Below, in pieces: positions 1 to 64,000 of a DNA stretch of 64,000 bases. The stretch is from the NCBI GenBank assembly GCA_043812655.1, contig JBDRLW010000003.1, positions 21,125 through 85,124 on the forward strand, read 5' to 3'. The position numbers and the translations under genes are program-made. How positions within the stretch are numbered: the stretch's first letter is position 1; each line of letters opens with the position of its first letter. The DNA comes from a bacterium (GTDB lineage: Bacteria; Margulisbacteria; WOR-1; O2-12-FULL-45-9; XYB2-FULL-48-7). The notes under the pieces are model-generated. The model was not told where the DNA came from. It worked only from the letters and a program-made list of their open reading frames with translations, and ran no database searches.

Positions 1-132
1 GCCAGATATTTCTTATAAAATATACGGCGTAGAATAATACCAAGATGCCCCGGGAGCCAGGTTAAGCCAAAAATAATCCACTCGTATATTTCAGATAATA
101 GTATATATACAATCTTCACTTTTATTTTCTCC

Positions 133-1224
133 TTATAGATTCATATCGCCGTCGATTCCAGAGACCCATACACTTTTATTGGGCAATATATTATTAGGTG
201 ATTTTGACCAATAAGTCATGTGGTCAAAGCTTCTAATTATCGGTTTATAATCAAGCAATTCGTTCATTAATTCTGCTCGATAGCCGAACACCTCAAGGAT
301 CGCCATCGATTTTTCCTTGGCAATTTGATAGGCAGACCTGACCAGAAACTGGTAAACATCTATCCTCCCTGAAATAAATAAAAGGTCAGTTATTATCATC
401 CGTTTCTCCCCACCCTCTCCCCTTCCACAGGTTTTTAACATCAGATAACCAAGGATTTCACCGTTCTTATCTTTACAGACAAAGGAGCAGGCTTTTCCTT
501 TCAGCTTCGGCAGGTTAAAATGACGCCAATTCATAAATTCTTTAGTTCTTTCGTGGGTAATCCCCATATCTTTCTTTATCTGATCCCAAAACCGATCATA
601 TTCTTCCCCGAACTTTTCTACAGAATGTAAACTGAAATCTTTAGCTGGAGCTGTGATCATATGTCCCTTTAGCCTTAGAATAATGCTAAGTAGAAAAGCG
701 ACGATTCTCCCCACGGGGGTTGCAAACAGCTTGGCCGATCTGCTTTTGAGAAAAGCATATGTATCGACTATCCAGATGAATTTACGTTGGTATCCTACTA
801 TCGCCACTGGCGCCATTTTTAGTCTTTTACACATTAAGCTGGCGATTTTATTAGCTGTTGTATCCAATAACCAAACATCAGCATCTCGCTTACCAAACGC
901 ACGAAAAAGATCTAAACTATTTGACGATGCGGATGGATCTACCACCCAGGTAGAAACAGAATTTGCAGGATATAAATCTTCACCAGCTCTAAGCATTAGA
1001 GGGATATAGCTGATAAAGCCCTTAACTTCTTGCTGCTCATTCTCTAACACCCAACCAAGCAAGTCTTTTTCCGATCTAAACGGTGATTCCCAACGGTAAC
1101 GCCAGAGATCGGCAAACTCTTCGAATGAAGAACCTTTGACTTCAGGAAAAACTATTAAAGAAAGAGCCCACAAATCACTTAGATCTTCTTTCTTCGCTGC
1201 ACGTAATTTTATATTTTTATCCAT
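133..1224 (-). CDS. GNAT/FemAB-like (BioF2-type) acyltransferase, duplicated GNAT fold
   Basis: 363 aa. Two-lobed, acetyltransferase-like composition. Last gene of the minus-strand glycan operon. Family assignment by recognition only. Confidence 0.4.
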   Translation of the reverse strand: MDKNIKLRAAKKEDLSDLWALSLIVFPEVKGSSFEEFADLWRYRWESPFRSEKDLLGWVLENEQQEVKGFISYIPLMLRAGEDLYPANSVSTWVVDPSASSNSLDLFRAFGKRDADVWLLDTTANKIASLMCKRLKMAPVAIVGYQRKFIWIVDTYAFLKSRSAKLFATPVGRIVAFLLSIILRLKGHMITAPAKDFSLHSVEKFGEEYDRFWDQIKKDMGITHERTKEFMNWRHFNLPKLKGKACSFVCKDKNGEILGYLMLKTCGRGEGGEKRMIITDLLFISGRIDVYQFLVRSAYQIAKEKSMAILEVFGYRAELMNELLDYKPIIRSFDHMTYWSKSPNNILPNKSVWVSGIDGDMNL

Positions 1225-1229
1225 TTCAA

Positions 1230-2090
1230 TTATCCTATATACGCATATTTCAGGCGGGTTAAATGGTTTTTCTTATTCTTAAGCGCTCGAATAAAACTTG
1301 GACTAGTACTGCGATCAACTTGGTCTATCAGGCTTACTCCTGTTATTTTTGGAGAGACCAATGATATCCGATCAATAACCCTCTTCCCCTGATTAAAGGT
1401 CCCTCCATTGATCGTATAAATCCGATTAACTCTTTTTTTTACCCAATTCAAAGCACCAAAAGTATAAAGTCCGCACGGAAGGCTAAGATCATTGACATAT
1501 TCTAAATTATTATCGATAAAGAACTGCTTGTTGTTAGATAGTTCGCTTTCCCACTCAATCTTAGATTGCATAGTCATCGGCTGATGATGATGGCTATGCA
1601 AGCCTAAATGGACATTGTGATTATTTCCAAAGTCGCGCAGCTCTTTTAAATTAAAAGGCCGATAGAAGTCATTTTCCAGTTTGCTATAGAATTTTTTATG
1701 GTCATACCTAGAATACAACTCTCTTGAACTAGCTTCACCAAAGGGATATGCCGCTTCACAGTTTTCTTCCCATATATCCCAGATAAATGGCTTTCCGGTA
1801 ATAATATTGTATGAGTTAACAAACAAAATTAATGGGACCGCATATTCCTTGCAGATTGAAAGCACATTAATATTGTTATAATAACCATCGTCAAACGTAA
1901 TTACACAGTTATTATTATCATGTTTTAATTCCCAAGGTAGGCTAAAGCAATATTCACGCGCCAATAACTTTTCAAACAATTCCCTTAATTCGCTTTTTGA
2001 CACAAAAAGTTCTTGATGTGGACCATCGATTAATGCCCCATCTTCGTATATACAATGAAATAATATACAGATATTCTTCGCTAATTGCAT
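1230..2090 (-). CDS. polysaccharide deacetylase (NodB homology domain) family protein
   Basis: 'VITFDDGYYNN' resembles the NodB TFDDG catalytic motif. His-rich 'HLGLHSHHHQ' fits metal ligands. Start overlaps the upstream gene by a few nt, consistent with an operon. Confidence 0.5.
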   Translation of the reverse strand: MQLAKNICILFHCIYEDGALIDGPHQELFVSKSELRELFEKLLAREYCFSLPWELKHDNNNCVITFDDGYYNNINVLSICKEYAVPLILFVNSYNIITGKPFIWDIWEENCEAAYPFGEASSRELYSRYDHKKFYSKLENDFYRPFNLKELRDFGNNHNVHLGLHSHHHQPMTMQSKIEWESELSNNKQFFIDNNLEYVNDLSLPCGLYTFGALNWVKKRVNRIYTINGGTFNQGKRVIDRISLVSPKITGVSLIDQVDRSTSPSFIRALKNKKNHLTRLKYAYIG

Positions 2091-3991
2091 ATTAATAGTT
2101 CCCGGACCCGCTTAATGGCCTTCCCATCACAGAACGGATCGATTAATGGCGAACCTTTCGGAATGGGATTTTGGTATCCCCCCGATTTTACATTCATGAT
2201 TTCAATAATTTTCCGTTTTAGCTCTTCATAACTATGAGTTGTCACGCTGCCCATTTTGCCGTAAGGAGTATTACGGTATTTCCCTAACGGATCGTGCCAT
2301 ATAGCCGGCTTATTCGCACTCAGCGCCTCAAAGGTCGTGGATGTATAAGGAAAAGAAACAATCAAATCTGCCATGTTCATTAACTTGGCAGCGTCAGTTT
2401 GATTGGTGTATTGCTTGATCCGTTCATGGGTATACATTTTTTCATAAAGGGAAAGCAAGACCGGACTAAGGATCGGGTCAAGCTTGGCATGATAGTTTGG
2501 GTCACAAGCCTTTTTCTCCTTCAATAATATGGTTACGGCAGGAAAATCTTTTGCCAGCTTATAAAAATGCTCCGCAAAAGCGATCCCTTCACTATAGGAG
2601 GTAAAACTATTTCTGGTATATGTTGTATCAAATACCGATATAATAAACCGTTCATCACAGCTTCTGTGTTTATTACTTATCTGGCCAGCCCACAAACATC
2701 CCACTTCATGGGTCTGGTCAAATGAACCGTGATGTTGGCTATAAAAACGGCTGATACTTTTGTTCCAGGAAAGAAGATGATTATAATTAAGGTAAACCCA
2801 AAAAGGATGAAGAACCCCTAGATCCTTATTTTCATCCCCAAAATTACCAGAATTCATCGAATCAATAAAATACCAGGTTTCTATCCCTAATTCGTTTAAC
2901 GCAATGTTACGAGCGATGTGTTTAATTCCAAAATCACAATTAGTAATAAAATGTTTAAGTGAGATCGACCGCAGTACCTTTCCCCAGCGCAGATACTCTG
3001 CCAACGCAATTGATGCGCATTTTATTTCGCGACCATTCCTTATTGGTCTCTCAAGTATTGAAAGCCATAACAACTTTACCCATAATGAAACGTGAGAAAA
3101 ACCTCTTTTTATGCTTGGCAAAAAAAAGACATCCCCCTTCAGCTTATTAATTTGGCTCAGCTGCCCTGCATTAAGCGAAATGAGAGGCAAATACACGACC
3201 TCTTCTGCCTTGATATTGATGCCATCAACTAAAAAATCAGCCCTGCGATTGTTATTTCTCAATTGGCGATCCCCAAGAACCGCAAATCCAAACTTATATG
3301 AAGCCTTATGTTTTATTGCTTTTTGTCTTTGTATAGATAATAATCCGCTGACAATAGTTTGCAATGTTAATCTTGACATCGAAATAAAGCTCTGCTTGAT
3401 ACTGCTAAATACCCCAAGCAGATAACTGATGAATGGAAAAACAACTCTTCTATGCTCGTATATTTGTTGGCTACTCAGGCAAGTTAACTTGTGTAAATAT
3501 AAATATTCTGGGACATTTGATTCACAATAAAACACAATCGATTCGCAGGGAAACAGATGTTCGAGCTTATTGACCATCATATTAATCGAATAAGTCTTAC
3601 CAAGCTGATCACACAATTCCTTACGAAATATCTCTTCGGCTTTCTTTGAATTTAAGAAACTGCAGGTTGATTCAAATAGTTTCGTATGCGCTTCGCGATA
3701 CTTAGGAAAAATGCTCTCCACGGTTTTTACCGCCTTATCAGCAGCGCGAGGATACAGCTCTTGAGGATTGAAGCCTTTTGCGCCTATCAGCTGGATTCTC
3801 CCTTTTTCTATAAGCTTCAAAATATAATCCGGGAGTTCACGTGGATAAAAACGGGCTTTCCTTTTTTCTTCATGGTGATAGGCATGAAAGGGCTCAATTA
3901 CCAAGATCTTCCGGCCAAGAAACAAATACAAATGGATTATCCACTTGTGCCATTCTGTTGGAGACTCAAAAATGATCAATTTATTTTTCAT
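2081..3991 (-). CDS. putative glycosyltransferase; either a capsule-biosynthesis KpsC/KpsS-like enzyme or a Maf-like nonulosonic-acid transferase
   Basis: 636 aa soluble protein inside the glycan operon with no recognisable GT-A DxD motif. Size and context fit either a beta-Kdo-type transferase or a Maf-like transferase. Speculative. Confidence 0.3.
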   Translation of the reverse strand: MKNKLIIFESPTEWHKWIIHLYLFLGRKILVIEPFHAYHHEEKRKARFYPRELPDYILKLIEKGRIQLIGAKGFNPQELYPRAADKAVKTVESIFPKYREAHTKLFESTCSFLNSKKAEEIFRKELCDQLGKTYSINMMVNKLEHLFPCESIVFYCESNVPEYLYLHKLTCLSSQQIYEHRRVVFPFISYLLGVFSSIKQSFISMSRLTLQTIVSGLLSIQRQKAIKHKASYKFGFAVLGDRQLRNNNRRADFLVDGINIKAEEVVYLPLISLNAGQLSQINKLKGDVFFLPSIKRGFSHVSLWVKLLWLSILERPIRNGREIKCASIALAEYLRWGKVLRSISLKHFITNCDFGIKHIARNIALNELGIETWYFIDSMNSGNFGDENKDLGVLHPFWVYLNYNHLLSWNKSISRFYSQHHGSFDQTHEVGCLWAGQISNKHRSCDERFIISVFDTTYTRNSFTSYSEGIAFAEHFYKLAKDFPAVTILLKEKKACDPNYHAKLDPILSPVLLSLYEKMYTHERIKQYTNQTDAAKLMNMADLIVSFPYTSTTFEALSANKPAIWHDPLGKYRNTPYGKMGSVTTHSYEELKRKIIEIMNVKSGGYQNPIPKGSPLIDPFCDGKAIKRVRELLICN

Positions 3992-4887
3992 TATTTGTCA
4001 TAAGCTTTTGTCCTTGTATTTTTAAATCTTAGCAGACCATCTTTTATTCCTGGCAATCTACACGCAAAGAGTTCATTAAACTTTTTTAATGATAAGGAAA
4101 GATCTGGTTGCCGTTTCACCTTAAACGATCCGGGCAACATCTTCTCGGTAGTTATCTTGCTCGAATCTAGCCCAAATATTTCTGCCAAGGCTATCCCAAA
4201 TTCATATTTTGAACACCTCTCCGATCCGGCAATATTGATCTTTCCCTTGAAATCAGATTTGATAACCAGATCAATCGCCTCAATTAAAGCTGTAACCTCT
4301 ATTGGGGTAAAATAATAATCGGTAAATAGTCTAATATTTCCTTTCCTTTTAATCTCGCCATGCAACCATTCCGCAAAAGTTGGTTTATGGCTAGCATGGC
4401 TCCACCCATAGAAGTTCGTGCGTACCATAACGACGTCATCATGGACTTCCAAACAAATATTTTCTGCCTGGACTTTAGTCGCGCCGTAGTTGTTTATCGG
4501 AGCCGGAGTAGCGTCTTCGCTATAATAAGATTCTTTACCATCAAACAGATGGTCCGTTGAAATATGGATCATTCTCGTCCCATACCTGGCTGCCGCCCTT
4601 ACAATATTTTCAGCCGTCTGGACATTAATCTTGTAAGCAAGCTCTCTATTTACCTCGCATAGATCCAAATCAACCAATGCAACGGTATTAATAACAATCT
4701 GTGGTCTGGTTTTAGCAAAAAGCCCTTCAACTGTTTCCTTATCTGTTAAATCTGCCTGCCAATATGGCAATTCAGGAATAACAGGAGTTTCAGATAAGTC
4801 CGTTCCAATCATTTTGATCCCCTTGGCATTATAATATTGCGCTATATTGTTGCCTAAAAAACCATTTACTCCAGTCACCAGTATCAA
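3991..4887 (-). CDS. NAD(P)-dependent sugar nucleotide reductase/epimerase, dTDP-4-dehydrorhamnose reductase (RmlD)-like
   Basis: N-terminal Rossmann 'MILVTGVNGFLGNNI'. Catalytic 'YGATK' (YxxxK). Length about 298 aa, typical of the RmlD family. Confidence 0.55.
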   Translation of the reverse strand: MILVTGVNGFLGNNIAQYYNAKGIKMIGTDLSETPVIPELPYWQADLTDKETVEGLFAKTRPQIVINTVALVDLDLCEVNRELAYKINVQTAENIVRAAARYGTRMIHISTDHLFDGKESYYSEDATPAPINNYGATKVQAENICLEVHDDVVMVRTNFYGWSHASHKPTFAEWLHGEIKRKGNIRLFTDYYFTPIEVTALIEAIDLVIKSDFKGKINIAGSERCSKYEFGIALAEIFGLDSSKITTEKMLPGSFKVKRQPDLSLSLKKFNELFACRLPGIKDGLLRFKNTRTKAYDK

Positions 4888-4903
4888 TTTAGTCCGCCTC
4901 CTC

Positions 4904-5803
4904 TCAATCGTTTCGTCTTGCTACAACAAAAATGTTTCCTGCCGCGATCGGGAATGATATTGAACCAATCCCAATTTTCTTACAAAAACTTCTAATGATT
5001 GAACCTATTTTATTTTTTAAAAGCATTCTCATCCAATAATCAAGCGGGTAACTATTTTTAATATTCCCAACCTGAAGCACTTTAAGCCCCGCATTTTCAC
5101 ATAAGCGCTTTAAAGTATCCTTATTGAACAGGTATGTATGTTCGACATCAATTATGGGGGATTTCTCCCCCAAAACCATAGCTTGAAGGCCTTTTACATT
5201 ATGGGTAATAAAATAGACAATTCCTCCAGGCTTCAAAAGATCGCGGCAAATCTTAACTGTCTCAACAGGATCACTTAAATGATCCAGGGTCTGAAAAGAA
5301 CAAATTAAATCAAAATATTTGTTTTGATATATTCCTCGGTCAAAGAATCCTGAGTAAATATTCCCCTTGATATCTGAATTGGCCTTAGCCTTAGCGGCCA
5401 GACTGGGTTCGCATCCAAAGACCTCCTTAAATCCAGCCCCCAATAATTTCTCAAGAAAAAACCCACTGCTGCACCCAATTTCCAGCGCAACCCCATTATT
5501 TATCTTGCTTATGAATGGTTTTAAGTGCCGCAGATAATCTTTAGCAATTACCCCAACATACTCATCAAAGGTTACTCCGCTTTGAGAATACAATTTAGAT
5601 AAGCTATCATCACCAAGAATATTTCTTGAAAAAACAAGCCCGCACCTCTGACAACGAACGATCTTGTAGTGAAAATGCTCAGTAATTCTCCTCGCTGAAA
5701 ACACTTCAGGAGTCAGATTCTTCAGCTTAAAGGTTTGTGGATATAATTCAACAATCTCCTCATTATCCTTGCAAAACAAACAATGCTTTTTGACATAATT
5801 CAT
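4904..5803 (-). CDS. class I SAM-dependent methyltransferase with N-terminal Cys4 zinc ribbon (sugar C/O-methyltransferase-like)
   Basis: CxxC...CxxC ('CLFCKD...CQRCG') at the N-terminus. SAM motif I 'ALEIGCSSGFFLEKL'. The architecture matches sugar C-methyltransferases found in glycan clusters. Confidence 0.55.
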   Translation of the reverse strand: MNYVKKHCLFCKDNEEIVELYPQTFKLKNLTPEVFSARRITEHFHYKIVRCQRCGLVFSRNILGDDSLSKLYSQSGVTFDEYVGVIAKDYLRHLKPFISKINNGVALEIGCSSGFFLEKLLGAGFKEVFGCEPSLAAKAKANSDIKGNIYSGFFDRGIYQNKYFDLICSFQTLDHLSDPVETVKICRDLLKPGGIVYFITHNVKGLQAMVLGEKSPIIDVEHTYLFNKDTLKRLCENAGLKVLQVGNIKNSYPLDYWMRMLLKNKIGSIIRSFCKKIGIGSISFPIAAGNIFVVARRND

Positions 5804-5823
5804 ATTTATTAGCCTCCTTATGA

Positions 5824-7809
5824 CTAACGCTGGTTCTTAATAAAAGCATCAATCTCCTCGGGAGTATTAAAACACTTTCCTCCGTAACGGATTGATCTGC
5901 GAATATATTTTGGTCTTTTTTTCGTTTCTTCAAATATTTTTGAAAGATACTCCCCAATAATTGCGATCGCTAACATTTGTATTGAACCGAAAAATAAAAT
6001 GGCAATAATTATTGTCGAGAGTCCTTGTGAGACCGAATTAAAGAATATCTTTGATAGTATTTGCCATATTATTGCCATAAATGAAACCACGGCCAGGCTA
6101 CTACCAAGGTAACCCAAAAACTCTAACGGGACAAAACTAAATGAAAATATCGCTTTTTTTGCCCACCAAATATTTTTCCGCCAATTGTTTGTTGTTGTGC
6201 CAAACAACCTTTCCGGCCTTACATAATCAACCCCGATTTGCTTAAATCCAACCCAAGCCCTTAACCCTCTCAAATACTGGTCGGTTTCTGGAAGATTTAG
6301 CAGTTCATTAACAACTTTGCGATCAATTAGAGAAAAGTCTCCCGCATCTAAAGGGATAGGAATATATGAAACCCCTCGAAATATTTTATAAAACAACTTA
6401 TAAAACATGTTTAAGATTCTCGCAGATTCTCTTTTAACCCTCCGCCCATATACAACCTCAAATCCCTCTTGCCATTTATTAAATAATTCTGGGATAACTT
6501 CGGGAGGGTCCTGAAGATCTCCATCAAGTAAAATAACGGCATCACCGGAGGATATCTCCATCCCAGAAAGAAATGCGCTTTGAGAGCCAAAATTCCTAGA
6601 ATGCTCAATTGCAATCACATGATTGTCTTCATCCACAATTTTCAATAGCACTTCATTTGTATTATCTGGACTTGAATCATTAACAAATATAATTTCGTAA
6701 TCAACTTTAATTCCAGAAAATGACTTTGTTAGGCGCTCCCACATTACAGGGATAGCCTGAGCATCATTGTAACAAGCAACAATCGCAGATATTTTCTTAG
6801 GAATTGTTGCCGCCTTTTTAGCTTTCGGAATAAAAACAGATCGCTGATCCTTTGTCCAAGCAATTGTTTTCGAAAGCCCCTCTTTTAACGAAGCCTTTGC
6901 TTCCCAACCTAAGATCTCTTTTGCATAGGAAGGATCGCCATACCAATCTTTAACATCCCATCTTCTATTTTGCATCGTATTCCATTGGGGTTCTTCCTTC
7001 AGATCAAACAACTCTTTAATCTGTTGAACAATATCTCTCATTGTTGTTTTCTTCCCGGTGGCAATATTTAAGACACCACCAGGCAGTTTTTTTACCCCAA
7101 CACTAGCAGACAATATTATTGCTTCAATAACGTCATCTATGTATAAAAAATCGCGTGATATGTCAGGATTAACTAAAACAGGATATTTACCTTCCATGCC
7201 GTTTTCAATAAGTTTTGGAATTAATCGATCCGGTTCCTCCAGCGGGCCATAGACAGAATATAATCGCAGGCTTAACGTAGGGAGTTTTTTTACTCGACCA
7301 AAATACTTTACCATCAATGAAGAAGCAATCTTGGAAACAGCATAATGACTATTTGGGATTAAATCACCATCTTCTTTGGGCGCAGAAGCATTTAATCCAT
7401 ATTCAGAAGAGGAACCAGCCTGGATATAGGCAGAAAAGCCTTCACGAGCTGCCGCCTCAAGAATACAAGCAGTCGCGACAACGTTTGTGTTATAAATCAG
7501 ATTAAAACCACTTTCCTTGGAATAAGCTCCATATGCAGCCAAATTAATGATAGTTTTAAAGGAATACTTTTTTAAAACACTTGATGTTGATGAATGATTA
7601 TTGATATCTGTCCAAATGATATTGTCCGGTTTTATATCGACAAGCCGCCAAGGATGTCCTTTATCATGAGTTATGCCAAAACAATCATTCCGTACACTTA
7701 AGATTGCCTTAAACAGATTGGCCCCAATAAAGCCCCCAACTCCAAAAATAACAATCGGCCCATCTAAAGCCTTAATTTCACCTATCAATTGATCGCTAAA
7801 TATTTTCAT
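5824..7809 (-). CDS. fusion protein: N-terminal NAD-dependent sugar epimerase/dehydratase (ArnA C-terminal-domain-like) plus C-terminal GT2 polyprenyl-phosphate glycosyltransferase (ArnC/DPM1-like) with C-terminal TM helices
   Basis: Rossmann 'VIFGVGGFIGANL' and 'YAVSKIA' (YxxxK) at the N-terminus. GT2 signature 'IIFVNDSSPDNT' and DxD 'LDGDLQD'. Two C-terminal hydrophobic helices. Confidence 0.6.
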   Translation of the reverse strand: MKIFSDQLIGEIKALDGPIVIFGVGGFIGANLFKAILSVRNDCFGITHDKGHPWRLVDIKPDNIIWTDINNHSSTSSVLKKYSFKTIINLAAYGAYSKESGFNLIYNTNVVATACILEAAAREGFSAYIQAGSSSEYGLNASAPKEDGDLIPNSHYAVSKIASSLMVKYFGRVKKLPTLSLRLYSVYGPLEEPDRLIPKLIENGMEGKYPVLVNPDISRDFLYIDDVIEAIILSASVGVKKLPGGVLNIATGKKTTMRDIVQQIKELFDLKEEPQWNTMQNRRWDVKDWYGDPSYAKEILGWEAKASLKEGLSKTIAWTKDQRSVFIPKAKKAATIPKKISAIVACYNDAQAIPVMWERLTKSFSGIKVDYEIIFVNDSSPDNTNEVLLKIVDEDNHVIAIEHSRNFGSQSAFLSGMEISSGDAVILLDGDLQDPPEVIPELFNKWQEGFEVVYGRRVKRESARILNMFYKLFYKIFRGVSYIPIPLDAGDFSLIDRKVVNELLNLPETDQYLRGLRAWVGFKQIGVDYVRPERLFGTTTNNWRKNIWWAKKAIFSFSFVPLEFLGYLGSSLAVVSFMAIIWQILSKIFFNSVSQGLSTIIIAILFFGSIQMLAIAIIGEYLSKIFEETKKRPKYIRRSIRYGGKCFNTPEEIDAFIKNQR

Positions 7810-8710
7810 TAATCATTCCCTTTATTGCTTTAATTAGACCATTTCCAGCAAGGTTGTTTTCTTCCTGATGCCATTTTTGACTTCCTACCCTTCCAGAAGG
7901 GTATCCATTTGCATGAAGATTATGATACTTAATCGGATAACTTATTTTACCCAAAAGAAGCTGAGCAATTGTTTCATTCAATCCGCATTGGCCCTCATGT
8001 TCTTCAATCGTAATTAGCTTCTTCTTGTTTTCTAGACTTGATAAAAGAGCCTCAGGTATCTCATGAATGGGAAATAATCCCACGGACCAAAGCTCAATCT
8101 CGTCTAATAAGTTTTTTTCTTGTAAATCGAATAGATTTAATAATGTTGGCCCTGTTCCAATAATTACAATGCTTTTCCCTTCCTTGATTTTCCTCCATTG
8201 TTTAAATCGATCGATCGGAAAACTTAATTTTCTGGAATTATTTAGTCGCAGATAATTTGGGGCAGGATCGTTCATCATCATGCGCACAACGTCTTCAACA
8301 TCAGAAGCAATAAGGGGAACATAAACCCTCATATTCGGCAACACACGCATGACTGCAATATCTTCCAAAACATGATGTGTACATCCCATAATCCCGTACC
8401 CATAACCTCCGCCATTACCAACAATTTTAACCGGCAGGTTATGCAGGCAAACATCGTTCCTGATCTGTTCATATGGCCGCAAGACCGTAAAAGGCGCAAT
8501 AGAATAAACCCATGGAATAAATCCTTCATATGCCATCCCAGCGGCAACCGTAATCATATTTTGTTCCGCAATTCCTGCATTAATAAATTGACTCCCAAAA
8601 GCAACCCTAACTTCCTCTAAAGCCATATACCCCAGGTCTCCGGTTAAAAATATCATATTTAAATAATCTTCTTTTAAATTAATAATGCTGTTGGCAAGAT
8701 CAGTTCTCAT
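7796..8710 (-). CDS. transketolase C-terminal (pyrimidine-binding) subunit of a split transketolase
   Basis: 304 aa with transketolase Pyr-domain-like sequence, paired with the adjacent TPP-binding subunit. Split transketolases are common in glycan loci. Confidence 0.65.
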   Translation of the reverse strand: MRTDLANSIINLKEDYLNMIFLTGDLGYMALEEVRVAFGSQFINAGIAEQNMITVAAGMAYEGFIPWVYSIAPFTVLRPYEQIRNDVCLHNLPVKIVGNGGGYGYGIMGCTHHVLEDIAVMRVLPNMRVYVPLIASDVEDVVRMMMNDPAPNYLRLNNSRKLSFPIDRFKQWRKIKEGKSIVIIGTGPTLLNLFDLQEKNLLDEIELWSVGLFPIHEIPEALLSSLENKKKLITIEEHEGQCGLNETIAQLLLGKISYPIKYHNLHANGYPSGRVGSQKWHQEENNLAGNGLIKAIKGMINENI

Positions 8711-9533
8711 TTTTCGCTCCTAATCGTTCATATTCGGCGTCAAGATCGCTGCACGCTCGAGCATAGTTTTCTTCATTCATCGGCAAATAGTGCCAATCAA
8801 TGGTATTTTCCATATAACTTATACAATGGCCTTTAATTGTATTACAGATTATAACTTTGGGTAAACTTTTAGCCTTCCCATCACTTAAACACTGATCCTT
8901 CGCCGCTGACAAAGCATCAAAAGAATGGCCATTTGCTGATGCTACATAAAAACCAAATGATTCTAGTTTCATTTGTAATGGCTCCAAAGCCATGACCTCC
9001 TCAGTTCGTCCAAAACCTTGGATATTATTCCTATCTATCAACCAAATGATATTGTTCAATTTATGATGAGAAATAAACAGGGCAGCCTCCCAAATACTTC
9101 CTTCATCCAGCTCTCCATCCGAAGTAACACAAAAGAACATTCTATTTTCCCGCTTAATTTTTGACGCCAGAGCCCTCCCTGCCGAAAGTGACAAACCATG
9201 CCCTAAGCTGCCGGTCGCAAAAGGGATTCCCTTGATTTTATTAGCTGGTGGATGCGCTCCTAAGTAGGTCCCATTCTTATAAAATGAATTAATTTCTTCA
9301 TCCGATATTGTCCCACACTCCGCTAAAACAGAATAGAGCACCGCCGCCGCATGTCCCTTGGAAAGAATAAGACTATCACTTTCTTCCATCCATGCTAGCT
9401 TTAAGAATACTAATATCTCTGTGCATGAAAGCGAGCATCCAATGTGGCCAGCATTATTGTCACGATACATTTTAAGGAATCGCTTTTTAACAGAATGCAC
9501 CTTGTCAATATATTTACTTTTCCCTAAGCTCAT
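8700..9533 (-). CDS. transketolase N-terminal (TPP-binding) subunit of a split transketolase
   Basis: 277 aa. 'GHIGCSLSCTEIL' and 'SKGHAAAVLYSVL' match the transketolase N-terminal TPP-binding region. 'GSLGHGLSLSAG' is a TPP GDG-like motif. Confidence 0.7.
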   Translation of the reverse strand: MSLGKSKYIDKVHSVKKRFLKMYRDNNAGHIGCSLSCTEILVFLKLAWMEESDSLILSKGHAAAVLYSVLAECGTISDEEINSFYKNGTYLGAHPPANKIKGIPFATGSLGHGLSLSAGRALASKIKRENRMFFCVTSDGELDEGSIWEAALFISHHKLNNIIWLIDRNNIQGFGRTEEVMALEPLQMKLESFGFYVASANGHSFDALSAAKDQCLSDGKAKSLPKVIICNTIKGHCISYMENTIDWHYLPMNEENYARACSDLDAEYERLGAKNEN

Positions 9534-11086
9534 CTTTGCCCTACCTTATTATAGTCAAACGCCCACATCCCATTACCGCGCGTAGTTAATATCCCTACCT
9601 TCTTTTTAGTATCAAGAACTATATATCTGCCGCCAATATCCGCTAAAATGTAATCTAGATGCTTGCCAGATGAATAGTCAATAACATCTAAATACCCTTG
9701 TAAAAAATTGTTTACAAACAGTAATTTTCGACTCTCATCAACCGCAAGCGACCTGACAAACATATGAGTATTTATTCTTTTTGTCCACCCTCCTAAATTT
9801 AAATCGTATATATAGACATTCCCCCACTGCGCTGCAACAAAAAGCAAATTACTATCTTTTGCATACTCCATCCATGAAATAATGTTTGGGCCTCTAATCT
9901 TGTCATCATACTTATATTTAATCGCTCCCTTATCAAGGGGCAAGGTGATTTCTTTTATCAATGCCAACGACTTTCCATTTAAAATCATGACCAGCGGCTT
10001 ATCCGGAACAAAGATCGCTATGTTATTGTTTTTCAATATCCGAGCCCCCCAAATTAAATATGGGGCTTCTTTTTCAGCGATTATTGTCCCATTGACATTT
10101 ACGACTGAAATATATCCCGCTTCAGCCATGACAACAATTCTATTGTTTCGGTAGTCTAATAGGACTGAACCATAACCAGAACTCTTCAAGAGCTTCCTGC
10201 TCCAAACAAGCCTTTTACTTTTCAGATTCACTTTATTCAAAGATAAATCATATCGATCGTAATAATAAATGTAACCGTCAATTATAATGAAGTTATGCAA
10301 GTCATAGATACGCATATATGGCTTTGACTCAAGAGATTTATTGTCAAAATAGAATAATCCGCACAAGCCATCAAGTGCATAGTTATTAGAATAGTAAATC
10401 CCTTCATCGTTCAAGGAAGAGGCGTAAAATATATAATCAGAATAAGCCGGCAATCTTTCGCTGCTAATTGCGTCAGATACAATAAATAATTGGTAAAACA
10501 ACAAACAAACCATAAGCCCCAAGTAGATTATTGACGGAACAATGCTTAATTTCTGTGAATATTTAGCTATGATCTCTCTTTGTGATCGGTAGAAGAACAA
10601 GTCGCTTACTGGAAAGGCATAACGCATAAAAAGCTTAAATAGCCTTGTTTTCTCGATCGTTTTGCTAAACATATTTAACTGTGCATTTGCTAAAAAGAAA
10701 AGAAATAATATCATTGCTGACAACTTATTTTCTGGCCTAAAAGTCACAAAGAATAACAGAACGCTAAATATAATAAATGAGACGGAAACAACATCGTATA
10801 ATTCTAAAGATGACATTTTACCCTTAACATATCCCAATCCTTCCAGGATACTAAGATTTAAAAATAAATATATAATTACAAATATCGATGTTTTCACCTG
10901 AAAAAGATGCGTGCTCAATAAATGTCCTGTTAGCAGCGTTTTCATGACGGACCCATGGTAACCTTGCATCAAAATCATATTAACCACAAAGAGCTTGCTC
11001 AACATGAATAATGCTAGAATTGCGGTAATCAATACAGGAGTACGATATACAAACAATAATAATTTAATTTTACTCGTTTTACCCAT
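9530..11086 (-). CDS. integral membrane protein (about 5 N-terminal TM helices) with C-terminal beta-propeller-like repeat domain; function unknown
   Basis: N-terminal 200 aa strongly hydrophobic. The C-terminal ~300 aa is rich in Y/D/N/G repeats (YIYDLN, YLDVIDYSSG) suggestive of YVTN/WD-like blades. Operonic with the flippase. Confidence 0.4.
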   Translation of the reverse strand: MGKTSKIKLLLFVYRTPVLITAILALFMLSKLFVVNMILMQGYHGSVMKTLLTGHLLSTHLFQVKTSIFVIIYLFLNLSILEGLGYVKGKMSSLELYDVVSVSFIIFSVLLFFVTFRPENKLSAMILFLFFLANAQLNMFSKTIEKTRLFKLFMRYAFPVSDLFFYRSQREIIAKYSQKLSIVPSIIYLGLMVCLLFYQLFIVSDAISSERLPAYSDYIFYASSLNDEGIYYSNNYALDGLCGLFYFDNKSLESKPYMRIYDLHNFIIIDGYIYYYDRYDLSLNKVNLKSKRLVWSRKLLKSSGYGSVLLDYRNNRIVVMAEAGYISVVNVNGTIIAEKEAPYLIWGARILKNNNIAIFVPDKPLVMILNGKSLALIKEITLPLDKGAIKYKYDDKIRGPNIISWMEYAKDSNLLFVAAQWGNVYIYDLNLGGWTKRINTHMFVRSLAVDESRKLLFVNNFLQGYLDVIDYSSGKHLDYILADIGGRYIVLDTKKKVGILTTRGNGMWAFDYNKVGQR

Positions 11087-11128
11087 TTTTAATCTCCTCT
11101 AATTCTAGCAAATTCAGATAATGATCAA

Positions 11129-12661
11129 TCATGATATTCTACCTTCGATCTCATCCATCATTTCCTCTTCTTCAATTGCAAGACTAAAGCGGTTTAATGG
11201 CCGTCTGAAAGCCTGATTTAATACCCTTTTGAGAACAACAAAATCGGTCAGTCCCAAACCAATAACAGAATACACAACGAGCGCAAAGGCGGAAATTATC
11301 CAGGAAAGCAATAAGGATACTGGAAAAGCAAGGAAAACAAGTTTGGTTACAACCAGAATCCCTATCCCCAGCAAGGATACTAGCGTAATTTTCTTCCAAG
11401 GATATATAATCCTTAATATTTTCACCGACACCATTTCGGCAATAATAAATGTCAGCAAATATGCAAATACTGTCACCCAGGCAGCACCTAATATACCCCA
11501 TTTTGGGATTGCAAATATATTAAGTGCCACACTTGTGCCTCCGGCGATTAAAGTAATGATCGGAATAAGATAGGTGTGCTTTTTGAAAAACAATGGGCTG
11601 ACAGCAAACATATACAGGCCTCTAAATATACTCGAAAATACAAGGATCCCAGCTACTCCGGATGCCGCATAATAGGCCTGGGAAGCCATTACTTTAAGTA
11701 TCAGGCTGGAAAATAAAATAAAACCCAGAACCATTGCCAGCACTGCAACATACCAATAGCCGATAATATCCGCATTAATTGCGATAGCCTTATTTTCGTT
11801 TTTTTCTGCTGATTCAATAAAATATGGATTGTAAGCCATATTAAAACAACCAACCAGCAGCAATGGCACCGAAGCGATGCGGCTGGCTAGGGAAAATAGC
11901 CCGATATCAGAAAGAGGCACAAATTTCTCTAGTATAATTTGATTTGCCCCGGTAAACATGAAGGTGCCTAATGAATGAGGAATTAGAGGTAAAGAATAGG
12001 CTAAAGCCAGCGGAACAAAGCCCCAAACAAACCTCCTGCAAAACCAATCTCTAATCAACCAAAAAGCCACCAGGCAACCAATTAGGGCCGCCAATAAGTT
12101 TGCCCAGAAAAAACCCAACATCCCAACCTGTTTATAAACAACAAGGTAAACCGAAAGCAAAATAGTCGCTAGTAAAACAACGACATTTAAAACAAAGAAA
12201 TGTTTGGCCATTTGCATAACTTTAAAAATGGCTGTCGGCGCTTGATAAAGAGCAATCAGCACAACAGTAATCAAAGACAAACGAAAATAAGGTTGATAAG
12301 TTAACCCGCTATTAGGGTAGACAAAGCTAACAAGCTGATTACCAAAAAGCTCTAAAAGCAGGAAGCTAGCGATCATCATTGCAATCATTATTAAAATAAC
12401 TGTGCTTAGAAACTCCCTAGCCTTTTGTTTTTCACCTTTTGCTATAAACTGCAATACATATCTGGCAATCCCACTTTGGAGCTGCAAAGCAATAAATATT
12501 CCGACAATCGCCGTGAAAGAGCTTACCAAGCCAATAACGGCATATTCTGCCGGCGTCAAATATCTTGTATACAAAGGCAAAAGAAAAAAACCAGCTACAA
12601 GCGGCAGGATCAACGCAATTGTATAAATACCAGTATTAGTCAATATTTTCAGTTTTGACAT
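11129..12661 (-). CDS. wzx: oligosaccharide/polysaccharide flippase (Wzx, MOP superfamily)
   Basis: 510 aa with about 12-14 predicted TM helices. Composition typical of the Wzx/RfbX family. Located in the glycan operon. Confidence 0.6.
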   Translation of the reverse strand: MSKLKILTNTGIYTIALILPLVAGFFLLPLYTRYLTPAEYAVIGLVSSFTAIVGIFIALQLQSGIARYVLQFIAKGEKQKAREFLSTVILIMIAMMIASFLLLELFGNQLVSFVYPNSGLTYQPYFRLSLITVVLIALYQAPTAIFKVMQMAKHFFVLNVVVLLATILLSVYLVVYKQVGMLGFFWANLLAALIGCLVAFWLIRDWFCRRFVWGFVPLALAYSLPLIPHSLGTFMFTGANQIILEKFVPLSDIGLFSLASRIASVPLLLVGCFNMAYNPYFIESAEKNENKAIAINADIIGYWYVAVLAMVLGFILFSSLILKVMASQAYYAASGVAGILVFSSIFRGLYMFAVSPLFFKKHTYLIPIITLIAGGTSVALNIFAIPKWGILGAAWVTVFAYLLTFIIAEMVSVKILRIIYPWKKITLVSLLGIGILVVTKLVFLAFPVSLLLSWIISAFALVVYSVIGLGLTDFVVLKRVLNQAFRRPLNRFSLAIEEEEMMDEIEGRIS

Positions 12662-12673
12662 ATCTAAATCTCA

Positions 12674-13189
12674 TTATGGCTCGATCCTAAACATTATCTG
12701 TCGATCATTAACAATATGATCTGTAATAAATCCGACGTTCTTAAATAGTTTCTGCGAAGCTAGATTATCAACATCGACCCCCGCCTCTATTTTCTTCAGT
12801 TTTAATGAGAAAAACGCATAATTAATAACCTCTTTTAATGCTTCAGACGCATAACCCTTCCCCCAATATGCCTTGTCCCCGATCGCAATGCCAACCGTGC
12901 CAAACCCATTCTCCCGATCGATTGATGAAAACGTTATATTTCCGATATGCTTCTCGTTAGTTTTGTCAAAAACACCAAGTAGCAACCGCTCCTTAACCCC
13001 TTCATAGGATCGGACATAGGCTTGCACCATATCAATATCTTGTCTTATATCCTTAACCGATAGGAAGTGATTGACCTCAGGATCATTCAACCAATCGACA
13101 TAGCGTTGTGTAACATCAACAACCTTTAACGGCCTAAGATTGACTCTATTGCCGCTTATCATCTTATGCGGCATCCCTATAATATTCAT
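12674..13189 (-). CDS. GNAT family N-acyltransferase
   Basis: 171 aa. GNAT motif A-like 'VGIAIGDKAYWGKGYASEALKEVINYAF'. Confidence 0.6.
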   Translation of the reverse strand: MNIIGMPHKMISGNRVNLRPLKVVDVTQRYVDWLNDPEVNHFLSVKDIRQDIDMVQAYVRSYEGVKERLLLGVFDKTNEKHIGNITFSSIDRENGFGTVGIAIGDKAYWGKGYASEALKEVINYAFFSLKLKKIEAGVDVDNLASQKLFKNVGFITDHIVNDRQIMFRIEP

Positions 13190-13685
13190 GCGCCAACATG
13201 CTAATTATGATCGTATCCATATATTTGCCATCCCAAAAAGTCGCTTCTCTCATAATTCCTTCCTGAATAAAACCACATTTTAATGCGAGCTTAACCGCCC
13301 CCTCATTAAAAGCAAAAGCTTCCCCCCAAAGGCGGTGTAAATTATATTCACCAAACCCCTTCCTCTTAAAAAAATCATAGATTTCAATCCCTAAAGCAAC
13401 ATCTTCGGTAGGACTAATTGATTGACCAAGATAATACGAAATTTCCGCAGAACGATCTTTCCAATTAATATGCGTTAAGCCACAGAGCCCAACCGGCTTT
13501 TCATCCATCAGAATCAGGAACATGTCATCCACCTTAGAAGTAGAAACCCTTTCAAACCAGTTATTTTGGTTGACCATATTAAGAAGCCTATATTCGCGAC
13601 AATACTTCCTAACCTTTTCTTGATTCCTCCAATCTCTTAGTAATGGAAGGTCCTCCCTTTCCATTTGCCGATACTTAATATCCAT
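13164..13685 (-). CDS. GNAT family N-acyltransferase
   Basis: 173 aa, GNAT fold. 'IEIYDFFKRKGFGEYNLHRL' is motif-A-like. Overlaps the downstream GNAT gene, consistent with an operon. Confidence 0.55.
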   Translation of the reverse strand: MDIKYRQMEREDLPLLRDWRNQEKVRKYCREYRLLNMVNQNNWFERVSTSKVDDMFLILMDEKPVGLCGLTHINWKDRSAEISYYLGQSISPTEDVALGIEIYDFFKRKGFGEYNLHRLWGEAFAFNEGAVKLALKCGFIQEGIMREATFWDGKYMDTIIISMLAHEYYRDAA

Positions 13686-13705
13686 TTCATCCTCCTTTAA
13701 AATAA

Positions 13706-14404
13706 TTACAAACCGCCATCAATGGCTATTTTCGCTCCGTTGACATAAGGAGATCTGATTAAAAAATCAATTGCATTAACGATATTTGAGACTTTCCCAA
13801 ATGATTTTGACGGAATCTTATCTAAGATACTCTTTTGGTCATTTTCACTTAGCGTTTCAATTAAACCAACATCAAAATAACCCAACACCAACAAATTCGA
13901 AGTAATATTAAAACGCGCATATTCCTTTGCTAGGACACGTGACATACCAATCAGCCCAGTTTTAGTTGTGGAGTATGCAATGGTGCCTATCCGTCCCTCC
14001 ATGCCTACAACGGAAGAAACATGAACAATACGTCCCCAGCGTTCGTTAATCATAATAGGAAGCAAGGCCTTGGTCAGTAAAAAATCACCTTTTAAATTAG
14101 TTGCTAGCACTTTATCCCAATCAAGCTCGGAGTAATTAGCCGCCAATGCATCAATACTAGACGCTGCCAAATTAATTAAAGTAACTTTTTTTAGCTCACT
14201 TCTACGCTTCTCCACAAATGCATTTATAGCCGTAGAGTCAGTGATATCTAATTTTTCAATTGAAAACCCGTTCATCGCAATCACTTTTGGCTTGGTTTTA
14301 TTGTAAATCCCAATAACCTGATCCATTGCCAATAATTTGCTCAAGATTTCTTTTCCGATTCCACCAGACACACCGGTTAGAATGATCATTGATTTTCTCC
14401 CCAC
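13706..14404 (-). CDS. SDR family oxidoreductase, 3-oxoacyl-ACP reductase (FabG)-like
   Basis: 'ILTGVSGGIGKEI' matches TGxxxGIG. Catalytic 'YSTTKTGLIGMSRVLAKE' matches YxxxK. Confidence 0.65.
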   Translation of the reverse strand: MGRKSMIILTGVSGGIGKEILSKLLAMDQVIGIYNKTKPKVIAMNGFSIEKLDITDSTAINAFVEKRRSELKKVTLINLAASSIDALAANYSELDWDKVLATNLKGDFLLTKALLPIMINERWGRIVHVSSVVGMEGRIGTIAYSTTKTGLIGMSRVLAKEYARFNITSNLLVLGYFDVGLIETLSENDQKSILDKIPSKSFGKVSNIVNAIDFLIRSPYVNGAKIAIDGGL

Positions 14405-15351
14405 TTAATCAAACAACCGCCCCAAGACAAGCCTACTCCAAACCCAATTAACATAACTTGATCCCCCTTTTTTAGACGCTTCTGTTCGGCGGCATCCTTA
14501 AGGGCGATCGGAATTGAAGCGGAAACAGTATTACCAACCTTTTGACAATTGATAAAGACTTTTTCTTCTGGCAGCTGTAGTCGACGAATAATATTTTCCA
14601 TAACAAGCTTGCTGGCTTGGTGAAAAACAAATAAATCAATATCTTCAATGGTTTTCCCGGCTTTTTCTAATAAAGAATTAACACACTTGGGGACCCTATC
14701 CATAGTAAACATAAAGACCTTCGCCCCGTCCATGACCAACTTATCCCCTTCCTCTTTTCTAGCCCCGCTTGATGGAACAATTAAGCTACTAAAGCCAGAG
14801 CCGTCAGTCCCCAACTCAAAGGGGCCAAGCAAGTCAGCTTTGCTCTGGGCTAACACGATTGCGGCTCCTCCATCACTAAATAATGGTCGACAGGTTCGAT
14901 CTGATTTATCAATATATTTTGTATAAGTTTCACTGCAAACGATCAACCCTTTCCTTGCTATTCCGGCCTCTAGCATCGAACCACCAATGGCCAGAGCGTA
15001 AACAAAACCTGAGCAACCAAGATTGACGTCAAAAGCAGCACAATCCTTTTTAATCCCCAGACGATCCTGCAGAATACAAGCTGAAGTTGGCAAGGCATAG
15101 TCAGGTGATTGCGTAACCATAATAATAAAATCAATATCATGCCTTGAATGAACAGATGAAAACAACTTTTCCGACGCAATTAATGCCAGATCAACAGCTG
15201 TTTGCCCTGGCTCAGCTATATGACGGACATAAACACCTGTTTTCTTCTCAATATCATCAATCCGCCAATCCGGATTATCATTTTTAAGAACCTTCCCATC
15301 CTCAGTTTTTTCAGGAAGATAGTATTCAATTGCCTGTATCTCAACTTTCAT
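14386..15351 (-). CDS. 3-oxoacyl-ACP synthase III (KAS III, FabH-like)
   Basis: Active-site Cys context 'DVNLGCSGFVYAL' and 'FVFHQAS' (His). Asn region in 'GNTVSASIPIAL'. Length 321 aa. Confidence 0.7.
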   Translation of the reverse strand: MKVEIQAIEYYLPEKTEDGKVLKNDNPDWRIDDIEKKTGVYVRHIAEPGQTAVDLALIASEKLFSSVHSRHDIDFIIMVTQSPDYALPTSACILQDRLGIKKDCAAFDVNLGCSGFVYALAIGGSMLEAGIARKGLIVCSETYTKYIDKSDRTCRPLFSDGGAAIVLAQSKADLLGPFELGTDGSGFSSLIVPSSGARKEEGDKLVMDGAKVFMFTMDRVPKCVNSLLEKAGKTIEDIDLFVFHQASKLVMENIIRRLQLPEEKVFINCQKVGNTVSASIPIALKDAAEQKRLKKGDQVMLIGFGVGLSWGGCLIKWGENQ

Positions 15352-15371
15352 TATTGCCTACTTATAAATAT

Positions 15372-15617
15372 TTATATTAAGCTATTATCTTTCAAGATGT
15401 GCATAATCCCCTTAACCGAATTGGCCGTCGCCATCTCTTTTATTGCTGCGATCTTTCCATCAAAAAGCTCATCTAATGATGAAAGAATCGCCAAATGCCC
15501 TAAAGAATCCCATTCTTCCAACCCTCCGACCATGCTATCTAACGTCAATTTTTTACCTTTGAGGCTCAATGCCTTTTCCATCGCCGCTAACACTTCACTC
15601 TCTGTTTTATTTACCAT
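15372..15617 (-). CDS. acyl carrier protein-like (phosphopantetheine attachment)
   Basis: 81 aa acidic helical protein. 'LTLDSMVGGLEE' resembles the ACP DSL/DSM Ser attachment motif. Confidence 0.5.
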   Translation of the reverse strand: MVNKTESEVLAAMEKALSLKGKKLTLDSMVGGLEEWDSLGHLAILSSLDELFDGKIAAIKEMATANSVKGIMHILKDNSLI

Positions 15618-15635
15618 AACAAACCTCCTTATAAT

Positions 15636-16361
15636 CTAACTATTATAGGCAACATAAATATCAGTAAAACAAAGGACCAGGCCAAACTTCTCTGTAAATT
15701 GGACATATCCCCTTTGTTGCAGCGCTTTTAATGCCCCAAGATGTTCGCTCATCTCTTTGGGGAGCGGCCATACATCATGGGCTAAACGTTCAACATGTGA
15801 AAAATGATCGTTAGCAACTTTAACGATTTTATCTACATCAGAAAAGGAAATAATCGGGAAAAATAATCGGCCACCATGATTAAGATACTTTGCTGCTTGT
15901 TGAATTACTTGAACGATAAGAAATGTTCCATCCGCCCCAGCAACACAAGGAACATTGTTGAACCAAGGGGAAATTTTTGCCGCTTCTTCAGAAACCCCAG
16001 AAATATCATCAACAATGCAATCAAATTTTTCATCACTCCACGGCTCAAAAAGAGATCCGGCTCTTGCCTCCACAGGACAATTATACTTTTTAGCATTGAG
16101 ATTGACTGATTCAACCGCTTTTTCGCTCAGATCTGACGCATAGAGGGATCCTTCTATTAAGCCTAGTTTATGCAACGCTATTCCAACCGCGCCACAACCA
16201 CACCCAAGGTCAACCGTTTTTCCAGGGCTTTTAACATATCCCTTTACAGCCTTAACTAAACTTTGGCTAGTTCCAGTTGGAACAAATACTCCTGCCGGCA
16301 CATTTAACAATAATTCTTCGGATGGTCCATACTTAAAAGTATAGGAAGCCTGTTCTAGCAT
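15636..16361 (-). CDS. class I SAM-dependent methyltransferase
   Basis: SAM motif I 'VDLGCGCGAVGIAL'. Motif post-I acidic 'YASDLS'. Confidence 0.5.
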   Translation of the reverse strand: MLEQASYTFKYGPSEELLLNVPAGVFVPTGTSQSLVKAVKGYVKSPGKTVDLGCGCGAVGIALHKLGLIEGSLYASDLSEKAVESVNLNAKKYNCPVEARAGSLFEPWSDEKFDCIVDDISGVSEEAAKISPWFNNVPCVAGADGTFLIVQVIQQAAKYLNHGGRLFFPIISFSDVDKIVKVANDHFSHVERLAHDVWPLPKEMSEHLGALKALQQRGYVQFTEKFGLVLCFTDIYVAYNS

Positions 16362-16373
16362 ATTAATTCCCCC

Positions 16374-17402
16374 TCATATTGATTTCCAAGTTATCCACTC
16401 ATCAGCCTTAATGGATCTTTTTGTTTTTTTACCGACAACTTTATCAAAATATTTCGGCTGAATACCAAAACTTGGTCTTTTAACAATCAGCATTTCATCT
16501 TTAATAATTGTCCCTTTCGGGATTTCTGTTTTAGCGTGGATACTGCGGCGACCAATTTGATAATTCTCCATCTCACAAGCTCTTGGGCCAAGTTTTTTAC
16601 CTGACCCAATCGCTGCTTCAACCTCACGGATTTGGCTTACAAGCGCTTTTAATTCTTTCGGCTCAACAGCAAAGGGATGATCGGGCCCCTCCATCTTTTT
16701 ATCAAGCGTAAAATGCTTTTCGATTACTTTCGCTCCCATCGCAACGGCGGCAACAGAGATATGAATTCCCAAGGTATGATCTGATAAACCAGAAATAACA
16801 CCAAGAGAACCGCTAATATTCTTCATTGCGGATAAATTCATAATTTCGGCCTTTGCCGGATAAGCGGAAGCGCACTGCAGGAAAATAACTTTCTTATTCC
16901 CTGCGTTAATACAGGTTGAATAGGCATCTTTAATTTCTTGCATTTTTGCTAGACCGGTAGATATGATTATTGGTTTTTTTTTCTTTGCAATAAATTTGAT
17001 CAAGGGAATATCAACCAACTCAAAAGAGGCGATTTTATATAGATCCACGTATGGAGCTAGTTCATCAACCGCCTCCGCGTCAAAAGGAGTGGCAAAGAAC
17101 GTTACATTCTTTTTATTGCAATAGGCTTTAAGCTCAGGAATCCATTTACGCGGCAGTTCAATGTCTTTTATCATTCTCCATAAGTCTTTTTTGTAATAAG
17201 AATGACGTGGGACATTTTTAGAATACAGCTTTTCAGCTGAATAAATCTGAAACTTAACCGCATTTGCACCAGCCTCTGCTGCTTTATCGATCAGCTTTTT
17301 TGCAGTTCTTAAGCTCTTGTTATGATTTGCCCCAATATCTACAATAATAAAGCATGGATCGTCCCCGCCAATCATAATGTTTCCAACTTTAATTCTGTTC
17401 AT
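16374..17402 (-). CDS. N-acylneuraminate-9-phosphate/nonulosonic acid synthase family (NeuB/PseI/LegI-like) with C-terminal SAF domain
   Basis: 'IGGDDPCFIIVDIGANHNKSLRTAKKLIDKAAEAGANAVKFQIY' matches the NeuB N-terminal TIM-barrel signature. The C-terminal 'SAF'-like region has the 'IKDEML' pattern. Confidence 0.75.
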   Translation of the reverse strand: MNRIKVGNIMIGGDDPCFIIVDIGANHNKSLRTAKKLIDKAAEAGANAVKFQIYSAEKLYSKNVPRHSYYKKDLWRMIKDIELPRKWIPELKAYCNKKNVTFFATPFDAEAVDELAPYVDLYKIASFELVDIPLIKFIAKKKKPIIISTGLAKMQEIKDAYSTCINAGNKKVIFLQCASAYPAKAEIMNLSAMKNISGSLGVISGLSDHTLGIHISVAAVAMGAKVIEKHFTLDKKMEGPDHPFAVEPKELKALVSQIREVEAAIGSGKKLGPRACEMENYQIGRRSIHAKTEIPKGTIIKDEMLIVKRPSFGIQPKYFDKVVGKKTKRSIKADEWITWKSI

Positions 17403-17410
17403 GTTTGTCG

Positions 17411-18721
17411 TTAATCCAACCTCTTAAACCCTGCATGGCAAACCGGCCCCTTTAAACTAGACTCCACCTTAGCCGACTGAATGGCACTGGCTATAACAGC
17501 AAATGCTTCATCCACTGCAAAAAGATACTTATCTACAATCTCCGGCGAATGGGCAAAGGACGCGTAGAAAGAATTTGTCGCTAGGCACCCTTTTTCAAGC
17601 ATAATTTGGGTAAATAAGGTTTTTATGGCCAGAGCATTATCGTATTTGAACGAAAAATGACCCAATGGTGGAATTCCTTCAACAGAGATGATAATTCGAT
17701 GTTTTTTCGCCAAGTTGTCCCATCCCGCTTGGACCATTTTTCCAATCTTGATCAAATGCGCCGGCACATTTTCTTTTTGCATTTTCGCAATTGTTGCCAG
17801 AGCGGCCACCGGCCCAATTCTTTCTGTCCAGTATGTACTACTAATAAAGCTCTCCTGGGCCACCTGCATTACTGATTTTTTACCTATTATGGCGGCCATC
17901 GGAAATCCGTTACTGATCCCTTTGGCAAATACTGCGATATCCGGCTCAAACCCATATTTTAAATGTGCACCACCAACATTTAACCGCCAACCAGAACTTA
18001 CTTCGTCACAAATCATCACGATCCCCAGCTCCTTGGTTGTTTTTCTAATCGTTTCAATAAAACCAGGCTTCGGTTCATGATTCCTAACGGCTTCGGTAAC
18101 AACACCGGCAATTCTTCCCTTATATTTATTTAGGAGTGCCAAATATTCTTCTGTGTCATTGTAAATAAATGGTTTCGCTGTTCCCTTTAATCCTCTAGGT
18201 ACCCCTTTTGGGGAAAGCCCTGGCATTAAATGTCCGTCTAAGGCCGCATCATCCGCTAAGTTTGATGATAAGTACCAATCATGCCAACCGTGGTATCCTG
18301 AAAATAAGATAACATCCTTGTCAGCGGCCGCTCGAGCAATCCTGACCGCAATGCTCATCGCCTCTCCACCGGTTCGGGAATATCTAACCATCTCCGCCCA
18401 AGGATGTAATTCACATAAAAGTTCAGCTAACTCAACGTCTTCATAGCAATTTAAAGTTGTAGATGACCCTTTTGCAATAGCCTGAGTTACTGCGGCATTA
18501 ACATCGTCATCCGAATAACCCAAGATACTAGCGCCTACTCCCATAAAACTCATATCAATATATTTTTCACCATCAAGATCCCAAATCTCACACCCTTTTG
18601 CTTTTTCATAGTACGCAGGCCAGAGGTCGGGCAGATGCATCTCTGGTCTTTTTGATAAAAGTTGGGTTCCTCCAGGGATAATTGTCTTTGCTTTGTTATA
18701 TAAGTCTTGTGAAATCCCCAC
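17411..18721 (-). CDS. class III PLP-dependent aminotransferase (glutamate-1-semialdehyde aminomutase-like)
   Basis: 436 aa. 'GGTQLLSKRPE', 'RYSRTGGEAMSIAVRIARA' and 'CDEVSSGWR' are HemL/class-III-like motifs. Confidence 0.7.
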   Translation of the reverse strand: MGISQDLYNKAKTIIPGGTQLLSKRPEMHLPDLWPAYYEKAKGCEIWDLDGEKYIDMSFMGVGASILGYSDDDVNAAVTQAIAKGSSTTLNCYEDVELAELLCELHPWAEMVRYSRTGGEAMSIAVRIARAAADKDVILFSGYHGWHDWYLSSNLADDAALDGHLMPGLSPKGVPRGLKGTAKPFIYNDTEEYLALLNKYKGRIAGVVTEAVRNHEPKPGFIETIRKTTKELGIVMICDEVSSGWRLNVGGAHLKYGFEPDIAVFAKGISNGFPMAAIIGKKSVMQVAQESFISSTYWTERIGPVAALATIAKMQKENVPAHLIKIGKMVQAGWDNLAKKHRIIISVEGIPPLGHFSFKYDNALAIKTLFTQIMLEKGCLATNSFYASFAHSPEIVDKYLFAVDEAFAVIASAIQSAKVESSLKGPVCHAGFKRLD

Positions 18722-18723
18722 TA

Positions 18724-19653
18724 TTAGTTCCCCACCTTTGTTGCCATGCCTAGTTTTTCCTTATAGATGTCAATTAGGTGCTGGTAAATAAGATCTACTC
18801 TCTCATGTTGGAATGCTACAAAACTTAAATTTAATTTTTCGATTTTTTCCAGATCACCAATCGATTGACGAATTTCCTGAAAATTATTCAGACTATCAAC
18901 GCCAATAATGACTTTATCTACATATTTATTAAGTAAAACAAAATTAATACATAAAGCCACTTTTGAGATGTGTTCTTGGGTAGAAAGCCGGCTAAGCTCT
19001 TCCACCTTATCCTTAATGGCAATCAAGGGACCGGTAAATTCAGCCTGATTACGAAAAGCAATCCCTTGCAGGAAAACCGACCGCACATTGATCTCAATGC
19101 CTAAACCATGTAATTTCTCAAAATATGGCCCAAATCGCTGATCAAACACACTATAAGGGACCTGAACAATATCTAAATTAATGCCTTGTTCAAGAAGTAC
19201 ATCAAGCTCATCCGGCGAATAAATCGATAAACCAATTTTTTTTATCCTCCCTAGCTTTCTTAACTCTACAAGCTGCGGCCATAATCCCGGATTATCGATA
19301 TGATATTGATAATTATGGATCAAATAACCATAAAACGAATCAACCCCCAATGTATCTAGTGAAGTTTGAATTATCGCTTTAACTTCAGTAGCAGAAACGT
19401 TACCAGCTTTTGAGATAATACTAAAATATTTTTTATTAGCTTTAATATATTTTCCAATAACAGCCTCGCTCTCCCCATATAGGGCAGCCGTATCAAGCGT
19501 ATTTACCCCGGCTTGGGCTGCCACATCTAATATTTTAAAAACATCATCAATCGGGACTTTTCCCCGTTGATTATTAATCCCATAATCAAATCCAAATTGG
19601 GCGGTTCCTAAAGTTATCCTATTCATTACTTCCATATCCGCCCATGCCCCCAA
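18724..19653 (-). CDS. aldo/keto reductase
   Basis: 'LGTAQFGFDYG', 'LDTAALYGESE' and 'KIGLSIYSPDEL' are AKR signature regions. Confidence 0.65.
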   Translation of the reverse strand: MGAWADMEVMNRITLGTAQFGFDYGINNQRGKVPIDDVFKILDVAAQAGVNTLDTAALYGESEAVIGKYIKANKKYFSIISKAGNVSATEVKAIIQTSLDTLGVDSFYGYLIHNYQYHIDNPGLWPQLVELRKLGRIKKIGLSIYSPDELDVLLEQGINLDIVQVPYSVFDQRFGPYFEKLHGLGIEINVRSVFLQGIAFRNQAEFTGPLIAIKDKVEELSRLSTQEHISKVALCINFVLLNKYVDKVIIGVDSLNNFQEIRQSIGDLEKIEKLNLSFVAFQHERVDLIYQHLIDIYKEKLGMATKVGN

Positions 19654-20390
19654 TCCACCCCAATCTCTTCTACGGGTTTGCGAAGTTGCTTGTTTTTATC
19701 CCAATAATCAATAATTTCTTCGAGCTTAATCAGTCGATCCTTCCCCTTTAAGTCCCTATAGATGTAGCGACAAAACACTAAGTCTTCTGGGTAATCTACG
19801 GTTATCCGAATATCCGATCTTCTTAATTTTGATTCCGGACTTACCATCAAAACCTTAAAATCATCCTGATTATCAAAGATATAGGAGGTAATTAATTCTT
19901 TGTTGCGCTGTGTTCCATTCTTGTGGGATTTTTGCATCGATCCAAGGTCCATAATTGCAAAACTCGCCCCGTCAGGAAGCTCAGAAATGCTAGATAAGTG
20001 TAGCTTATCTTCAACGAACTTGGCAAATAACTCGTCGATTCGATCGTAATATAAATATGGGGATTCGGTTGAGTCAAGCAAGGCAACCTCAGTTCCAAAT
20101 TTTTTAGCCGCCTCAATAATCCTGCCAAGCATGTCTTCTTCACTGCCAAACATATAGTTCCATCCCTGTTTTTCGGCTAATTCGGCAAACCCATAATTTT
20201 GCTTCCCTTCTGCAATGGCTAGGCAGATTGAATCAACACTCTTAATCTGCTTAATGTGTTTAACTAGGTATTCAAGAATTGTTATCCTATTTTCAATGTC
20301 TAGAAATTGTAGGGGTTTCCCATACAAACGGGTTCCGCCCACCCGGCAAGGTAAAATAGCATCAAATTTAATGTTCTTCATTTTTTCCAT
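19626..20390 (-). CDS. cytidylyltransferase, acylneuraminate cytidylyltransferase family (SpsF/PseF/NeuA-like)
   Basis: N-terminal 'AILPCRVGGTRLYGKPL' matches the nucleotide-binding motif of SpsF/NeuA-type CMP-sugar synthetases. Length 254 aa. Confidence 0.55.
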   Translation of the reverse strand: MEKMKNIKFDAILPCRVGGTRLYGKPLQFLDIENRITILEYLVKHIKQIKSVDSICLAIAEGKQNYGFAELAEKQGWNYMFGSEEDMLGRIIEAAKKFGTEVALLDSTESPYLYYDRIDELFAKFVEDKLHLSSISELPDGASFAIMDLGSMQKSHKNGTQRNKELITSYIFDNQDDFKVLMVSPESKLRRSDIRITVDYPEDLVFCRYIYRDLKGKDRLIKLEEIIDYWDKNKQLRKPVEEIGVDWGHGRIWK

Positions 20391-20399
20391 TTATGAAAG

Positions 20400-21188
20400 T
20401 TAAAACAAGCTTTTTGAGATGCCTCCATCGATCTGGATCGTCGTTCCTGTTATACCACAAGCCTGTTCAGAGCATAAAAATGTAACCAAATCACCCAATT
20501 CTTTTGGTTCCTGGTATCTCCTTAGAGGTAGATCCTTTACCGCATTCTTTTCAAATTCTTCGACCGTAATATTTTGTTTTTTTGCCGCATTAGTCATTAG
20601 CTCAATTGCCCTGTCAGTTTTAAAAGCACCCGGACATATATTATTAATTGTAATATTATCTTTGATCAATTCCCTAGATAGAGATTTCGCCATACTAATA
20701 ACCCCAGTTCTAAAAACGTTTGAGAGGATTAGAGTTTCGGCTGGTTCTTTAACCGTTAGCGAGGTGGAATTTATAATTCTCCCCCATTTATTCTCCTTCA
20801 TCACCGGAATTACCAGGCGACACAGCCGAACAACATACATCAATAATGAATTAAAGGCTTTTTCCCACTCCTCATTCTTAAGATCAAAAAAGCTTCCTGG
20901 AGGTGGACCACCCGAATTATTCACTAATATATCAATTCGGCCAAACTTATTAAGGGTTTCCTTTACGATTCGCTCGTTATCAGTTTGCGATGACATATCT
21001 GCTTCTAAAGCTAAAACACTTACCCCAAGATCAGCCAGCTCTTTTCTGGTTGTATCTAGCGAGGGACGGTCATTTGCACAAATCGCTATGGCCACTCCTT
21101 CCTTGGCAAGTTGAAGAGCACACCCTTTACCCAAGCCCTTACTCGCTCCCCCAATTAACGCAACTCTGCCTTTTAATTTTAGATCCAT
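20400..21188 (-). CDS. SDR family oxidoreductase
   Basis: 'GRVALIGGASKGLGKG', 'NNSG' and a YxxxK region are classical SDR features. Confidence 0.65.
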   Translation of the reverse strand: MDLKLKGRVALIGGASKGLGKGCALQLAKEGVAIAICANDRPSLDTTRKELADLGVSVLALEADMSSQTDNERIVKETLNKFGRIDILVNNSGGPPPGSFFDLKNEEWEKAFNSLLMYVVRLCRLVIPVMKENKWGRIINSTSLTVKEPAETLILSNVFRTGVISMAKSLSRELIKDNITINNICPGAFKTDRAIELMTNAAKKQNITVEEFEKNAVKDLPLRRYQEPKELGDLVTFLCSEQACGITGTTIQIDGGISKSLF

Positions 21189-21190
21189 AA

Positions 21191-22207
21191 TTATTTACTC
21201 CTTAAGTCAGATGGCTTGATCTCTTCATCGCAATTAATATCTTGTAATGCAATTCGGCCGATAAGCTCCATAAACCTTAAAGGCTCAAGGCCAGTCCCCG
21301 GTCGTTTAAATTCAAGATCGCTCCGCTCAATCGCTTTCCCCTTAGGTATCTTTTTTGCAGCAACGATACTTCTACGCATAATCGAGCGATCAATCATTTC
21401 TCCAGGTGCTAACACCTTATTTTTAATATTCATACTTTCCTTCATTTTAACGGCTAAGCCAACGGCCTGCTTCATTTCCTCCGGCTCAAGACATACGTGC
21501 CAATCAGGTCCTTTTTCAGCGCGGGATAAAGCAATATGCTTGGAAACAATATCGGCTCCGGCAGCTACTGCAGCCGCCGGTCCCCAAATCGCGGAGGTAT
21601 GGTCAATATATCCGGCCGGGAGAGCATATTGCTCTTTAATCGCCGAAAGATAACCTAAAGAAGTATGTTCAATCTCAACCCCATGTTCACCGCTTGCCAT
21701 CGTATGTTGGCCATGCAACAGTGCAAATTCCGCCTTACCTAGGGTTCTTATCCGATTTAAAGCCCATTCAACTTCAGTCACATTAGCTAATGGTAGACTA
21801 AGGAAAAAGGGCAAGCCACTATCACGAACAGCATCGATCATATCTGGGTTGGTCAAATCGGATGCATTAATATTAAAGCCTGAGCAACCAGCTTTAGCCA
21901 ACGGCTCTACTAGTTTATGACTTAAAGTCGTTGCAATAAAGCCTAATCCCTTATTTTGCGCAGCTGCAATCAAGTCCCGATGCTGTTCGTCAGAAAATTC
22001 ACGCCCCAAATATAGTACATAGCCAGGGTTACTCTTTACATAAAAATCCCCTGCACGGGCTAATTGAAACTCAATCGCATCTGCTCCGGTCTTAGCAACG
22101 ACATCGACCATAGCCAAGGCTCTTGTAAAGTCTCCAAGATTTGCCTGACCTTCCTCTATCATAAAAAAAAGCTTATCGGCACCTATCTGTTTGTCCCCTA
22201 TTTGCAT
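21191..22207 (-). CDS. second NeuB-family nonulosonic acid synthase paralog (TIM barrel plus C-terminal SAF domain)
   Basis: 'GADKLFFMIEEGQANLGDFTRALAMVDVVAKTGADAIEFQL' is a NeuB-like N-terminus. The C-terminal SAF-like 'IAAKKIPKGKAIERSDLEFKRP' is present. Confidence 0.65.
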   Translation of the reverse strand: MQIGDKQIGADKLFFMIEEGQANLGDFTRALAMVDVVAKTGADAIEFQLARAGDFYVKSNPGYVLYLGREFSDEQHRDLIAAAQNKGLGFIATTLSHKLVEPLAKAGCSGFNINASDLTNPDMIDAVRDSGLPFFLSLPLANVTEVEWALNRIRTLGKAEFALLHGQHTMASGEHGVEIEHTSLGYLSAIKEQYALPAGYIDHTSAIWGPAAAVAAGADIVSKHIALSRAEKGPDWHVCLEPEEMKQAVGLAVKMKESMNIKNKVLAPGEMIDRSIMRRSIVAAKKIPKGKAIERSDLEFKRPGTGLEPLRFMELIGRIALQDINCDEEIKPSDLRSK

Positions 22208-23331
22208 CTAACCACCTTGTTAATTACCTCAATCACCCTAGCAATATCTTTATCGCTCATTTTCGGGAACATCGGGATGGAGAGCGCTTTTCCGTAGAAA
22301 TCTTCCGCCCTGGGGCATAAACCGGAAGTATATCCCAGTTTCTGATAATAAGGTTGAAGATAAACGGGAATATAGTGGACATTAACGATGATGTCGGCCG
22401 CCCGTAATTCGTTAAAAATTCGCTGTCGGTCCTTGACTATTAAAACATACAGATGATAGGCAGATCTTGCCTGCGCAGACTCATTAATAACGGTGATCCC
22501 AGCATTATGACTAAACGCTTCATTGTATATTAAAGCAATCTCTCGACGGCGGTCGACAAATTCATCCAATTTCGCTAGCTGACTAATCCCTAAAGCGCAC
22601 TGGAGATCACTCAGCCGGTAATTTAAACCCAACTCATTCATCTCATAGTACCAGACCCCGTCATTTTTTGTTAAGTATTTGTCATCCCGTGTTATGCCAT
22701 GAGACCTGAATAATTTCAATTTCTCGTATAATTCTTCATTATTAGTCAAGACCATCCCCCCCTCACCAGTCGTAATGTGCTTTACAGCATGAAAACTCAA
22801 GATCGTCATGTCAGAATATTTACATGAGCCGATCTTACTCGCTTTGTATTCCGCCCCCAGTGCGTGCGCTGCGTCTTCGATCACAATCAAATTATTAGCC
22901 CGAGCGATGGCCCAAATCTCTTCGAGATCGCACGGATTTCCCGCAAAGTGGATAGGAATAATGGCTTTTGTTCTGGCAGTTATTTTCTTCTGTATTTCTT
23001 GAGGATCGATATTAATGGCGTCGCCCTGGACATCGGCAAAGACCGGCCGGGCACCGCAATACATAACGCAATTAGCTGAAGCAACAAACGTTATGGGGGA
23101 AGTAATGACCTCGTCACCGGCGGTGATCCCAGCCGCTAAACAAGCAATATGCAAGGCCGAAGTGCCGCTGTTAACCGCGACCCCATATTTTGCGCCGCAA
23201 TATTCAGCAACTTTTGATTCGAACTCATTTACCAGGGGTCCCTGTGTGAGATTAGCCGACTTTAAAGCGGCCACGACCGCTTCAATATCATCATCGTCAA
23301 TCCACTGCGTGGCATAGGGTATCTTATCCAA
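22198..23331 (-). CDS. DegT/DnrJ/EryC1/StrS family PLP-dependent sugar aminotransferase (PseC/ArnB-like)
   Basis: 'AVNSGTSALHIA', 'DAAHALGA' and 'LSFHAVKHITTGEGG' (PLP-Lys region) are typical of DegT-family enzymes. Confidence 0.75.
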   Translation of the reverse strand: MDKIPYATQWIDDDDIEAVVAALKSANLTQGPLVNEFESKVAEYCGAKYGVAVNSGTSALHIACLAAGITAGDEVITSPITFVASANCVMYCGARPVFADVQGDAINIDPQEIQKKITARTKAIIPIHFAGNPCDLEEIWAIARANNLIVIEDAAHALGAEYKASKIGSCKYSDMTILSFHAVKHITTGEGGMVLTNNEELYEKLKLFRSHGITRDDKYLTKNDGVWYYEMNELGLNYRLSDLQCALGISQLAKLDEFVDRRREIALIYNEAFSHNAGITVINESAQARSAYHLYVLIVKDRQRIFNELRAADIIVNVHYIPVYLQPYYQKLGYTSGLCPRAEDFYGKALSIPMFPKMSDKDIARVIEVINKVVRCK

Positions 23332-23333
23332 GT

Positions 23334-24320
23334 TTAAGCCCCTATCATTTTATTGAGTTGCGGTATCGTAAGCCATTCATTGTTCGTGTCACTACTGTAA
23401 TAAAAATCCGCCTTGACCTTTTTACCCCGGGGATGATTGTTTGAGTCCCACCAGTTAAAGTCAGGTTCAATCACAAAACAATCATCAAGCTCTACCGTGT
23501 GCCTGGCGTCATCGGCCGAGATCATCACTTCGTGAAGCTTTTCACCCGCCCGGATGCCAATGAAGTTAACTTTACAATCAGGAGCGACGGCCTTTTTAAG
23601 GTCCATTATGTTCATGCTCGGAATCTTGGGAACAAAAACCTCTCCGCCGTGCATCCTCTCAAAATTCTTCAGTACAAACCTGACCCCCAGTTCCAGTGTT
23701 ATCCAAAACCGCGTCATCCGCTTATCGGTTATCGGGATAACCCCTTCTTTCATTTTCTCTCTAAAAAATGGAACCACACTCCCCCTGCTGCCTACTACAT
23801 TCCCATATCTAACAACCGCAAACCTGGTTCCTTGCAATCCCGAATATGAATTAGCGGCGGTAAATAATTTGTCAGAACAAAGCTTTGTCGCTCCGTAAAG
23901 GTTCACTGGATTACAAGCTTTATCAGTACTTAAGGCTATGACCTTTTTCACTTTGTGCTGCAGTGCCGTTTCGATAATGTTCATTGCTCCTAATACATTG
24001 GTTTTAATCGCTTCCGAGGGATTGTATTCCATAGAAGGGACGATCTTTAATGCGGCAGCATGAACAACATAATCAACCCCCGACATAGCTAAAGAAAGTC
24101 GTTCTTTATCCCGCACGTCTCCAATAAAAAATCGAACATTTTTGTCTTTTTCATAACCTTGCTGCATTTCAAATTGTTTCATCTCATCGCGGCTATAAAT
24201 AATTAGTTTTTTGGGCTTATATTCTTTCAATACTATTTCTATAAGTTTTTTACCGAACGAACCAGTTCCTCCTGTCACCAGTACAACCGCACCATCAAAA
24301 CAACCTTGCTTTTTATTCAT
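23334..24320 (-). CDS. UDP-N-acetylglucosamine 4,6-dehydratase (PseB/FlaA1/CapD short form)
   Basis: 'VLVTGGTGSFGKKL' Rossmann motif and 'YGATKLCSDKLF' (YxxxK). Length about 328 aa fits the PseB/FlaA1 family. Confidence 0.75.
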   Translation of the reverse strand: MNKKQGCFDGAVVLVTGGTGSFGKKLIEIVLKEYKPKKLIIYSRDEMKQFEMQQGYEKDKNVRFFIGDVRDKERLSLAMSGVDYVVHAAALKIVPSMEYNPSEAIKTNVLGAMNIIETALQHKVKKVIALSTDKACNPVNLYGATKLCSDKLFTAANSYSGLQGTRFAVVRYGNVVGSRGSVVPFFREKMKEGVIPITDKRMTRFWITLELGVRFVLKNFERMHGGEVFVPKIPSMNIMDLKKAVAPDCKVNFIGIRAGEKLHEVMISADDARHTVELDDCFVIEPDFNWWDSNNHPRGKKVKADFYYSSDTNNEWLTIPQLNKMIGA

Positions 24321-24540
24321 CTAATTTCTCAACCACCTTTTTATATGCTTTTTTTACCTTACTTGGGAGTGTCGGGTTCAACATTGCCAGTAATTCATGC
24401 CCAAGTATCCGATATTGGCCCCCGATCTTACCAGCGCGCAACACCCCCTTCTTTATTAAACGGCGGAAAGTGGAATCGGAGATCTTGAGCAGTTTTTGTG
24501 CTTCTTCCGAAGTATAAACTTCAGCTTCTTGAAGTATCAT
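24313..24540 (-). CDS. helix-turn-helix DNA-binding protein, excisionase/MerR-like family
   Basis: 75 aa. 'YTSEEAQKLLKISDSTFRRLIKKGVLRAGKIGGQYRI' matches the excisionase-family HTH pattern. Confidence 0.5.
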   Translation of the reverse strand: MILQEAEVYTSEEAQKLLKISDSTFRRLIKKGVLRAGKIGGQYRILGHELLAMLNPTLPSKVKKAYKKVVEKLDE

Positions 24541-24605
24541 GTTGCTATTATAAATAGGTATGCAAAACTTGTCAAGAGGCTATCAATAGTAGTCAACAGT
24601 AGTCA

Positions 24606-25514
24606 CTAATTGGCGGCTATCTTATGCCAATATTCTTGAATAAATAAGAAGAACACGCCAGCAAATAATCCGAGCGCCACCCCGATCATCACATTCAATT
24701 TAGTCCGTGGCCTACTCTTCGACTCTGGTTTTTCAGCTTTATCAACTACGGAAAAAGGTGGGATTTCTTTTGAAGCCTCAAGCTTGTTAGATTCCTTTTC
24801 CCGGCGCAACATAGTGTAAATAGAATTATATATCTCATAATCTCTTTGCAACCCACTTTGCCCCCCACCGAGAGGACTCCCTACAGAAGATAGCGGAACT
24901 AATTTCAATTTATCTTCAACTACTTTTAAATCCTTCTCCACTCGTGGCAACTCCTGTTCAATATATTTAAGTTTTTTTTGAGTTTCGGTAAAATTAAGCT
25001 CATTCCAATAATACTCTATAGCACTAATAAAACCATCGGCAACATCGGCCGCCAGCTGCGGTTCATTCGCTTCAACCTTAAGCTCTAAGATATTCCCATT
25101 CATTTTTGGCGGTTTCAGCATCCCTCTAACCGCTAAAACCAGATTTTTCCTTTTAAGTTTTGGGTTATCCCACCCTTTTATTCTTTTGGTTAGATCAAGA
25201 TCGTCAAGCACCTTAGCCGCTACTACTTTACTTTTTAAAAGTTCCGTAATGTCTCCCGCTCCTCCTCCTCCTCCTCCTCCTAAATTGACACCCAGCATGC
25301 TAGCCATCCCAGCATATTGCGATAAATTCCCGCCACCGCCCGAGCGGAATAAAAGAGTCGTTTTAGCTTCATAAACCAGCGGCTGCCTAAAGCTATAAAA
25401 TAAAGCCGCAATCGCAACAAATAATGTTACAAGCGCGATCGTTTTCCATTTTTTTAATATTACTTCAAGATATTCCCGCAAGTCAATTTCGTCGTCGTAA
25501 GATTCATTTGTCAT
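24606..25514 (-). CDS. wzz: polysaccharide chain-length determinant (Wzz/PCP family) with internal poly-Gly tract
   Basis: N-terminal 'REYLEVILKKWKTIALVTLFVAIAALFYSF' is a Wzz-like N-terminal TM segment. Central coiled region present. C-terminal TM 'IGVALGLFAGVFFLFI'. Confidence 0.6.
   Translation of the reverse strand: MTNESYDDEIDLREYLEVILKKWKTIALVTLFVAIAALFYSFRQPLVYEAKTTLLFRSGGGGNLSQYAGMASMLGVNLGGGGGGGAGDITELLKSKVVAAKVLDDLDLTKRIKGWDNPKLKRKNLVLAVRGMLKPPKMNGNILELKVEANEPQLAADVADGFISAIEYYWNELNFTETQKKLKYIEQELPRVEKDLKVVEDKLKLVPLSSVGSPLGGGQSGLQRDYEIYNSIYTMLRREKESNKLEASKEIPPFSVVDKAEKPESKSRPRTKLNVMIGVALGLFAGVFFLFIQEYWHKIAAN
25259..25283. repeat. (CCT)n trinucleotide tract encoding poly-Gly within wzz
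   Basis: 'tcctcctcctcctcctcctcct' read directly. It encodes the GGGGGGG run in the Wzz ORF. Confidence 0.7.
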
Positions 25515-25520
25515 CGTTTA

Positions 25521-25653
25521 GGCCTCCTTTAACTTATGAACTTAGGAACTAAAGAACGAAAAAACTTAGAAACTAAGGGACTAAAGAACTTAAAGACTTA
25601 AAACCAAGGGACTAAAAAACCAAAGAACTTAAAAAACAAAAGAACCTAGGAAC
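25521..25653. repeat. AAGAAC/ACTAAAGAAC-word-rich degenerate repeat (left inverted repeat of the TA/four-helix-bundle cassette)
   Basis: Read directly: 'gggactaaagaact...gggactaaaaaaccaaagaactt...aggaacttaagaac'. A reverse-complement copy lies at 27011-27050. Confidence 0.55.
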
Positions 25654-26052
25654 TTAAGAACTGCGAGTCATGCCATCCTTGCGAACTCTAGATGTAAAAG
25701 CTTTGAGTTGGCGGAAAATGTTTTCCGCTTTACTTAAGTACAATTTATGGTCAGCATCAATAATGTATCCATCGTCCAATGCCGCGTCCAAACAAGCCAC
25801 CACTTCACCAACCGAAGTTAAAGCTGTATTGAGAAATCTGCTAAAATCAACATCCGAATATCTTTCCGATCCTTCGGCAATATTTAGTAGGATTGAGTCC
25901 ATGGCTCGCCATAATTGTGAAGTTAAACAATATTGTTCTTCTTTAGGGAATTTTTTCTTGCTTAATTGTTTTAATCCAACCCTAAATTCGCGAGCATCTT
26001 TGTATACCGGAAACTCTCTAAATCTAAATACGCTTATTGTTTTTTCGTTCAT
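25654..26052 (-). CDS. four-helix-bundle protein (23S rRNA intervening-sequence protein family, PF05635/TIGR02436-like)
   Basis: 'FPKEEQYCLTSQLWRAMDSILLNIAEGSERYS' matches the conserved family core (FPKEE...L.SQ.RRAa.Si..NIAEG). Confidence 0.7.
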   Translation of the reverse strand: MNEKTISVFRFREFPVYKDAREFRVGLKQLSKKKFPKEEQYCLTSQLWRAMDSILLNIAEGSERYSDVDFSRFLNTALTSVGEVVACLDAALDDGYIIDADHKLYLSKAENIFRQLKAFTSRVRKDGMTRSS

Positions 26053-26067
26053 AAGTTCATAAGTTTA

Positions 26068-26736
26068 TCAGTTTATAAGTTCTTCAGTCTTTCCGTTCTT
26101 CATGATAAAATCAATTACCCGACCAAACGAATCATCAATGAACCGTTGGTCACGGTAAGTTATTAGTTGCTTTAGCTCTGGCTGATAAACATCTTTTATG
26201 AGTTGGCAACGCTCAAGCAATATTGGCAATTTCCCCTTAAAAACATCTAAATTCGCGATAAGCTTCTCCCTATCTTCATCTATCACTACTGCCAGGTCAA
26301 AAATATCCCGGCTTTTAAACTGTTCCGCCCGATAAAATATTTTTTTGACTATTATCTCCGGCGGGGTTTCAATGTTGATTTGATAACGTCCAACCTTCAT
26401 CTTTCCAATTGGCTCCTTGGTCAAATAAGGAGCGGCAATAAAATCAATAAAAACATCACCCTTTAACTTTATTTTGAGATAATTAGATTGTTCTTCCGCT
26501 CCAGCATAATCCTTGTCGCTTTCCACATGATCATTTAAACGTGGCGATAAACACGTTAAATATTGTACGTCGGTCAAAAAAATGTCTATGTCCTTACTGT
26601 AGCGGTGATGATAATAGGACATCAACGCCGTCCCTCCGCCAAACGACCATTTATTGACCGGTATTTGTGCTGATTCCAGGTAAGCAATAGCTTTCAATAA
26701 AATTTTTTCCCACTTTTCAGTTCTATTATTTAGCAT
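26068..26736 (-). CDS. nucleotidyltransferase, AbiEii/AbiGii toxin family (type IV TA toxin-like)
   Basis: 'WSFGGGTALMSYYHHRYSKDIDIFL' matches the AbiEii GGTAL...R.S.DID NTase core. Confidence 0.6.
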   Translation of the reverse strand: MLNNRTEKWEKILLKAIAYLESAQIPVNKWSFGGGTALMSYYHHRYSKDIDIFLTDVQYLTCLSPRLNDHVESDKDYAGAEEQSNYLKIKLKGDVFIDFIAAPYLTKEPIGKMKVGRYQINIETPPEIIVKKIFYRAEQFKSRDIFDLAVVIDEDREKLIANLDVFKGKLPILLERCQLIKDVYQPELKQLITYRDQRFIDDSFGRVIDFIMKNGKTEELIN

Positions 26737-27004
26737 ACTTGAAATACTCCTCGAACATAAGGTTGCGATAATATTTTCTCACGTTTTTTTTATAATAATT
26801 CAATGTTTGTAGCGCCGTCAACTTATGTTTCTTAATAAAACTCAGGATCGTGCTTAATGGTAATTCCGTAAAAAAAGCAAAGATATGGGCGTAATACTCG
26901 GCTTTCAATAAACCACTTCGAATGAGAGCGGCCGCCGTTTCCTCAGAAATCGGCTTTTTAACTGAAATATTGATAATGGAAAACAATGAATTATCTTTTT
27001 TCAT
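26726..27004 (-). CDS. small protein upstream of an AbiEii-like NTase; putative cognate antitoxin
   Basis: 92 aa, overlapping the NTase start. It shares a 'FIKKHKLTA'/'FAKKHGRQF' motif with the small ORF at 28692-28928. Confidence 0.3.
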   Translation of the reverse strand: MKKDNSLFSIINISVKKPISEETAAALIRSGLLKAEYYAHIFAFFTELPLSTILSFIKKHKLTALQTLNYYKKNVRKYYRNLMFEEYFKYAK

Positions 27005-27010
27005 TTTTTC

Positions 27011-27050
27011 AGTTCCTTCGTTCTTTGGTTCTTTAGTCCTTTGGTCTGTT
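27011..27050. repeat. right inverted repeat of the cassette (reverse complement of the AAGAAC-rich repeat)
   Basis: Its reverse complement 'gaacagaccaaaggactaaagaaccaaagaacgaaggaac' matches 25608-25650. Confidence 0.55.
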
Positions 27051-27161
27051 CTTCCTCTTCACCATTCATTATTCACGATTCACTTAATCCTTACCATGGC
27101 TCGACAGGCTCGCCATCCCAGCCATCCCGAGCTCAGTCGAGGGACTTACTACTTAATCTTT

Positions 27162-27995
27162 TTACTTCTTAATCACGCTATATAACGTCAAGCCAAGCAT
27201 GATCGTATTAACAAAGCCGGCAAAATCGGAAAAGTAAAAGAAATTCCCTGGGACATTAATCACATCGCCCCCTAGTATTTCCACATCATTTTTCGAGTCC
27301 CCATCATAAATGATCCTTGAGGCATTGATATATTTTTTATCAGGTTTTCCGTTTGCCTGCCTGGCAATTGTCACCGAGCCTAAAAGAGCCTTGGGGCTTG
27401 GCCCGCCGGCAAAGCTGATATAGTCAGACAACTTTTTACCTGGCAAATATTCAAACCGTCCAACCTTGTTCACTTCCCCATAAACGGAAACGTATTTTTT
27501 TTCGCCCATAAAAACCGGTTGGGCGCTATCCCCTGTCGCGTAGATATTAACCATTCTCGGTTGGATCAGCCGAAACGAAAAAACATATTTTTCCTTGTAC
27601 CCGCTTTTTATTTTTTTATCGATCGCTTTTTTGGCTTCAACAATAGAAAGTCCAAGCAGGTTGATCGCCCCAACTTTTGGGAAATAAATTGTCCCTCCCG
27701 GTTCAATCGTAAATATCTGATCGAGAGACATTTCATCTTCTCCAATGATCAGATTAGCAGAAACTATATCGCCAGGGCCAAGCTTATAGGTATTAACATC
27801 GATCGCGTCACCAACATAATCAGAAGTTACTGGCAAGCTAGAAGCTGGATTAGCCGCCGCATAAGCCCTTTTAACATCAGGAATTTGAAACCCCGAGTTT
27901 TTTAGATCATCCAAATTAACAGCAAAAATCGGAGAGCTCAATAAAATTATATTAATAACAAGAAAACTAGCTATATGCTTGATGATCTTTTTCAT
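27162..27995 (-). CDS. wza: polysaccharide export protein (Wza-like: Poly_export plus SLBB domains) with signal peptide
   Basis: N-terminal signal 'MKKIIKHIASFLVINIILLSSPIFA'. 'LGPGDIV' and 'IEPGGTIYFPKVG' are Poly_export/SLBB-like. Confidence 0.6.
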   Translation of the reverse strand: MKKIIKHIASFLVINIILLSSPIFAVNLDDLKNSGFQIPDVKRAYAAANPASSLPVTSDYVGDAIDVNTYKLGPGDIVSANLIIGEDEMSLDQIFTIEPGGTIYFPKVGAINLLGLSIVEAKKAIDKKIKSGYKEKYVFSFRLIQPRMVNIYATGDSAQPVFMGEKKYVSVYGEVNKVGRFEYLPGKKLSDYISFAGGPSPKALLGSVTIARQANGKPDKKYINASRIIYDGDSKNDVEILGGDVINVPGNFFYFSDFAGFVNTIMLGLTLYSVIKK

Positions 27996-28043
27996 AATCT
28001 CCCCCCCCCATTGATTTTATTTTACCAGATATTAGGCACATAT

Positions 28044-28688
28044 TTAGCCTGCCTCCTTGATCTTGTTGCGGAAAAAAGCGGCAATAGTCTTTGGTGCAGC
28101 CGGCTGTTCGCTTAGGTAACGAAGCTTTTCATCGACAACAATATCACCAGTAAATGCCAACTGCTCCAGGAACATCCGCTCGCTAAAGACCTCTCCATAT
28201 TTCTTTTTGGCTATATCAGTTATTTGATCAAGCGCGAGAAAATTATTTTTTACCATGACATAAAGATCAAAATAATCACGGTAATTACCGCGTCGGCCCA
28301 AAGCATATGCCTTGGTCGCCGCGATATCCTTGATCGATAATAACGGTAAATTTCCTGTTGTTTTCACCAATGGAAAAAGCGGTCGCCAATAATAATTCAA
28401 GAGCGTAATTTTAATATTGCCATCTAGAACTATTGTCAACTCATCAGCCGTATCGACTAGAGTGGTAAGATGATATTGGCGCAGTCCGCCCAGAAGTTTT
28501 CTTTTAACGGCAAAGGTAATATCCTTATCACGAAAAAGGTCGAAATCGAGTGACTCACGATGTCCTATCTGCAAAGCTAAAGCCGTACCACCGGCTAGAT
28601 AATAATCATGGCCTAATACTTTATTGAGCCTGGAAAAAACTGTCTTTCTTTCCGGATCAAGTATTTTCCAAAATAATTTTTTATTCAT
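28044..28688 (-). CDS. nucleotidyltransferase, AbiEii/AbiGii toxin family (second copy)
   Basis: 'YLAGGTALALQIGHRESLDFDLF' is the AbiEii NTase core motif. Confidence 0.6.
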   Translation of the reverse strand: MNKKLFWKILDPERKTVFSRLNKVLGHDYYLAGGTALALQIGHRESLDFDLFRDKDITFAVKRKLLGGLRQYHLTTLVDTADELTIVLDGNIKITLLNYYWRPLFPLVKTTGNLPLLSIKDIAATKAYALGRRGNYRDYFDLYVMVKNNFLALDQITDIAKKKYGEVFSERMFLEQLAFTGDIVVDEKLRYLSEQPAAPKTIAAFFRNKIKEAG

Positions 28689-28691
28689 TAT

Positions 28692-28928
28692 TTATGCAAA
28701 CAAAGCCTTAGCGAAAGGCAAGATACTTTTTCGGCTGAATTGCCTGCCATGTTTTTTGGCAAAATTATAGACCGATTTCCTTCCCAATTTCTTTGCCAAA
28801 TAACGCAAATGTTCCATCCTTCCTTTTTCCAAAGCCTGGAAGAGGATCGTATCCCTGTCCTTTTCCAGGGACATTTTATCAAAATCAGCAAACCATAAAA
28901 TTGACTTGAAATATAACGGCAGTCTCAT
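28692..28928 (-). CDS. small protein upstream of the second AbiEii-like NTase; putative cognate antitoxin
   Basis: 78 aa, 3 nt upstream of the NTase. It shares the KKH motif with the 26726-27004 product. Confidence 0.3.
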   Translation of the reverse strand: MRLPLYFKSILWFADFDKMSLEKDRDTILFQALEKGRMEHLRYLAKKLGRKSVYNFAKKHGRQFSRKSILPFAKALFA

Positions 28929-28932
28929 GATA

Positions 28933-30039
28933 TTATTTTACCAGATTTTCAAGATACTTTCCAATCGCCAAACAACTTGTCAACCCGGGACTCTCTATCC
29001 CAATCAAATTAATAAACCTTGGACAACCATTTTCTTTCTCTTCCTTGATCACAAAATCCCTAAACCCATCGTTTGGACCTTGAAGTTTTGGCCGCATTCC
29101 CGCTGTATCTGGCGCCAGCATCGCTTCATCGACCCAAGGCAAATAGGTTTTAACCGCTTGATAAAAATCTTTCCTTTTAGCTGGATCTACATCATAATAA
29201 ATTTTTTCGACATATTCAGTATCCGGCCCCAGTCTAATGTACCCATCAAGATCAAGAGTAGCATGCACTCCAAGCCCATGTCCCTGTTCATGCGGCACCG
29301 GATAAACCAGATGGTTTAATTTCCCTTTAGACCCAGTTACCCCGAAATAATCACCTTTACAATAATAGAGCCTGTAACCAAGCTTATCAATATCAAACCC
29401 GGCTAACTGCGCCATTTTATCGGCGTTTAAACCAGCACAGTTGATCACCCATTCACTCTGAATACTTTCCCCATTCTGATCAGTTAAAACATACCCATCC
29501 CCTTGTTTCTTTATCTCTTTTGTCTCGCTTCCAAACGCGAACATAACCCCGTTCTTCTCGGCTTTTTTATTTAAGCAATCCATTAAACCATGAGAATCAA
29601 TGATCCCCGTCGAACCGGAAAAAATACCGTTCAACGCAAAAACATTTGGTTCGAGAGCCAAAACATCTTCTTTTGTCAATAATCTTAGATCAGGGACCCC
29701 AACCGAAACAGCATTATTATAAATTGATTCTATTTTTTTGGCTTCAGCTTCGTTGGTTGAAATAATTATCTTGCCGCATTTTTTATGCTTCACACCATTT
29801 TCCGCACAAAACTGATATAAAAGTTTGTTACCTTGAAGACATAAAAGACTTTTCAATGAGTCTTTAGGATAATAAATCCCAGCGTGGATAACTTCACTAT
29901 TGCGGCTGCTAGTCTCTTGGCCAAAGCTATCATGCATCTCAAAAACTACGATATCGCCATCAATTTTTTGTGATAAGGCTTCGGCGATCGCAAGTCCAAT
30001 AACGCCGGCTCCAATTATTGATACTTTGACATTGTCCAT
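28933..30039 (-). CDS. FAD-dependent oxidoreductase (DAO family; L-2-hydroxyglutarate oxidase-like)
   Basis: 'VSIIGAGVIGLAIA' dinucleotide-binding motif. Length 368 aa. 'GLRP' and 'IGIESPGLTSCLAIG' at the C-terminus are typical of LhgO/DAO enzymes. Confidence 0.6.
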   Translation of the reverse strand: MDNVKVSIIGAGVIGLAIAEALSQKIDGDIVVFEMHDSFGQETSSRNSEVIHAGIYYPKDSLKSLLCLQGNKLLYQFCAENGVKHKKCGKIIISTNEAEAKKIESIYNNAVSVGVPDLRLLTKEDVLALEPNVFALNGIFSGSTGIIDSHGLMDCLNKKAEKNGVMFAFGSETKEIKKQGDGYVLTDQNGESIQSEWVINCAGLNADKMAQLAGFDIDKLGYRLYYCKGDYFGVTGSKGKLNHLVYPVPHEQGHGLGVHATLDLDGYIRLGPDTEYVEKIYYDVDPAKRKDFYQAVKTYLPWVDEAMLAPDTAGMRPKLQGPNDGFRDFVIKEEKENGCPRFINLIGIESPGLTSCLAIGKYLENLVK

Positions 30040-30041
30040 AT

Positions 30042-30461
30042 TTACCCCATCTGTCCCGCCTTCGGCGGGACATCTTCCCCTTGGTAAGGGGAAGAATATA
30101 AGGAATTATCAATCTTATCTCGAATACTAGCAATCACTTGTTCAAGATTATTAAAAACCTCTTCATTTGTAAAACGAATGAAATTGATTTCTAAACATTC
30201 TATCAATTTCTGTCGTGCTTTATCATAATTGCGTTGATTTCTACTAAGATGATAACCACCATCAATTTCAATTCCCAACCTGACTTCTGGTGAATAAAAA
30301 TCAATCACAAAACCCTTAATGCTATATTGTCTTCGGAACTTATGCCCATTAACTTTTCGTTTTCTTATTTGTTCCCATAATATTTTCTCGGCTTCCGTCA
30401 TATTCTTACGCAGTATTTGTCTTTTTTCTCGATCACGACTTCTATTATATATCTTTGTCAT
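30042..30461 (-). CDS. DUF559 endonuclease-domain protein (Vsr/PD-(D/E)xK-like)
   Basis: 'LRKNMTEAEKILWEQIR', 'FRRQYSIKGFVIDFY', 'LGIEIDGGYH' and 'YDKARQKLIECLEINFIRF' are the conserved DUF559 blocks. The C-terminal tail reads through a flanking inverted repeat. Confidence 0.65.
   Translation of the reverse strand: MTKIYNRSRDREKRQILRKNMTEAEKILWEQIRKRKVNGHKFRRQYSIKGFVIDFYSPEVRLGIEIDGGYHLSRNQRNYDKARQKLIECLEINFIRFTNEEVFNNLEQVIASIRDKIDNSLYSSPYQGEDVPPKAGQMG
30073..30093. repeat. inverted repeat flanking the DUF559 gene (left copy), containing palindrome CCCCTTGGTAAGGGG
   Basis: 'cttccccttggtaaggggaag' read directly. Its partner 'ctcccccttaccaagggggag' lies at 30497-30517. Confidence 0.65.
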
Positions 30462-30496
30462 AAACGCTGATTCTCCCCTATCTTTAACGCCGATAT

Positions 30497-30517
30497 CTCC
30501 CCCTTACCAAGGGGGAG
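30497..30517. repeat. inverted repeat flanking the DUF559 gene (right copy)
   Basis: Reverse complement of the core of the 30073-30093 repeat. Confidence 0.65.
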
Positions 30518-30539
30518 ATTATAGAGGGGGTAATCCATG

Positions 30540-33500
30540 TCACGAAGTGACAGAGGGGGTATGATAATCCTGCAGTGCCTTAACATCAAACCCTTTCTTC
30601 TTCGCGGCTTCAATGCCATTAACCGTAGCCTGGGCGCCAGAGATGGTGGTAATAAGAGGAATGTTATGCATAACCGCAGCGGAGCGGATCTTGGTTTCAT
30701 CAACCTTGGTCTGCTTGCCGCCAGGAGTATTTATTAGAAGTGAAATCTCCCCTTTATTAACTAAATCAAGAATGTCATTGCCACTTTCGCTTAATTTTTG
30801 AATAACTTCACAATCAATCCCGTTCTTCTTTAATACTCCGCCCGTCCCAGCCGTAGCCACAATGGAGAAGCCTAGGTCAGCCAATTTTTTAACAATATAA
30901 ACGATCGACCGCTTATCCCGGTTGTTGACCGAAACAAAGATCTTCCCCTTTAATGGTAAATTCTGCCCTGCCGCAATCTGCGACTTCATAAAAGCAGTCC
31001 CAAAATCGTTATCGATCCCCATCACTTCACCGGTTGAGCGCATCTCGGGACCCAAGATCGCATCGGCTCCAGGGAAACGATTAAACGGAAAGACCGCTTC
31101 TTTAACCGAGACATGTTTAGGCTCAACTTCGGTTAAAATCCCTTGCTGTTTTAGCGTTTTGCCAATCATCACCTTGGTCGCCACTTTGGCCCAAGGAACA
31201 CCGGTTGCCTTGGAGACAAAGGGAACGGTCCGTGAAGCCCGGGGATTGACCTCCAAAACATAGACCCGATCATTCTTGACCGCGAATTGGATATTCATTA
31301 AACCTTTAACTTTGAGCTCTTTAGCCATGGCATAAGTATTATGCTTAATGGTTTCAATGATATCGGCGCTTAAAGAAAATGGGGGTAATGAACAAGCGGA
31401 ATCTCCCGAATGGATCCCCGCTTCTTCGATATGCTCCATGATACCGCAAACCACCGTCTGCTTCCCATCAGAGACCGCGTCAACATCAACTTCGATCGCG
31501 TCTTCCAAAAACTTATCGACCAAAACTGGATGTTCAGGCGAAACTTGAACTGCTGTTGACATAAATTCATCTAGGTCTTTATCGTCATAAACAAGCCGCA
31601 TTGCCCGGCCGCCTAAGACGTACGAGGGCCGGACCAAACAAGGATAACCGATCTTTTTGGCGATCTTCCGCGCTTCCTTGGTTGAGTAAACGGTCCCGTT
31701 TGGCGCTTGATGCAATTTTAATTTTTTAAGCATGGCCGCGAAGCGTTTGCGGTCTTCCGCCCGGTCGATCTGCTTTGGGGAAGTCCCAATTATTCTTGCC
31801 CCTGCTTCTTTTAAAGGCAGAGCCAGATTCAACGGCGTTTGGCCGCCAAACTGGACAATGATCCCATCAGGCCTTTCTTTTTCAATGATACTTAGAACAT
31901 CTTCCCGCGTTAATGGTTCAAAATAAAGTTTGTCGGAAGTATCATAATCGGTCGAAACCGTTTCGGGGTTGGAATTGACCATGATCGATTCGATCCCTTC
32001 TTCCCGCAAGGCGAACGAGGCATGGACGCAGCAATAATCAAATTCGATCCCTTGCCCGATCCGATTCGGACCGCCGCCTAAGATCATTACCTTCTTTTTT
32101 TGGGTTCGCTTTACTTCATCTTCTTGCTCATAAGTCGAGTAATAATAAGGCGTGTAAGCTTCAAACTCAGCCGCGCAGGTATCGACCAGTTTATAAACTG
32201 GCGCGACCCCAAGCGCATTTCGCTTGGCATAAATTTCTTTTTCGGTTTTCCCGATCAAATAAGCCAGCTGTTTATCAGAAAATCCGCATTGCTTAGCTTG
32301 ATACAACAAATCTTTCTCTTCTAATATTCCCGGACCTTGGACCTTGATCCTGGTCTCTTCTTCTATTATCTCAACGATATTTTCTAAGAACCACGGATCA
32401 ACCTTGGTCAATTCATAGACCTTTTTTACCTGCATCCCCGTTTTAAGAGCGTGCTTAATATAGAAAATCCGGCGGTCATTGGGTGTCTTTAACTTTTCAA
32501 TTAATAATTCTTCTTTGATAAATTCTTTGCCGTCAGCCCCCAACCCCGCCCGGCCAACTTCGAGCGAGCGCAAACCTTTCTGCAGCGCTTCTTTAAATGT
32601 CCGCCCGATCGCCATCGTTTCACCAACCGACTTCATTGAGGTGCCGATTACAGCCGGAGTATCGGGGAACTTCTCAAACGTGAACCGGGGGATCTTCACT
32701 ACGCAATAATCGATCGACGGCTCAAACGAGGCCGGAGTTTCTTTGGTTATATCATTGGGGATTTCATCTAATGTATAGCCGACCGCCAACTTGGCCGCGA
32801 TCTTGGCGATCGGAAAACCGGTCGCTTTTGATGCCAAGGCTGACGAACGGGAAACTCGCGGATTCATTTCAATTATCACCATTCGCCCGGTATCTGGATG
32901 GACACCAAATTGGATATTGGAACCACCGGTTTCAACCCCGATCGCTCGGATCGCCGCTAGCGACTGGTCACGCATCTTTTGGTATTCTCTATCGGTTAAG
33001 GTTTGTGCTGGTGCCACAGTGATCGAATCACCAGTGTGAACCCCCATCGCGTCAAGATTCTCGATCGAACAGATAATGACAACATTATCTTTCTTGTCAC
33101 GCATCACCTCAAGTTCGTACTCTTTCCAACCAGTCAGGTCTTCTTCAATTAATACTTCGGAAGTCGGTGAAAGTTCCAGTCCTTTGCTCACTACTTCTTT
33201 ATATTCTTCCATCGTGTGGGCAACGCCAGAACCAGTGCCGCCAAGCGTAAAACTGGGACGAATAATAACTGGTAAACCAACACCATCGATCTTTTTTAGA
33301 GCTTCTTCAATCGTCTTGGCAAAAAAGCTCTTCGGAAGATCAAGCCCCGCTTCTTCCATCGCTTTTTTGAAGAGTTCTCGATTTTCCGCTTTTTTGATCG
33401 CTTTAACATCGGCCCCGATCATCTCGATCCCATATTTATCAAGGATCCCTGTTTCGGCAATCCCGATCGCGGTATTAAGCGCTGTTTGTCCGCCAATTGT

Positions 33501-33764
33501 CGGCAAGATCGCCTGCGGCCGCTCTTTTTCAATGATCTTGCAGCACATTTCCACCGTGATCGGTTCGATATAAGTCCGATGCGCCATTTCGGGGTCGGTC
33601 ATGATCGTGGCTGGGTTGGAATTAATTAAAACAATCTCATACCCTTCTTCGCGCAAGGCTTTACACGCCTGCGAACCAGAATAATCAAATTCGCAGGCCT
33701 GACCAATTATGATCGGCCCCGCGCCAATGATCATTATTTTTTTTATGTCCGTCCTCTTAGGCAT
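30540..33764 (-). CDS. carB: carbamoyl-phosphate synthase large subunit
   Basis: N-terminus '[34 protein letters not shown]' is the canonical CarB start. The ORF-track start 'MSRDM' extends into a repeat. Two ATP-grasp halves and an MGS-like C-terminus give about 1074 aa. Confidence 0.9.
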
Positions 33765-34890
33765 GTCTCGACTCACTTCGTTCGCTCGACATTAAACTTG
33801 CGAAGTCATTAAACAAGTAATGGGCATCATGCGGTCCTGGTCCCGCCTCCGGATGATATTGGACAGAAAAGATCGGTAAGGTTTTATGTTTCATCCCTTC
33901 AACTGTCTTATCATTTAAATTAATGTGGGTCAGCTCGACCGTTCCTTTGGGAATGGAATCGATATCAACAGCAAACCCATGGTTTTGGGCAGTGATAGCC
34001 ACTTTTCTCGTCTGCAAATCCATAACCGGTTGGTTGCCGCCATGATGGCCAAACTTTAATTTATAGGTCTTGCCGCCTAAAGCTAGCCCTAACAATTGGT
34101 GTCCCAAACAGATCCCAAAGATCGGTTTCTTCCCGATTAGTTGTTTAATATTTTTGATCGCGTAAGTCACCGCCGCTGGATCAGCTGGCCCGTTAGACAG
34201 GAATATCCCGTCTGGATTCATGGCCATGACTTTTTCCGCCGGAAAATCGGCGGGGACAACAGTGACTCGACAACCCGCCGCAACAAGATTATTTAGAATA
34301 CTAAACTTGATCCCATAATCATACGCCACCACATTAAATTCAGGCTTTCTACATTCATTGGTCATTGGAAATTGGTCATTGGTCATTTTCCACTCATGCG
34401 GCTCTTTACAAGTAACGGTCTTAACCAGATCAACCCCTTCAACTCCCTGACAATTTTTGGCTCTCCTTATCAAATGCCTTTCATTTAAATCAACTGTCGA
34501 GATTATTCCTTTCAAAGAACCCTTTGTCCGCAGCCGCCGAGTTAACATCCGGGTATCGATCCCTTCGATCCCCACGATCCCATATTTTTTAAGATAGTCG
34601 CCAAGCCCGCTGGTCGAGCGGAAATTTGAAGCTATCCTTGAATTTTCCCTGACAATAAAACCTTCGCATTGGGGGATGGTCGACTCCAGGTCTTCTTCAT
34701 TAACACCGTAATTGCCGATCAAGGGGTAAGTCATCGTTACGATCTGGCCTTTGTAGGAAGGATCGGTCAAGATTTCTTGATAACCAGAAAGAGAGGTATT
34801 GAAAACGATCTCCCCGCTCTTCTCACCCTCGGAGCCAAAAGAGCGACCATGAAAAACCGTCCCATCTTCTAAAGCTAAAACTGCTTTCAT
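33757..34890 (-). CDS. carA: carbamoyl-phosphate synthase small subunit (glutamine amidotransferase)
   Basis: '[19 protein letters not shown]' is the canonical CarA start, chosen over the longer track ORF. The GATase triad region 'GICLGHQLL' is present. The C-terminal residues run into the hairpin repeat. Confidence 0.85.
33764..33789. repeat. GC-rich hairpin repeat family 'GTCTCGACTCACTTCGTTCGCTCGAC' at the carA/carB junction
   Basis: Read directly. Related copies occur at 38584-38608 and, in reverse complement, within 63797-63838. Confidence 0.55.
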
Positions 34891-34974
34891 TTTGTCATAA
34901 AAAAAGCGCCTGGCAAAAAACTCCACGCGCTTAGTCCCATTAAAGCAAAATTATAACAGCTTTAAGTTGTCCGG

Positions 34975-35799
34975 TCAAACTGAGAAGATCTCAACCCCAC
35001 TATCAGCAGTTTCAACATAATAACTTCGACCATATTCTTTGCGGATCTCGCGTAATTTTTTATCATCAGCCGGGAAACCAAAGACGCTCGAGCCACTTCC
35101 CGACATCTGCGCAAAAGTACAACCCAATTCCAGCATTCGATCCTTAACTTTTTGAATGACCGGATATTTCTTTATCACTACAGATTCTAAATCGTTCTTA
35201 CTACCTTCATTTTTCATTTTGCATTTTTCATTTTTCATTTGACTCTCATCCCATGCGTCATATGCCCATTTTGTAGAGACCTCAACTTCAGGAATTACTA
35301 AAAGGTAATTACGCGTTTCGTTTAACGTATTACGCGTTACCCTTTCCCCCCGCCCCTTCACCGTACAATTCCCCCCCATAATGCAAAAAGGAACATCGGA
35401 ACCGATCTTAGCGCCTACGACCATTAGCTCTTCCTGGCTAAGCTTCTTACCATATATATTATTAAGGCCGACCAAAACCGCGGCGGCATCTGCCGAACCC
35501 CCAGCCAGCCCTGCCCCCACCGGGATCTGCTTCTCAATATATATCTTTATTCCGCTACTCCCTACCCCCTGCACCCTAAAAAACTCTTCTGCCGCCTTAT
35601 AAGCTAAATTCTTATTATTAGTTGGTAGCTGTAAATTGGTCGTAATGACTTCAATGCCGGAGTCAATTGGAGTTAATGTAAGAGTATCAAAAAGAGTGAC
35701 CGACTGCATGACCGACTCGAGTTCATGGTAGCTATCTTGGCGAGTCCCCAGGATTTTAAGCGAGAGGTTGATCTTGGCAAAAGCTTTAAGCTTCAGCAC
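34975..35799 (-). CDS. ispE: 4-(cytidine 5'-diphospho)-2-C-methyl-D-erythritol kinase
   Basis: 'KINLSLKILGTRQDSYHELESV' N-terminus and 'PVGAGLAGGSADAAAVLVGL' GHMP-kinase motif. It contains an extra in-frame tandem repeat 'KMKNEKCKMKNE'. Confidence 0.8.
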   Translation of the reverse strand: MLKLKAFAKINLSLKILGTRQDSYHELESVMQSVTLFDTLTLTPIDSGIEVITTNLQLPTNNKNLAYKAAEEFFRVQGVGSSGIKIYIEKQIPVGAGLAGGSADAAAVLVGLNNIYGKKLSQEELMVVGAKIGSDVPFCIMGGNCTVKGRGERVTRNTLNETRNYLLVIPEVEVSTKWAYDAWDESQMKNEKCKMKNEGSKNDLESVVIKKYPVIQKVKDRMLELGCTFAQMSGSGSSVFGFPADDKKLREIRKEYGRSYYVETADSGVEIFSV

Positions 35800-36075
35800 T
35801 TATTTGTTTTTGTTAAAAGCGATCATCAAGCGTGATTTCAAGCGGGCTGCTTTATTCGCATGGATGATCCCGCGTTCGGCCGCTTTATCAAGGATAGAAA
35901 CAACTTGCTTCAGTTTATCGGCCGCCTCGGCAATTTTACCAGTGATCGCGGTCCTGGCAGCCTTAATGGCTTTCTTTATGGTATCTTTTTCTTTGATATT
36001 GCGTGCGCGCCGCTTCTTGGTCTGGCGGACGTTCTTAATTCCTTTTCGTTTAACAACTTTTTTCTTTTCTGCCAT
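35800..36075 (-). CDS. rpsT: 30S ribosomal protein S20
   Basis: 'MAEKKKVVKRKGIKNVRQTKKRRARN...' is a typical S20 N-terminus. Start taken at the internal Met (MAEKK) rather than the longer track ORF. Confidence 0.85.
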   Translation of the reverse strand: MAEKKKVVKRKGIKNVRQTKKRRARNIKEKDTIKKAIKAARTAITGKIAEAADKLKQVVSILDKAAERGIIHANKAARLKSRLMIAFNKNK

Positions 36076-36110
36076 TTTTCTCCTCCTAAACAGGATCAAC
36101 TACAATTGAC

Positions 36111-37004
36111 ATGATAACACAAATAATAGTAAAATATCAAGCTAGATTGAGTATAAGCGATTGGTTTAAACGAAAAAAGCTGGCTCAGGAAGCCACCGCA
36201 ACCCGCGCCCGACTAGATATCCCCAATAATTTATGGGTCAAGTGCGGTCAGTGCGGTACGGCTATTTATAAGAAAGATCTGGAAGCCAACCAAAAAGTTT
36301 GCCCCAAATGTGAATTTCATTTTAAGGTGAGCTCGGCCGAAAGGATCGCCCAGTTATTTGAGCCGGAAAGTTTTGTGGAGATCAACCACGATATTACTTC
36401 GAAAAACTTCCTTGATTTCTCCGACACTAAAAATTACACCGCCAGGATCGATGGATCGATCGCTAAATCAGGGCTGAAAGACGCCATCGTTACCGGCACC
36501 GGCAAGATCGGCCAGCATGAAGTCGCCTTTGGCGGGATGGATTTTTCTTTCATGGGGGGAAGCATGGGTTCGGTCGTCGGGGAGAAAATTGCCCGATTGA
36601 TAGAGGTCGCTGTTGAGCAGAAGATCCCGGTCATTATTGTCTCAACCTCCGGCGGGGCCAGGATGCAGGAAAGCATAATGTCGCTGATGCAAATGGCTAA
36701 AACTTCCGCTGCCCTGGGACGCCTGCGGGAAAACGGCCTCCCCTATATTTCAATTTTAACCGACCCAACAACCGGCGGCGTTTCCGCCAGCTACGCCATG
36801 CTGGGCGATATTAATATCGCGGAACCGGGCGCTCTTATCTGTTTTGCCGGTCCCCGGGTAATTGAACAAACGATCAGGCAAAAACTCCCGCCCGGTTTTC
36901 AACGGGCTGAATTCTTGCAAGAGCACGGGATGATCGACGTAGTGTGCTCAAGAAAACATTTAAAAGAAACATTAACAAGAATATTAAAATTCTTTAAAAA
37001 TTAG
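36111..37004 (+). CDS. accD: acetyl-CoA carboxylase carboxyltransferase subunit beta
   Basis: 'SDWFKRKK' N-terminus. Zn ribbon 'CGQCGTAIYKKDLEANQKVCPKCEFH'. 'GGMDFSFMGGSMGSVVGEK' is the CT-beta motif. The true start may be the TTG at about 36147. Confidence 0.85.
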   Translation: MITQIIVKYQARLSISDWFKRKKLAQEATATRARLDIPNNLWVKCGQCGTAIYKKDLEANQKVCPKCEFHFKVSSAERIAQLFEPESFVEINHDITSKNFLDFSDTKNYTARIDGSIAKSGLKDAIVTGTGKIGQHEVAFGGMDFSFMGGSMGSVVGEKIARLIEVAVEQKIPVIIVSTSGGARMQESIMSLMQMAKTSAALGRLRENGLPYISILTDPTTGGVSASYAMLGDINIAEPGALICFAGPRVIEQTIRQKLPPGFQRAEFLQEHGMIDVVCSRKHLKETLTRILKFFKN

Positions 37005-37018
37005 GTAACGATGGAACC

Positions 37019-37080
37019 TGAGAATGAAATTCTCGGTTCCATAGAAAACCGGAACCGCGACTTTTAGTCGCAGGTTCCGA
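37019..37080. repeat. double-hairpin intergenic element (terminator-like) between accD and accA; inverted copy upstream of rho
   Basis: Two hairpins, 'ggaacctgagaatgaaattctcggttcc' and 'ccgcgacttttagtcgcagg'. The reverse-complement version is at 38856-38930. Confidence 0.5.
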
Positions 37081-37094
37081 ATAAAGGAATTAAA

Positions 37095-38066
37095 ATGGCA
37101 AAAATAAATAATAACAAACCAAAACTCCTCCTCGAAAAACCGCTGGAGGAGCTTTACGCTAAGATCGAAAAATTAAAAGTCCTTCAGGAATCCGGCAAAA
37201 TGGACATGACCGAGGAGATCAAAATGCTGGAGAAAAGGATCGAAAATACCCGTAAAGAAATATTCTCCAAGATTACGCCGATCCAATGCGTCCAAGTTGC
37301 CCGTTACATTATGAGACCGACTACGCTTGATTATATCGATCTGCTATTTAAAGACTTTGTTGAACTCCATGGCGATCGTAATTTTTCTGACGATCCAGCT
37401 TTAGTTACCGGGATCGCCAATCTCGATGGCCGCTCGGTCATTGTGATGGGCCACCAAAAAGGCCATTCAACCAAAGAAAATATTGCCCGCAATTTTGGGA
37501 TGGCAAATCCTGAAGGCTACCGCAAAGCCCTCCGGCTAATGCGCCTGGCCGAGCGTTACAACAAGCCGATCATTTCTTTTGTTGATACGCCGGGAGCATA
37601 TTGCGGTTTAGGCGCTGAAGAACGTGGCCAAGCCGAAGCGATCGCTAAAAACCTTCGGGAAATGGCAGAGCTGACTGTCCCCTTTATTTCCATTATTACT
37701 GGTGAGGGTGGCTCTGGAGGGGCGCTAGGAATAGCGATGGGAAATAAAGTTTTGATGCTTGAATATTCAATTTATTCGGTGATCTCCCCCGAAGGCTGCG
37801 CCTCGATCCTTTTCCGTGACGCATCACGCGCTAATGAAGCGGCTAATGCGATGAGGATCACCGCGCCAGACCTGCTTGAACTCGGGGTAATTGATGAAGT
37901 GATCAAAGAACCGATCGGCGGCGCGCACAACGATCCGGCCTTTATGGCCAAAAATATCAAGGCCGCCATTTTAAAACATCTAGAACCGCTTCTCTCCCTC
38001 TCTCACCGCGAGCTAATAGCCGACCGGTACAACAAATACCGGAAGATGGGAATTTTTAACGGATAA
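37095..38066 (+). CDS. accA: acetyl-CoA carboxylase carboxyltransferase subunit alpha
   Basis: 'ARHPQRP'-like 'VARYIMRPTTLDYI', 'DTPGAYCGLGAEERGQAEAIA' and 'GEGGSGGALG' are canonical AccA motifs. Confidence 0.9.
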   Translation: MAKINNNKPKLLLEKPLEELYAKIEKLKVLQESGKMDMTEEIKMLEKRIENTRKEIFSKITPIQCVQVARYIMRPTTLDYIDLLFKDFVELHGDRNFSDDPALVTGIANLDGRSVIVMGHQKGHSTKENIARNFGMANPEGYRKALRLMRLAERYNKPIISFVDTPGAYCGLGAEERGQAEAIAKNLREMAELTVPFISIITGEGGSGGALGIAMGNKVLMLEYSIYSVISPEGCASILFRDASRANEAANAMRITAPDLLELGVIDEVIKEPIGGAHNDPAFMAKNIKAAILKHLEPLLSLSHRELIADRYNKYRKMGIFNG

Positions 38067-38080
38067 ATATTTGGTAAATG

Positions 38081-38260
38081 CCGCGGAGAGGAATTGAACC
38101 TCCATGGGTTTAACCCCGCTAGCTCCTGAAGTCCCGCTTCATTAATATTTTATCATAATGACTTGCGGGATCCCGACGATTACATTATTATCATATCTTA
38201 ATGACCGTCGGGACTAGTGCGCCCGCCTTCGGCGGGTAAATCTGCCAGATAATAAACTTG
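38081..38260 (-). pseudogene. 5'-truncated tRNA-Leu-like pseudogene carrying two short hairpin insertions
   Basis: Minus strand reads TGGCAGA, then insert tttacccgccgaaggcggg, then CGCACTAG, then an 88-nt insert with the tcccgacg...cgtcgggatccc hairpin, then CTTCAGGAGCTAGCGGGGTTAAACCCATGGAGGTTCAATTCCTCTCCGCGGCA. Confidence 0.5.
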
Positions 38261-38270
38261 CTTCTTCAAA

Positions 38271-38354
38271 TGCCCAGGAGAGGAATTGAACCTCCATGGG
38301 TTTAACCCCGCTAGCTCCTGAAGCTAGTGCGTCTGCCAGTTCCGCCACCTGGGC
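38271..38354 (-). tRNA. tRNA-Leu (anticodon CAG)
   Basis: The reverse complement folds as a class II tRNA. Acceptor GCCCAGG/CCTGGGC, anticodon loop TTCAGGA, long variable arm, T-loop TTCAATT. Confidence 0.85.
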
Positions 38355-38424
38355 ATTTGAAGGTGGAAATATTCTCTCATAAATTGACTGCTGATTCAAG
38401 ATATTTTTCTGAAAAAAAAGGAGA

Positions 38425-38486
38425 TAGTTCCGCTTTACCCGCCACAGGTGGGTTTACCCGCCGCAGGCGGGCATAGCGGCATAAAA
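38425..38486. repeat. duplicated tRNA-Leu 5' end (GCCGCTATG) followed by hairpin element CCCGCC-N-GGCGGG-TAAA
   Basis: Minus-strand read: TGCCGCTATG, then cccgcctgcggcgggtaaa, then cccacctgtggcgggtaaagcgg. Confidence 0.45.
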
Positions 38487-38571
38487 TGCCGCTGGCCGGA
38501 GTTGAACCGGCACGGGGGTTAACCCCACTTGATTTTGAGTCAAGCGCGTCTGCCAATTCCACCACAGCGGC
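38487..38571 (-). tRNA. tRNA-Leu (anticodon CAA)
   Basis: The reverse complement is GCCGCTGTGGTGGAATTGGCAGACGCGCTTGACTCAAAATCAAGTGGGGTTAACCCCCGTGCCGGTTCAACTCCGGCCAGCGGCA. The anticodon loop CTCAAAA gives CAA. Confidence 0.85.
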
Positions 38572-38700
38572 ATTTCGACTCCGTCTCGACTCACTGCGTT
38601 CGCTCGACGTCGCTCAATGCCGAGAGAAGCCGAGACATTCCACTTTACCCGCCTGCCTACCGGCAGGCAAGCCGTAGGCGGGCACAGCGGCACGACAACT
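38572..38700. repeat. composite repeat upstream of tRNA-Leu(CAA): CTCGAC-family hairpin plus duplicated tRNA 5' end interrupted by palindromic hairpin CCCGCCTACGGCTTGCCTGCCGGTAGGCAGGCGGG-TAAA
   Basis: Minus-strand read: TGCCGCTGTG, then cccgcctacggcttgcctgccggtaggcaggcgggtaaa, then GTGGAAT, then gtctcg...cgagac, then the intact tRNA. The same palindrome in opposite orientation is at 44720-44760. Confidence 0.5.
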
Positions 38701-38855
38701 ATGGTGAGTATAGCAAAATAATTAAAGCTTGACAATAAACTATCTTATAATGTATTATAAAGATGTCCCAATAAACGACCACATTTTACAATTTTTTCTT
38801 AATGACAACAAAATTAACAATTTCTCAATCAAACAAAAACAAGTTTATCTAACCT

Positions 38856-38930
38856 GCGACTAAAAGTCGCGGTTTCGTTTATCCAAATGGAACCGAGGCT
38901 TTCAGCCTCAGGTTCCAAAACAAATCACTC
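38856..38930. repeat. double-hairpin element (inverted copy of the 37019-37080 element) in the rho leader
   Basis: 'cctgcgactaaaagtcgcgg' and 'ggaaccgaggctttcagcctcaggttcc' are reverse complements of the accD-accA element hairpins. Confidence 0.5.
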
Positions 38931-38942
38931 GAGGAGGAAGAA

Positions 38943-40187
38943 ATGGATATTGTAGAGTTAGAAGGTAAGACCCTGCCCCAATTATACGAGGTCGCCAAAG
39001 GTTTGAACATTGCCAACCTGCGGCAATTAAAAAAGCACGACCTGGTTTTTAAGATCCTCGAAGCCCAGACCGAAAAGAACGGCCACATTTTCACCAAAGG
39101 GATCCTAGAGATCCTGCCCGAAAATTATGGTTTCTTGCGGACCGGCGGCTATCTCCCCAGCCGGGAAGACGTTTATGTTTCGCAAACCCAGATCCGCCGC
39201 TTTGATATGCAAAACGGTGATTTTGTCACCGGCCAGGTCCGGCCGCCTAAAGAGGGCGAAAAATATTATAGTTTGCTGAAGATCGAAGCGATCAACGGCG
39301 AAAATCCGGAAGGGGCGAGACAGCGCATACCATTTGACAGCTTAACACCAATTTTCCCCAACCGCCGCTTTGGTTTGGAATTTCCCGGTTGCCCCATGGC
39401 TTGCCGGTTGATTGACATGGTCGCGCCGATCGGCGCCGGCCAAAGAGCAATGATCGTCTCGCCGCCAAAGGCCGGTAAAACCACGGTCTTGAAAAATATC
39501 GCTAACTCGATCACTGAAAATTTCCCTGAAACCCTGATCAAAGTCTTACTGGTTGATGAACGGCCGGAAGAAGTGACCGATATGCAAAGGTCAGTTAAAG
39601 GCGAAGTCGTTGCTTCAACTTTTGATGAGCCGCCGGAGGACCACATTAGGATCGCCGAATTATTACTGGAAGCTTGCAAACGCTTAGTTGAAGCAGGCAA
39701 AGATGTCGTAATCCTCCTTGATTCGATCACCCGCTTAGCTCGGGCTTACAATTTAGTTACCCCACCCTCCGGCCGGACGCTGTCCGGCGGTCTTGACCCG
39801 ACTTGTCTCCACCGGCCAAAGCGCTTCTTCGGCGGCGCGCGGAATATTGAAGAAGGCGGCAGTTTAACGATCATCGCTACTGCTCTAGTTGAAACCGGCT
39901 CCAGGATGGACGATATTATTTATGAAGAGTTCAAAGGAACAGGTAATATGGAACTCCACCTCAACCGTAAGCTGGCTGACCGGAGAATTTTCCCAGCGAT
40001 CGACGTGCGGCTCTCCGGCACCAGGCGCGAAGAGCTCCTAATGGACGATAAGGAACTGAAAAAGATGTGGCTCTTGCGCAAAGTGATGGACAATTACGAG
40101 GCGGTTGAAGCGACCGAACAATTAATTGAACGGCTCAAAACCTTTAAGACTAATAAGCAGTTCTTTGATTCGGCTGATGTAAAGTAA
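38943..40187 (+). CDS. rho: transcription termination factor Rho
   Basis: N-terminal '[18 protein letters not shown]' Rho-N. Walker A '[18 protein letters not shown]'. 'Q-loop/R-loop' regions. Length 414 aa. Confidence 0.9.
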
Positions 40188-41049
40188 TTTGATTTAACTT
40201 TCCAAATTGAAACAATTCAACTTGCGAAGCAGGTTTTTCAGTACCATTTTCATCTTGTATAACAAATAATTGGCTTTCTGGATATGGCACTTTCCCCCAG
40301 GCGAATTGGAGCTTTTGGAAATAGGCAACTCCTTTATTTCTTAACAATTCCTTTTCTCCCCTTGATTTGAACGCATTATTATTTAATAACCTATAAATAA
40401 AACTATAAGCATAAGCAGAGGCGAAAAATTCGGTCGTAAATTTAGACGTCTGTCTTCCAACTTGTTCGACAATTTTTAAATACCCAAGCTGACAAATTAA
40501 TGCTACGGCTAAGTTGATCGCCTCAATTTTTTCAGTATTTTTAAAACTGCTGCGCAACAAGATAGCTTTGGTTGGTTTTCTCCTTTCACGGGAAGGATCA
40601 ATCGCCCCATTCTTTTCCAGGCAATATTTAATGTTCTGTATTACCGTTCCGGAAATTGGCAGAAACCCTTGACGATTCTCCATTGCTTCCCCCAAATAGG
40701 TTGAAAAACCAACGTAGCGGCAATAGGATTTCAAATCCATCCGATAAAACACTTCCGCCTTTTCAACAATATCTAATATTTCTTTGGGCAAATTCCCTGC
40801 GCGTAAAATCAGGACGGTATCACCAATACTCTGTTCAGCAGGCCGCATAGCTTGCCTTAATTCAGAAAAACTCAAGCCGTGTTTCCTTTGCGCTGGGGAA
40901 AGCCTAACTATCCGAAAATCCAGTGTCCTTTCCACTAATGAAATGTCTCTTCCTTGCCCGGGCAGTCTCTCAATTTGAATTTGCGATGCTTGAACAGCCC
41001 CGTTTTTCCCCCAACGTATTCTACCTTTGCCGCTTATTCTTGTATTCAT
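40150..41049 (-). CDS. hypothetical protein (no recognisable motif), operonic with the upstream PEP-utilizing enzyme
   Basis: 299 aa. Starts 2 nt after the stop of 41051-43396. No P-loop and no obvious catalytic motif. Confidence 0.4.
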   Translation of the reverse strand: MNTRISGKGRIRWGKNGAVQASQIQIERLPGQGRDISLVERTLDFRIVRLSPAQRKHGLSFSELRQAMRPAEQSIGDTVLILRAGNLPKEILDIVEKAEVFYRMDLKSYCRYVGFSTYLGEAMENRQGFLPISGTVIQNIKYCLEKNGAIDPSRERRKPTKAILLRSSFKNTEKIEAINLAVALICQLGYLKIVEQVGRQTSKFTTEFFASAYAYSFIYRLLNNNAFKSRGEKELLRNKGVAYFQKLQFAWGKVPYPESQLFVIQDENGTEKPASQVELFQFGKLNQITLHQPNQRTAY

Positions 41050-41050
41050 A

Positions 41051-43396
41051 TTATTTTATTCCCTCGATCATGCTAATGCTTTTGGCTTTTTTCCTTACGT
41101 TTAAATAACTCACCGGCCTTGGTGACTTAACTAATTCTCCAATAACGGTCCTGGTATCATAATGCTTGCTTTTTTGAGCTAAGCGAACTAATAACTTTCT
41201 AACTTCCATCGCATTTTTTTGATCCAATAAAGCTTCAATTAATGGCTTTTTTAATTTCCGCTCAAATTTTTTCCATTCCCCATAATGAAAATATGATAAC
41301 AAATACTTTATCTGGTTTTGCCAGGCAGGATTCATGCTCAACGAATCTATCCCCATTAAAGTTAATACTAACGCTCCTAATGGGTCTCTAGCCATTTCCC
41401 CGCAAAAACCAATTCTACCTTTATGCCTTTCTTGATATAACTTTGTTAATAACCCATGAGCTGCTAATTTTTCTTTTTCCGAAACTTTACTAGCCGATAA
41501 AAAGGCCGTAAAATCAGCTTCAGGCTCTTTCATGATTATATAAGCATCTCTAGTTACCTTTAACAAATATCCATGTTTCTGCAGCTCATTTTTCAGCGGT
41601 TCAGACCAGCTGGCAATTTCTTCCACCTTTATGGAACCCTTAACGCCTTTAATCGCCTCAAATATATACCCTAATACTTTTGGTGACAGCCAATCATATT
41701 CCATTCCGGTCATTAGTTTTGCTCGATCATCAATCTCTAATACCGCGGCAGTTAGATCATTGCCCCCAATAGAAAACACCTGGCATTTTTGGGCGATCGC
41801 TTCAATATTTTCTACTGCTTCTGGCGTCTCAACCATAGCGCCAAGCTGAATGAATTGGCTGACACGTCGCTGATCAATAGTGTAATCGGTAATTAAATCA
41901 GTCTCATATTTTTTTACTAAATGTGCGACTTGCTCAACCTGTTCAGGGGTCCGGATCATTGGGATAATAACAGAAACCTTTTTCCCTGCTAAACCATCTT
42001 CATCTGGATAATATTTCAGACGATCACAAGCAATCAATAGATCCCTGATCTGATCCCTTAAAATGGCTTTCCCTTTGTCAACTTGTAGCAAAAAATCAAC
42101 CCCTCTTTTCCCTTGCGTAAAATCATCAAAAGTGCTTTCCGCTTTTGGATACTTATCCTTATCCACGTCAAAAAAGCGAAAAACAATATCTGTCGTTGCT
42201 TCAATAGCATTAATAAATTGTCTTATTAAAGACGGATTTGTTGGTCTCCCCAGCGTATAATGATCTTCCGTGCGATAAAGACCAACTTCTTGAGTCTGCG
42301 CCCCCTCACTCCCCATATTTTCCATGATCTTTGGCAACGGTAAACGTTGATCATCTCCAGATAACCCTGTCCAGTGTGTGTCTGCATACTTCTTTGCTTG
42401 AGCCATCGCATCACCGATCTCTTTATTCATTAAACTAATATTGCGATCATCAACATTCACCACAACTTGTCCTGTATGGGGGTTCATTATTACTTTTACT
42501 TCCGGATCTATGTGCGCAAATACTTTTTTGGCTTCTGACATCAAAACTACAGGAATCCCGCGATTAAATGCCAATAAATATGGATGGCTTGCCAAACCCA
42601 TAAATTGATGGTCAAAAATAAAGCCTCTCGCCCCAAGATGAACATGAGATTGAATCTCTCCCCAAGCAAGATAATCAGCTACTAAATAATAACCTGTTTG
42701 CTGTATGGGACAATTAACGCCATCAATATGCGCCAATAATCGGGGCAAATACAACTCTGCGTCCTTGTATTGCTCCTGTTGCCGCATGTGTATTGGGACT
42801 TGGCTATTAAATATAATCCTTAACTCTTTTAACTTCCTATATATTGAAGCTCGATCATTAGGTTCTACCAGTTTTTTTTCTTGTAACAATCTTGATTTAT
42901 CCACAACATCTCTTTCTGTCTTATTAAACAAATCAACTGAAACCTGAAGAAAAGCCTTAAAAGAAGCAACAAATTGCGGCCATACCGTTTCAAATGCTTG
43001 ATGGGCAGAAATATTCTGCTGTTCAATCATCATTTTAGATTGTGTAGCCGCTTCTTTAATCACATAACCAAAGGCCTCATCTTTTTTATATGCTTCAACC
43101 AATGAATCTATTTTTTTAAGTTCATCCTCTTTTTTAATCGGCAGTAATTGATTATTCGTACCGCAAACAACCTGATCGATCAATAGACAACTGGGTAAAA
43201 CATAAGCTGGGTTTTTATCTAGAGGTATTTGTTTCTCTGGTGGAGGCAAAACTCCATTCCCTCGACCAGTAAAAGTCAAATTTTTTGTAAGTGGCCGGCG
43301 CTTTGAAAATGAATGGTTTTCTTTTCGTACTACTCCGTTTATTATCTTACTAAGGGTCATATTAATACTCCTGATCATTAAATAGCATTCAACCAC
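41051..43396 (-). CDS. PEP-utilizing enzyme, PTS enzyme I (PtsI/PtsP)-like, with a novel ~230-aa N-terminal extension
   Basis: Mobile His domain 'LGARGFIFDHQFMGLASHPYLLAFNRGIPVVLMSE'. EIC TIM-barrel blocks 'LYRTEDHY', 'FRFFDVDKDKYP', 'IIPMIRTPEQV', 'GAMVETPEAV', 'FSIGGNDLTAAVLEIDDR' and 'FCGEMARDP'. Confidence 0.6.
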   Translation of the reverse strand: MVECYLMIRSINMTLSKIINGVVRKENHSFSKRRPLTKNLTFTGRGNGVLPPPEKQIPLDKNPAYVLPSCLLIDQVVCGTNNQLLPIKKEDELKKIDSLVEAYKKDEAFGYVIKEAATQSKMMIEQQNISAHQAFETVWPQFVASFKAFLQVSVDLFNKTERDVVDKSRLLQEKKLVEPNDRASIYRKLKELRIIFNSQVPIHMRQQEQYKDAELYLPRLLAHIDGVNCPIQQTGYYLVADYLAWGEIQSHVHLGARGFIFDHQFMGLASHPYLLAFNRGIPVVLMSEAKKVFAHIDPEVKVIMNPHTGQVVVNVDDRNISLMNKEIGDAMAQAKKYADTHWTGLSGDDQRLPLPKIMENMGSEGAQTQEVGLYRTEDHYTLGRPTNPSLIRQFINAIEATTDIVFRFFDVDKDKYPKAESTFDDFTQGKRGVDFLLQVDKGKAILRDQIRDLLIACDRLKYYPDEDGLAGKKVSVIIPMIRTPEQVEQVAHLVKKYETDLITDYTIDQRRVSQFIQLGAMVETPEAVENIEAIAQKCQVFSIGGNDLTAAVLEIDDRAKLMTGMEYDWLSPKVLGYIFEAIKGVKGSIKVEEIASWSEPLKNELQKHGYLLKVTRDAYIIMKEPEADFTAFLSASKVSEKEKLAAHGLLTKLYQERHKGRIGFCGEMARDPLGALVLTLMGIDSLSMNPAWQNQIKYLLSYFHYGEWKKFERKLKKPLIEALLDQKNAMEVRKLLVRLAQKSKHYDTRTVIGELVKSPRPVSYLNVRKKAKSISMIEGIK

Positions 43397-43464
43397 ATAT
43401 TTATCGCCTTATTATTCAATTAATTTCACTTCTTTTTGGCTTTCTAGCCTGTTATAATCAAGTT

Positions 43465-44706
43465 ATGTTTGGAATAAATGAAGTCGAGAGAGAAATAGGG
43501 TCAAGGGTCCAGGGTCCAAGGTCCAGAAGAATTAGCAGCATCTCCATCGATTCCCGCACTGTCCAACCCGGTGAACTATTTATCCCGATCAAAGGGGAGA
43601 AATTTGATGGGAATAAGTTTATTAAAGACGCTCTAGCCAAAGGGGCTTTTGTCGTCGAAACAAAAGACGGGCTAACCGCCCTGCACCAGCTCGCCGCTTA
43701 CCACCGCAGTAAATTTGATCTTCCGGTCATCGCCATCACCGGCAGTGTGGGGAAAACGACGACCAAAGACATGCTTGCCTCGATCCTCTCCCAAGCGATG
43801 CCAACCTTAAAGAACGAACAGAACTATAATAATGAAATAGGCGTCCCCCTCACCCTCCTTAAGCTGACCAAAAAGCATAAAGCCGCGGTAATTGAGATGG
43901 GCATGCAGGGAAAGGGAGAAATTGAGCTTTTGGCCAAGATCGCCAGGCCAACTATCGCCATTGTTACCAATATCGGCGAAGCCCACCTTGAACAACTGGG
44001 GACTAAAGCTAATATTGCCAAAGCTAAAGCCGAAGTCTTTAAATTCCTAAAAAAAGAAGATTGGGTGGTGATCAACGCGGATGATGAATACTACGAACAT
44101 TTAGTAGCCAGGGTCCAGGGTCCAGGGGCCAGGGTAAAAACCTTTGGTATTATTGAGAAGGCTGACATTAGAACAAAAGAATTGACGGGGATCAATCTGC
44201 CGCTGCCCGGCGAACACAACATTTATAACGCCCTGGCGGCGATCGCGGTGGCGAAAATCTTAAAAATTAAAAAGCCAGCCATTAAAAAAGGGCTGGAAAC
44301 TTTTAAGCCTTCCAGCAAGCGGATGGAAGTGATCAACCGGCCAGACGGGACAAAGATCATTAACGATACCTATAACGCTAATCCCCAATCAATGGCGGCA
44401 ACCCTAAAAGTCTTAGCCGGTATTGAGCGGCCAAATGTAAAAAGGATCGCAGTCTTGGGAAGTATGCTGGAACTTGGCAAACGCTCCAAAGCCGCTCATG
44501 CCAAGATAATTAAACTGGCCAAACAATTAAAGATCGACAAAGTCTTAACTTTTGGCGAATTCTGGCCAAGCCTGGCTCCAGCGGAAAAAACCAAAAAGAA
44601 CTTAATAAAAAAATTACGGCAATTAATAGCGCCTCGTGATATAATTTTAATCAAGGGCTCCCGGGGAATGAGGATGGAAGACGTGGTCGACGCGATCAGA
44701 ACTTAA
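43465..44706 (+). CDS. murF: UDP-N-acetylmuramoyl-tripeptide--D-alanyl-D-alanine ligase
   Basis: 'SIDSRTVQPGELFIPIKGEKFDGNKF', P-loop 'ITGSVGKTTTKDM', 'NADDEY', 'EHNIYNALAA' and 'INDTYNANPQSM'. Confidence 0.85.
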   Translation: MFGINEVEREIGSRVQGPRSRRISSISIDSRTVQPGELFIPIKGEKFDGNKFIKDALAKGAFVVETKDGLTALHQLAAYHRSKFDLPVIAITGSVGKTTTKDMLASILSQAMPTLKNEQNYNNEIGVPLTLLKLTKKHKAAVIEMGMQGKGEIELLAKIARPTIAIVTNIGEAHLEQLGTKANIAKAKAEVFKFLKKEDWVVINADDEYYEHLVARVQGPGARVKTFGIIEKADIRTKELTGINLPLPGEHNIYNALAAIAVAKILKIKKPAIKKGLETFKPSSKRMEVINRPDGTKIINDTYNANPQSMAATLKVLAGIERPNVKRIAVLGSMLELGKRSKAAHAKIIKLAKQLKIDKVLTFGEFWPSLAPAEKTKKNLIKKLRQLIAPRDIILIKGSRGMRMEDVVDAIRT

Positions 44707-44709
44707 CGT

Positions 44710-44774
44710 GCCGCGGTGGCCCGCCTACGGCTTGCCTGCCGGTAGGCAGGCGGGTAAATGGAACTGGCTGGCAC
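44710..44774 (+). pseudogene. tRNA-Leu 5' fragment (GCCGCGGTGG...GAACTGGCTGGCAC) interrupted in the D-arm by palindromic hairpin element
   Basis: GCCGCGGTGG, then cccgcctacggcttgcctgccggtaggcaggcgggtaaatg, then GAACTGGCTGGCAC. The acceptor 5' strand is complementary to the ...CCGCGGCA end at 45013. Confidence 0.45.
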
Positions 44775-44803
44775 TTACATCCCGAAGTTGAATGCAATTT
44801 TTT

Positions 44804-44887
44804 GCCGAGGTGGTGGAACTGGCAGACACACCAGCTTGAGGGGCTGGCGCCGTTAAAAGCGTAGGAGTTCAAATCTCCTCCTCGGCA
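44804..44887 (+). tRNA. tRNA-Leu (anticodon GAG)
   Basis: GCCGAGGTGGTGGAACTGGCAGACACACCAGCTTGAGGGGCTGGCGCCGTTAAAAGCGTAGGAGTTCAAATCTCCTCCTCGGCA. Class II cloverleaf with anticodon loop TTGAGGG. Confidence 0.85.
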
Positions 44888-44913
44888 TAAAAATTGCTTT
44901 CAAATTCAGAGAT

Positions 44914-45013
44914 GGAGGTTCTCCCGACGGACATTATAATAGAATAATGATGAAATCGTCGGGATCCCGATTTCCGCCAAAGGCGGAACATCGGGAAAGT
45001 CCTCTCCGCGGCA
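44914..45013 (+). pseudogene. tRNA-Leu 3' fragment (T-arm plus acceptor, GGAGGTTC...CCTCTCCGCGGCA) with a hairpin element inserted in the T-loop
   Basis: GGAGGTTC, then tcccgacggacattataatagaataatgatgaaatcgtcgggatccc-gatttccgccaaaggcggaacatcggga, then aagtCCTCTCCGCGGCA. The same 3' end sequence as the 38081 fragment. Confidence 0.45.
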
Positions 45014-45016
45014 TTA

Positions 45017-45664
45017 TTAATTTGCCTTTTTTCTTAATCCCGAAACTGTTGTAAAACTATACCCCTTTTTCTTTAGATCTTTGATCATTATTGGCAGGGC
45101 CTCGACTATTTGCCGGCTATTATCATGCATCAACACTACCGAGCCATTCCGCACCAGGGAAGTAACCCTTTTGGCGATCGAAGCCGCCGTTCGCATCCCC
45201 TTTTTTGGCTGGTAGAAATCGTCAGCGTTCGCGTTCCATAACACGATCTCATAGCCCGCTTTTTCGATCAGCTTTCTTTTAGAATATGGTAATCGCCCGT
45301 GCGGCGGGCGGAAAAGAACAACCTTTTTATTAGTAGCCTTCATGATCAAAAGGGAAGTCTCTCTAATCTCTGCCAGCGTTTTCTTATCATCCATCTGGTC
45401 CAAGGACGTATGGCTGTAGGTGTGGTTCCCGATCTCGTGCCCGTCCGCGCTTGCCTGGCTGACAAACTGCGGATTATCCTTAACTTTCCAGCCGATCACA
45501 AAAAAGGTCACCGGGACATTTTCCTTTTTCAGTATAGGCAAGAGCTTATCGATGACGCCAGGCGTTGGCCCATCGTCAAAAGTTAAAGCAACCTGCTTTT
45601 TCGCGCTCGCGGAAAAAGCTAAACATAATGCCAAGATCAAGATAATGGATATTTTTCTTACCAT
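45017..45664 (-). CDS. secreted polysaccharide deacetylase (NodB homology domain)
   Basis: Signal peptide 'MVRKISIILILALCLAFSASA'. 'LTFDDGP' catalytic motif. 'HTYSH' and 'FRPPHG' are NodB motifs. Confidence 0.75.
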   Translation of the reverse strand: MVRKISIILILALCLAFSASAKKQVALTFDDGPTPGVIDKLLPILKKENVPVTFFVIGWKVKDNPQFVSQASADGHEIGNHTYSHTSLDQMDDKKTLAEIRETSLLIMKATNKKVVLFRPPHGRLPYSKRKLIEKAGYEIVLWNANADDFYQPKKGMRTAASIAKRVTSLVRNGSVVLMHDNSRQIVEALPIMIKDLKKKGYSFTTVSGLRKKAN

Positions 45665-45807
45665 ATAATAAAACCAGTTTTCATTATAGCACTATAATAA
45701 AATAAACATTGATCCCTCATTACTCATTACTCATCCCTCCCTTGCTTCTATAAAAAGTATTCGGTATAATCAAAACAATTGTTAAATCGATCGGTGGTAA
45801 ATTAAAT

Positions 45808-47283
45808 ATGGTTACTATGTGGACAAAAGAAACCTTAAAACAGCTTATTAAAGAAAAATTGAACGGCGATCTTTTTATTGTCGCTTCAAACCGCGAGCCG
45901 TATATCCATAAAAGCGGCCCTGAAGGGATCGAATGCATTAACCCGGCGAGCGGCTTGACCTTGGCGCTTGACCCGGTCTTGCGAGCCAGCGGCGGCGTTT
46001 GGGTCGCGCACGGCAGCGGCGATGCCGACCGCAAGGTCGTGGACGAAAAATGCCGCGTGCAGGTCCCTCCCAAAGACCCAAAATATGCCTTAAGAAGGGT
46101 CTGGCTAAATAAGGCCGAAGAAACCGGTTACTATTACGGTTTTTCCAATGAAACTCTTTGGCCGCTCTGCCATATTGTTTACACCAAGCCAAATTTCGAT
46201 GAGTCGGACTGGCTCCACTATAAAGCTGTCAACGAAAAATTCGCCAAAACTATTTTGGATGAGGTTGGCGACCGAAAAGCTTTTGTTTTTATCCAGGACT
46301 ATCACCTCACGCTGGTACCAAAGATGTTAAGGGATGCTAATCCAGAGATTAAATCCGCCCTTTTCTGGCATATCCCCTGGCCAAACCCGGAAGCCTTCCG
46401 CATCAATCCCTGGAAAGAAGAAATATTGTGGGGAATGCTGGGCGCCGACTTGCTTGGTTTTCATATCCACTATCATGTCGACAATTTTTTAAAGACGGTT
46501 GACCAGACCCTAGAGGTCAGGGTCGATAAGGTCGGGACATCTGTGGTTTCCGGCGGCCGGGAAACATTGGTCAAGCCTTTTCCCATCAGCGTTGACTATG
46601 CACAGATCCAAAAAGATGCCAACGCCCCCGAAACTAAACAATTGACCAGCAAACTTAAGAAAGAATATAACCTTGGCTCGCAATTTATCGGGATCGGCAC
46701 GGACCGGATCGATTACACCAAAGGGATCGTCGAGCGGTTTAACGCCGTTGATAAATTATTCGAAAAGTACCCGGAATACGTTGGTAAATTCACCTTTATC
46801 CAAGCGGGCGTCCTAAGCCGGATCCACATCCAAAAATATAAAGACCTCAATGATGACATTAACGCGACCGTTGAGCGGATCAACTGGAAATACAGCAGTG
46901 ACAGCTGGCAGCCGATCGTCATGATCAGGCGGCATTTCACCCAGAAAGAATTAATGGCTTTGTACCAGATGGCCGATGTTTGCCTCGTTTCTTCACTGCA
47001 TGACGGGATGAACCTGGTGGCCAAAGAATATGTCGCGGCGGCTGACGCCAGCAAAGGGATGCTGGTCCTGTCACAATTCACCGGGGCGGCAAGAGAATTG
47101 ACGGATGCTATCTTGATCAACCCTTACGCTCCAGATAGCTTTGCCGAAGCGATCAAGTCCGCGATCGAAATGCCGCAGGAAGAAAGGGAACGGCGGATGA
47201 ATAAAATGAAAGAAGACGTCGCCGAGAATAATATTTACAAGTGGGCCGGCAAGATCATTCAGTCCCTCCTCAGGCTCTCCTGA
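45808..47283 (+). CDS. otsA: alpha,alpha-trehalose-phosphate synthase (GT20)
   Basis: 'FIQDYHLTLVPKMLR' and 'LFWHIPWPNPEAFRINPWKEEIL' are canonical OtsA blocks. 'VNPYAPDSFAEAI' matches the C-terminal motif. Confidence 0.85.
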   Translation: MVTMWTKETLKQLIKEKLNGDLFIVASNREPYIHKSGPEGIECINPASGLTLALDPVLRASGGVWVAHGSGDADRKVVDEKCRVQVPPKDPKYALRRVWLNKAEETGYYYGFSNETLWPLCHIVYTKPNFDESDWLHYKAVNEKFAKTILDEVGDRKAFVFIQDYHLTLVPKMLRDANPEIKSALFWHIPWPNPEAFRINPWKEEILWGMLGADLLGFHIHYHVDNFLKTVDQTLEVRVDKVGTSVVSGGRETLVKPFPISVDYAQIQKDANAPETKQLTSKLKKEYNLGSQFIGIGTDRIDYTKGIVERFNAVDKLFEKYPEYVGKFTFIQAGVLSRIHIQKYKDLNDDINATVERINWKYSSDSWQPIVMIRRHFTQKELMALYQMADVCLVSSLHDGMNLVAKEYVAAADASKGMLVLSQFTGAARELTDAILINPYAPDSFAEAIKSAIEMPQEERERRMNKMKEDVAENNIYKWAGKIIQSLLRLS

Positions 47284-48292
47284 CTATAAATAACAGATAC
47301 CAGCTGCCGATAACAGTTAGGATGATCAATAATGAATTCCAAGAAAACCGCATAAATAATTTCTCTTTTGACTTATTAATGATCGCAACAATGACCAGGC
47401 AAAGGCAGATCACGCCGGCCAGCGCGGTTAAGATGTTCAGGCTGGAGACCGCGCTTAGTAATGGCGCCTGGCGGTAAAACGGGTCAATTACCGAGATCAG
47501 GGCGATGTTAAAAAGAACAGACCCTAAAAGGCTGCTGATAGCCATATCCGGCGCCCCCATCCGCATGGCTGAAGTGGAAACGGTCAACTCCGGCAAAGTC
47601 GTGATCAGCGACAAGATTATGCTGCCGACGAACGTAGCTCCCAATCCGGTCTGGATCGCCAAACTATTGCCCAGGGTTGAAAGCCAGATGCCAGCCACCA
47701 CCACTAGCGCGCCAAAAAAAACGAATTTAGCCAAAACTGAAGCAACTTTCTCTTTGGTGTAGATATTTTCGACCTCAAGTATTTTCCCCTTCTCAAAAAT
47801 AAATATTTGCCTTTGGCCGATCAAATAAATGATGATGACCGCCAGTGTAAATACGTGCCCATTGACTATTGAAGAAAAGAAGATCCCCAGGCAAACTAAG
47901 CCCAACAGTAAAATGGCAAAACCGGCCGATAGAACGTGGCCAAGGTCAAGCTTGCTAAAAACCGACTTGTTCTTGTAAAGGTAATCCATAAAAGCGACCA
48001 GCAGCAAGTTCATCAGGCAAGCGCCAAGAAGATTCCCCACCCCCAGGTCTGGCTTGCCGACAAAAGTCGCGGCGCTCAAGCTATTTGAAAGTTCGGGGAG
48101 AGAAGTGATCGTAGCGAGCAGAACGATCCCGATCCAGCTTCGGCTCAAATTTAATTTTTCGGCCAGGATATCGGCATACTTGGTCAGTAAACTGGCCGCG
48201 ACAAAGATGATCCCGGCACAAAGAAATAATTCTAAAAACAGGGGCATATAAGGATGATACTTAATATTAGCCTTTTTGTCCAACGTAAACAT
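47270..48292 (-). CDS. Ca2+/cation antiporter (CaCA family, YrbG-like) membrane protein
   Basis: About 10 TM helices. Two alpha-repeat motifs 'GNSLPELSNSL' and 'GSIILSLITTLPELTVS'. Confidence 0.6.
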   Translation of the reverse strand: MFTLDKKANIKYHPYMPLFLELFLCAGIIFVAASLLTKYADILAEKLNLSRSWIGIVLLATITSLPELSNSLSAATFVGKPDLGVGNLLGACLMNLLLVAFMDYLYKNKSVFSKLDLGHVLSAGFAILLLGLVCLGIFFSSIVNGHVFTLAVIIIYLIGQRQIFIFEKGKILEVENIYTKEKVASVLAKFVFFGALVVVAGIWLSTLGNSLAIQTGLGATFVGSIILSLITTLPELTVSTSAMRMGAPDMAISSLLGSVLFNIALISVIDPFYRQAPLLSAVSSLNILTALAGVICLCLVIVAIINKSKEKLFMRFSWNSLLIILTVIGSWYLLFIVRRA

Positions 48293-49364
48293 GTGCTATA
48301 CTAAAAAAGGAGGTGTTGATTTGTCTGATTTATACAATATATTAAGCAATCGCCTTTATTTGGTCGCGGGAATAACTTATCTATTTTGGATATTGTTTTG
48401 CTGGATCTTTGTCGGGTATTTTAACCAGTTTGTCGGCAAGCTGGTAAGGAAGACTGAATCCAGGATCGACGATGTCTTGTTGCGTGAGGCAAAGCTTCCG
48501 CTCTGGTTAACCCTGATCGTCCTCGGGTTCTTTGTTGTTTCCAAGACTGTGGGGCTCCCAAACCAGGTAGCGCTCCGGGTCGAGCGTATTACCGGGCTCA
48601 CGATCGTTTTTGTCCTTATTTATTTCATCGCCAGGCTGCTATTGAACATGGCCAAGTTGGCGGCGGAAAAAAATGCCGGGATAAGGAATATCATGCCCAC
48701 TTTTTCGCGGCTGGCAAATTTAGTCGTCTGGGGAACTGGCCTTCTGATGCTGATGGATATTTTTGGGATCTCCGTAACGCCGGTCTTGGCTTCTTTGGGC
48801 ATCGCGGGTTTGGCTGTTGGTTTGGCCCTCCAAGATACGCTCAGTAATTTTTTTGCCGGTATTTATATTTCCGTCAGCCAGCCAGTGAGGCTCGGTGATT
48901 ATATTCAGCTGGAAAATGGCCTGAACGGCTACATAACGAATATTGGCTGGCGCGAAACCAGGATCAAGACCTTGCCCAATAATATGGTCATCGTCCCTAA
49001 TTCAAAATTATCCCAGTCGATCGTCACTAATTATTATCTGCCTCAGGCCGAAATGGCCTGTTTGGTGCAAGTCGGCGTTAGTTATGACAGTGATCTGGCC
49101 AAAGTGGAAAAAGTTACGGTTGAAGTCGGCCGTGAAGTTTTACAGAAAGTCTCCGGCGGAGTAAAGTCGTTCGAGCCTTTTATCCGCTACCATACATTCG
49201 CTGATTTCAGCATTAATTTTACGGTGATCTTGCGGGTCCTTGAATTTACAGACAAGTATTTAGTGACCCACGAATTCATCAAGGCCTTGCATCAGCGATA
49301 TAAACAGGAAGGCATCCAGATACCTTTCCCGATCAGGGATATAAACATCAAAAAAAGCGGATAA
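48276..49364 (+). CDS. mechanosensitive ion channel family protein (MscS)
   Basis: N-terminal TM helices followed by the MscS beta-domain 'PVRLGDYIQLENGLNGYITNIGWRETRIKTLPNNMVIVPNSKL'. Confidence 0.7.
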   Translation: MSNVNMCYTKKGGVDLSDLYNILSNRLYLVAGITYLFWILFCWIFVGYFNQFVGKLVRKTESRIDDVLLREAKLPLWLTLIVLGFFVVSKTVGLPNQVALRVERITGLTIVFVLIYFIARLLLNMAKLAAEKNAGIRNIMPTFSRLANLVVWGTGLLMLMDIFGISVTPVLASLGIAGLAVGLALQDTLSNFFAGIYISVSQPVRLGDYIQLENGLNGYITNIGWRETRIKTLPNNMVIVPNSKLSQSIVTNYYLPQAEMACLVQVGVSYDSDLAKVEKVTVEVGREVLQKVSGGVKSFEPFIRYHTFADFSINFTVILRVLEFTDKYLVTHEFIKALHQRYKQEGIQIPFPIRDINIKKSG

Positions 49365-49368
49365 AAGC

Positions 49369-50745
49369 TCAAGAAGATTCAGTTTTTGCCAAATACTTTT
49401 TTGGGATCTCCCCGGCCAGTGCCAGCGCCACTTTGGTCAGTAAAGGTCCGATAAGTTCATAGATGATCACCGATGACAGGACGATGGTGATGATCACCGC
49501 TCCGATCTCCGGAAGTTTGGCCTCCACTGACATTGACACTCCGATCGCTACCCCAGCTTGCGGGATCAAGCTGATACCTAAGTATTTTTGGACAGGGGCC
49601 GGCTCTTCAGTTAACCTGGCGCTCCAAAACGCGCCAATAAATTTACCAATGACCCGGGAAATAATATAGACAACGCCGACCAAGCCGATCTGGTTCAAGA
49701 GGCCAAGGTGTAACATCGCTCCGGAGATCACAAAAAAAGCGACGTAAAAAGGCGGACCGGTTAATTTTAGGCCATCCAGCACTTTCCGCCCTTTGGTCGA
49801 GATATTAACAATCGTGGCGCCAACCGCCATTGTCGTCAAAAGCGGAGAAAGATTAAAAGTAGTGGCCGCGCCAACGCTAAACAGGACCCCTCCCAAGATG
49901 ACCATTAGTTGCTCATTATCGTTTTTAGTCGACTGCTCCCAAAGGTTAAGAGCGTAACCGATCAATATCCCAAAGGCCAACGATCCAATGATCACCCAGA
50001 ACGGTTCAATGAAAAAAGTGATAGTGCTAAGCAGGTCCAGAGGATTTGCCCTGGCGGCAACGATCATTTTAGTTATAGAAAAGAATATATGGAAAAGCAG
50101 CAAGCAAAAGATATTGTTTAAGGCCACGACCGCGAGTAAGACATCCGTTAACCTTCCCCGGCTGCGATATTCCCTGACGACCATCAGGGTTGCCGCCGGC
50201 GCGGTGGCGGTGGCGATCGCCCCGATCAAAAGCGCAATATGCAAAGGCTGGCCTAGCATGAACATTGCCCCTCCTACTATTAAAAAGGCGCCTAAAACTT
50301 CGGCGAGCGCGATGTAAATAACTTTAGGCCCGACAGCAATAAAGTGTTTAAGCTCAAATTCCGCGCCGATCGCTAAAATTATCAGGCCAAGCGTAAATTC
50401 GCTGATCACTGTCACATTGCTGATCGTTTCGCTGGTCATTAAACCCAGGACTGAAGGGCCGATCAAAATGCCGGCGACCAGGTAGCCGGTCACTTTCGGT
50501 ATTTTAATATTTTGGGCAAGCTCTCCCATGATCAGGCCAAAGAGCAAAGTCAGCGCGACCGCCATGATGCTGTTCATCGGACGGAAAAAACGAGTGGCCA
50601 GAAAACCCAGGACAAGGATAAAGCCGATGATAATAATAAAATCGCCGGTTTGCGGCAGACGCCGGATGGTCTTTAAATAATTGCGCAGCCGTTTTAAGCG
50701 GTCGATCATGCCGTCAATTATAAACACAATTAACGGCCAGGGCAA
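49369..50745 (-). CDS. cation:proton antiporter (CPA family Na+/H+ or K+/H+ exchanger)
   Basis: 458 aa with about 12 TM. Sodium/hydrogen exchanger family-like composition. C-terminus lacks a TrkA domain. Confidence 0.65.
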   Translation of the reverse strand: MPWPLIVFIIDGMIDRLKRLRNYLKTIRRLPQTGDFIIIIGFILVLGFLATRFFRPMNSIMAVALTLLFGLIMGELAQNIKIPKVTGYLVAGILIGPSVLGLMTSETISNVTVISEFTLGLIILAIGAEFELKHFIAVGPKVIYIALAEVLGAFLIVGGAMFMLGQPLHIALLIGAIATATAPAATLMVVREYRSRGRLTDVLLAVVALNNIFCLLLFHIFFSITKMIVAARANPLDLLSTITFFIEPFWVIIGSLAFGILIGYALNLWEQSTKNDNEQLMVILGGVLFSVGAATTFNLSPLLTTMAVGATIVNISTKGRKVLDGLKLTGPPFYVAFFVISGAMLHLGLLNQIGLVGVVYIISRVIGKFIGAFWSARLTEEPAPVQKYLGISLIPQAGVAIGVSMSVEAKLPEIGAVIITIVLSSVIIYELIGPLLTKVALALAGEIPKKYLAKTESS

Positions 50746-50776
50746 ATGTTTTTAATTTCTGTTATAATAACTGGCA

Positions 50777-51496
50777 ATGCGCTACCTATTATTGCTTGAT
50801 TACGATGGCACCTTGGCCCCGATAAAAAAACACCCAAAACTCGCCCGTCTTTCTCCGCCCAGAAAAACATTTTTGCGCCAGCTGGCTAAACATCCAAAAA
50901 TAAAGATCGCGGTGATCTCAGGCCGAAAGTTGTCAGACCTAAAAAAAATGATCGGCCTCCCCAAGATCATCTATGTCGGCAACCATGGGTTTGAGATCGA
51001 AATTAATGGGAAACATAAAACCCACCCTGCCGCCAGAAAGATCATCCCGACTCTCAAGCGGATCAAGGCGATCTTAGCCAATAAGCTCAAAGTTAAAGGG
51101 GCCTGGGTTGAAGATAAAGACCTGACCCTGACCATTCATTACCGCCAAGCAGCCAAGAAGAGGTTAAAAGAATTTTATCAGCTATTTGATCAATTAACTA
51201 AACCCTGGCAAGGAAAAATAAAGATTACCAAAGGCAAAAAGGTCTTCGAGATCCGCTCACCCTTTGACTGGGATAAGGGAAAAGCGGTAGAATGGCTGAT
51301 CGCTAAATTAAAAATGGAAAATTACCTGCCGATCTATATTGGCGATGATAAAACGGATGAGGATGCCTTCATCGTTTTAAAAGGCAGGGGCAAGACGATT
51401 CACGTTGGCAACGGAAAGACCCTAGCTGAAACGCGGGTTAAAAATATTAGCGGCGTTTACGGTTATTTAAGAGGACTTTATAATGATGCGAGCTAA
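50777..51496 (+). CDS. otsB: trehalose-6-phosphate phosphatase (HAD-IIB)
   Basis: 'LLLDYDGTLAPI' HAD motif I with DxD. 'YIGDDKTDEDAF' motif IV. Confidence 0.75.
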   Translation: MRYLLLLDYDGTLAPIKKHPKLARLSPPRKTFLRQLAKHPKIKIAVISGRKLSDLKKMIGLPKIIYVGNHGFEIEINGKHKTHPAARKIIPTLKRIKAILANKLKVKGAWVEDKDLTLTIHYRQAAKKRLKEFYQLFDQLTKPWQGKIKITKGKKVFEIRSPFDWDKGKAVEWLIAKLKMENYLPIYIGDDKTDEDAFIVLKGRGKTIHVGNGKTLAETRVKNISGVYGYLRGLYNDAS

Positions 51497-52178
51497 GGCT
51501 CCTTTTACTTTCTATACCTCATCACAGCTAGTTGAGATCACTGGCCGAAAAGCCGCGACCCTGAAAGAATTTCTGGGAACCATCAAAGAGATCGAAGAGC
51601 CTTCGATCTTCTACCATGTCCACCATGCCTTCCGGGAGCACCAGTTCGCGCCCGGCCTTTATACCAACGACTTCGCGCATTGGGTCGCCGATGAATTAAA
51701 TGAAAAAGCCCTGGCCGAAAAACTGGCCAACATTAACCTCAAGGATTACTTGGAAATAAACTCCCTGCGGGCAAAGATCGTTGAAATAATCACCAACCAT
51801 TTAAAGACCAATCCCGATGACAACAGCAACCTTGTAGCCAAGCATAAGTTTTATTTCTGTAAAAATGTTGGGGTTGTCATGAAGACCAAATGCGCCGCCT
51901 GGGACCTGGAAGAGTTTTGTGAGATGCTGCGCCGGGTCGGCCTCCGCTCCCTTTTCTTCCATTTTTTTGAGGCCCGCCTAAGGCTGGGGCATAAGACCAA
52001 TGACTTTTCCGATTGGATCAAATTTAATTTTAATAACGACAAGCTAGCGCGGCAGATCGAAGCTTTGGACCCCTATTTATACACGATGGACCAGCTCCGG
52101 GACCAGATCATCAGTTTGATCCAAGGAAAAAAAGAGGATCTGGTCAGCAAAATAATAAAATGGCTAAAAATAGGATAG
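51483..52178 (+). CDS. hypothetical protein, conserved-looking, embedded in the trehalose locus
   Basis: 231 aa, no recognisable motif. Overlaps both neighbours, consistent with translational coupling between otsB and the treT-like gene. Confidence 0.4.
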   Translation: MMRAKAPFTFYTSSQLVEITGRKAATLKEFLGTIKEIEEPSIFYHVHHAFREHQFAPGLYTNDFAHWVADELNEKALAEKLANINLKDYLEINSLRAKIVEIITNHLKTNPDDNSNLVAKHKFYFCKNVGVVMKTKCAAWDLEEFCEMLRRVGLRSLFFHFFEARLRLGHKTNDFSDWIKFNFNNDKLARQIEALDPYLYTMDQLRDQIISLIQGKKEDLVSKIIKWLKIG

Positions 52179-53389
52179 AAGAATATTCAAAGATAATCCG
52201 GCCGCAAAATTTTGATGAGATCATGCTTTTGGCCGAAAAAGTCAAGGGCCGGCGCATTAAGATGGTCAACGCGACCGCGGTCGGCGGAGGAGTGGCGGAA
52301 ATATTGACCCGCGTCGTCCCGCTTTTTAACGATCTTGGGATCAAGACAAAATGGGAAGTCATTAAAGGGAGCGGTGAATTCTTTGGAGTAACTAAAGCTT
52401 TTCATAACGCCCTCCATGGGAGTAAAGCTGATATTACCGAACAAATGTTGAATATTTTCAACGAAACCACGAAAGCCAATATTGCCGAAATGAATTTTGA
52501 AGAAGATGTTATCATCATTCATGACCCCCAGCCCGCTGGTCTGATTGAAGCCAAAGAAAGATCAAAAGCCAAATGGGTCTGGCGTTGTCATATCGATACT
52601 TCCCACCCGCAAGCTGATGTCTGGGGTTTTCTCAAGAATTACGTCGGGAAATATGACGCTTCTATCTTTTCGACGCCTTGGTTCGCTAAAGAACTGCCGA
52701 TACCGCAATATTTTATTTATCCGGCGATCGACCCTCTCGCCGAAAAAAACCGCGATTTGCCGGCCCACGAAGTGAACGCGATCATGCAAAAATACAAGCT
52801 CGACCGGTCCCGCCCGATCATTACCCAGGTCTCAAGATTCGATTATTTAAAAGACCCTCTGGGAGTGATCGAAACATATAAACTAGTAAAAAAACATCTT
52901 AATTGCCAGCTGGTGCTGGCTGGCGGCGGAGCCAGCGATGATCCCGAGGGCGGCCAGGTCTTAAATGCGGTCCAAGAAGCGGCCAAAGGGGATCCTGACA
53001 TCCATATTTTATTGCTCCCGCCGTTCGCTGACCTGGAAATTAACGCCCTGCAACGGGCTTCGACCGTGATCTTGCAAAAATCGCTGCGGGAAGGCTTTGG
53101 CTTAACCGTCACCGAAGCTTTATGGAAGGCCAAACCGGTAGTAGCTTCAGCCGTTGGAGGGATAACTCTTCAGGTTATCCATAATTTTACCGGAATGCTG
53201 GTCCATTCAATTGAAGGCGCGGCCTATCAGATCCGATATTTGATCAATAACCCTCAAGTTGCCAAAAAGTTGGGAGAATATGGCAGGGAACATGTCAGGG
53301 AAAAATTCCTGATAACCAGGAAGATCCGGAATTATTTGCTCCTGCTTATTGCCTTAGAAAACCCCGGGAAAGATGTTATCCAGTTGTAA
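52160..53389 (+). CDS. GT4 glycosyltransferase, trehalose glycosyltransferring synthase (TreT)-like
   Basis: 'VNATAVGGGVAEIL' near the N-terminus resembles the TreT 'STxxGGGVAEIL' motif. C-terminal GT-B EX7E region 'EGFGLTVTEALWKAKPVVAS'. Confidence 0.55.
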   Translation: MAKNRIEEYSKIIRPQNFDEIMLLAEKVKGRRIKMVNATAVGGGVAEILTRVVPLFNDLGIKTKWEVIKGSGEFFGVTKAFHNALHGSKADITEQMLNIFNETTKANIAEMNFEEDVIIIHDPQPAGLIEAKERSKAKWVWRCHIDTSHPQADVWGFLKNYVGKYDASIFSTPWFAKELPIPQYFIYPAIDPLAEKNRDLPAHEVNAIMQKYKLDRSRPIITQVSRFDYLKDPLGVIETYKLVKKHLNCQLVLAGGGASDDPEGGQVLNAVQEAAKGDPDIHILLLPPFADLEINALQRASTVILQKSLREGFGLTVTEALWKAKPVVASAVGGITLQVIHNFTGMLVHSIEGAAYQIRYLINNPQVAKKLGEYGREHVREKFLITRKIRNYLLLLIALENPGKDVIQL

Positions 53390-53442
53390 TGCCATATGGG
53401 GTTGACGGGTGCAAGTTTTTTGTTTATGATACCGATAAATAA

Positions 53443-54180
53443 ATGGAGGAGCATTTGACTTTTAAGCTCGCGCAAATTGATGCCACCTTCCCTCGCCTGC
53501 AACCGGATAATAGTACGCAAACCAACTCGAACCAATCATTCGACGAGAAATTAAAATTCGCCCAAGCCCGGCTGGGCGGGATCTTTGGCCAATTCGGTCC
53601 TTTTTTTTCTTATCCGCCGAATTTATACTTTTCTTTTGAACAACCAGAAAGTGACTATAAAACTTACGAGATCCCGGAACAATATAAGGCCCAGACGGAA
53701 AAAAACAATGATGCGGCTAAAGATATCAGTACCAGGAACGATCATACTCCCCATATTTTTGAATCTTTGCCGACACAAACCATCAGCAAACAAACGCTTC
53801 AACAGCTGTTAACCCAAACCGGTTGGCTGGTGCCAAATATGGAAGCCTCACCTAGCATGTTCCAAGCCTTCCTTGACGGGAAATTAGCCCCTAAGCTTGA
53901 TATGCAATCGCTGATCGACCAAATAGCCGAACAAGTTAAAATGGTCAAAGGGAAAGGAAAAACAGAATTATCGATGACGCTTAAACCGGCCGAGCTGGGA
54001 GACATCTTATTAACATTGACATCTAACGCCGGCGCGGTTTCGATCCAGATCCAGGCAACCCAAGAAACAAAGAAATTAATCGACGCTAAAAAAGAAGAGC
54101 TTGAACGGGCGCTAAAAAGCGCTAAAATAGAGCTGGCCCAATTAAAGATCATGGAGGTGAAGCCGTATGTCGATGTTTGA
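53443..54180 (+). CDS. fliK: flagellar hook-length control protein FliK-like (Flg_hook domain)
   Basis: C-terminal 'LKPAELGDILLTLTSNAGAVSIQIQATQETKKLIDAKKEELERALKSA' matches the Flg_hook consensus (L.P.eLG.v.v.l....v.v.f.a....). Confidence 0.5.
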   Translation: MEEHLTFKLAQIDATFPRLQPDNSTQTNSNQSFDEKLKFAQARLGGIFGQFGPFFSYPPNLYFSFEQPESDYKTYEIPEQYKAQTEKNNDAAKDISTRNDHTPHIFESLPTQTISKQTLQQLLTQTGWLVPNMEASPSMFQAFLDGKLAPKLDMQSLIDQIAEQVKMVKGKGKTELSMTLKPAELGDILLTLTSNAGAVSIQIQATQETKKLIDAKKEELERALKSAKIELAQLKIMEVKPYVDV

Positions 54181-54988
54181 TGTCATGTCCCAGGCCAAAA
54201 ACGCGATCGATGCTTATAACCAAGCCCTGCAGGTCAACTCGGCTAATATCGCCGGCATGAATGTCCCCGGCTTCAAACGGATTGACGCTTCTTTCCAAAC
54301 TATTTTTGAAAGAGTCCTCTCCCAGGGAACGGCGGCAAGCAATAATATGGGTGGAACTAATCCGCGGCAAGAAGGATCCGGCATCTCTCTTTCCAGTGTT
54401 GCCGTTGATTTTTCCAACGGCCAAACAACGACCGGCGCACCGCTTGATTTAGCCATTTCCGGTTCAGGGTTGTTCGTTGTCTCTCCCGACGGCGGCAATA
54501 CTTATTTGTATTCCAGGGTCGGTAATTTCCAGATCAATAGTGCTGGCAATTTAACTTCAAATGGGATGCAGGTTTACGGCTTTAATTCTTCCGGTGCGGT
54601 CACTCCGATCACCGGCCTTCCTTCCGGCAATAAGTCTAATTACCAGTGGCAGCCAGATGGAACACTAGAATATACTTCAGACGGCGGCACCACATACACT
54701 TCAACCGGTTACAAGATCGCCTTAACTTACTTTGCTAATCCTGGCGGTCTAGCACAGGCTCAAGGTTCATCTTTTAGGGAAACCATTGCCTCCGGTTCTC
54801 CCGCCACCTTTGGAAATCCTGGCGGAGTTTATGGTACAGTGAGCGGCGGCTTTATCGAACAATCAAATGTTGTTTACCTGACCGAAACTATCAATTCTCT
54901 TGAATTGCAAAAAGCGCTCAACGGTAATTTAACAGTAATAAAAATGGCGTCGGACTTGATCACCAGTTTCATCCAAAAGTTAGGATAA
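54167..54988 (+). CDS. flagellar hook/rod protein (FlgE/FlgG family)
   Basis: N-terminal 'VNSANIAGMNVPGFKR' Flg_bb_rod motif. 'DLAISGSGLFVV' hook-like. C-terminal 'IEQSNVVYLTETINSLELQKALNGN' Flg_bbr_C. Confidence 0.65.
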   Translation: MSMFDVMSQAKNAIDAYNQALQVNSANIAGMNVPGFKRIDASFQTIFERVLSQGTAASNNMGGTNPRQEGSGISLSSVAVDFSNGQTTTGAPLDLAISGSGLFVVSPDGGNTYLYSRVGNFQINSAGNLTSNGMQVYGFNSSGAVTPITGLPSGNKSNYQWQPDGTLEYTSDGGTTYTSTGYKIALTYFANPGGLAQAQGSSFRETIASGSPATFGNPGGVYGTVSGGFIEQSNVVYLTETINSLELQKALNGNLTVIKMASDLITSFIQKLG

Positions 54989-54997
54989 GCTATATAA

Positions 54998-56218
54998 ATG
55001 GCTGAAAGAACTGCCGGTAAACCGGAAATTAGCTCGCAAAAAAGGGCGATAAAACTACCGCCGGCGATCGGTGATTGGACCACCTATCACCCTCCGCAGA
55101 TCCTGGTCAAAAAAGTTAAGACCGGGCTTTACGGTTTTGACCGCTTATCCGAAGAAGAATTGGATCATGTCCTCCTTATCCACTACCGTTTTATCGAACA
55201 ATTGTTCAAGCAATTCAAGACCGACCTGCGGCTGGGCATTGAATTTTTCTCTTGCCAGGTAGAACAAACTACTTACCTGAATTTTTTAAGGAAGATCACT
55301 GACCCTGTCACCCAGGGAAAAATTAAACTTGAAGGGTTCCACGATCCGGTCCAGCTATTTTTTGACCTTAATCTCACTAACTCCCTGATCAACCACGCGC
55401 TTGGCAGCAGCGACCTAGAACCAATAAACCGGTCTTTAACCGAAGCCGAAACAGTAGTCTTAACGACCGCTTTGAACGAATATCTCCCCCACTACACTAA
55501 AAACTTTGAACAACCGACCCTCGCGGCTGAATATGTCCTGGTCAGTTCGCCCGATGTAACCCTCGACCAATCGATCAGCCCGGCTTCAACTTTTGTTTTC
55601 TTTTTGGCTGAAGTAGCACTGAACGATAACCCGGCCGGTAAAATTATCTTTGGCTACCCGGTCGCTTTGCTAAAAAACCTGCTTAAGACTTACCAGGAAA
55701 AGACCGCGGTCAAGCCGCTTAATTTCAACCGTTTAAGTTCCGCCGCCTTGAATAAGATCAAAGTCCCAGCCAAGGCGATCTTGGGGACCACGACACTTTT
55801 AATGTCCGAACTTCACTCGCTGGAGGTCGGAGACGTAGTTTCGCTCGATACCGCGATCAACTCGCCGGTAACTTTGTCGCTTGGCAACTTGCTTAAAGTT
55901 TTATGCCAGCCCGGCCAAATAAATAAAAAGAAATCGGTCCGGATCGCCGGCTTTGAAGCTGAAGAAAAATTAGAGCTTGAACCACCGTTGCAATTCCCTG
56001 AAGCAGAGGAGGAACAAGGCATAGGTGAAGACACAGGCGTAGGCGTGGGCATAGGAGAGACAGAAGACCAAGCCGAAGAAAATGAGACAGAGGTTTTACC
56101 GGAAGAAGAAGAGGAAGAATTCAAAGAAGAAGACCTCTTCCCCGAAGATTTTGAAGAAGACTTAAGCGAAGAAGAAGAAGAAGAAGAAGAAGAAGAAGAA
56201 GAAAAGGAGGGTTCATAA
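54998..56218 (+). CDS. fliM: flagellar motor switch protein FliM-like with C-terminal poly-Glu tail
   Basis: 'DRLSEEELDHVLLIHYRF' resembles the FliM 'LSQDEIDALL' region. Position precedes fliN. Acidic EEEEEEEEEEEE tail. Confidence 0.5.
   Translation: MAERTAGKPEISSQKRAIKLPPAIGDWTTYHPPQILVKKVKTGLYGFDRLSEEELDHVLLIHYRFIEQLFKQFKTDLRLGIEFFSCQVEQTTYLNFLRKITDPVTQGKIKLEGFHDPVQLFFDLNLTNSLINHALGSSDLEPINRSLTEAETVVLTTALNEYLPHYTKNFEQPTLAAEYVLVSSPDVTLDQSISPASTFVFFLAEVALNDNPAGKIIFGYPVALLKNLLKTYQEKTAVKPLNFNRLSSAALNKIKVPAKAILGTTTLLMSELHSLEVGDVVSLDTAINSPVTLSLGNLLKVLCQPGQINKKKSVRIAGFEAEEKLELEPPLQFPEAEEEQGIGEDTGVGVGIGETEDQAEENETEVLPEEEEEEFKEEDLFPEDFEEDLSEEEEEEEEEEEEKEGS
56168..56206. repeat. (GAA)13 trinucleotide microsatellite at the 3' end of fliM, immediately upstream of the fliN ribosome-binding site
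   Basis: 'gaagaagaagaagaagaagaagaagaagaagaagaagaa' read directly, followed by 'aaggagg' and ATG at 56218. Confidence 0.85.
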
Positions 56219-56508
56219 TGGAAGTGCAAAATGTTAAATTTCCCGACCTGCCGGAAGGTGAAAAGGGAGAAAAGATGGAGGCCAGGGCGCTGGGTGACGT
56301 CCCGGTAATGGTCACTGTCGAACTGGGCGGCGCCCAATTATCGCTCAAAGAGATCCTTGATTTTTCCGAAGGGTCTATTGTTGAGCTCAATCGCTTGGCT
56401 GGAGAACCGCTCGACCTGAAGGTCGGCGGCCAGGTGGTGGCACAGGGAGAAGTTGTGGCGGTTGACGATTATTATGGTTTGCGGATCACTAACGTGGTGA
56501 TGAAGTGA
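56218..56508 (+). CDS. fliN: flagellar motor switch protein FliN (SpoA domain)
   Basis: 'VPVMVTVELGGAQLSLKEILDFSEGSIVELNRLAGEPLDLKVGGQVVAQGEVVAVDDYYGLRITNVV' is the canonical FliN C-terminal domain. Confidence 0.8.
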   Translation: MEVQNVKFPDLPEGEKGEKMEARALGDVPVMVTVELGGAQLSLKEILDFSEGSIVELNRLAGEPLDLKVGGQVVAQGEVVAVDDYYGLRITNVVMK

Positions 56509-56795
56509 CGACAGAGACCCTGGTGCTACAATCGTCCCCGATCATTACGACCGGCTATATTATGCAAGTGTTTCTTTCCCTTTTGATCGTCGTGGCCCTG
56601 ATCTACGTCGGCGCCAAGTATCTTTTGCCCAAGTTCAAGGTTGACAGCCGAAGTAAGCTGATCAAGATCGTCGACCGCGTCTACCTGGAGCCGCAAGTTA
56701 GCGCTTACATATTAAAGGTCGGCAAAAAAGCCTGGCTCTTGGCGGTTAGCAATAAACAGATCACCAAAATTGACCAGGTCGAAGAGGAGTTTTAA
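56505..56795 (+). CDS. fliO: flagellar biosynthesis protein FliO/FliZ-like (single TM)
   Basis: 96 aa with one TM 'VFLSLLIVVALIYVGAKYLL'. Position between fliN and fliP. Confidence 0.45.
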   Translation: MTTETLVLQSSPIITTGYIMQVFLSLLIVVALIYVGAKYLLPKFKVDSRSKLIKIVDRVYLEPQVSAYILKVGKKAWLLAVSNKQITKIDQVEEEF

Positions 56796-57460
56796 TGGCA
56801 CCGCTTGATTTTAACCAGCTCCTCGCTTCGCCCCAATTTTCTAACAGCATCAATGTGATCCTCTCGCTCGCTATGATCTCGCTGATCCCTTTCTTTTTGG
56901 TCTCTGTCACTTCATTCTTGCGGATCATTATTGTTTTCTCGCTTTTGCGGACAGCGATCGGCACCCAGCAAGTCCCGCCCAGCTCTGTTCTGCTTGGGCT
57001 AGCGCTTTTCATGACGGTTTTTATCATGTCGCCGGTCTGGCAGGAGATCAACACTAACGCAGTTATCCCTTACAACACTAAAAAGATCTCGCAGGCCAAA
57101 GCCTTTGAAGTCGGCTCAAAACCACTGATGCAATTCATGCTCAAACAGACCAGGGAAAAAGATCTAGCGCTTTTTGTCCAGTTCTCCAAGATCCCGCCGC
57201 CCAAAACCGCCGACCAAGTCCCGTTCTATGTTCTAGTCCCGTCCTTTATGATCTCGGAGCTTAAAACCGCTTTCCAGATCGGCTTTTTGCTCTTTATCCC
57301 ATTTGTTATTATTGACCTGGTCGTCGCTAATATTTTACTGTCACTCGGCATGTTCATGTTGTCGCCAGTCATGGTCTCCCTTCCTTTCAAGATCCTTTTA
57401 TTTGTCCTGGTCGACGGTTGGAATTTGATCACCCGCGGCCTGCTGATGAGTTTTAAATGA
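56795..57460 (+). CDS. fliP: flagellar type III export apparatus protein FliP
   Basis: 'LLRTAIGTQQVPP', 'LALFMTVFIMSPV' and 'GFLLFIPFVIIDLVVANILLSLGMFMLSP' are FliP family signatures. Confidence 0.85.
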   Translation: MAPLDFNQLLASPQFSNSINVILSLAMISLIPFFLVSVTSFLRIIIVFSLLRTAIGTQQVPPSSVLLGLALFMTVFIMSPVWQEINTNAVIPYNTKKISQAKAFEVGSKPLMQFMLKQTREKDLALFVQFSKIPPPKTADQVPFYVLVPSFMISELKTAFQIGFLLFIPFVIIDLVVANILLSLGMFMLSPVMVSLPFKILLFVLVDGWNLITRGLLMSFK

Positions 57461-57726
57461 ACCAAGATTTTGCCGTAAATGTTTTGTATCAGGCCATTTA
57501 TCTGACGCTCCTTATTTCCGCTCCAGCCGTCGGCATTGGCCTCTTGGTCGGTTTTATTATCAGCCTCTTCCAGGCGGTTACCCAGATCCAAGAGCAAACG
57601 CTAACCTTTGTCCCTAAAGTGATCTCGGTTTTATTAATGATCGCTTTTACTTCGCCTTGGATCTTTTCCATGATCGTTGATTTTACCAACACCCTCTGGA
57701 GCGCTATTCCTAACATGGCCAAATGA
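57457..57726 (+). CDS. fliQ: flagellar export apparatus protein FliQ
   Basis: 89 aa. 'LISLFQAVTQIQEQTLTFVPK' matches the FliQ consensus. Confidence 0.85.
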   Translation: MNQDFAVNVLYQAIYLTLLISAPAVGIGLLVGFIISLFQAVTQIQEQTLTFVPKVISVLLMIAFTSPWIFSMIVDFTNTLWSAIPNMAK

Positions 57727-58496
57727 TCATCTCGAGCATCCAGCTAACGGCTGGACTTTTGATCCTAGCCCGGATCGCCGGCGTTTTTATCCAAGCCCCA
57801 TTGTTTAGTTCCAGAAGCTTCCCCATGCAAGCCAAAACGGCTTTCGCAATTTGGCTGGCTGCCCTGCTCTGGTTCGTTACTCCTATTTCGCCAGGATTGC
57901 CAACTGATTTTTTTTCATTCGTTATCGCTTTAACGTTTGAAGTTATTATCGGCTACTTGATCGGTTTTGTCTGTTATATCATTTTTATCGCCCTGCAATC
58001 AGGCGGCGAAATTATCGACCTGCAAATGGGGTTATCCGTCGCGTCGGCCCTTGACCCGGTCTTTGGCGCGGTCATTTCGGTCATTGGCCGCTTGATCTTT
58101 TTTGTCACACTGCTTATTTTTATTACTTTAGACGGGCACCACCTGCTCCTTTCCGCTTTTCATCAAAGCTTCACACTTATTCCAGCCGGGAAGATCCCTA
58201 ACCTTATGTCTTACGACTTATTTAACCAGCTGATGGGCCTCGGAACAATGCTCTGGTTAACCGCGATCAAGATCGCCGCCCCCATTATCCTTTTAATATT
58301 TTTGGCCGATTTTACGTTTGGCATCGTTTCGCGCGTCGCTCCTCAAGTTAATGTCTTCATGTTAGGTTTCCAGATCAAGCCGATCTTGGGTCTTTTTGCT
58401 ATTTCCCTCCTTAGCCCCTTTCTGTTAAGATACGTAGAGAAATTAATTGAAGTGATGGGGTCAGAAGTCCTCAAACTTCTAACCATTATCAAATAG
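57723..58496 (+). CDS. fliR: flagellar export apparatus protein FliR
   Basis: 257 aa polytopic protein. 'GLSVASALDP' and 'LIPAG' resemble FliR motifs. Confidence 0.8.
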   Translation: MIISSIQLTAGLLILARIAGVFIQAPLFSSRSFPMQAKTAFAIWLAALLWFVTPISPGLPTDFFSFVIALTFEVIIGYLIGFVCYIIFIALQSGGEIIDLQMGLSVASALDPVFGAVISVIGRLIFFVTLLIFITLDGHHLLLSAFHQSFTLIPAGKIPNLMSYDLFNQLMGLGTMLWLTAIKIAAPIILLIFLADFTFGIVSRVAPQVNVFMLGFQIKPILGLFAISLLSPFLLRYVEKLIEVMGSEVLKLLTIIK

Positions 58497-58508
58497 AAGG
58501 AGAGAAAA

Positions 58509-59609
58509 ATGGCCGAAGGCGGCGATAAATCAGAAGAACCAACGCCCCACCGCCTGCGCGAAGCCCGGGAAAAGGGCCAGGTCGCCAAAAGCAAGGAAAT
58601 TACGACTGCTTTTCTGCTTCTTCTTTCCTATTTTATTTTCCGCTATTTAGGCGAATTTATGTGGCGCAACCTAGTGGAAATGGCCCAAGGAATATTCCAG
58701 CTTATTCCACAGGCTAAAGAGTTCAACCTTTCTTTTGCCGGTTATGTTATGCTGATCGGCCTGCGGGCCATGGCGTTTGTCCTCCTCCCTATTTTAGGGT
58801 CGGTTTTTCTCATCGGTTTTTTAGCGGAGGCGCTGCAAACCGGTTTGGTCTTTGCCGCTGATCCCCTAAGCCCAAAAATAGAAAGGATCAACCCGCTCGA
58901 AGGGTTTAAGCGGATGTTTTCAATCCAAGGGTTTGTTGAGCTTTTAAAATCTCTTTTAAAGATCATCATTGTTTTCTATATCTCTTGGTACGCTTGTAAA
59001 GATGACCTCCCTTACATTATTGTTTTGATCGAAGCCCATCCTTGGGACGCGCTCGTCTTGGGCGGTGACATTGCCTACCGGATCGCGATCAGGGTCGGCA
59101 TGTTCTATATTGCCATCGCCATCCTGGATTATTTTTACAAACGCTGGGAATACATGCGTAATCTCAAGATGACCAAACAGGAAGTGAAGGAAGAATATAA
59201 GCGGCTGGAAGGAGACCCAATGGTCAAGCAAAGGATGCGCGACCTCCAGCGCCAGGTAGCCCAACAGCGGATGATGTCGGCTGTGCCCAAAGCGGACGTG
59301 GTCGTCACCAACCCCACCCATTTGGCGATCGCCTTAAAATACGACGTCGCAAAAATGAAAGCGCCGGTCGTTTTAGCCAAGGGGGAAAGAAAGATCGCGG
59401 AAGAAATCCGGCGCATTGCCGAAGCCCATGAAATAAGCATTGTCAGGAATGAAGTTCTAGCCCGGTCAATTTATAAAACGACCAGAGTTAACCAAGAAGT
59501 TCCCGCCGATCTTTACCAGGCGATCGCTGAAGTCCTAGCGTACGTTTACAAGATTAAAAGAGACAGGGAAGCCAGGAAAAAAGCGTCTATTGCCCTGGCT
59601 CCCAGGTAG
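58509..59609 (+). CDS. flhB: flagellar export apparatus protein FlhB
   Basis: 'MAEGGDKSEEPTPHRLREAREKGQVAKSKE' N-terminus. NPTH autocleavage site 'VVVTNPTHLAIAL'. Confidence 0.85.
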   Translation: MAEGGDKSEEPTPHRLREAREKGQVAKSKEITTAFLLLLSYFIFRYLGEFMWRNLVEMAQGIFQLIPQAKEFNLSFAGYVMLIGLRAMAFVLLPILGSVFLIGFLAEALQTGLVFAADPLSPKIERINPLEGFKRMFSIQGFVELLKSLLKIIIVFYISWYACKDDLPYIIVLIEAHPWDALVLGGDIAYRIAIRVGMFYIAIAILDYFYKRWEYMRNLKMTKQEVKEEYKRLEGDPMVKQRMRDLQRQVAQQRMMSAVPKADVVVTNPTHLAIALKYDVAKMKAPVVLAKGERKIAEEIRRIAEAHEISIVRNEVLARSIYKTTRVNQEVPADLYQAIAEVLAYVYKIKRDREARKKASIALAPR

Positions 59610-59629
59610 GTATATAATCGAGGGAAATC

Positions 59630-61717
59630 ATGGCAGCACCTGGACTTGACCTAAGGGATATCCGCAAACTTTTCTCGACCGGCGATTTCATGGTTGCCGG
59701 CGTTCTTGTTGTCATTATCGCTTTGATGCTGGTTCCCCTTCCCCCTTTCTTCCTGGATATTTTACTCACGATGAACATTGCTTTTTCACTTGTCATATTA
59801 CTAGTGGCAATGTATCTAAAAGAGCCGCTGGAATTCGCCTCCTTCCCCTCGATCCTCTTGATAGTTACGGTCTTGCGCTTGGCCCTTAACATCGCGGCTT
59901 CCCGGCTCATCCTTTCTAATGCTTATGCCGGCCAAGTGGTCGAGGCTTTCGGTAATTTCGTCGTCGGCGGAAATTATATCGTTGGCACGATCATTTTTAT
60001 CATCATTACGATCGTTAATTTCGTTGTCATCACCAAAGGTTCGGAGCGGGTAGCCGAAGTTGCCGCCCGGTTCACCTTGGACGCGATGCCCGGCAAACAA
60101 ATGTCGATCGATGCCGATCTCAACGCCGGACTGATCGACGCGACCGAAGCCCGGGGAAGACGGCGGAAGATAGAACAAGAGGCAACTTTCTTTGGCAGTA
60201 TGGACGGTGCCAATAAATTTGTCCGTGGAGACTCTATTGCCGGCATCATTATCGTCATAGTAAATATTTTGGGTGGTGTCCTGGTCGGCTGGCTTCAGCT
60301 AGGGATGGCTCCGCTGGAAGCCCTCTCAATCTATGCCCTGTTGACCATTGGCGCCGGGCTGATCGCCCAGGTTACCGCCCTGCTTATCTCGATCGGCACC
60401 GGTTTAGTCATTACCAAATCTGCCTCGGAGCTTAGCCTTGGCAACGACGTCTCCAAACAACTTTTTGCCCAGCCAAGAGCTTTCGCTTTCGTCTGTCTGA
60501 TCCTTGGCATCTTTGCGATGATCCCGGGATTGCCAACTGTCCCCTTTTTAATAATGGCGTCAGCTTCCGGCGCCTTAGCGCTTGTCTTACTGCGCGCCCA
60601 ATCGGCGTCAGAAGAAGCAAAGGTCGTGACCGAAGAGGTCTCCGCCAAAGATGTCCTGAAAAAACCGGAAAGCATCCTTGGCACGCTCGGGCTTGATCCG
60701 CTCTCCCTAAAAGCGGGGCGTAATTTGATCCCGCTGATCGACCCTGGCCAAAAAGGCCCGCTGCTTGAGCGGATCACTTTGATCCGTTACAACATCGGCC
60801 AGGAGCTTGGGTTTGTCATCCCCGGAGTCCGGGTCATGGATGACCTGAGCCTGCCGCCGCAGCAGTATACCGTTGAGATCCGAGGGACCAAAGTCTCGAA
60901 CGGTGAAGCTTATGTCGGCAGCCATCTAATTGATATGTCGCTCGCCCAAGCCAAGGCCAAAAAACTTTCTGGCATTGAAGCCAAGGACCCATTATCAAAT
61001 GACCTGGTCACTTGGGTGCCGGATGATCTTCTTCCCCAACTGCAAAAGCTGGGGATCACCGCTAAGCCACCAGTTGATGTCATCTCCGACCATTTCTCGG
61101 AGATCGTAAAGCGTTACGCCGACGAAATAATGACGAGGCAAAATGTCCAGTCGCTCATTGAATTAGTTAAAAATAATAATGCCGCGATCGTCCGCGAGCT
61201 TATCCCCGACCTCTTATCTCTCGGCCAAGTGCATAAAGTCTTGCAGCTCTTGGTCAGGGAGCGCGTTTCTATCCGCGACCTGTCAACGATCCTTGAACGT
61301 TTAGCTGATTATGCCCATCTTTCAAGAGATATTAATATTTTGGCCGAATACGTCAGGCAATCGCTGGCAAGGCAAATATGCGAAGCTTACACGGATAAGA
61401 AAGGGGTTATTACGGTCGTCACCATCGATCCGGGCTTGGAAGAAACCTTGATCGGTTCGATCCACCAATCAGAGTATGGTTCTTTCTTGGCGGTCGATCC
61501 CAATGTCGGCGAAAAGATATTGGTCCAAATTTCCGGCCACATCCAAAACTTTAAACGCTTAAAACTTAAGCCGGTCATCCTTTGCTCCCCAAGATTACGG
61601 CCGCACTTTAAACGCTTTATAGAAAGAAGCTATCCTGACCTGGCCGTCCTTTCTTATAATGAAATTGTCCCGCAAGTCAAAGTCCAATCGATCGGCATGA
61701 TCGGGGTCGAGTCATAA
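59630..61717 (+). CDS. flhA: flagellar export apparatus protein FlhA
   Basis: 695 aa. 'FVVITKGSERVAEVAARFTLDAMPGKQMSIDADL' and 'RGRRRKIEQEA' match the FHIPEP conserved region. C-terminal cytoplasmic domain present. Confidence 0.9.
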   Translation: MAAPGLDLRDIRKLFSTGDFMVAGVLVVIIALMLVPLPPFFLDILLTMNIAFSLVILLVAMYLKEPLEFASFPSILLIVTVLRLALNIAASRLILSNAYAGQVVEAFGNFVVGGNYIVGTIIFIIITIVNFVVITKGSERVAEVAARFTLDAMPGKQMSIDADLNAGLIDATEARGRRRKIEQEATFFGSMDGANKFVRGDSIAGIIIVIVNILGGVLVGWLQLGMAPLEALSIYALLTIGAGLIAQVTALLISIGTGLVITKSASELSLGNDVSKQLFAQPRAFAFVCLILGIFAMIPGLPTVPFLIMASASGALALVLLRAQSASEEAKVVTEEVSAKDVLKKPESILGTLGLDPLSLKAGRNLIPLIDPGQKGPLLERITLIRYNIGQELGFVIPGVRVMDDLSLPPQQYTVEIRGTKVSNGEAYVGSHLIDMSLAQAKAKKLSGIEAKDPLSNDLVTWVPDDLLPQLQKLGITAKPPVDVISDHFSEIVKRYADEIMTRQNVQSLIELVKNNNAAIVRELIPDLLSLGQVHKVLQLLVRERVSIRDLSTILERLADYAHLSRDINILAEYVRQSLARQICEAYTDKKGVITVVTIDPGLEETLIGSIHQSEYGSFLAVDPNVGEKILVQISGHIQNFKRLKLKPVILCSPRLRPHFKRFIERSYPDLAVLSYNEIVPQVKVQSIGMIGVES

Positions 61718-61964
61718 ATGTTTACAATTCCCCCCGCCTTTGCTACAATATCAAGGCCTTGACAATACGACGGATAGACCAATCAAAATCAAAAGAGTTA
61801 CGGAAGATCGGCCGCGCCGGCATAGAAGATGCCCCGCCAGCCGGTATCTCTCCAGTTTTACGGGCTTCCTGGCGCTTTGCCAGGGACACAGCCGAAAGAT
61901 TTAATAAGGAACTGCTAAACGACCGGACAAAAGAATTCCTTAAAAGTTTAGCTAGAAAGTTCTC

Positions 61965-62555
61965 ATGACCACGCGCCGTGAAGTTGAAGACCGCATAGTC
62001 TCCCTTATCCGCGAACAATTCCTAAAGCATAGCGATGAAACGCTTGAAAAATATAAGAACCAGATCAATGCTACCGTTAGATGGTATGTCTCCACCCTGC
62101 CCCGCCATATCGCTTCTTCGGAGGCGCATGACCTGGAATCGGAAGCCAAGATCGCGTTCGTCGAATGTTTAAAGACCTGGGACCCGCGGAAAGGCAATTT
62201 GTGGACGTATGTCTCGGTCCGCCTCAAAGGCTCGATGCAGGATTACCTCCGCAAGCGCGGCGGCGACCCGGTGGCCGGCCTGTACGAATTCGTCGCTTCG
62301 GCCGCCAATGTCTACATGGCTTTTAACAAGAAGAATATTGTCCATGAAGAAGTCGATAAGCTCTCAAACCTGGATTCGGTCATGAAAGACTTTTCAAACA
62401 AAGAAAAAACCGTGCTGGAAAATTATTATCAGAATGACAAGACCTTTAAAGAGATAGGCAAAGAGATCGGCCTTTCCGAATCGCAAGTTTCGCGCATTTG
62501 CAAAGAAGCCACTCTCAAATTGAAAAAAGGTTTAAAAGCCGAAGACGAAGAATAA
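61965..62555 (+). CDS. sigma-70 family RNA polymerase sigma factor, FliA/WhiG-like (short form)
   Basis: The region-2-like 'IAFVECLKTWDPRKGNLWTYVSVRLKGSMQDYLRK' and the region 4 HTH 'TFKEIGKEIGLSESQVSRICKEATLKLKK' are both present. 196 aa. Lies downstream of flhA. Confidence 0.6.
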   Translation: MTTRREVEDRIVSLIREQFLKHSDETLEKYKNQINATVRWYVSTLPRHIASSEAHDLESEAKIAFVECLKTWDPRKGNLWTYVSVRLKGSMQDYLRKRGGDPVAGLYEFVASAANVYMAFNKKNIVHEEVDKLSNLDSVMKDFSNKEKTVLENYYQNDKTFKEIGKEIGLSESQVSRICKEATLKLKKGLKAEDEE

Positions 62556-62557
62556 TT

Positions 62558-62581
62558 GGGGCCCCCAGGATCAGAGGCCCC
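62558..62581. terminator. GC-rich hairpin, candidate bidirectional terminator between the sigma factor gene (+) and the Cys-rich peptide gene (-)
   Basis: 'GGGGCCcccaggatcagaGGCCCC', a 6-bp GC stem, sits right after the stop at 62555. Confidence 0.5.
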
Positions 62582-62601
62582 AATCGCTAGTCACTCCCCA
62601 G

Positions 62602-62826
62602 TTATTTCACGCAATGAGTTTTACTTTTGTGACAATTTTTTGGACAACCGCAATCACGGCATTTTTTAGCAGGATCGCATTTGGTTTTGTCACAAGTTTG
62701 GCAGAGCTTCACTGGACAATTGCCGGCCTGGCATTTGGCAAGAACTGGTTCTTTTACCGCGGCCAGAGCAACGCTTCCGCCTAAGATCAAAGCCAAGAGA
62801 AGTGAAGACAATATCGTTTTTTTCAT
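62602..62826 (-). CDS. small secreted cysteine-rich protein (12 Cys in about 50 mature residues)
   Basis: Signal peptide 'MKKTILSSLLLALILGGSVALAAV'. Mature part 'CQAGNCPVKLCQTCDKTKCDPAKKCRDCGCPKNCHKSKTHC'. Confidence 0.45.
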   Translation of the reverse strand: MKKTILSSLLLALILGGSVALAAVKEPVLAKCQAGNCPVKLCQTCDKTKCDPAKKCRDCGCPKNCHKSKTHCVK

Positions 62827-62876
62827 AAGAGACCTCCTAAATTTTATTTGATCAGGATCAGTACAAATGGCTGGTC

Positions 62877-63188
62877 TTAAGCTAAAGGCGGGCCATTGGG
62901 AGGGTGCAAGATCTTATTTTGCACCGAAGAATAGAGAGGAGCTATTTCTCTGACTTTAAAAAGAGCCGAAATTTTTAAGATCGGCATGGCTTTATTCGAA
63001 GCGGCAAGGCTAGTTAAATGCAGCGTTGGCGTTTCAAATTGGCTATCGGCTACTTTATCTTGCGCCGACTCCATCGAGCATTGGTTGGTTTCATGATGGC
63101 AACAATTACAATGGGTTTGCGTATAACAGACCGGCTGGCTAATTAAAAAAAACGGCAAAAGATAGGCAAGGCACATCTTTTTAAGCAT
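62877..63188 (-). CDS. putative secreted protein with Cys/His cluster
   Basis: Hydrophobic N-terminus 'MCLAYLLPFFLISQPVCY' and a 'HCNCCHHETNQC' cluster. Weak ORF support. Confidence 0.3.
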   Translation of the reverse strand: MLKKMCLAYLLPFFLISQPVCYTQTHCNCCHHETNQCSMESAQDKVADSQFETPTLHLTSLAASNKAMPILKISALFKVREIAPLYSSVQNKILHPPNGPPLA

Positions 63189-63307
63189 GTTATAAGTGTA
63201 GGCATTAAAACTGATAAAAGCAAGGGTTTACAGACAAATCTTGAGTTGTTTAATGATGATCAATGTTGTCGCTGCCAATCTTTTAGTGTAAAATGATGAC
63301 TTATCAT

Positions 63308-63380
63308 GCGGGAGTAGCTCAGCTGGTAGAGCTTCTGCTTCCCAAGCAGACGGTCGCGGGTTCGAACCCCGTCTCCCGCT
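63308..63380 (+). tRNA. tRNA-Gly (anticodon CCC)
   Basis: GCGGGAGTAGCTCAGCTGGTAGAGCTTCTGCTTCCCAAGCAGACGGTCGCGGGTTCGAACCCCGTCTCCCGCT. Anticodon loop TTCCCAA. Confidence 0.85.
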
Positions 63381-63388
63381 TTTTTATT

Positions 63389-63459
63389 GGCGGCATGGCC
63401 GAGTGGTTAGGCAGCGGTCTGCAAAACCGTTTACTCCAGTTCAAATCTGGATGCCGCCT
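63389..63459 (+). tRNA. tRNA-Cys (anticodon GCA)
   Basis: GGCGGCATGGCCGAGTGGTTAGGCAGCGGTCTGCAAAACCGTTTACTCCAGTTCAAATCTGGATGCCGCCT. Anticodon loop CTGCAAA. Confidence 0.85.
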
Positions 63460-63482
63460 TGTGTTATAATTATTGTATTGAT

Positions 63483-63649
63483 GCGCGCTTAGTCCCGACG
63501 ATTCGACTTGCGTCGAATGTCGGGATCCCGATTTCCGCTGTAAGCGGAACATCGGGACTCAGCTGGTTAGAGTACTTGTCCCGATGGTCATTAGAATAGA
63601 TAGTAATGGAATCATCGGGATCCCGAGGCTGAAGCTACCATTATTGCGC
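63483..63649 (+). pseudogene. duplicated tRNA-Val 5' fragments (acceptor plus D-arm) interrupted by two 'TCCCGACG...CGTCGGGATCCC' hairpin elements
   Basis: GCGCGCTTAG, then insert 1, then TCAGCTGGTTAGAGTACTTG, then insert 2 (63579-63645), then the intact tRNA-Val. Confidence 0.45.
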
Positions 63650-63723
63650 GCGCGCTTAGCTCAGCTGGTTAGAGTACTTGCTTGACAGGCAAGGGGTCAC
63701 AGGTTCGAAACCTGTAGCGCGCA
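63650..63723 (+). tRNA. tRNA-Val (anticodon GAC)
   Basis: GCGCGCTTAGCTCAGCTGGTTAGAGTACTTGCTTGACAGGCAAGGGGTCACAGGTTCGAAACCTGTAGCGCGCA. Anticodon loop TTGACAG. Confidence 0.85.
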
Positions 63724-63745
63724 ATAATGGATTAGTTTACTCGGG

Positions 63746-63851
63746 ACTTGACAGGTGCCTTGACTTAGCTCGGCACAGGCAAGGGGTCACAGGTTCGCCT
63801 GCCCCGAGCGAGGAACGAAGTGACGAGTCGAGGGGAAACCTGTAGCGCGCA
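63746..63851 (+). pseudogene. tRNA-Val 3' fragment copy (anticodon loop to acceptor) with insertions in the anticodon loop and T-loop
   Basis: CTTGACAGG, then tgccttgacttagctcggca, then CAGGCAAGGGGTCACAGGTTCG, then cctgccccgagcgaggaacgaagtgacgagtcgagggg, then AAACCTGTAGCGCGCA. The T-loop insert is the reverse complement of the CTCGAC-family repeat. Confidence 0.45.
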
Positions 63852-64000
63852 TTTTTATTACCCCGCTCGCTGGAAGGCGTAAAACTCTCCACCATTAAAA
63901 CAACCCCTATCTGTAAAATCTCTTGGTGGGAAAAGTCGGTCATTACTGCAACGACAAGAAATTATCCAGGTCCCCGGTTTTAATTCCAATAAAGCTTTTC

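Follow-up and report, generated by a model that had tools for sequence, protein, structure and literature searches.

The best match in both fold and sequence to the gene described here is PTS enzyme I (EI, or PtsI; TIGR01417; structures 2HWG and 2KX9 from E. coli, 2WQD and 2HRO from Staphylococcus), in which a hairpin, a helical subdomain, a swivel His domain, a linker and a PEP-binding TIM barrel follow one another. The ptsI gene is not always linked to ptsH. PtsP, or EI-Ntr (NF008283), is a regulatory EI paralogue that is also unlinked to sugar permeases, and PEP synthase and PPDK (TIGR01418 and TIGR01828) belong to the same swivel-His and PEP-barrel superfamily. In a 64,000-nt stretch of bacterial DNA (hereafter, the window), a gene for an EI-like protein and a 299-aa ORF lie together on the minus strand. 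We consider it reasonably probable that the larger gene, of 769 aa, is this genome's representative of a small subfamily of PTS enzyme I that evolves rapidly, is restricted to Candidatus Margulisiibacteriota and is consistently placed between murF and rho.

Both ORFs are genuine, and rho and murF were found on either side of them, as an earlier note on this DNA had described. Read from a GTG, the large ORF spans 41051..43396 (-) and gives the 781-aa length in that note; the gene most likely starts instead at the ATG at 43360, which has an AGGAG RBS 7 nt upstream and yields a product identical to an NCBI protein. A single nucleotide separates the two genes (TAA-T-ATG), where the earlier count was 2 nt, and this spacing makes their putative co-transcription plausible. 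The 299-aa ORF and rho are convergent, with 3′ ends that overlap by 38 nt. At the other end of the pair, the putative promoters of the EI-like gene and of the divergent murF presumably lie within the 104 nt that separate them, a region in which no Rfam element was found and a promoter scan performed no better than on shuffled sequence. Elsewhere, the window also contains an AbiEii toxin gene and a glycan cluster of low GC whose codon usage matches that of the pair. Table 1 lists the features of the locus.

Table 1. Features of the murF–rho locus, in window coordinates
Feature	Position	Strand	Evidence
Divergent intergenic region common to murF and the EI-like gene	43361..43464	.	Coordinates (104 nt)
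EI-like PEP-utilizing protein, 769 aa, MFH1386164.1	41051..43360	-	ORF, RBS, identical NCBI protein, EI homology, clade membership
Alternative GTG start of the EI-like gene, 781 aa	43396	-	ORF
Basic N-terminal leader, residues 1-25	43286..43360	-	Predicted disorder (pLDDT 25-33); no EI counterpart (outside hhalign match to EI)
Probable strongly diverged EIN, residues 26-221	42698..43285	-	Family profile versus EI 5-199
Swivel phospho-histidine domain, residues 222-330	42371..42697	-	phmmer alignment to E. coli EI H189
PEP-binding TIM barrel, first part, residues 331-574	41639..42370	-	PF02896, residue comparison, pLDDT 70-94, Foldseek (TMt ~0.8 to EIC structures)
74-aa insertion between barrel and CGE strand, residues 575-648	41417..41638	-	Absent from homologues
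Barrel, last part with CGE (C653), and family-specific C-terminal tail, residues 649-769	41054..41416	-	
299-aa basic protein, pI 9.8, MFH1386163.1, ABIH50_00650	40150..41049	-	ORF, junction, coding-frame score

The EI-like protein runs parallel to PTS enzyme I over its whole length. A phmmer comparison with E. coli EI (1.6e-16) aligned H259 with H189, and the best Foldseek matches of the structural model were full-length EI (2hwg, 4e-21, ~700 columns). The features that had led to its description as an EI-type PEP-utilizing protein are all present: the phospho-His in SH259P, whose codon lies at 42584-42586 inside 'GLASHPYLLAFNRGIPVV', and the barrel motifs GLYRTE (R363), FRFFDVDKDK (R395, D398, D402 and K403), GKRGVDFLL (R419 and D422), MVETP (E511), GGNDLT (N534 and D535) and CGE, together with R546. 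The phosphate-binding, Mg-binding and proton-donor residues of the PEP barrel are represented in full. The sole Pfam match was PEP-utilizers_C (PF02896; 108 bits), which is split by a 74-aa insertion; PF00391 was undetected in this protein by Pfam scan and matched six of ten family members. The insertion, found in none of 33 canonical EI/PtsP sequences and none of nine family relatives, is unique to this genome; it was modelled as a small alpha/beta module (pLDDT ~70-80) and had no match in Pfam.

Across the family, the catalytic residues are conserved even at an identity of only 29-39%. The equivalents of H189, R296, E298, R332, D335, D339, K340, E431, N454, D455, R465 and C502 are invariant, and the His equivalent to H259 is present in all 33 canonical homologues and in every family member that spans the site, in an unusual 'N/S-H-P-F' context in the family. 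One active-site element has changed. The G-W-R358-x-x-R361 motif that closes the beta3-alpha3 loop is invariant in the 33 canonical homologues but lost in the family, where R358 is retained in 4 of 11 sequences, including the window protein, and R361 in none, being replaced by Asp, Glu, Ser or Ile (the window protein reads G-K-R-G-V-D, with Asp for R361). Because this motif is lost, PEP binding or loop closure may differ in the family. Additional changes occur at G337, Q458 and D464, and the C-terminal tail carries the signature 'H-x-DTR ... SPRP-x-SY'.

The N-terminal region had been proposed to be a novel extension. Residues 1 to ~221 alone had no Pfam, PDB or HMM match in single-sequence searches, single-sequence hhalign and HMM searches of the region were negative, and the helical subdomain (PF05524) was undetected by Pfam in every family member. 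In agreement with the earlier note, Pfam also gave no match to the GAF domain of PtsP or the ATP-grasp domain of PEP synthase. The family profile, however, matches EI residues 5-199 in linear order (probability 70-75%; pairwise E 2.5e-5 to 4e-5), a stretch that takes in the EIN hairpin, the helical subdomain and the conserved 'NAE-AL' motif, and profile comparison aligns the whole family end to end with EI. All that is extra at the N-terminus relative to EI is the leader of ~25 residues and some short inserts; the first 50 residues of the protein have a net charge of +7. Residues 26-221 open with a 'GRGNGV' hairpin (family motif G-x-G-N-G-V/L-F), and the all-helical region that follows contains 'ISAHQAF' ('INAEAAL' in the family). 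Structure prediction with AF2, suggested earlier as a check on both proteins, yielded a helical model of the N-terminal 220 residues at pLDDT <50, with an alignment that forces EI rows there, and an uninformative model of the 299-aa protein (pLDDT 39). On the profile evidence, the region is most likely a strongly diverged EIN rather than a new domain. No other family member diverges as strongly in this partner-binding region as the window allele does, and none of them has its 13-residue insert after the hairpin.

An exhaustive search of 1.84 billion representatives recovered nine relatives of the EI-like protein at E 1e-86 to 1e-28, and the gap from there to the best canonical EI (E 6e-21) separates a family of ~10 members. 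These form an NJ clade apart from canonical EI/PtsP with 100% bootstrap, and their source names are Candidatus Margulisiibacteriota MAGs. The order murF, EI-like gene, rho recurs in at least seven other assemblies, with murF divergent from the EI-like gene and rho convergent with it: the arrangement is complete in L082, L083, L084/85, L087/88/89, L090 and L096, and visible on the murF side only in L097, whose contig ends inside the EI-like gene. The locus is ancestral; it did not arise by insertion. The Rho proteins of the relatives are 79-94% and their MurF proteins 62-71% identical to the window copies, and L087 additionally shares an accA-accD-rpsT-ispE-carAB block and a flagellar block with the window. 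The EI-like family changes faster than MurF; the relatives are 40-63% identical among themselves, and the window protein, at 28-37% to them, is the longest and most basal branch of the clade. In keeping with the statement that HPr and EII genes are lacking nearby, tblastn of the 64 kb gave no match to HPr, NPr, EIIA or HprK, and Pfam found no PTS domain in 30 other large ORFs (of the 57 in the window that reach 150 aa or more). No PTS gene or HPr-like acceptor was found at the relatives' loci either, including ~22 kb of the best relative.

The window pair differs from its surroundings in composition, with a GC3 of 0.32-0.35 compared with 0.5-0.6 in the flanks and sharp boundaries at the gene edges, whereas the EI-like genes of the relatives share the composition of their flanks. 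The low GC3 of the pair and the unique 74-aa insertion point to cassette replacement in place: the 299-aa gene probably arrived with the divergent EI-like allele when the murF–rho cassette was replaced from the DNA of a lower-GC relative. The common low GC3 and the 1-nt spacing would fit joint travel of the two genes, and perhaps a joint function, in a donor that is as yet unsampled.

The earlier note had gone further and read the two genes as a module, with non-conservation of the 299-aa ORF named as evidence against that reading. We think it improbable that the two proteins form a dedicated two-gene system for PEP-dependent phosphotransfer, in which the 299-aa protein would be the acceptor or a specificity factor. 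The spacing does suggest translational coupling, the unusual codon usage and GC3 of both genes speak for probable joint acquisition, the partner-binding N-terminus of this allele is the family's most divergent, and in two relatives unrelated orphan ORFs adjoin the EI-like gene, one of 461 aa in L084/85 and one of 475 aa in L086. The 299-aa ORF also looks coding, with a frame score of +0.11 for its own reading frame and of -0.17 and -0.21 for the others. Yet none of the databases searched contained a homologue of its product, which has no recognizable domain family or motif (as had been noted), no HPr-like motif and no informative structure model. A search for conserved co-occurrence of the pair found none: the gene is absent from all syntenic relatives, albeit a small sample of only seven or eight, and in at least seven the EI-like gene and rho are immediate neighbours, the EI-like stop abutting or overlapping the rho stop. 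The three orphan ORFs are, moreover, mutually unrelated on comparison. By sequence comparison, the 299-aa gene is an orphan ORF specific to this strain rather than a conserved partner, and because of this a two-gene module should stay out of the annotation. It is more doubtful still that EI-like proteins have lost HPr specificity in general and use PEP to phosphorylate whichever lineage-variable, non-HPr protein is encoded next to them, be it the 299-aa protein here or the 461-aa and 475-aa proteins in relatives; if true, this would be a PTS-independent, PEP-driven form of protein phosphorylation with rapidly exchanging substrates. The sharp compositional island, the orphan partner gene, the AbiEii toxin gene and the glycan cluster of like codon usage might also suggest that the pair came in by horizontal transfer as an accessory cassette, such as a defence or toxin system, outside core physiology. 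This is highly unlikely, given that at least seven relatives have the EI-like gene in the same slot with native composition; PADLOC matches were at chance level only (E 0.03), there was no PHROG match, and phage or plasmid relatives, an integrase and flanking direct repeats were not found.

At the opposite extreme, the EI-like gene could be an ordinary housekeeping PtsI or PtsP that serves a sugar PTS with HPr and EII genes elsewhere in the genome. The ordered full-length alignment to EI, the conserved catalytic core and the variable linkage of ptsI to ptsH are in keeping with this, but such a role is unlikely for a protein that scored 116.5 bits against the NCBIfam model PTS_I_fam (TIGR01417; equivalog cutoff 341.7) and 84.8 bits against NF008382 (cutoff 824), and in which neither a GAF domain nor PF05524 was detected. 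The family-wide loss of the GWRxxR motif, an evolutionary rate above that of MurF, the very small size of the family and the missing PTS genes in the 64 kb and in ~22 kb of the best relative also speak against it. The same motif loss, together with the changes at G337, Q458 and D464, the odd context of the catalytic His and the rapid sequence evolution, could indicate an EI-derived enzyme that is no longer a PEP:protein phosphotransferase, having instead another donor, a small-molecule acceptor or the role of a regulatory pseudo-enzyme. We regard this as quite improbable, as the strict conservation of the phosphate/Mg residues, Cys502 and the His over deep divergence argues for retained phosphoryl-transfer chemistry, and the window protein retains R358.

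Our preferred reading remains that of a Margulisiibacteriota-restricted EI subfamily. In the mechanism we propose, the C-terminal barrel would bind PEP and Mg2+ and phosphorylate H259 on the swivel domain, and the N-terminal domain, EIN-like but strongly diverged, would then hand the phosphoryl group on to an acceptor protein whose gene lies elsewhere. This acceptor would most likely be a small HPr/NPr-like carrier, acting in regulation and not in sugar uptake. The subfamily would represent a compact, phylum-restricted offshoot of enzyme I, so far only generically labelled in databases, that kept the phosphoryl-transfer core while its partner-binding domain and one active-site loop changed. 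Should these genomes lack HPr, they would offer a natural case of an EI rewired to a new acceptor, in the Margulisbacteria, a sister lineage of the Cyanobacteria whose physiology is known from MAGs only.

Compared with PEP synthase and PPDK, the window protein lacks the ATP-grasp domain, gives only weak, partial matches to their models (46 and 29 bits, where the cutoffs are 740 and 843) and probably has an EI-like N-terminal topology. PtsP-type proteins led the word-based search (E 6e-13, 23-29% identity), but the window protein has no GAF domain (no match to PF01590 or PF13185) and no ptsO or ptsN near its gene, and a profile of 33 PtsI/PtsP sequences aligns to it only from residue 222. It probably keeps the domain order of PtsI at ~23% identity, and differs in its basic leader of ~25 residues, the 74-aa insertion before the CGE strand, the family-specific C-terminal tail and a locus without linked ptsH or crr. 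Its nearest counterparts are the other members of the murF–rho clade, annotated generically as 'putative PEP-binding protein' (MFA5113722.1), 'hypothetical protein' (MDD4179856.1) or 'aldolase/citrate lyase family protein' (HTY13636.1). Within the clade, the window protein is the most divergent member and the only one with the insertion of 74 aa; its composition looks foreign and a 299-aa orphan ORF lies downstream. It shares with the other members the G-x-G-N-G hairpin, S/N-H-P, G-[IV]-D-F-L-L, M-T-G-x-x-Y-D-W-L-S-P and the C-terminal DTR...P-x-[ST]-Y.

The 769-aa enzyme-I-like (EI-like) protein was compared exhaustively, by HMMER, with 1.84 billion representatives. This search, the only one to reveal close relatives, returned nine family members (P0038-P0046; E-values 1e-86 to 1e-28), with canonical EI sequences starting at 6e-21. 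In a neighbour-joining tree the family was monophyletic (bootstrap 100%), and within the core group the window protein had the longest branch and the most basal position (bootstrap 100%). All relatives derive from Candidatus Margulisiibacteriota or Margulisbacteria, apart from one labelled 'Omnitrophota', and their annotations are generic. A genome-contig search with the EI-like protein gave no match, and the same search with Rho gave matches of at most 65% identity, for which gene order was unusable.

The loci of the relatives share one arrangement (see the table). Their Rho and MurF proteins are 79-94% and 62-71% identical, respectively, to the window copies, and locus L087 has in common with the window both accA-accD-rpsT-ispE-carA-carB on one side and a flagellar export cluster on the other. 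From this conserved gene order and these flanks, we conclude that the window comes from a Margulisiibacteriota genome and that the EI-like gene is an ancestral gene of the clade, in a fixed position. It evolves faster than its neighbours, with 40-63% identity among relatives for the EI-like protein versus 57-67% for MurF. In locus L096 (an ENA contig), murF was called as pieces of 182 and 114 aa and the EI-like gene as pieces of 97, 285 and 86 aa, splits that are probably frameshift errors of long-read assembly and not real pseudogenes. Just past rho in L087 lies an ORF6N-domain gene with a GC3 of 0.49, against 0.8-0.9 in the other genes of that genome; it represents a short insertion of foreign DNA close to the murF-rho locus.

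Coordinates of features in the window and in the loci of relatives (L082-L097)
Sequence	Feature	Coordinates	Strand	Remarks
Window	Surface-glycan cluster	1-30039	-	about 30 kb
Window	AbiEii-type toxin gene	28044-28688		edge of glycan cluster
Window	Inverted tRNA-Leu copies	38076-38131, 38166-38213, 38270-38355, 38633-38683 versus 44719-44969		38076-38131 is a truncated 56-nt copy of the tRNA-Leu(CAG) 3' part, missed by ARAGORN
Window	rho	38943..40187		convergent with 299-aa ORF; flanks the pair
Window	299-aa ORF	40150..41049	-	
Window	EI-like ORF, GTG start	41051..43396	-	781 aa
Window	murF	43465..44706		flanks the pair on the other side
Window	Extra block relative to L087	about 44800-53400		about 8.7 kb
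L082, L083, L084/L085, L087/L088/L089, L090, L096	murF (divergent), EI-like gene, rho (convergent)			L087/L088/L089: 708-kb contig
L097	murF (divergent), EI-like gene			contig ends inside EI-like gene
L084	Orphan ORF upstream of EI-like gene	2693-4078		461 aa
L085	Orphan ORF upstream of EI-like gene	1348-2733		461 aa
L086	Orphan ORF downstream of EI-like gene	3017-4444		475 aa
L087	ORF6N-domain gene	13610-14125		just past rho
L096	Split murF and EI-like gene calls	3289-6711		

Within the window, the EI-like gene and the 299-aa ORF are separated by 1 nt (TAA-T-ATG), and the ORF overlaps the 3' end of rho, stopping 38 nt inside it. An AGGAG precedes the ATG at 43360, from which the 769-aa product begins; its NCBI counterpart is MFH1386164.1, annotated 'MAG: putative PEP-binding protein'. 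All residues of the large protein are numbered here on this 769-aa version. Promoter and terminator scans of the locus gave no signal above that of shuffled sequence, and no riboswitch or other RNA element was found there.

The sole Pfam match in the large protein was PEP-utilizers_C (108 bits, split in two pieces), and the top NCBIfam model, PTS_I_fam, scored 116 bits against a cutoff of 342, followed by PpsA (46) and PPDK (29). Apart from the query itself, a word-indexed homologue search gave only PtsP/PtsI proteins at approximately 25% identity. With phmmer against PDB sequences, residues 243-571 and 650-716 aligned with residues 175-489 and 499-566 of Escherichia coli EI (E 1.6e-16), setting 'GLASH259PYLL' on 'GGRTSH189TSIM'. 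The AF2 model had a mean pLDDT of 62.6 (70-94 in the barrel), and its best Foldseek matches were full-length EI structures (2hwg, E 4e-21, about 700 columns), then PPDK and PpsA. Comparison with 33 PtsI/PtsP sequences showed that the catalytic positions are all present (H259, R363 of GLYRTE, R395, D398, D402, K403, E511, N534, D535, R546 and C653). The residues for PEP/Mg2+ binding and for histidine phosphoryl transfer are invariant across a family that is otherwise 29-39% identical, a pattern of sequence conservation that argues for retained catalysis. The G-W-R358-x-x-R361 motif, invariant in the 33 canonical sequences, is not conserved in the family and reads G-K-R-G-V-D in the window protein. 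The motif lies where the beta3-alpha3 loop of the active site ends. In EI structures this loop closes over PEP, so the kinetics or donor specificity of the family may differ from those of EI.

Residues 1 to approximately 221, taken alone, had no match in Pfam or among PDB sequences, were negative by hhalign against an EI alignment, and lay outside the alignment to an HMM of the 33 PtsI/PtsP sequences, which started only at residue 222. A word-indexed search with the N-terminal 239 aa found nothing at E <= 10 and also missed the parent protein, P0001, though it is in the database, so negatives of this method with short or divergent queries are unreliable. The statement in the earlier note that the region matches neither the GAF domain of PtsP nor an ATP-grasp of PEP synthase thus holds. 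The region is nevertheless probably no novel extension: once family members were available, a profile of seven family N-termini aligned in order with EI residues 5-199 (25-146 in the tool's own run), at a probability of 70-75% and a pairwise E-value of 2.5e-5 to 4e-5. This alignment pairs the family 'G-x-G-N-G-V-F' hairpin with the N-terminal hairpin of EI, and '..eV..El.rLe..' and 'INAEAAL' with the corresponding helices of EIN, the HPr-binding part of EI. The full-length family profile aligned with EI end-to-end at 100% probability (family 86-729 with EI 5-594). PF05524 went undetected in every family member examined, and PF00391 was detected in six of ten. On evidence that is moderate and not decisive, the N-terminal region is most likely a strongly diverged EIN, ahead of which some 25 basic and disordered residues form a leader. 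The AF2 model lends this reading no independent support, as its alignment forces a placement of EI rows on this stretch, where pLDDT is below 50.

A 74-aa insertion (residues 575-648), found in the window protein and in no other family member, breaks the barrel ahead of the CGE strand. AF2 renders it as a small alpha/beta module (pLDDT 70-80); it has no Pfam match, and a winged-helix identity, which Pfam does not support, was dropped.

The 299-aa ORF looks coding: it is open for 299 codons in DNA of 39% GC, its codon score is +0.11 in frame, while the remaining frames score -0.17 and -0.21, and PGAP calls it a gene. The protein had no homologue in a word-indexed search of 5.8 billion proteins, which found only the query itself, nor in viral contigs or phage and plasmid records, nor any match in PDB sequences, Pfam, NCBIfam, PADLOC or PHROGs. 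A single-sequence AF2 model was unusable (pLDDT 39). Identification as a PSRP/DUF299-like regulator or an HPr-like carrier was rejected, there being no family match and no fitting motif. In every syntenic relative whose contig spans the junction, the stop codon of the EI-like gene abuts or overlaps that of rho with no gene between, and tblastn of the 299-aa protein against those loci gave nothing. The ORF is therefore not a conserved partner in this sample of about seven genomes, and the two-gene module proposed in the earlier note is unsupported, the relatives being without the ORF and the databases searched without a homologue. Other orphan ORFs, of 461 and 475 aa, adjoin the EI-like gene in two relatives; they lack Pfam matches and resemble neither one another nor the 299-aa protein. 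The slot beside the EI-like gene seems to accumulate lineage-specific genes.

The composition of the pair bears on its origin. GC3 is 0.32-0.35 in the pair versus 0.5-0.6 in rho, murF and other housekeeping genes, with sharp boundaries at the gene edges, and the codon usage of the pair correlates with that of the low-GC glycan cluster at 1-30 kb (r = 0.90) as against the housekeeping genes (r = 0.13). The EI-like genes of relatives match their flanks in composition, and an unusually large distance separates the window protein from the other family members. Taken together, the low GC3, the codon usage, the native composition in relatives, the distance and the 74-aa insertion point to an exchange of the murF-rho cassette in situ for a divergent allele whose source was a lower-GC relative, with the 299-aa ORF carried along; accelerated evolution in place is the alternative account. 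A defence, phage or plasmid origin of the pair was rejected, as PADLOC, PHROGs and viral, phage and plasmid searches were blank. Neither direct repeats flanking the pair nor an integrase were found; the only repeats are inverted tRNA-Leu loci further out.

These tRNA-Leu loci, with flanking GC-rich hairpin-like sequences, bracket the rho/pair/murF block, and their inverted arms are 90% complementary over 51 nt and 85% over 48 nt. They may represent an intergenic repeat or be what is left of a rearrangement or inversion. In L087, the closest long relative, nothing separates murF from the flagellar cluster; the extra block of the window at this point contains tRNA-Leu, a polysaccharide deacetylase, OtsA, a Na/Ca exchanger, MscS, a Na/H exchanger, a trehalose phosphatase, DUF5752 and a TreT-like trehalose synthase, and looks like an osmoprotection island. 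The glycan cluster (GC3 0.3-0.4) encodes NeuB, DegT-type and class-III aminotransferases, a FabH-like protein, an epimerase-GT2 fusion, a Wzx-type flippase, Wzz and Wza, and has at its edge an AbiEii-type nucleotidyltransferase toxin gene (type IV toxin-antitoxin/abortive infection).

No gene for HPr, NPr, EIIA or HprK was present in the window or in the loci of relatives, which bears out, within 64 kb, the earlier observation that PTS partner genes are not nearby; a scan of 30 further large ORFs, out of the window's 57 ORFs of 150 aa or more, likewise detected no PTS domain. Literature searches turned up neither a described PTS in Margulisbacteria nor a defence system built on a PEP-utilising enzyme. 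Our data are consistent with a model in which H259 would be autophosphorylated from PEP and the phosphoryl group would then reach a protein acceptor by way of the diverged EIN-like domain. The finding would become more interesting only if whole genomes turn out to lack HPr, or if the orphan ORFs that vary beside the gene are shown to be substrates.

Compared with known systems, the EI-like protein belongs to the EI superfamily and would work in an EI-like manner. It falls below the PtsI equivalog cutoff, shows no PF05524 domain and does not retain GWRxxR, and for these three reasons we do not classify it under PtsI. It differs from PtsP, an identity ruled out by the absence of a GAF domain, and from PpsA and PPDK, both ruled out by the absence of an ATP-grasp; the first reading had likewise seen neither domain. 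The protein is best described as a narrowly distributed new variant of EI.

What the first reader, a model, noticed from the sequence alone, without database searches (positions are those of the whole stretch)
44710..45013. A tRNA-Leu gene appears split around an intact tRNA-Leu(GAG), with both pieces carrying hairpin inserts; inverted homologous 3' ends at 38081 and 45013 bracket the rho-murF segment
A 5' piece, GCCGCGGTGG[palindromic hairpin]GAACTGGCTGGCAC, lies 30 nt upstream of the intact tRNA-Leu(GAG). A 3' piece, GGAGGTTC[TCCCGACG-hairpin element]...CCTCTCCGCGGCA, lies 27 nt downstream of it. Its acceptor strand is exactly complementary to the 5' piece. The same 3' sequence (GGAGGTTCAATTCCTCTCCGCGGCA) ends the fragment at 38081-38131 on the opposite strand. 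Possible explanations include repeated element insertion and partial gene conversion among tRNA-Leu paralogs. A past inversion by recombination between the inverted tRNA-Leu copies is also possible. That would explain rho and murF flanking an unusual PEP-enzyme operon.
Basis: seen in the sequence. Interest (0 to 1): 0.7.

Follow-up and report, generated by a model that had tools for sequence, protein, structure and literature searches.

The report
Old tRNA gene split by newcomer
The two tRNA-Leu pieces are the dead ends of an older leucine tRNA gene into which a working replacement tRNA was inserted, probably the scar of an apparently undescribed selfish element that is widespread in bacteria and, where complete, pairs a tiny nuclease gene with a tRNA gene.

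Summary
An intact tRNA-Leu(GAG) at 44803-44888 sits between a 5' piece (44710-44774) and a 3' piece (44914-45013) of another tRNA-Leu gene, and both pieces carry hairpin inserts.

The inversion idea is wrong. All 16 relatives that hold both genes keep rho and murF co-oriented, and murF is followed by tRNA-Leu(GAG) in all 16 relatives whose contig reaches past it. Only the small CAA/CAG tRNA pair flips.

The outer pieces match the GCCGCGG-type tRNA-Leu(GAG) allele that relatives carry at this same spot. So the resident gene was broken by insertion of a different allele. The fragment at 38079-38248 is a separate old tRNA-Leu(CAG) gene. tRNA-Val at 63.6 kb shows the same nesting.

Relatives (L003, L010, L116) show a fuller form: a hairpin-interrupted tRNA copy, an 81-aa GIY-YIG nuclease ORF, then an intact tRNA. 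In 80 metagenomic homologue loci, 56 of the 71 not cut by a contig end have a tRNA within 100 nt of the stop. About 40 carry an upstream copy of that tRNA split by a palindrome, usually CCTGCCTGCCGGCAGGCAGG.

The window has no nuclease gene, only a relic of its 3' end upstream of tRNA-Leu(CAG). I found no paper describing this architecture. How the element moves is inferred, not shown.

The parts
44710..44719 (+). Outer (old) tRNA-Leu(GAG), 5' block: acceptor 5' strand GCCGCGG plus TGG. It starts 3 nt after the murF stop codon.
   Evidence: In relatives the tRNA starts 0-36 nt after the murF stop, apart from L002 (55 nt), L006 (80 nt) and L009 (72 nt). The allele matches L015 and L008 GAG tRNAs.
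44720..44758 (.). Composite 39-nt hairpin insert. It is a CCCGCC-TAC-GGCGGG-TAAA hairpin with a 20-nt palindrome variant (CTTGCCTGCCGGTAGGCAGG) nested inside it.
   Evidence: An identical 39-mer lies at 38644-38682. The nested part is 18/20 identical to the widespread palindrome CCTGCCTGCCGGCAGGCAGG.
44759..44774 (+). Outer tRNA-Leu(GAG), D-arm block TGGAACTGGCTGGCAC.
   Evidence: With the first block it matches the L015 GAG tRNA at 24 of 26 positions.
44775..44802 (+). Leader arm (TTACATCCCGAAGTTGAATGCAATTTTT) of the inverted repeat that encloses the inner tRNA.
   Evidence: pair I13: 19-nt arms, 89% complementary. The stem appears in the predicted fold. A TCCCGA leader is also present in L009 and L014.
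44803..44888 (+). Inner, intact tRNA-Leu(GAG), presumed to be the functional gene. It is the GCCGAGG allele.
   Evidence: ARAGORN. Rfam tRNA, 50.1 bits. 98.8% identical to the L006 tRNA.
44889..44913 (+). Trailer arm of the inverted repeat around the inner tRNA.
   Evidence: (pair I13).
44914..44921 (+). Outer tRNA, T-stem 5' strand plus TTC (GGAGGTTC).
44922..44996 (.). Two tandem TCCCG...CGGGA hairpins (44922-44964 and 44965-44996) inserted in the T loop of the outer tRNA.
   Evidence: Family members lie at 38132-38213 and 63493-63620.
44997..45013 (+). Outer tRNA: rest of the T loop, T-stem 3' strand, acceptor 3' strand CCGCGGC and discriminator A.
   Evidence: With GGAGGTTC it matches the L008 GAG tRNA 3' end at 24 of 25 positions, and the L010/L015 CAG tRNA 3' end at 25 of 25.
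38079..38248 (-). Remains of the old tRNA-Leu(CAG) gene, from the D loop to the 3' end, GCCGCGG type. It is interrupted by a reversed CCCGCC hairpin (38222-38240) and by two TCCCG...CGGGA hairpins (38132-38170 and 38171-38213) at anticodon-stem position 30|31.
   Evidence: The block at 38085-38131 is 100% identical to the intact CAG tRNA. The same fragment with the same reversed hairpin occurs in L010.
38270..38355 (-). Intact tRNA-Leu(CAG), GCCCAGG allele, with an 8-bp leader/trailer extension of the acceptor stem.
   Evidence: pair I20.
38356..38426 (-). Relic of the 3' end of a GIY-YIG nuclease ORF, with its spacer.
   Evidence: Alignment A2 with the ORF ends of L010 and L003. No intact ORF is present in the window.
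38427..38481 (-). 5' tRNA-Leu piece GCCGCTATG[hairpin][hairpin]GCGGAAC.
38486..38572 (-). Intact tRNA-Leu(CAA).
38637..38692 (-). 5' copy of tRNA-Leu(CAA): GCCGCTGTG[39-nt hairpin]GTGGAAT.
   Evidence: (pair I2).
63483..63851 (+). Second full example of the nesting. An outer tRNA-Val copy carries inserts at four sites (six hairpin or other inserted units). The intact tRNA-Val(GAC) at 63650-63723 sits in the loop of the insert at position 30|31.
   Evidence: With the inserts removed, the outer copy is 74/74 identical to the inner tRNA.

Best explanation
The locus is the scar of a tRNA gene replacement.

What happened here:
- The resident tRNA-Leu(GAG) gene had a GCCGCGG acceptor and lay directly after murF.
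- A short cassette carrying a complete tRNA-Leu(GAG) of another allele landed inside it. The cassette's tRNA lies between complementary leader and trailer arms.
- The anticodon and variable arms of the old gene were lost. Its two ends survive as non-functional pieces.
- Short palindromic hairpins were then inserted into those redundant pieces, in the D arm and the T loop.
- The inner tRNA is the working gene.

The same process hit tRNA-Leu(CAG), tRNA-Leu(CAA) and tRNA-Val in this genome.

The architecture belongs to a widespread family of tRNA-gene-associated selfish elements. Their complete members encode an approximately 80-aa GIY-YIG nuclease of the UPF0213/Slx1 type. This nuclease ORF is wedged between a palindrome-interrupted partial copy of a tRNA and the intact tRNA.

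In the window the nuclease gene is gone, and only a relic survives upstream of tRNA-Leu(CAG). The copies here are therefore either relics or non-autonomous elements driven from elsewhere in the genome.

Inferred, not shown:
- The nuclease cuts tRNA-gene DNA at junctions between loops and stems.
- Repair from an element-bearing copy installs the ORF, or the ORF plus a tRNA, while keeping one intact tRNA.
- Palindromes persist only in redundant copies, because insertion into the sole intact copy would be lethal.
For: Shown for this locus:
- The pieces and hairpins exist as described.
- The outer pieces match the allele that L008, L015 and L019 carry directly after murF. The outer 5' end sits 3 nt after the murF stop.
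- The inner tRNA is a different allele, 98.8% identical to L006's.
- tRNA-Val shows the same nesting. Its outer copy is 74/74 identical to the inner one once the inserts are removed.

Shown in relatives:
- L003 and L010 carry an 81-82 aa GIY-YIG ORF (PF01541, E = 1e-15 to 1e-18). It lies between a 5' tRNA-Leu piece bearing the same CCCGCC..GGCGGGTAAA hairpin and the intact tRNA-Leu(CAG).
- The window keeps the last roughly 14 codons and the spacer of that ORF.
- L116 shows the whole nested form. The order is: outer 5' piece with a GCCTGGG acceptor, ORF, second 5' piece, inner tRNA with a GCCGCGG acceptor, then an outer 3' piece whose acceptor strand matches the outer 5' piece.

Generality:
- All 4 of the first 4 homologue contexts examined follow the pattern.
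- Of 80 metagenomic loci, 56 of the 71 not cut by a contig end have a same-strand tRNA within 100 nt of the stop codon. Often the stop codon lies inside the tRNA.
- 43 loci have a 5' copy of at least 20 nt of that same tRNA. In 34 of these, every block is 100% identical to the tRNA.
- About 40 of the copies are split by a palindrome.
- The palindrome occurs 64 times in 302 kb. 45 lie within 100 nt upstream of the ATG and none lies inside an ORF.
- Insertion sites are stereotyped: GGTA|GAGC, GGTAGA|CGC and TTCGAnn|TCC.
- The catalytic residues Y5, Y16, R26, H30 and E62 are conserved.
- The closest solved structures are UPF0213 proteins and SLX1.
- Nuclease clades track tRNA species.
- Distribution among the Margulisbacteria relatives is patchy: present in L003, L010 and L116, a relic in the window and L005, and absent in L006, L008, L011, L014 and L015.
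Against: - No nuclease gene lies within the 64-kb window. A six-frame HMM search gave a best E-value of 1.5.
- The GAG locus itself has no ORF relic. Its link to the nuclease family rests on shared hairpin types and shared architecture.
- The TCCCG..CGGGA hairpins were found in no other fetched locus or viral contig, and no enzyme is assigned to them.
- Nuclease activity, target and mobility are not demonstrated. The intact tRNA keeps the same sequence as the interrupted copy, so simple 'insertion destroys the target site' immunity does not explain why it is stable.
- The 20-nt palindrome also occurs 42 times in viral contigs, and 40 of those sites are away from tRNAs and from this ORF.
- In most non-Margulisbacteria loci the redundant copy is identical to the intact tRNA. 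That fits in-situ duplication as well as it fits an imported tRNA.
Confidence: 0.7

Rival explanations
1. Local tandem duplication of tRNA genes followed by decay. Generic REP- or MITE-like palindromes, unrelated to any GIY-YIG nuclease, accumulate in the dead copies simply because insertions are tolerated there.
For: - No nuclease ORF lies in the window.
- The TCCCG..CGGGA hairpins have no link to the ORF.
- The 20-nt palindrome also occurs away from tRNAs in viral contigs.
- The tRNA-Val outer and inner copies are identical, as expected after a recent duplication.
Against: - The hairpin motifs lie almost only in tRNA-derived pieces across the 64 kb; the one exception is a TCCCG..CGGGA match inside accD at 36886-36930. 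They are not dispersed like REP or MITE elements.
- The same CCCGCC hairpins lie at the same tRNA positions next to the ORF in L003, L010, L116 and L131.
- There is an ORF relic at the CAG locus.
- The outer and inner Leu alleles differ and match different relatives.
- The palindrome is tightly linked to the ORF: 45 of 64 copies lie within 100 nt of the ATG.
Confidence: 0.15
2. The hairpin-bearing outer copies are functional. The hairpins, and the segment holding the inner tRNA, would be removed from the transcript as small introns, as in split or intron-rich archaeal tRNAs, yielding a second mature tRNA.
For: - The exonic blocks are very well kept: tRNA-Val is 74/74 identical, and a 47-nt block in the CAG fragment is 100% identical.
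- The predicted RNA folds close the outer acceptor stems, with z = -8.7 and -9.6.
- Hairpin stems keep their pairing through a compensatory change (ACG/CGT against ATG/CAT).
Against: - The outer GAG gene lacks the anticodon and variable arms entirely.
- In the survey, most interrupted copies are truncated at positions 23-39 and run straight into the ORF.
- An intact copy is adjacent in nearly every locus that could be checked: 56 of 71 by ARAGORN, and the exceptions inspected have it upstream or carry a long anticodon-loop insert.
- The outer CAG 5' and 3' pieces do not form a perfect acceptor stem.
- No Rfam intron or ribozyme matches the inserts.
- From my own knowledge, bacteria have no known bulge-helix-bulge splicing pathway.
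Confidence: 0.05
3. The pieces are attachment-site scars left by integrase-mediated genomic islands or prophages that integrated into tRNA-Leu and later excised or were deleted.
For: - From general knowledge, tRNA genes are classic integration sites, and integration duplicates part of the tRNA.
- Gene content downstream of the GAG tRNA differs from that of relatives.
Against: - 5' parts as well as 3' parts are duplicated.
- The pieces lie only 25-28 nt from the intact tRNA.
- No integrase lies nearby.
- Integrase crossover does not leave hairpin inserts at D-loop and T-loop junctions.
- Relatives carry a GIY-YIG ORF in the equivalent place, not an integrase.
Confidence: 0.04
4. One reading: recombination between inverted tRNA-Leu copies inverted the rho...murF segment. 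A further possibility is that the repeat structure is an assembly artefact.
For: Inverted 19-nt copies of the 3' end do bracket the segment (pair I8). Repeats can mislead assemblers.
Against: - The order accA-(tRNAs)-rho-...-murF-tRNA(GAG), with rho and murF co-oriented, holds wherever a relative's contig reaches those genes.
- The same nested architecture is present in independent assemblies (L010, L116, L143) and at four loci in this window.
Confidence: 0.03

Closest known systems
Free-standing GIY-YIG homing endonuclease genes in phage tRNA regions (T4 SegB) and homing endonucleases in general (PMC2988022, PMC13096335; SegB details from my own knowledge)
   Same: Both have a small GIY-YIG nuclease gene lodged beside tRNA genes. 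Both show patchy presence. Spread by a double-strand break and repair, with co-conversion of flanking tRNA sequence, is presumed here.
   Different: - The protein here has only an approximately 80-aa catalytic domain of the UPF0213/Slx1 clade. It lacks the DNA-binding domain of Seg and I-TevI proteins.
- The element is chromosomal and found in several bacterial groups.
- The ORF lies inside a partial duplication of one tRNA gene, and its stop codon is often inside the tRNA.
- The redundant copy carries a conserved palindrome.
- No cleavage data exist.
'Fractured genes': genes split by insertion of a free-standing homing endonuclease gene (Dassa et al. 2009, PMC2677866)
   Same: A host gene is broken in two by a nuclease-gene insertion, and function is nevertheless kept.
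   Different: In fractured genes, function is rescued at the protein level by split inteins. Here it is rescued at the DNA level by keeping or importing a complete tRNA copy, and the broken pieces are dead.
tRNA-targeting integrative elements that carry a replacement 3' tRNA segment (general knowledge)
   Same: Insertion into a tRNA gene keeps a working tRNA and leaves a displaced partial copy.
   Different: There is no integrase. Either the 5' or the 3' part, or a whole tRNA, can be duplicated. The element is only about 0.1-0.4 kb. Hairpins are inserted into the displaced copy.
Short mobile palindromes that insert into genes: Rickettsia palindromic elements, REP with RAYT transposases, yeast mitochondrial GC clusters (recalled from memory, not tested)
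   Same: These are short hairpin-forming inserts that colonise specific sequence contexts, sometimes with a dedicated nuclease or transposase gene.
   Different: In the window the inserts lie almost only within redundant tRNA copies, and in the tRNA-linked loci examined they sit at fixed junctions between loops and stems, without target-site duplication. The associated enzyme would be a GIY-YIG nuclease, not an HUH transposase.
Split, permuted or multi-intron archaeal tRNA genes, and bacterial group I introns in tRNA genes (PMC13011429, PMC3984707)
   Same: The tRNA gene sequence is interrupted at several positions, and the predicted RNA fold is nested.
   Different: The outer gene is incomplete. 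An intact copy is present beside nearly every interrupted one checked. The inserts are 19-43 nt hairpins with no ribozyme and no bulge-helix-bulge motif.

Membership tests
tRNA-linked GIY-YIG/palindrome cassette (operationally defined here from L003, L010, L116 and L081-L164) | An approximately 80-aa GIY-YIG ORF lies immediately next to an intact tRNA gene on the same strand. | tested here: not met
   No ORF at 44.7-45.0 kb or anywhere else in the window. Only a relic of the ORF's 3' end survives at 38356-38426, upstream of tRNA-Leu(CAG).
tRNA-linked GIY-YIG/palindrome cassette | A partial or complete extra copy of the same tRNA isotype flanks the intact tRNA. | tested here: met
   Pieces at 44710-44774 and 44914-45013 around the GAG tRNA. 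Others lie at 38079-38248, 38427-38481, 38637-38692 and 63483-63851.
tRNA-linked GIY-YIG/palindrome cassette | The redundant copy is interrupted by a family hairpin, either CCCGCC-NNN-GGCGGG-TAAA or CCTGCCTGCCGGCAGGCAGG, in the D arm or T loop. | tested here: met
   44720-44758 holds both types, one nested in the other. The same hairpins lie at the same tRNA positions in L003, L010, L116 and L131.
tRNA-linked GIY-YIG/palindrome cassette | Nuclease-dependent mobility (homing). | not testable with these tools
   Only patchy distribution among relatives and conserved catalytic residues bear on this.
Integrase-type genomic island in a tRNA gene | A tyrosine or serine integrase gene, with direct repeats of the tRNA 3' end bounding kilobases of cargo. 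| tested here: not met
   Pfam annotation of the neighbouring genes shows no integrase. The repeats lie 25-28 nt from the tRNA and include 5' parts.
Functional split or intron-containing tRNA gene | The exons together encode a complete cloverleaf, and no separate intact copy is needed. | tested here: not met
   The outer GAG gene lacks the anticodon and variable arms. An intact tRNA lies inside it.
Group I intron in a bacterial tRNA gene | A ribozyme core of about 200-300 nt, usually in the anticodon loop. | tested here: not met
   The Rfam E-value scans of 44650-45080 and 38000-38760 return only the tRNAs themselves and two sub-threshold chance-level matches, with no intron or ribozyme family. 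The inserts are 19-43 nt.
Dispersed REP- or MITE-type palindromic repeats | Many copies scattered through intergenic DNA, usually with target-site duplications. | tested here: not met
   Within the 64 kb, every copy but one lies inside tRNA-derived pieces; the exception is a TCCCG..CGGGA match inside accD. No target-site duplication is seen at tRNA sites.

The most novel reading that the evidence does not exclude
Small UPF0213/Slx1-type GIY-YIG proteins, whose function has been unknown, define a class of selfish elements spanning several bacterial phyla that live in tRNA genes.

- They recognise tRNA-gene DNA by its structure and insert at junctions between loops and stems.
- They keep the host alive by duplicating or importing a tRNA copy.
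- They seed conserved palindromes into the redundant copy.

The window's TCCCG...CGGGA hairpins would be non-autonomous derivatives. One of them carries a whole tRNA as cargo and replaces resident tRNA alleles, which would amount to horizontal turnover of tRNA alleles.
Probability: 0.4. Interest if true: 0.85.

Novelty: new variant of a known kind. Interest (0 to 1): 0.7.

Why it matters
If this is correct, three things follow.

1. It accounts for odd tRNA 'fragments' and 'pseudo-tRNAs' that annotation pipelines meet in many bacterial genomes.

2. It gives a concrete, testable role to a very common family of roughly 80-residue GIY-YIG proteins (UPF0213, Slx1-like) that has had no known function. 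The tests could be done in cultured hosts such as Ekhidna lutea and Lutimonas.

3. It shows a third way for a nuclease gene to live inside an essential gene without killing the host, alongside self-splicing introns and inteins. The gene is preserved by duplication or replacement.

The element may also drive horizontal replacement of tRNA alleles. In addition, the invariant 20-nt palindrome may be a defined DNA substrate for a structure-specific nuclease.

Tried and rejected
- Exact-protein look-ups of the window's MurF and Rho, meant to find the source genome or sister strains, found nothing. Strain-level comparison of empty and filled sites was therefore not possible.
- Rfam at gathering threshold and at E-value threshold gave only the tRNAs.
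- The promoter and terminator scan of 44400-45200 found nothing and is uninformative.
- The TCCCG..CGGGA hairpins were sought in all 164 loci held at that point and in viral contigs. There were no matches.
- PADLOC and PHROGs gave only weak, motif-level GIY-YIG hits. A defence-system or toxin-with-RNA-decoy reading is unsupported but not excluded.
- The 20-nt palindrome was scanned in viral contigs as an ORF-independent sample. Only 2 of 42 sites are of the tRNA type, so the palindrome is not exclusive to this element. Some of those hits may be chance in CCTG/CAGG-rich DNA.
- I considered that the palindromes cap homology blocks below a recombination threshold. I dropped this because blocks of 28-52 nt also occur.
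- I considered a transposon-like unit running from palindrome to palindrome. I dropped this because excising such a unit would not restore a tRNA.
- Seven literature searches found no description of the architecture. The library covers open-access papers only.
Full report
**Observation.**
- GCCGCGGTGG lies at 44710-44719, a 39-nt hairpin at 44720-44758, and TGGAACTGGCTGGCAC at 44759-44774.
- After a 28-nt spacer comes an intact tRNA-Leu(GAG) at 44803-44888 (ARAGORN; Rfam 50.1 bits).
- After a spacer of about 25 nt come GGAGGTTC (44914-44921), two tandem hairpins (44922-44964 and 44965-44996) and AAGTCCTCTCCGCGGCA (44997-45013).
- The outer acceptor strands are complementary.
- The hairpin motifs are far more frequent than in shuffled sequence: 5 against 0.00, 2 against 0.00, and 8 against 1.8 expected.
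- Within the 64 kb they occur, with one exception (a TCCCG..CGGGA match inside accD at 36886-36930), only inside tRNA-derived pieces.

**Full anatomy in the window.** All three intact tRNA-Leu genes have hairpin-bearing partial copies beside them.
- On the minus strand the order is: 5' piece (38637-38692), tRNA-Leu(CAA), 5' piece (38427-38481), a 70-nt stretch, tRNA-Leu(CAG), and a 3' two-thirds fragment (38079-38248) that carries three inserts.
- The 39-nt hairpin at 44720-44758 is identical to the one at 38644-38682.
- tRNA-Val(GAC) at 63650-63723 lies inside an outer copy of itself (63483-63851) that carries inserts at four sites.
- With the inserts removed, the outer tRNA-Val copy is 74/74 identical to the inner tRNA.
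- The inner tRNA-Val sits in the loop of a TCCCGAG...CTCGGGA hairpin at anticodon-stem position 30|31. This is the same site as the insert in the tRNA-Leu(CAG) fragment.
- 'A tRNA split around an intact tRNA' is therefore a recurrent architecture in this genome.
- Folded as single RNAs, the GAG and Val loci give nested structures with z = -8.7 and -9.6.

**Organism and synteny.** MurF homologues place the window in Margulisiibacteriota (WOR-1, Saganbacteria), with a best identity of 71%.
- The order GHMP(-)-accD-accA-[tRNA-Leu CAA, CAG]-rho-murF-tRNA-Leu(GAG) recurs in relatives. rho and murF are co-oriented in all 16 relatives that hold both. murF is followed by tRNA-Leu(GAG) in all 16 whose contig reaches past it.
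- Only the CAA/CAG pair is found in both orientations. It is on the plus strand in L006, L008, L014 and L015 (L004 and L005 also have plus-strand copies, but not as an adjacent pair). It is on the minus strand in the window, L010 and L011, and L003 has a minus-strand CAG.
- The PEP-utilising enzyme insert between rho and murF is shared with L001 and L016.
- The inversion hypothesis is therefore refuted.

**Where the pieces come from.** Relatives carry two tRNA-Leu(GAG) alleles.
- The inner tRNA is the GCCGAGG type, 98.8% identical to L006's.
- The outer pieces match the GCCGCGG type of L008, L015 and L019. The 5' piece matches L015 at 24 of 26 positions, and the 3' piece matches L008 at 24 of 25.
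- The outer 5' end starts 3 nt after the murF stop, which is where relatives have their tRNA.
- The outer gene is therefore the old resident gene, and the inner tRNA was inserted into it with loss of the anticodon and variable arms.
- The fragment at 38079-38248 is the old tRNA-Leu(CAG), of the same type as L014's CAG tRNA. It lies at its own ancestral site next to accA.
- It resembles the piece at 45 kb because Leu isoacceptors within a genome share the acceptor stem and T arm, as in L008 and L015.

**Link to a nuclease.**
- In L003 and L010 an 81-82 aa ORF lies between a 5' tRNA-Leu piece carrying the same CCCGCC-NNN-GGCGGG-TAAA hairpin after G9 and the intact tRNA-Leu(CAG).
- The ORF is a GIY-YIG domain (PF01541, E = 1e-15 to 1e-18).
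- L010 also has the same 3' fragment, with the same reversed hairpin, as the window.
- The window's 38356-38426 aligns with the ORF's last codons and spacer. No intact ORF is present in the 64 kb.
- L116 shows the complete nested form. The order is: outer 5' piece (GCCTGGG), ORF, second 5' piece, inner tRNA-Leu(TAA) (GCCGCGG), then an outer 3' piece with a T-loop hairpin and an acceptor strand matching the outer 5' piece.

**Generality.**
- Homologues of the ORF are numerous. All 4 of the first 4 contexts examined (Saganbacteria, Ekhidna lutea and two further contigs) show an interrupted 5' copy, then the ORF, then an intact tRNA.
- Among 80 metagenomic loci, 56 of the 71 not cut by a contig end have a same-strand tRNA within 100 nt of the stop codon. 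The stop codon often lies inside the tRNA, at offsets of -10, -22/-23 or -27. Eleven amino-acid specificities are represented.
- By my rough estimate, the chance expectation for such adjacency is well under 1%.
- 43 loci have a 5' copy of at least 20 nt of the same tRNA just upstream of the ATG. In 34 of them every block is 100% identical, and the copy usually starts exactly at tRNA position 1.
- About 40 copies are split by a palindrome, most often the perfect 20-mer CCTGCCTGCCGGCAGGCAGG.
- This 20-mer occurs 64 times in 302 kb. 45 lie within 100 nt upstream of the ATG, 12 lie just after the stop, and none lies in an ORF.
- Mirror forms exist: intact tRNA, then ORF, then an interrupted 3' copy (L098, L130, L131). 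So do near-full interrupted copies (L132, L143, L189).
- Insertion sites are stereotyped at the 3' ends of loops: GGTA|GAGC, GGTAGA|CGC, TTCGAnn|TCC and AAAA|TCT.
- Nuclease clades track tRNA species. The catalytic residues are conserved. The nearest solved structures are UPF0213 proteins (E = 1e-10) and SLX1 (E = 5e-5).

**Mechanism.**

*Shown:* the architecture, its link to the ORF, its patchy distribution, and the allele differences between outer and inner copies in Margulisbacteria.

*Inferred:*
- The nuclease cuts tRNA-gene DNA, plausibly at loop/stem junctions of an extruded or single-stranded cloverleaf. This is suggested by its kinship to structure-specific nucleases.
- Repair from an element-bearing copy installs the ORF while one complete tRNA is kept. 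This happens either by duplicating the target segment or by importing a whole tRNA.
- Palindromes are seen only in redundant copies, because insertion into the only intact copy would be lethal.
- Rough likelihoods for the palindromes' own role: about 40% that they are insertion scars or immunity marks at the cut site, about 25% that they are the nuclease's cruciform substrate, and about 15% that they act in the mRNA leader.
- The window's copies lack the ORF. Their hairpins are nevertheless intact, and two are identical, so a nuclease encoded elsewhere in the genome may still act on them.

**Rival explanations.** These are weighed in the Rival explanations section of this report: duplication plus unrelated palindromes (0.15), functional intron-containing tRNAs (0.05), integrase scars (0.04), and inversion or mis-assembly (0.03).

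**Comparison with what is known.**
- The closest parallels are free-standing GIY-YIG homing endonucleases in phage tRNA regions, 'fractured genes', tRNA-targeting islands that carry a replacement tRNA segment, and mobile palindromes.
- None of these combines an approximately 80-aa catalytic-domain-only nuclease, a partial tRNA duplication and a conserved palindrome.
- Seven full-text searches found no description of the arrangement. The library holds open-access papers only, so prior description cannot be excluded.

**Limits.**
- No sister strain of this genome was available.
- The TCCCG..CGGGA hairpins are so far unique to this genome.
- The 20-nt palindrome also occurs in viral contigs away from tRNAs.
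- No activity data exist.

Noticed in passing
window 63483-63851: tRNA-Val(GAC) is nested inside an outer copy of itself that carries hairpin or other inserts at four sites. Once the inserts are removed the outer copy is 74/74 identical to the inner tRNA. The inner tRNA sits in the loop of a TCCCGAG...CTCGGGA hairpin.
   Followed up: yes
window 38356-38426 (minus strand): Relic of the last roughly 14 codons and the spacer of a GIY-YIG nuclease ORF, upstream of tRNA-Leu(CAG). L005 has a similar relic at 1520-1602.
   Followed up: yes
window 38573-38636; L002 4869-4923; L011 11249-11272: A third repeat family (...GAGCGAnGTCGAGCGA...GAGTCGAGAC...) lies directly upstream of tRNA-Leu genes in three genomes. 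It resembles the T-loop insert of the outer tRNA-Val copy (63798-63835) and inserts in L138, L148 and L161.
   Followed up: partly
window 38270-38572 compared with L006, L008, L014, L015: The tRNA-Leu CAA/CAG pair between accA and rho is found in either orientation among relatives. This is a small local inversion, independent of whether the nuclease ORF is present: L011 has the inverted pair but no fragments.
   Followed up: partly
window 40150-43396: A PEP-utilising enzyme (781 aa) and a 299-aa protein with no Pfam family lie on the minus strand between rho and murF. This insert is shared with L001 and L016. In most relatives rho and murF are adjacent.
   Followed up: partly
L165-L199 (IMG/VR viral contigs): The exact 20-nt palindrome CCTGCCTGCCGGCAGGCAGG occurs at 42 sites. 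40 of them are not near a tRNA or this GIY-YIG ORF, and three are flanked by 7-14 nt direct repeats. In L189, deleting the palindrome restores a tRNA-Met that lies beside an intact tRNA.
   Followed up: partly
L100 2782-3110: Downstream of a GIY-YIG ORF lies a tRNA whose anticodon loop carries an insert of about 250 nt. It is probably a group I intron, and ARAGORN does not call the tRNA.
   Followed up: no
window 43497-43522 and 44096-44135 (inside murF): Runs of a GGGTCCA-like heptamer (AGGGTCCAGGGTCCAGGG...) occur at two places within the murF coding sequence.
   Followed up: no
window 1-30000 compared with 30000-64000: Base composition shifts. The first 30 kb has about 38-40% GC (45% in one 2-kb bin) and a mostly strongly negative GC skew. 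The rest has mostly about 44-51% GC and mostly near-zero skew; the PEP-enzyme insert at 40-44 kb is about 40% GC with negative skew. This may be an island or a strand-bias boundary.
   Followed up: no
L004 5716-6250: A 3' fragment of tRNA-Leu(CAA) is broken at GGTTC|TCCCG. This is the same T-loop site as the 3' piece in the window. An array of about 0.5 kb of different hairpin repeats follows (CCCCAGACTAAAGTCTGGGG, CCACACACTTCAGTGTGTGG).
   Followed up: no

Follow-up and report, generated by a model that had tools for sequence, protein, structure and literature searches.

How does an essential tRNA gene come to lie in pieces around an intact copy of itself? The question is raised by one locus in a 64-kb stretch of DNA (hereafter, the window) from an uncultured bacterium of the Margulisbacteria/Saganbacteria, where a complete tRNA-Val(GAC) gene, identified with ARAGORN and Rfam, stands among fragments of the same tRNA and short repetitive inserts (Table 1). 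Every sequence feature that the original prediction had listed for this mosaic is present; its reading of the fragments as separate duplicated 5' and 3' copies, however, does not hold. The five fragments are each 100% identical to the intact tRNA-Val, and joined in order they reproduce it completely (74/74) and fold as a cloverleaf. Since the five pieces sum to one complete tRNA-Val, they represent a single resident gene split by four nested inserts, at tRNA positions 10/11, 30/31, 39/40 and 56-57/58, and not scattered partial copies. The two 5' fragments upstream had been recognized, although the first C of the second one was overlooked. This outer copy holds the native array position: piece 1 starts 23 nt 3' of tRNA-Cys, and piece 5 is directly followed by a T-run (TTTTTATT) that terminates the array. 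The whole mosaic is probably in the same transcription unit as the promoter-like site 5' of the array, and the inner tRNA-Val is presumably the functional copy.

Table 1. Features of the tRNA-Val locus and of the two tRNA-Leu loci (coordinates of the window).
Feature	Coordinates	Strand	Details
Promoter-like site TTGTCG-17-TAAAAT, 5' of tRNA-Gly/Cys/Val array	63266..63294	+	consensus match only
tRNA-Gly(CCC) 63308-63380 and tRNA-Cys(GCA) 63389-63459, array context	63308..63459	+	clean: no inserts or fragments
Outer (resident) tRNA-Val piece 1, tRNA positions 1-10	63483..63492	+	exact copy GCGCGCTTAG
Insert 1, double hairpin: unit a 63493-63525, unit b 63526-63557	63493..63557	+	both units TCCCGA to TCGGGA
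Outer tRNA-Val piece 2, tRNA positions 11-30	63558..63578	+	exact copy CTCAGCTGGTTAGAGTACTTG, 21 nt
Insert 2, left unit, hairpin c	63579..63620	+	AT-rich family TCCCGAYGGWCATTA..TAATGRAATCRTCGGGA; z -3.5
Insert 2, right unit, hairpin d, TCCCGAG...CTCGGGA	63621..63746	+	z -6.7
Inner intact tRNA-Val(GAC)	63650..63723	+	Rfam 65.8 bits; nested inside insert 2
Outer tRNA-Val piece 3, tRNA positions 31-39	63747..63755	+	exact copy CTTGACAGG
Insert 3, 19 nt TGCCTTGACTTAGCTCGGC plus repeated ACAGG	63756..63779	+	not a hairpin; z +0.3
Outer tRNA-Val piece 4, tRNA positions 40-57	63780..63797	+	exact copy ACAGGCAAGGGGTCACAGGTTCG spans 63775-63797
Insert 4, 38 nt, T-loop at 56/57 or 57/58 (1-nt ambiguity)	63798..63835	+	CTCGAC-family, reversed; z 0.06
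Outer tRNA-Val piece 5, tRNA positions 58-73	63836..63851	+	exact copy GAAACCTGTAGCGCGCA spans 63835-63851
tRNA-Leu(GAG) mosaic	44709..45010	+	inner intact tRNA 44803-44888 with 9-bp complementary flanks
tRNA-Leu(CAG) 38270-38355 and tRNA-Leu(CAA) 38486-38572 mosaic	38078..38700	-	broken Leu copies

Inserts in the window measure 19-168 nt, and the four at the tRNA-Val locus are of different kinds. Insert 1 has a DNA fold of -28.2 kcal/mol (z -8.8) and lacks a target-site duplication. Insert 2 pairs hairpin c, whose AT-rich family is conserved across Saganbacteria MAGs, with a fourth TCCCGA-type hairpin, d, whose interior consists of the intact tRNA-Val and short complementary flanks (CCATTATT / AATAATGG); both had been missed. 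The outer pieces abut exactly at 30|31 with no target duplication, and the contiguous target-gene flanks could act as homology arms. Inserts 3 and 4 do not fold as hairpins (z about 0), so the proposal that the inserts derive from hairpin families is right for two of the four only. The insert foreseen in the anticodon loop is there, but it measures 19 nt and not 20 nt and is flanked by a 5-nt direct repeat (ACAGG) that resembles a target-site duplication; no further copy of it was found. The 38-nt T-loop insert is indeed related, in reverse complement, to the carA/carB repeat (33765-33790), yet it is not a plain reverse complement: blocks of 8, 9 and 5 nt match, with two 3-nt indels, and blastn-short did not report the match.

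We defined the hairpin family by a TCCCGA start, a TCGGGA end, a terminal stem of at least 7 bp with a covarying seventh pair, and a variable interior. Units a to h of the window all belong to it, and the TCCCGA-type units of at least 32 nt in the 64-kb window fall without exception (8/8) within three tRNA loci. Units usually occur in abutting pairs; the 12-mer at the junction, TCGGGATCCCGA, is found four times against 0.09 expected, and the folds of the double hairpins have z values from -5 to -8.8. The stems covary. Among 33 AT-rich copies from at least ten MAGs, pairing of the terminal stem is complete (100%); at pair 7:46, 21 copies have U:A, 11 have C:G and none is unpaired. In many relatives H2 is approximately the reverse complement of H1; the paired units of the window are different subtypes, and a C/T difference at the seventh stem position speaks for two local hairpins and against a single long one.

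Across genomes, the presence of double hairpins is tied to tRNA genes. A tRNA lies within 400 nt at 18 of the 27 sites in Margulisbacteria and at 10 of the 15 in Omnitrophota (28/42 combined); among the 83 chance matches from other taxa, one is that close to a tRNA. Of 38 clusters, about 30 are flanked on either side by tRNA sequence whose coordinates run on from one flank to the next, and the T-loop, the D-arm and the anticodon arm are the insertion hot spots. The left flanks vary (GTTC, TTAG, TCAG, CTTG, TTTT, GAAG), and they do not define a single target tetranucleotide. Double hairpins also occur in plain intergenic DNA (L066, L086, L099, L109), and one insertion is in tmRNA (L084). A random genomic distribution of the elements was thus not seen: their link to tRNAs holds in the window and extends to over ten independent MAGs.

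The repeat families of the tRNA-Val locus recur at other tRNA loci of the window, as had been predicted, and the mosaic pattern at the tRNA-Leu loci was confirmed as well; four of the six window tRNAs are affected. At tRNA-Leu(GAG), the outer 5' piece begins 2 nt past the murF stop and reads GCCGCGGTGG, a 39-nt CCCGCC element, and TGGAACTGGCTGGCAC, while the outer 3' piece reads GGAGGTTC, a double hairpin (44922-44996), and AAGTCCTCTCCGCGGCA. Three relatives (L001, L002, L003) have a clean tRNA-Leu(GAG) at exactly this murF-adjoining position. The broken copies around tRNA-Leu(CAG) and tRNA-Leu(CAA) hold a double hairpin (38132-38213) together with CCCGCC-type and CTCGAC-family elements, and L001 has a clean Leu(CAA)-Leu(CAG) pair. 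By comparison with these clean orthologous loci, the interrupted tRNA-Leu state is the derived one. For tRNA-Val, a metagenome scan for an empty-site allele (tRNA-Cys 3' end, gap, tRNA-Val 5' start) returned a single unrelated chance match (L119). The FlhA neighbours in L001-L003 showed no synteny at the locus, and the contigs that encode the closest homologues of the sigma factor upstream (L120-L122) showed neither synteny with it nor a tRNA array.

The nested design is not unique to the window. In a Saganbacteria MAG (L091), an outer tRNA-Met is split at 26/27 by a hairpin followed by a second hairpin that encloses an intact tRNA-Met, and again at 56/57 by another double hairpin; without the inserts, the outer copy is a valid cloverleaf (ARAGORN). 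An Omnitrophota MAG (L108) has an outer tRNA-Gly split at 12/13 and 35/36, with an intact tRNA-Gly inside a hairpin. The design recurs with other tRNAs and sequences in over ten independent assemblies, one of them a curated complete genome of WOR-1. This bears on the concern, raised in the original prediction, that an assembly collapse of repeated tRNA arrays produced the mosaic. Short-read assembly could yield a chimera in a metagenome-assembled genome such as this one, and short exact repeats are plentiful at the locus. However, the insert bounds coincide with conserved hairpin ends, the pieces sum exactly to one tRNA, and the same architecture appears in independent assemblies with different tRNAs and sequences; we consider an assembly artefact extremely unlikely.

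We think it probable that an essential tRNA gene was invaded here, at the DNA level, by small mobile elements that brought a replacement tRNA. A purely local history is an unlikely alternative: repeated tandem duplication of the tRNA, for example by slippage at hairpin-rich repeats, followed by MITE-like hairpin insertion and trimming by deletions, with neither a tRNA cargo nor a nuclease involved at the tRNA-Val locus. The 100% identity of inner and outer tRNA-Val is what a recent local duplication predicts; arrays in L027, L034, L054 and L088 contain overlapping or tandem partial copies, L123 has a duplicated 3' unit, and the window has no nuclease or transposase among the ORFs scanned. Yet independent truncations would not be expected to leave complementary breaks, as seen at 30|31 (Val), 26|27 (L091) and 35|36 (L108), nor matched TCCCGA.../...TCGGGA ends around the intact copy, as seen in all three cases. 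The preference of the hairpins for tRNA sequence is also left unaccounted for. Furthermore, inner and outer copies in L091 and L108 differ, as far as can be read from their sequences, by compensated stem changes, which argues against a fresh local duplicate and indicates that the inner copy is an imported allele. Inner and outer tRNA-Val being identical, sequence cannot reveal an import at the tRNA-Val locus; an imported inner copy must then either have originated in a conspecific strain or have been homogenized by gene conversion.

Tandem duplication nevertheless contributes as well, since the interrupted copies in L052 and L053 depart from the nested rule. Two particular origins of fragment layouts were considered and rejected. 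A long target-site duplication does not explain the arrangement of intact tRNA, spacer and fragment in L028, where the spacer is not repeated past the second copy. A crossover exactly at 56/57 does not explain the T-loop fragment in L030, because the fragment halves form a consistent T-stem of their own, unlike that of the intact tRNA.

Could the inserts instead be removed from RNA? The hairpins would then be a new bacterial tRNA intron, or the stem of hairpin d would hold together the halves of a split tRNA once the inner tRNA had been excised, and the outer gene would also yield a tRNA. Such a reading gains something from the three complete outer genes (Val, L091 Met, L108 Gly), which keep perfect cloverleaves once the inserts are taken out, from the precise location of the inserts at loops or helix junctions, and from the hairpin d stem, which would indeed bring both outer halves together. 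We nonetheless regard it as very unlikely. Bulge-helix-bulge geometry, suggested as a check in the original prediction, is absent: the hairpins directly abut the tRNA, exon and intron do not pair, and the 4-bp helix framed by 3-nt bulges is missing. The 3' exons start differently (CTCAGC, CTTGAC, AAGTCC, CTAGTG), none of them able to pair with the 5' end of the intron, and two of the four inserts are unstructured. As for self-cleaving structures, also suggested, an Rfam search of 63250-64000 at E<=1 returned three tRNAs only, and no ribozyme or intron. Every interrupted copy has an intact copy inside or beside it. Most interrupted copies in relatives are truncated, lacking essential parts or having the anticodon arm replaced, and removal of the inserts would still yield no tRNA. 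We did not find a splicing endonuclease (EndA) or an RNA ligase among the scanned ORFs of the 64-kb window; no tRNA splicing endonuclease is known in bacteria.

A candidate driver of the invasion that we propose comes from other genomes. In many relatives, including CPR bacteria, a stand-alone GIY-YIG ORF of 81-88 aa abuts the replacement tRNA, and the two together have 5' pieces of the resident tRNA on one side and its 3' pieces on the other. These ORFs match PF01541 (E 1e-15 to 7e-19) and, more weakly, PF10544 (T5orf172); their nearest structures are 1zg2, 1ywl and SLX1 (UPF0213/Slx1 type), and they carry the catalytic domain only, without a DNA-binding domain. They adjoin tRNAs in L015, L023, L027, L034, L054 and L088, and are also within the cassettes of L123, L125, L126 and L128. 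As an independent test, five GIY-YIG homologues were picked by protein similarity alone. Four of the five had an intact tRNA on the same strand, its start at -16 to +21 nt relative to the stop codon, and in all four of these, 5' pieces lay upstream of the ORF and 3' pieces downstream of the tRNA. Cassette flanks are contiguous in the target tRNA also in L091, L108 and L123. The nuclease cassettes and the double hairpins share insertion sites for the same tRNA type (Pro 16/17, Glu 35/36), and L009 resembles an L125-type locus from which the ORF is precisely absent. The window itself has no GIY-YIG gene or remnant (tblastn at E<=50 gave noise only), so the link to the nuclease depends on the other genomes; the window is best read as a nuclease-less derivative of the cassette.

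Tyrosine-recombinase elements offer another source of displaced tRNA pieces. They would integrate in tRNA loops, restore the gene with a tRNA end of their own and decay, the hairpins being later invaders or degenerate att sites. Layouts that resemble attL/attR (an intact tRNA followed, after a short spacer, by the 5' strand of the T-stem and a displaced 57-76 segment) occur in L028, L047, L077 and L112, and at tmRNA in L084, and an 8.5-kb block that adjoins tRNA-Leu(GAG) is absent from relatives. However, no integrase was found among the window ORFs scanned, nor a transposase, RAYT or TnpA; displacement affects 5' and 3' pieces equally often; the supposed element, between the repeats, is only 10-170 nt long; the junction of the non-functional site is exactly where the hairpin lies; and breaks in stems or helix junctions (10/11, 26/27, 30/31) are not classical att cores. 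Integrase remnants are accordingly an improbable explanation.

Invasion by tRNA-carrying elements could have proceeded as follows. The outer tRNA-Val(GAC), at the native end of the Gly-Cys-Val array, would have been split at 30/31 by a pair of TCCCGA...TCGGGA hairpin units, of which unit d brought a complete tRNA-Val as cargo, so that the cell would never have been without the tRNA. The outer copy, now redundant, would then have gained three further inserts: the double hairpin at 10/11, the 19-nt element at 39/40, which may have come with the 5-nt duplication, and, in the T-loop, the CTCGAC-family element. Of the two copies, the inner one alone would be functional today, and the outer one would be dead. 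In cassettes with a nuclease, the enzyme would break the tRNA gene at cloverleaf loops or helix junctions, and repair would copy the cassette in via the flanking tRNA homology, an intronless form of homing. Homing via tRNA homology would account for precise insertion with no duplication. The hairpin units may be non-autonomous riders on the same breaks.

More tentatively, and at somewhat less than even chance in our judgement, these loci could represent an undescribed class of self-rescuing elements that home into essential tRNA genes with a complete replacement tRNA, present in Margulisbacteria, Omnitrophota, CPR bacteria and probably others. Some members of such a class may be driven by a minimal stand-alone GIY-YIG (Slx1-like) nuclease whose gene is fused 5' of the replacement tRNA, and others, as in the window, may be reduced to a hairpin with a tRNA as sole cargo. 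The nuclease would recognize DNA structure (cloverleaf loops, helix junctions, hairpin loops) and not sequence. Our literature search, of incomplete coverage, found no description of a self-rescuing invasion of tRNA genes.

Several known systems share parts of this picture. Nucleases of the phage T5 tRNA region gave the Pfam family T5orf172 its name. T4 SegB is a freestanding GIY-YIG homing endonuclease in a phage tRNA cluster (PMC2330249). As in these phages, the nuclease gene lies among tRNA genes with no intron, and it would spread by cutting the nuclease-less allele and being copied in with the flanking tRNA sequence. Unlike them, the cassettes described here are in chromosomes of uncultured bacteria, encode a catalytic domain of 81-88 aa with no DNA-binding domain, lie inside the target tRNA gene and bring a whole replacement tRNA, and the copy in the window is entirely without a nuclease gene.

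Among palindromic repeats, hairpin MITEs derived from IS200/IS605 are one comparison system. REPINs, with their RAYT transposases, are another (PMC3116915). Both consist of short palindromic units with conserved ends, commonly paired, whose structure is kept by covariation, and both insert without target duplication; as in REPINs, the two units are mutual inverted copies in many relatives. In contrast to both, the family of the window is strongly linked to tRNAs and not generally extragenic, its cargo is inside one hairpin and not between two, and the ORFs scanned lack the corresponding RAYT and TnpA genes. IS200/IS605 MITEs furthermore insert immediately 3' of one fixed tetra- or pentanucleotide, whereas the left flanks here vary.

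Integrative elements of kilobase scale, with a tyrosine or serine integrase beside the tRNA and a direct repeat of the tRNA 3' part at their far end, insert in tRNA and tmRNA genes (class I/II/III sublocations) and make good the disrupted gene end with a copy that they bring along. The elements found here likewise affect the anticodon loop, the T-loop and tmRNA, restore the gene with sequence that they carry, and leave displaced fragments beside the intact gene. They differ in being 30-250 nt long and not kilobases, in lacking an integrase, in carrying a complete tRNA, in displacing 5' pieces as well, and in having hairpin ends.

Multi-intron, split and permuted tRNA genes are known from archaea (Thermoproteales, Nanoarchaeum). 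Archaeal tRNA endonuclease processes such genes at bulge-helix-bulge motifs (PMC7714728). There too, short structured inserts are at several non-canonical positions and have seemingly spread between tRNA genes; here, in contrast, the host is a bacterium, the motif is missing, an intact copy is always present, and the interrupted copies are usually truncated, with no sign of splicing.

Rickettsia palindromic elements are small repeats of a similar kind, and Margulisbacteria are the sister group of Cyanobacteria. Cyanobacterial small dispersed repeats are very small and insert into each other and into structural RNA genes (PMC3116915). The resemblance lies in several families of 20-45 nt, mutually nested and common to related lineages, and in the tmRNA insertion (L084); those repeats, however, have not been reported to be confined to tRNA genes, to carry tRNAs or to be linked to a nuclease.

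If the proposed explanation is true, selfish DNA can colonize a short, essential, intron-less gene by supplying a spare copy, a solution unlike that of self-splicing introns, of inteins, or of integrases that restore just the end of a gene. The UPF0213 GIY-YIG proteins, "hypothetical" in PDB, would gain a concrete and testable role, and an 80-aa nuclease that finds tRNA genes would be relevant to the fields of homing endonucleases and structure-specific nucleases. The annotation of candidate-phylum genomes would have to be adapted, as pseudo-tRNA pieces of this kind abound at their tRNA loci and can confuse tRNA counts, integration-site calls and assembly curation. Finally, imported replacement tRNAs would imply a horizontal exchange of tRNA alleles between lineages.

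The window belongs to a MAG of Candidatus Margulisiibacteriota (Saganbacteria / WOR-1); the next relatives by FlhA are 87-89% identical, and those named at source are Margulisbacteria, Saganbacteria or WOR-1. Six tRNA genes were found in the window, and the tRNA-Val locus is the end of a Gly-Cys-Val array followed by a T-run (see Table). The intact tRNA-Val is surrounded by five exact fragments of itself (63483-92, 63558-78, 63747-55, 63775-97 and 63835-51), which the original prediction took for separate duplicated copies. Joined as 63483-92, 63558-78, 63747-55, 63780-97 and 63836-51, however, they give 74 nt that match the intact tRNA-Val at every position and fold as a cloverleaf. The pieces thus rebuild one complete outer gene with four inserts, the intact inner tRNA lying inside insert 2. 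The outer gene, which starts 23 nt past tRNA-Cys and is followed by TTTTTATT, stands where the array's last gene natively lies.

Features of the tRNA-Val locus and of other loci in the window
Feature	Window position (strand)	tRNA position	Description	DNA fold z
Promoter-like site	63266-63294		Upstream of Gly-Cys-Val array	
Insert 1	63493-63557	10/11	Two abutting hairpins, each TCCCGA to TCGGGA	-8.8
Insert 2, unit c	63579-63620	30/31	Hairpin c	-3.5
Insert 2, unit d	63621-63746	30/31	Hairpin d, TCCCGAG...CTCGGGA	-6.7
Intact (inner) tRNA-Val(GAC)	63650-63723			
Insert 3	63756-63779	39/40	19 nt plus repeated ACAGG	No fold (about 0)
Insert 4	63798-63835	T-loop 56/57 (1-nt ambiguity)	38 nt	No fold (about 0)
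tRNA-Leu(GAG)	44803-44888		Nested like tRNA-Val	
CCCGCC element, two copies	44720-44758 (+), 38644-38682 (-)	After 9 or 10 of tRNA-Leu 5' piece	39 nt, 100% identical	
CTCGAC-family repeat	33765-33790		3' end of carA frame, just upstream of likely carB start (MPKRTDIKK)	
DUF559 ORF	30042-30461 (-)		Vsr-like endonuclease fold; between carB and FAD oxidoreductase gene	
AbiEii-type toxin ORFs, two	26068-26736, 28044-28688 (-)		Inside polysaccharide export cluster (Wzz, Poly_export)	

Inside hairpin d lies the intact tRNA-Val with short complementary flanks, CCATTATT and AATAATGG, and at the hairpin inserts we found neither a target-site duplication nor any loss of tRNA bases. Each fragment had been described as interrupted by hairpin families, which holds for inserts 1 and 2 and not for the unfolded inserts 3 and 4. 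Insert 4 had further been called the reverse complement of the carA/carB repeat; it is related in that orientation, the likeness being limited to ordered blocks of 8, 9 and 5 nt common to that repeat and to 38583-38608. Removal of the inserts at the RNA level, through bulge-helix-bulge or self-cleaving structures as had been proposed, has no support: no bulge-helix-bulge geometry and no Rfam intron or ribozyme was found, two inserts are unstructured, an intact copy is present in every case, and interrupted copies elsewhere are truncated or have their anticodon arm replaced.

The 64 kb contain eight TCCCGA-type units of at least 32 nt, all of them within three tRNA loci and always in abutting pairs, bearing out the claim of one mosaic pattern at three loci. 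The 12-mer junction TCGGGATCCCGA occurs four times (0.09 expected). At tRNA-Leu(GAG), the outer 5' piece starts 2 nt past the murF stop and reads GCCGCGGTGG, the 39-nt CCCGCC element (CCCGCCTACGGCTTGCCTGCCGGTAGGCAGGCGGGTAAA) and TGGAACTGGCTGGCAC, and the outer 3' piece reads GGAGGTTC, a double hairpin and AAGTCCTCTCCGCGGCA; the outer acceptor strands are mutually complementary, and they are not the same as those of the inner gene. tRNA-Leu(CAG) and tRNA-Leu(CAA) also have broken partners with hairpin or repeat elements inside. In relatives with FlhA 87% identical, a clean tRNA-Leu(GAG) stands right after murF, in the same spot as the outer 5' piece of the window, and in one of them (L001) the Leu(CAA)-Leu(CAG) pair is clean as well. 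For the tRNA-Leu loci, which this comparison covers, the outer copies are thus the genes that were there first, with inner copies and inserts having come in afterwards.

Several other features of the window were recorded. The palindromic core of the 39-nt element, CCTGCCTGCCGGCAGGCAGG, is also present in five loci from Omnitrophota, Saganbacteria and Sedimentisphaerales (L020, L023, L046, L086, L100). A copy of the CTCGAC-family repeat (TCTCGACTCACTTCGTTCGCTCGAC), 96% identical (38573-38637 region), lies between the tRNA-Leu(CAA) 5' fragment and the intact gene; the family is not tRNA-specific. Small palindromes, CCCCTTGGTAAGGGG and TCCCGCCTTCGGCGGGA, encode the C-terminal tail of the DUF559 ORF, a similar one lies on its 5' side, and a 17-nt TCCCGCC hairpin there resembles inserts in tRNA-Asp and tRNA-Tyr fragments of L015 and L126. 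The AbiEii genes are bordered by degenerate 8-nt-period arrays, GAACTTAAA, GTTCATAA and GTTCTTTG (25531-25662, 26047-26088, 27012-27045). Between tRNA-Leu(GAG) and the flagellar operon lie about 8.5 kb (44889-53442) that are missing from the relatives L001 and L002, where flagellar genes directly follow the tRNA; with genes for polysaccharide deacetylase, trehalose-6-P synthase and phosphatase, TreT, DUF5752, MscS and two cation exchangers, this block looks like an osmoprotection island adjoining a tRNA, without integrase. Over 1-34000, where all genes are on the minus strand, the GC skew takes strongly negative values (-0.13 to -0.25); from about 36 kb on, where gene orientation is mixed, it is near zero.

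Scanning one genome per species for TCCCGAYG-N15-45-CRTCGGGATCCCGA, we obtained many matches in Margulisiibacteriota/WOR-1/Saganbacteria and Candidatus Omnitrophota MAGs, and scattered ones in other taxa. The distribution is non-random: matches lay at most 400 nt from an ARAGORN tRNA in 18/27 cases in Margulisiibacteriota and 10/15 in Omnitrophota, versus 1/83 in all other taxa, the lone case there being a Sedimentisphaerales tRNA-Pro that looks genuine. The remaining matches in the two phyla are mostly within a T-arm fragment or a tmRNA 3' end, with a few in plain intergenic DNA; at the tmRNA locus (L084, 7126-7660), after an intact ssrA come a 13-nt spacer and a copy of its T-arm, split at 56/57 by a double hairpin. 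When the flanks of about 38 hairpin clusters were mapped to tRNA coordinates, about 30 had tRNA on both sides, contiguous across the insert; the T-loop (55/56/57) holds about 15 of the insertions, the D-arm or D-loop about 10 and the anticodon arm about 5. The 5' pieces are usually upstream of the intact gene and 3' pieces downstream. An AT-rich subtype (consensus TCCCGAYGGWCATTA..TAATGRAATCRTCGGGA) was aligned from 33 copies in at least 10 MAGs, hairpin c and two further units of the window among them. Its terminal stem is paired in all copies, with pair 7:46 U:A in 21, C:G in 11 and unpaired in none, a result somewhat inflated by the stem filter used to gather them. A double hairpin usually has one unit of the ACG type and one of the ATG type, which disfavours a single long hairpin. 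Some interrupted copies carry a 17-nt mini-hairpin, TCCCG-N7-CGGGA (e.g. TCCCGATCCGATCGGGA), in place of the 17-nt anticodon arm (tRNA-Pro in L009, L027, L123 and L125; tRNA-Ala in L088), an arm-for-arm swap and not an insertion; the T-arm of L027 is replaced by TCCGCCAAAGGCGGA.

The nested architecture has exact twins. One is an outer tRNA-Met of Saganbacteria L091, interrupted at 26/27 by a hairpin plus an intact tRNA-Met between TCCCGATACCGTCGAAT and TTCGACTAACACATCGGGA, and at 56/57 by a second double hairpin. The other is an outer tRNA-Gly(TCC) of Omnitrophota L108, interrupted at 12/13 by a double hairpin and at 35/36 by an intact tRNA-Gly between TCCCGACCATAAT and TAAATCTTGTCGGGA plus a hairpin. 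Without inserts, the outer gene gives a valid cloverleaf in both (by ARAGORN in L091, by sequence reading in L108). Of the 54 intact tRNAs in the fetched loci, three lie between matched hairpin ends in this manner. An assembly artefact is unlikely, since the nested design recurs in independent assemblies, and we are highly confident that it is real and recurrent. Local duplication is the main rival explanation at tRNA-Val: the identical inner and outer genes would fit it as well as import from a conspecific strain or gene conversion. In L091 and L108, outer and inner genes differ by compensated acceptor- and T-stem changes, so the inner copies there are diverged alleles and not fresh local duplicates.

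Several loci fetched solely for the hairpin pattern (L023, L027, L034, L054, L088, L108 and, in tandem, L015) have an ORF of 81-88 aa directly upstream of the intact tRNA, its stop codon lying within the tRNA in L027, L034 and L054. The ORF is a stand-alone GIY-YIG domain (PF01541, E 1e-15 to 7e-19), closest among solved structures to UPF0213 proteins (1zg2, 1ywl) and the structure-specific nuclease SLX1. L015 (1-1400, Margulisiibacteriota MAG019) has at least three tandem units, each a hairpin-interrupted tRNA-Asp-like sequence, GIY-YIG ORF and promoter-like spacer, alongside an HNH endonuclease ORF and two tRNA-Ser genes. As an independent test, five homologues were selected on protein similarity alone, two from Margulisiibacteriota and three from CPR (Adlerbacteria, Yanofskybacteria, Paceibacterota). 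In 4/5, an intact tRNA on the same strand (Pro-CGG, Pro-TGG, Tyr or Asn) begins -16 to +21 nt from the stop codon, and in all four the ORF is preceded by 5' pieces of that tRNA and the tRNA is followed by 3' pieces; in L123, positions 1-16 precede TCCCGA..., ORF and intact tRNA, then spacer and positions 17-76 (last unit twice). The ORF of the fifth (L130, 1420-1800, Paceibacterota) sits in the loop of an inverted repeat of about 35 bp that looks like a bidirectional terminator hairpin, which suggests that the family may insert into hairpin loops generally, not only tRNA genes. Within a tRNA type, hairpins are inserted at the same points as the cassette junctions (Pro 16/17, Glu 35/36), and L009 resembles an L125-type locus from which just the ORF has been lost, so that nuclease-bearing loci can give rise to nuclease-less ones. 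We found no nuclease gene or remnant in the window, so its link to the nuclease is drawn by analogy with relatives; the ORFs scanned there include no transposase or integrase.

Integrative elements that target tRNA genes restore the gene they invade, and are among the closest known systems. The others are the freestanding GIY-YIG homing endonucleases of phage tRNA clusters (T4 SegB, PMC2330249), and REPIN/RAYT (PMC3116915 for REPINs) and IS200/IS605-type hairpin elements. The tRNA-Val locus shares mechanisms with each of these three groups, yet fails at least one defining feature of each. The literature searched gave no description of hairpin units with a tRNA as cargo, nor of tRNA genes that contain a replacement tRNA fused to a UPF0213-type GIY-YIG gene.

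The reading with the best support is DNA-level invasion of tRNA genes, a mechanism in which we are moderately confident. Precise, duplication-free insertion between contiguous target pieces matches homing by break repair, not cut-and-paste transposition. Conservation among tRNAs is highest in the T-arm and D-arm, where homology for spread from one tRNA species to another is therefore best; this would fit the ranking of insertion hot spots. Omnitrophota L034 and L054 hold two tRNA-Glu alleles (acceptor stems GACCCTG/CAGGGTC and GACCCCA/TGGGGTC) with swapped roles, the one intact in one genome being broken in the other, as cassettes that replace each other would be expected to leave them. A cassette that brings a replacement tRNA, and in some cases the GIY-YIG gene as well, would be copied into the resident tRNA gene, which would turn redundant and then gather more inserts and deletions.
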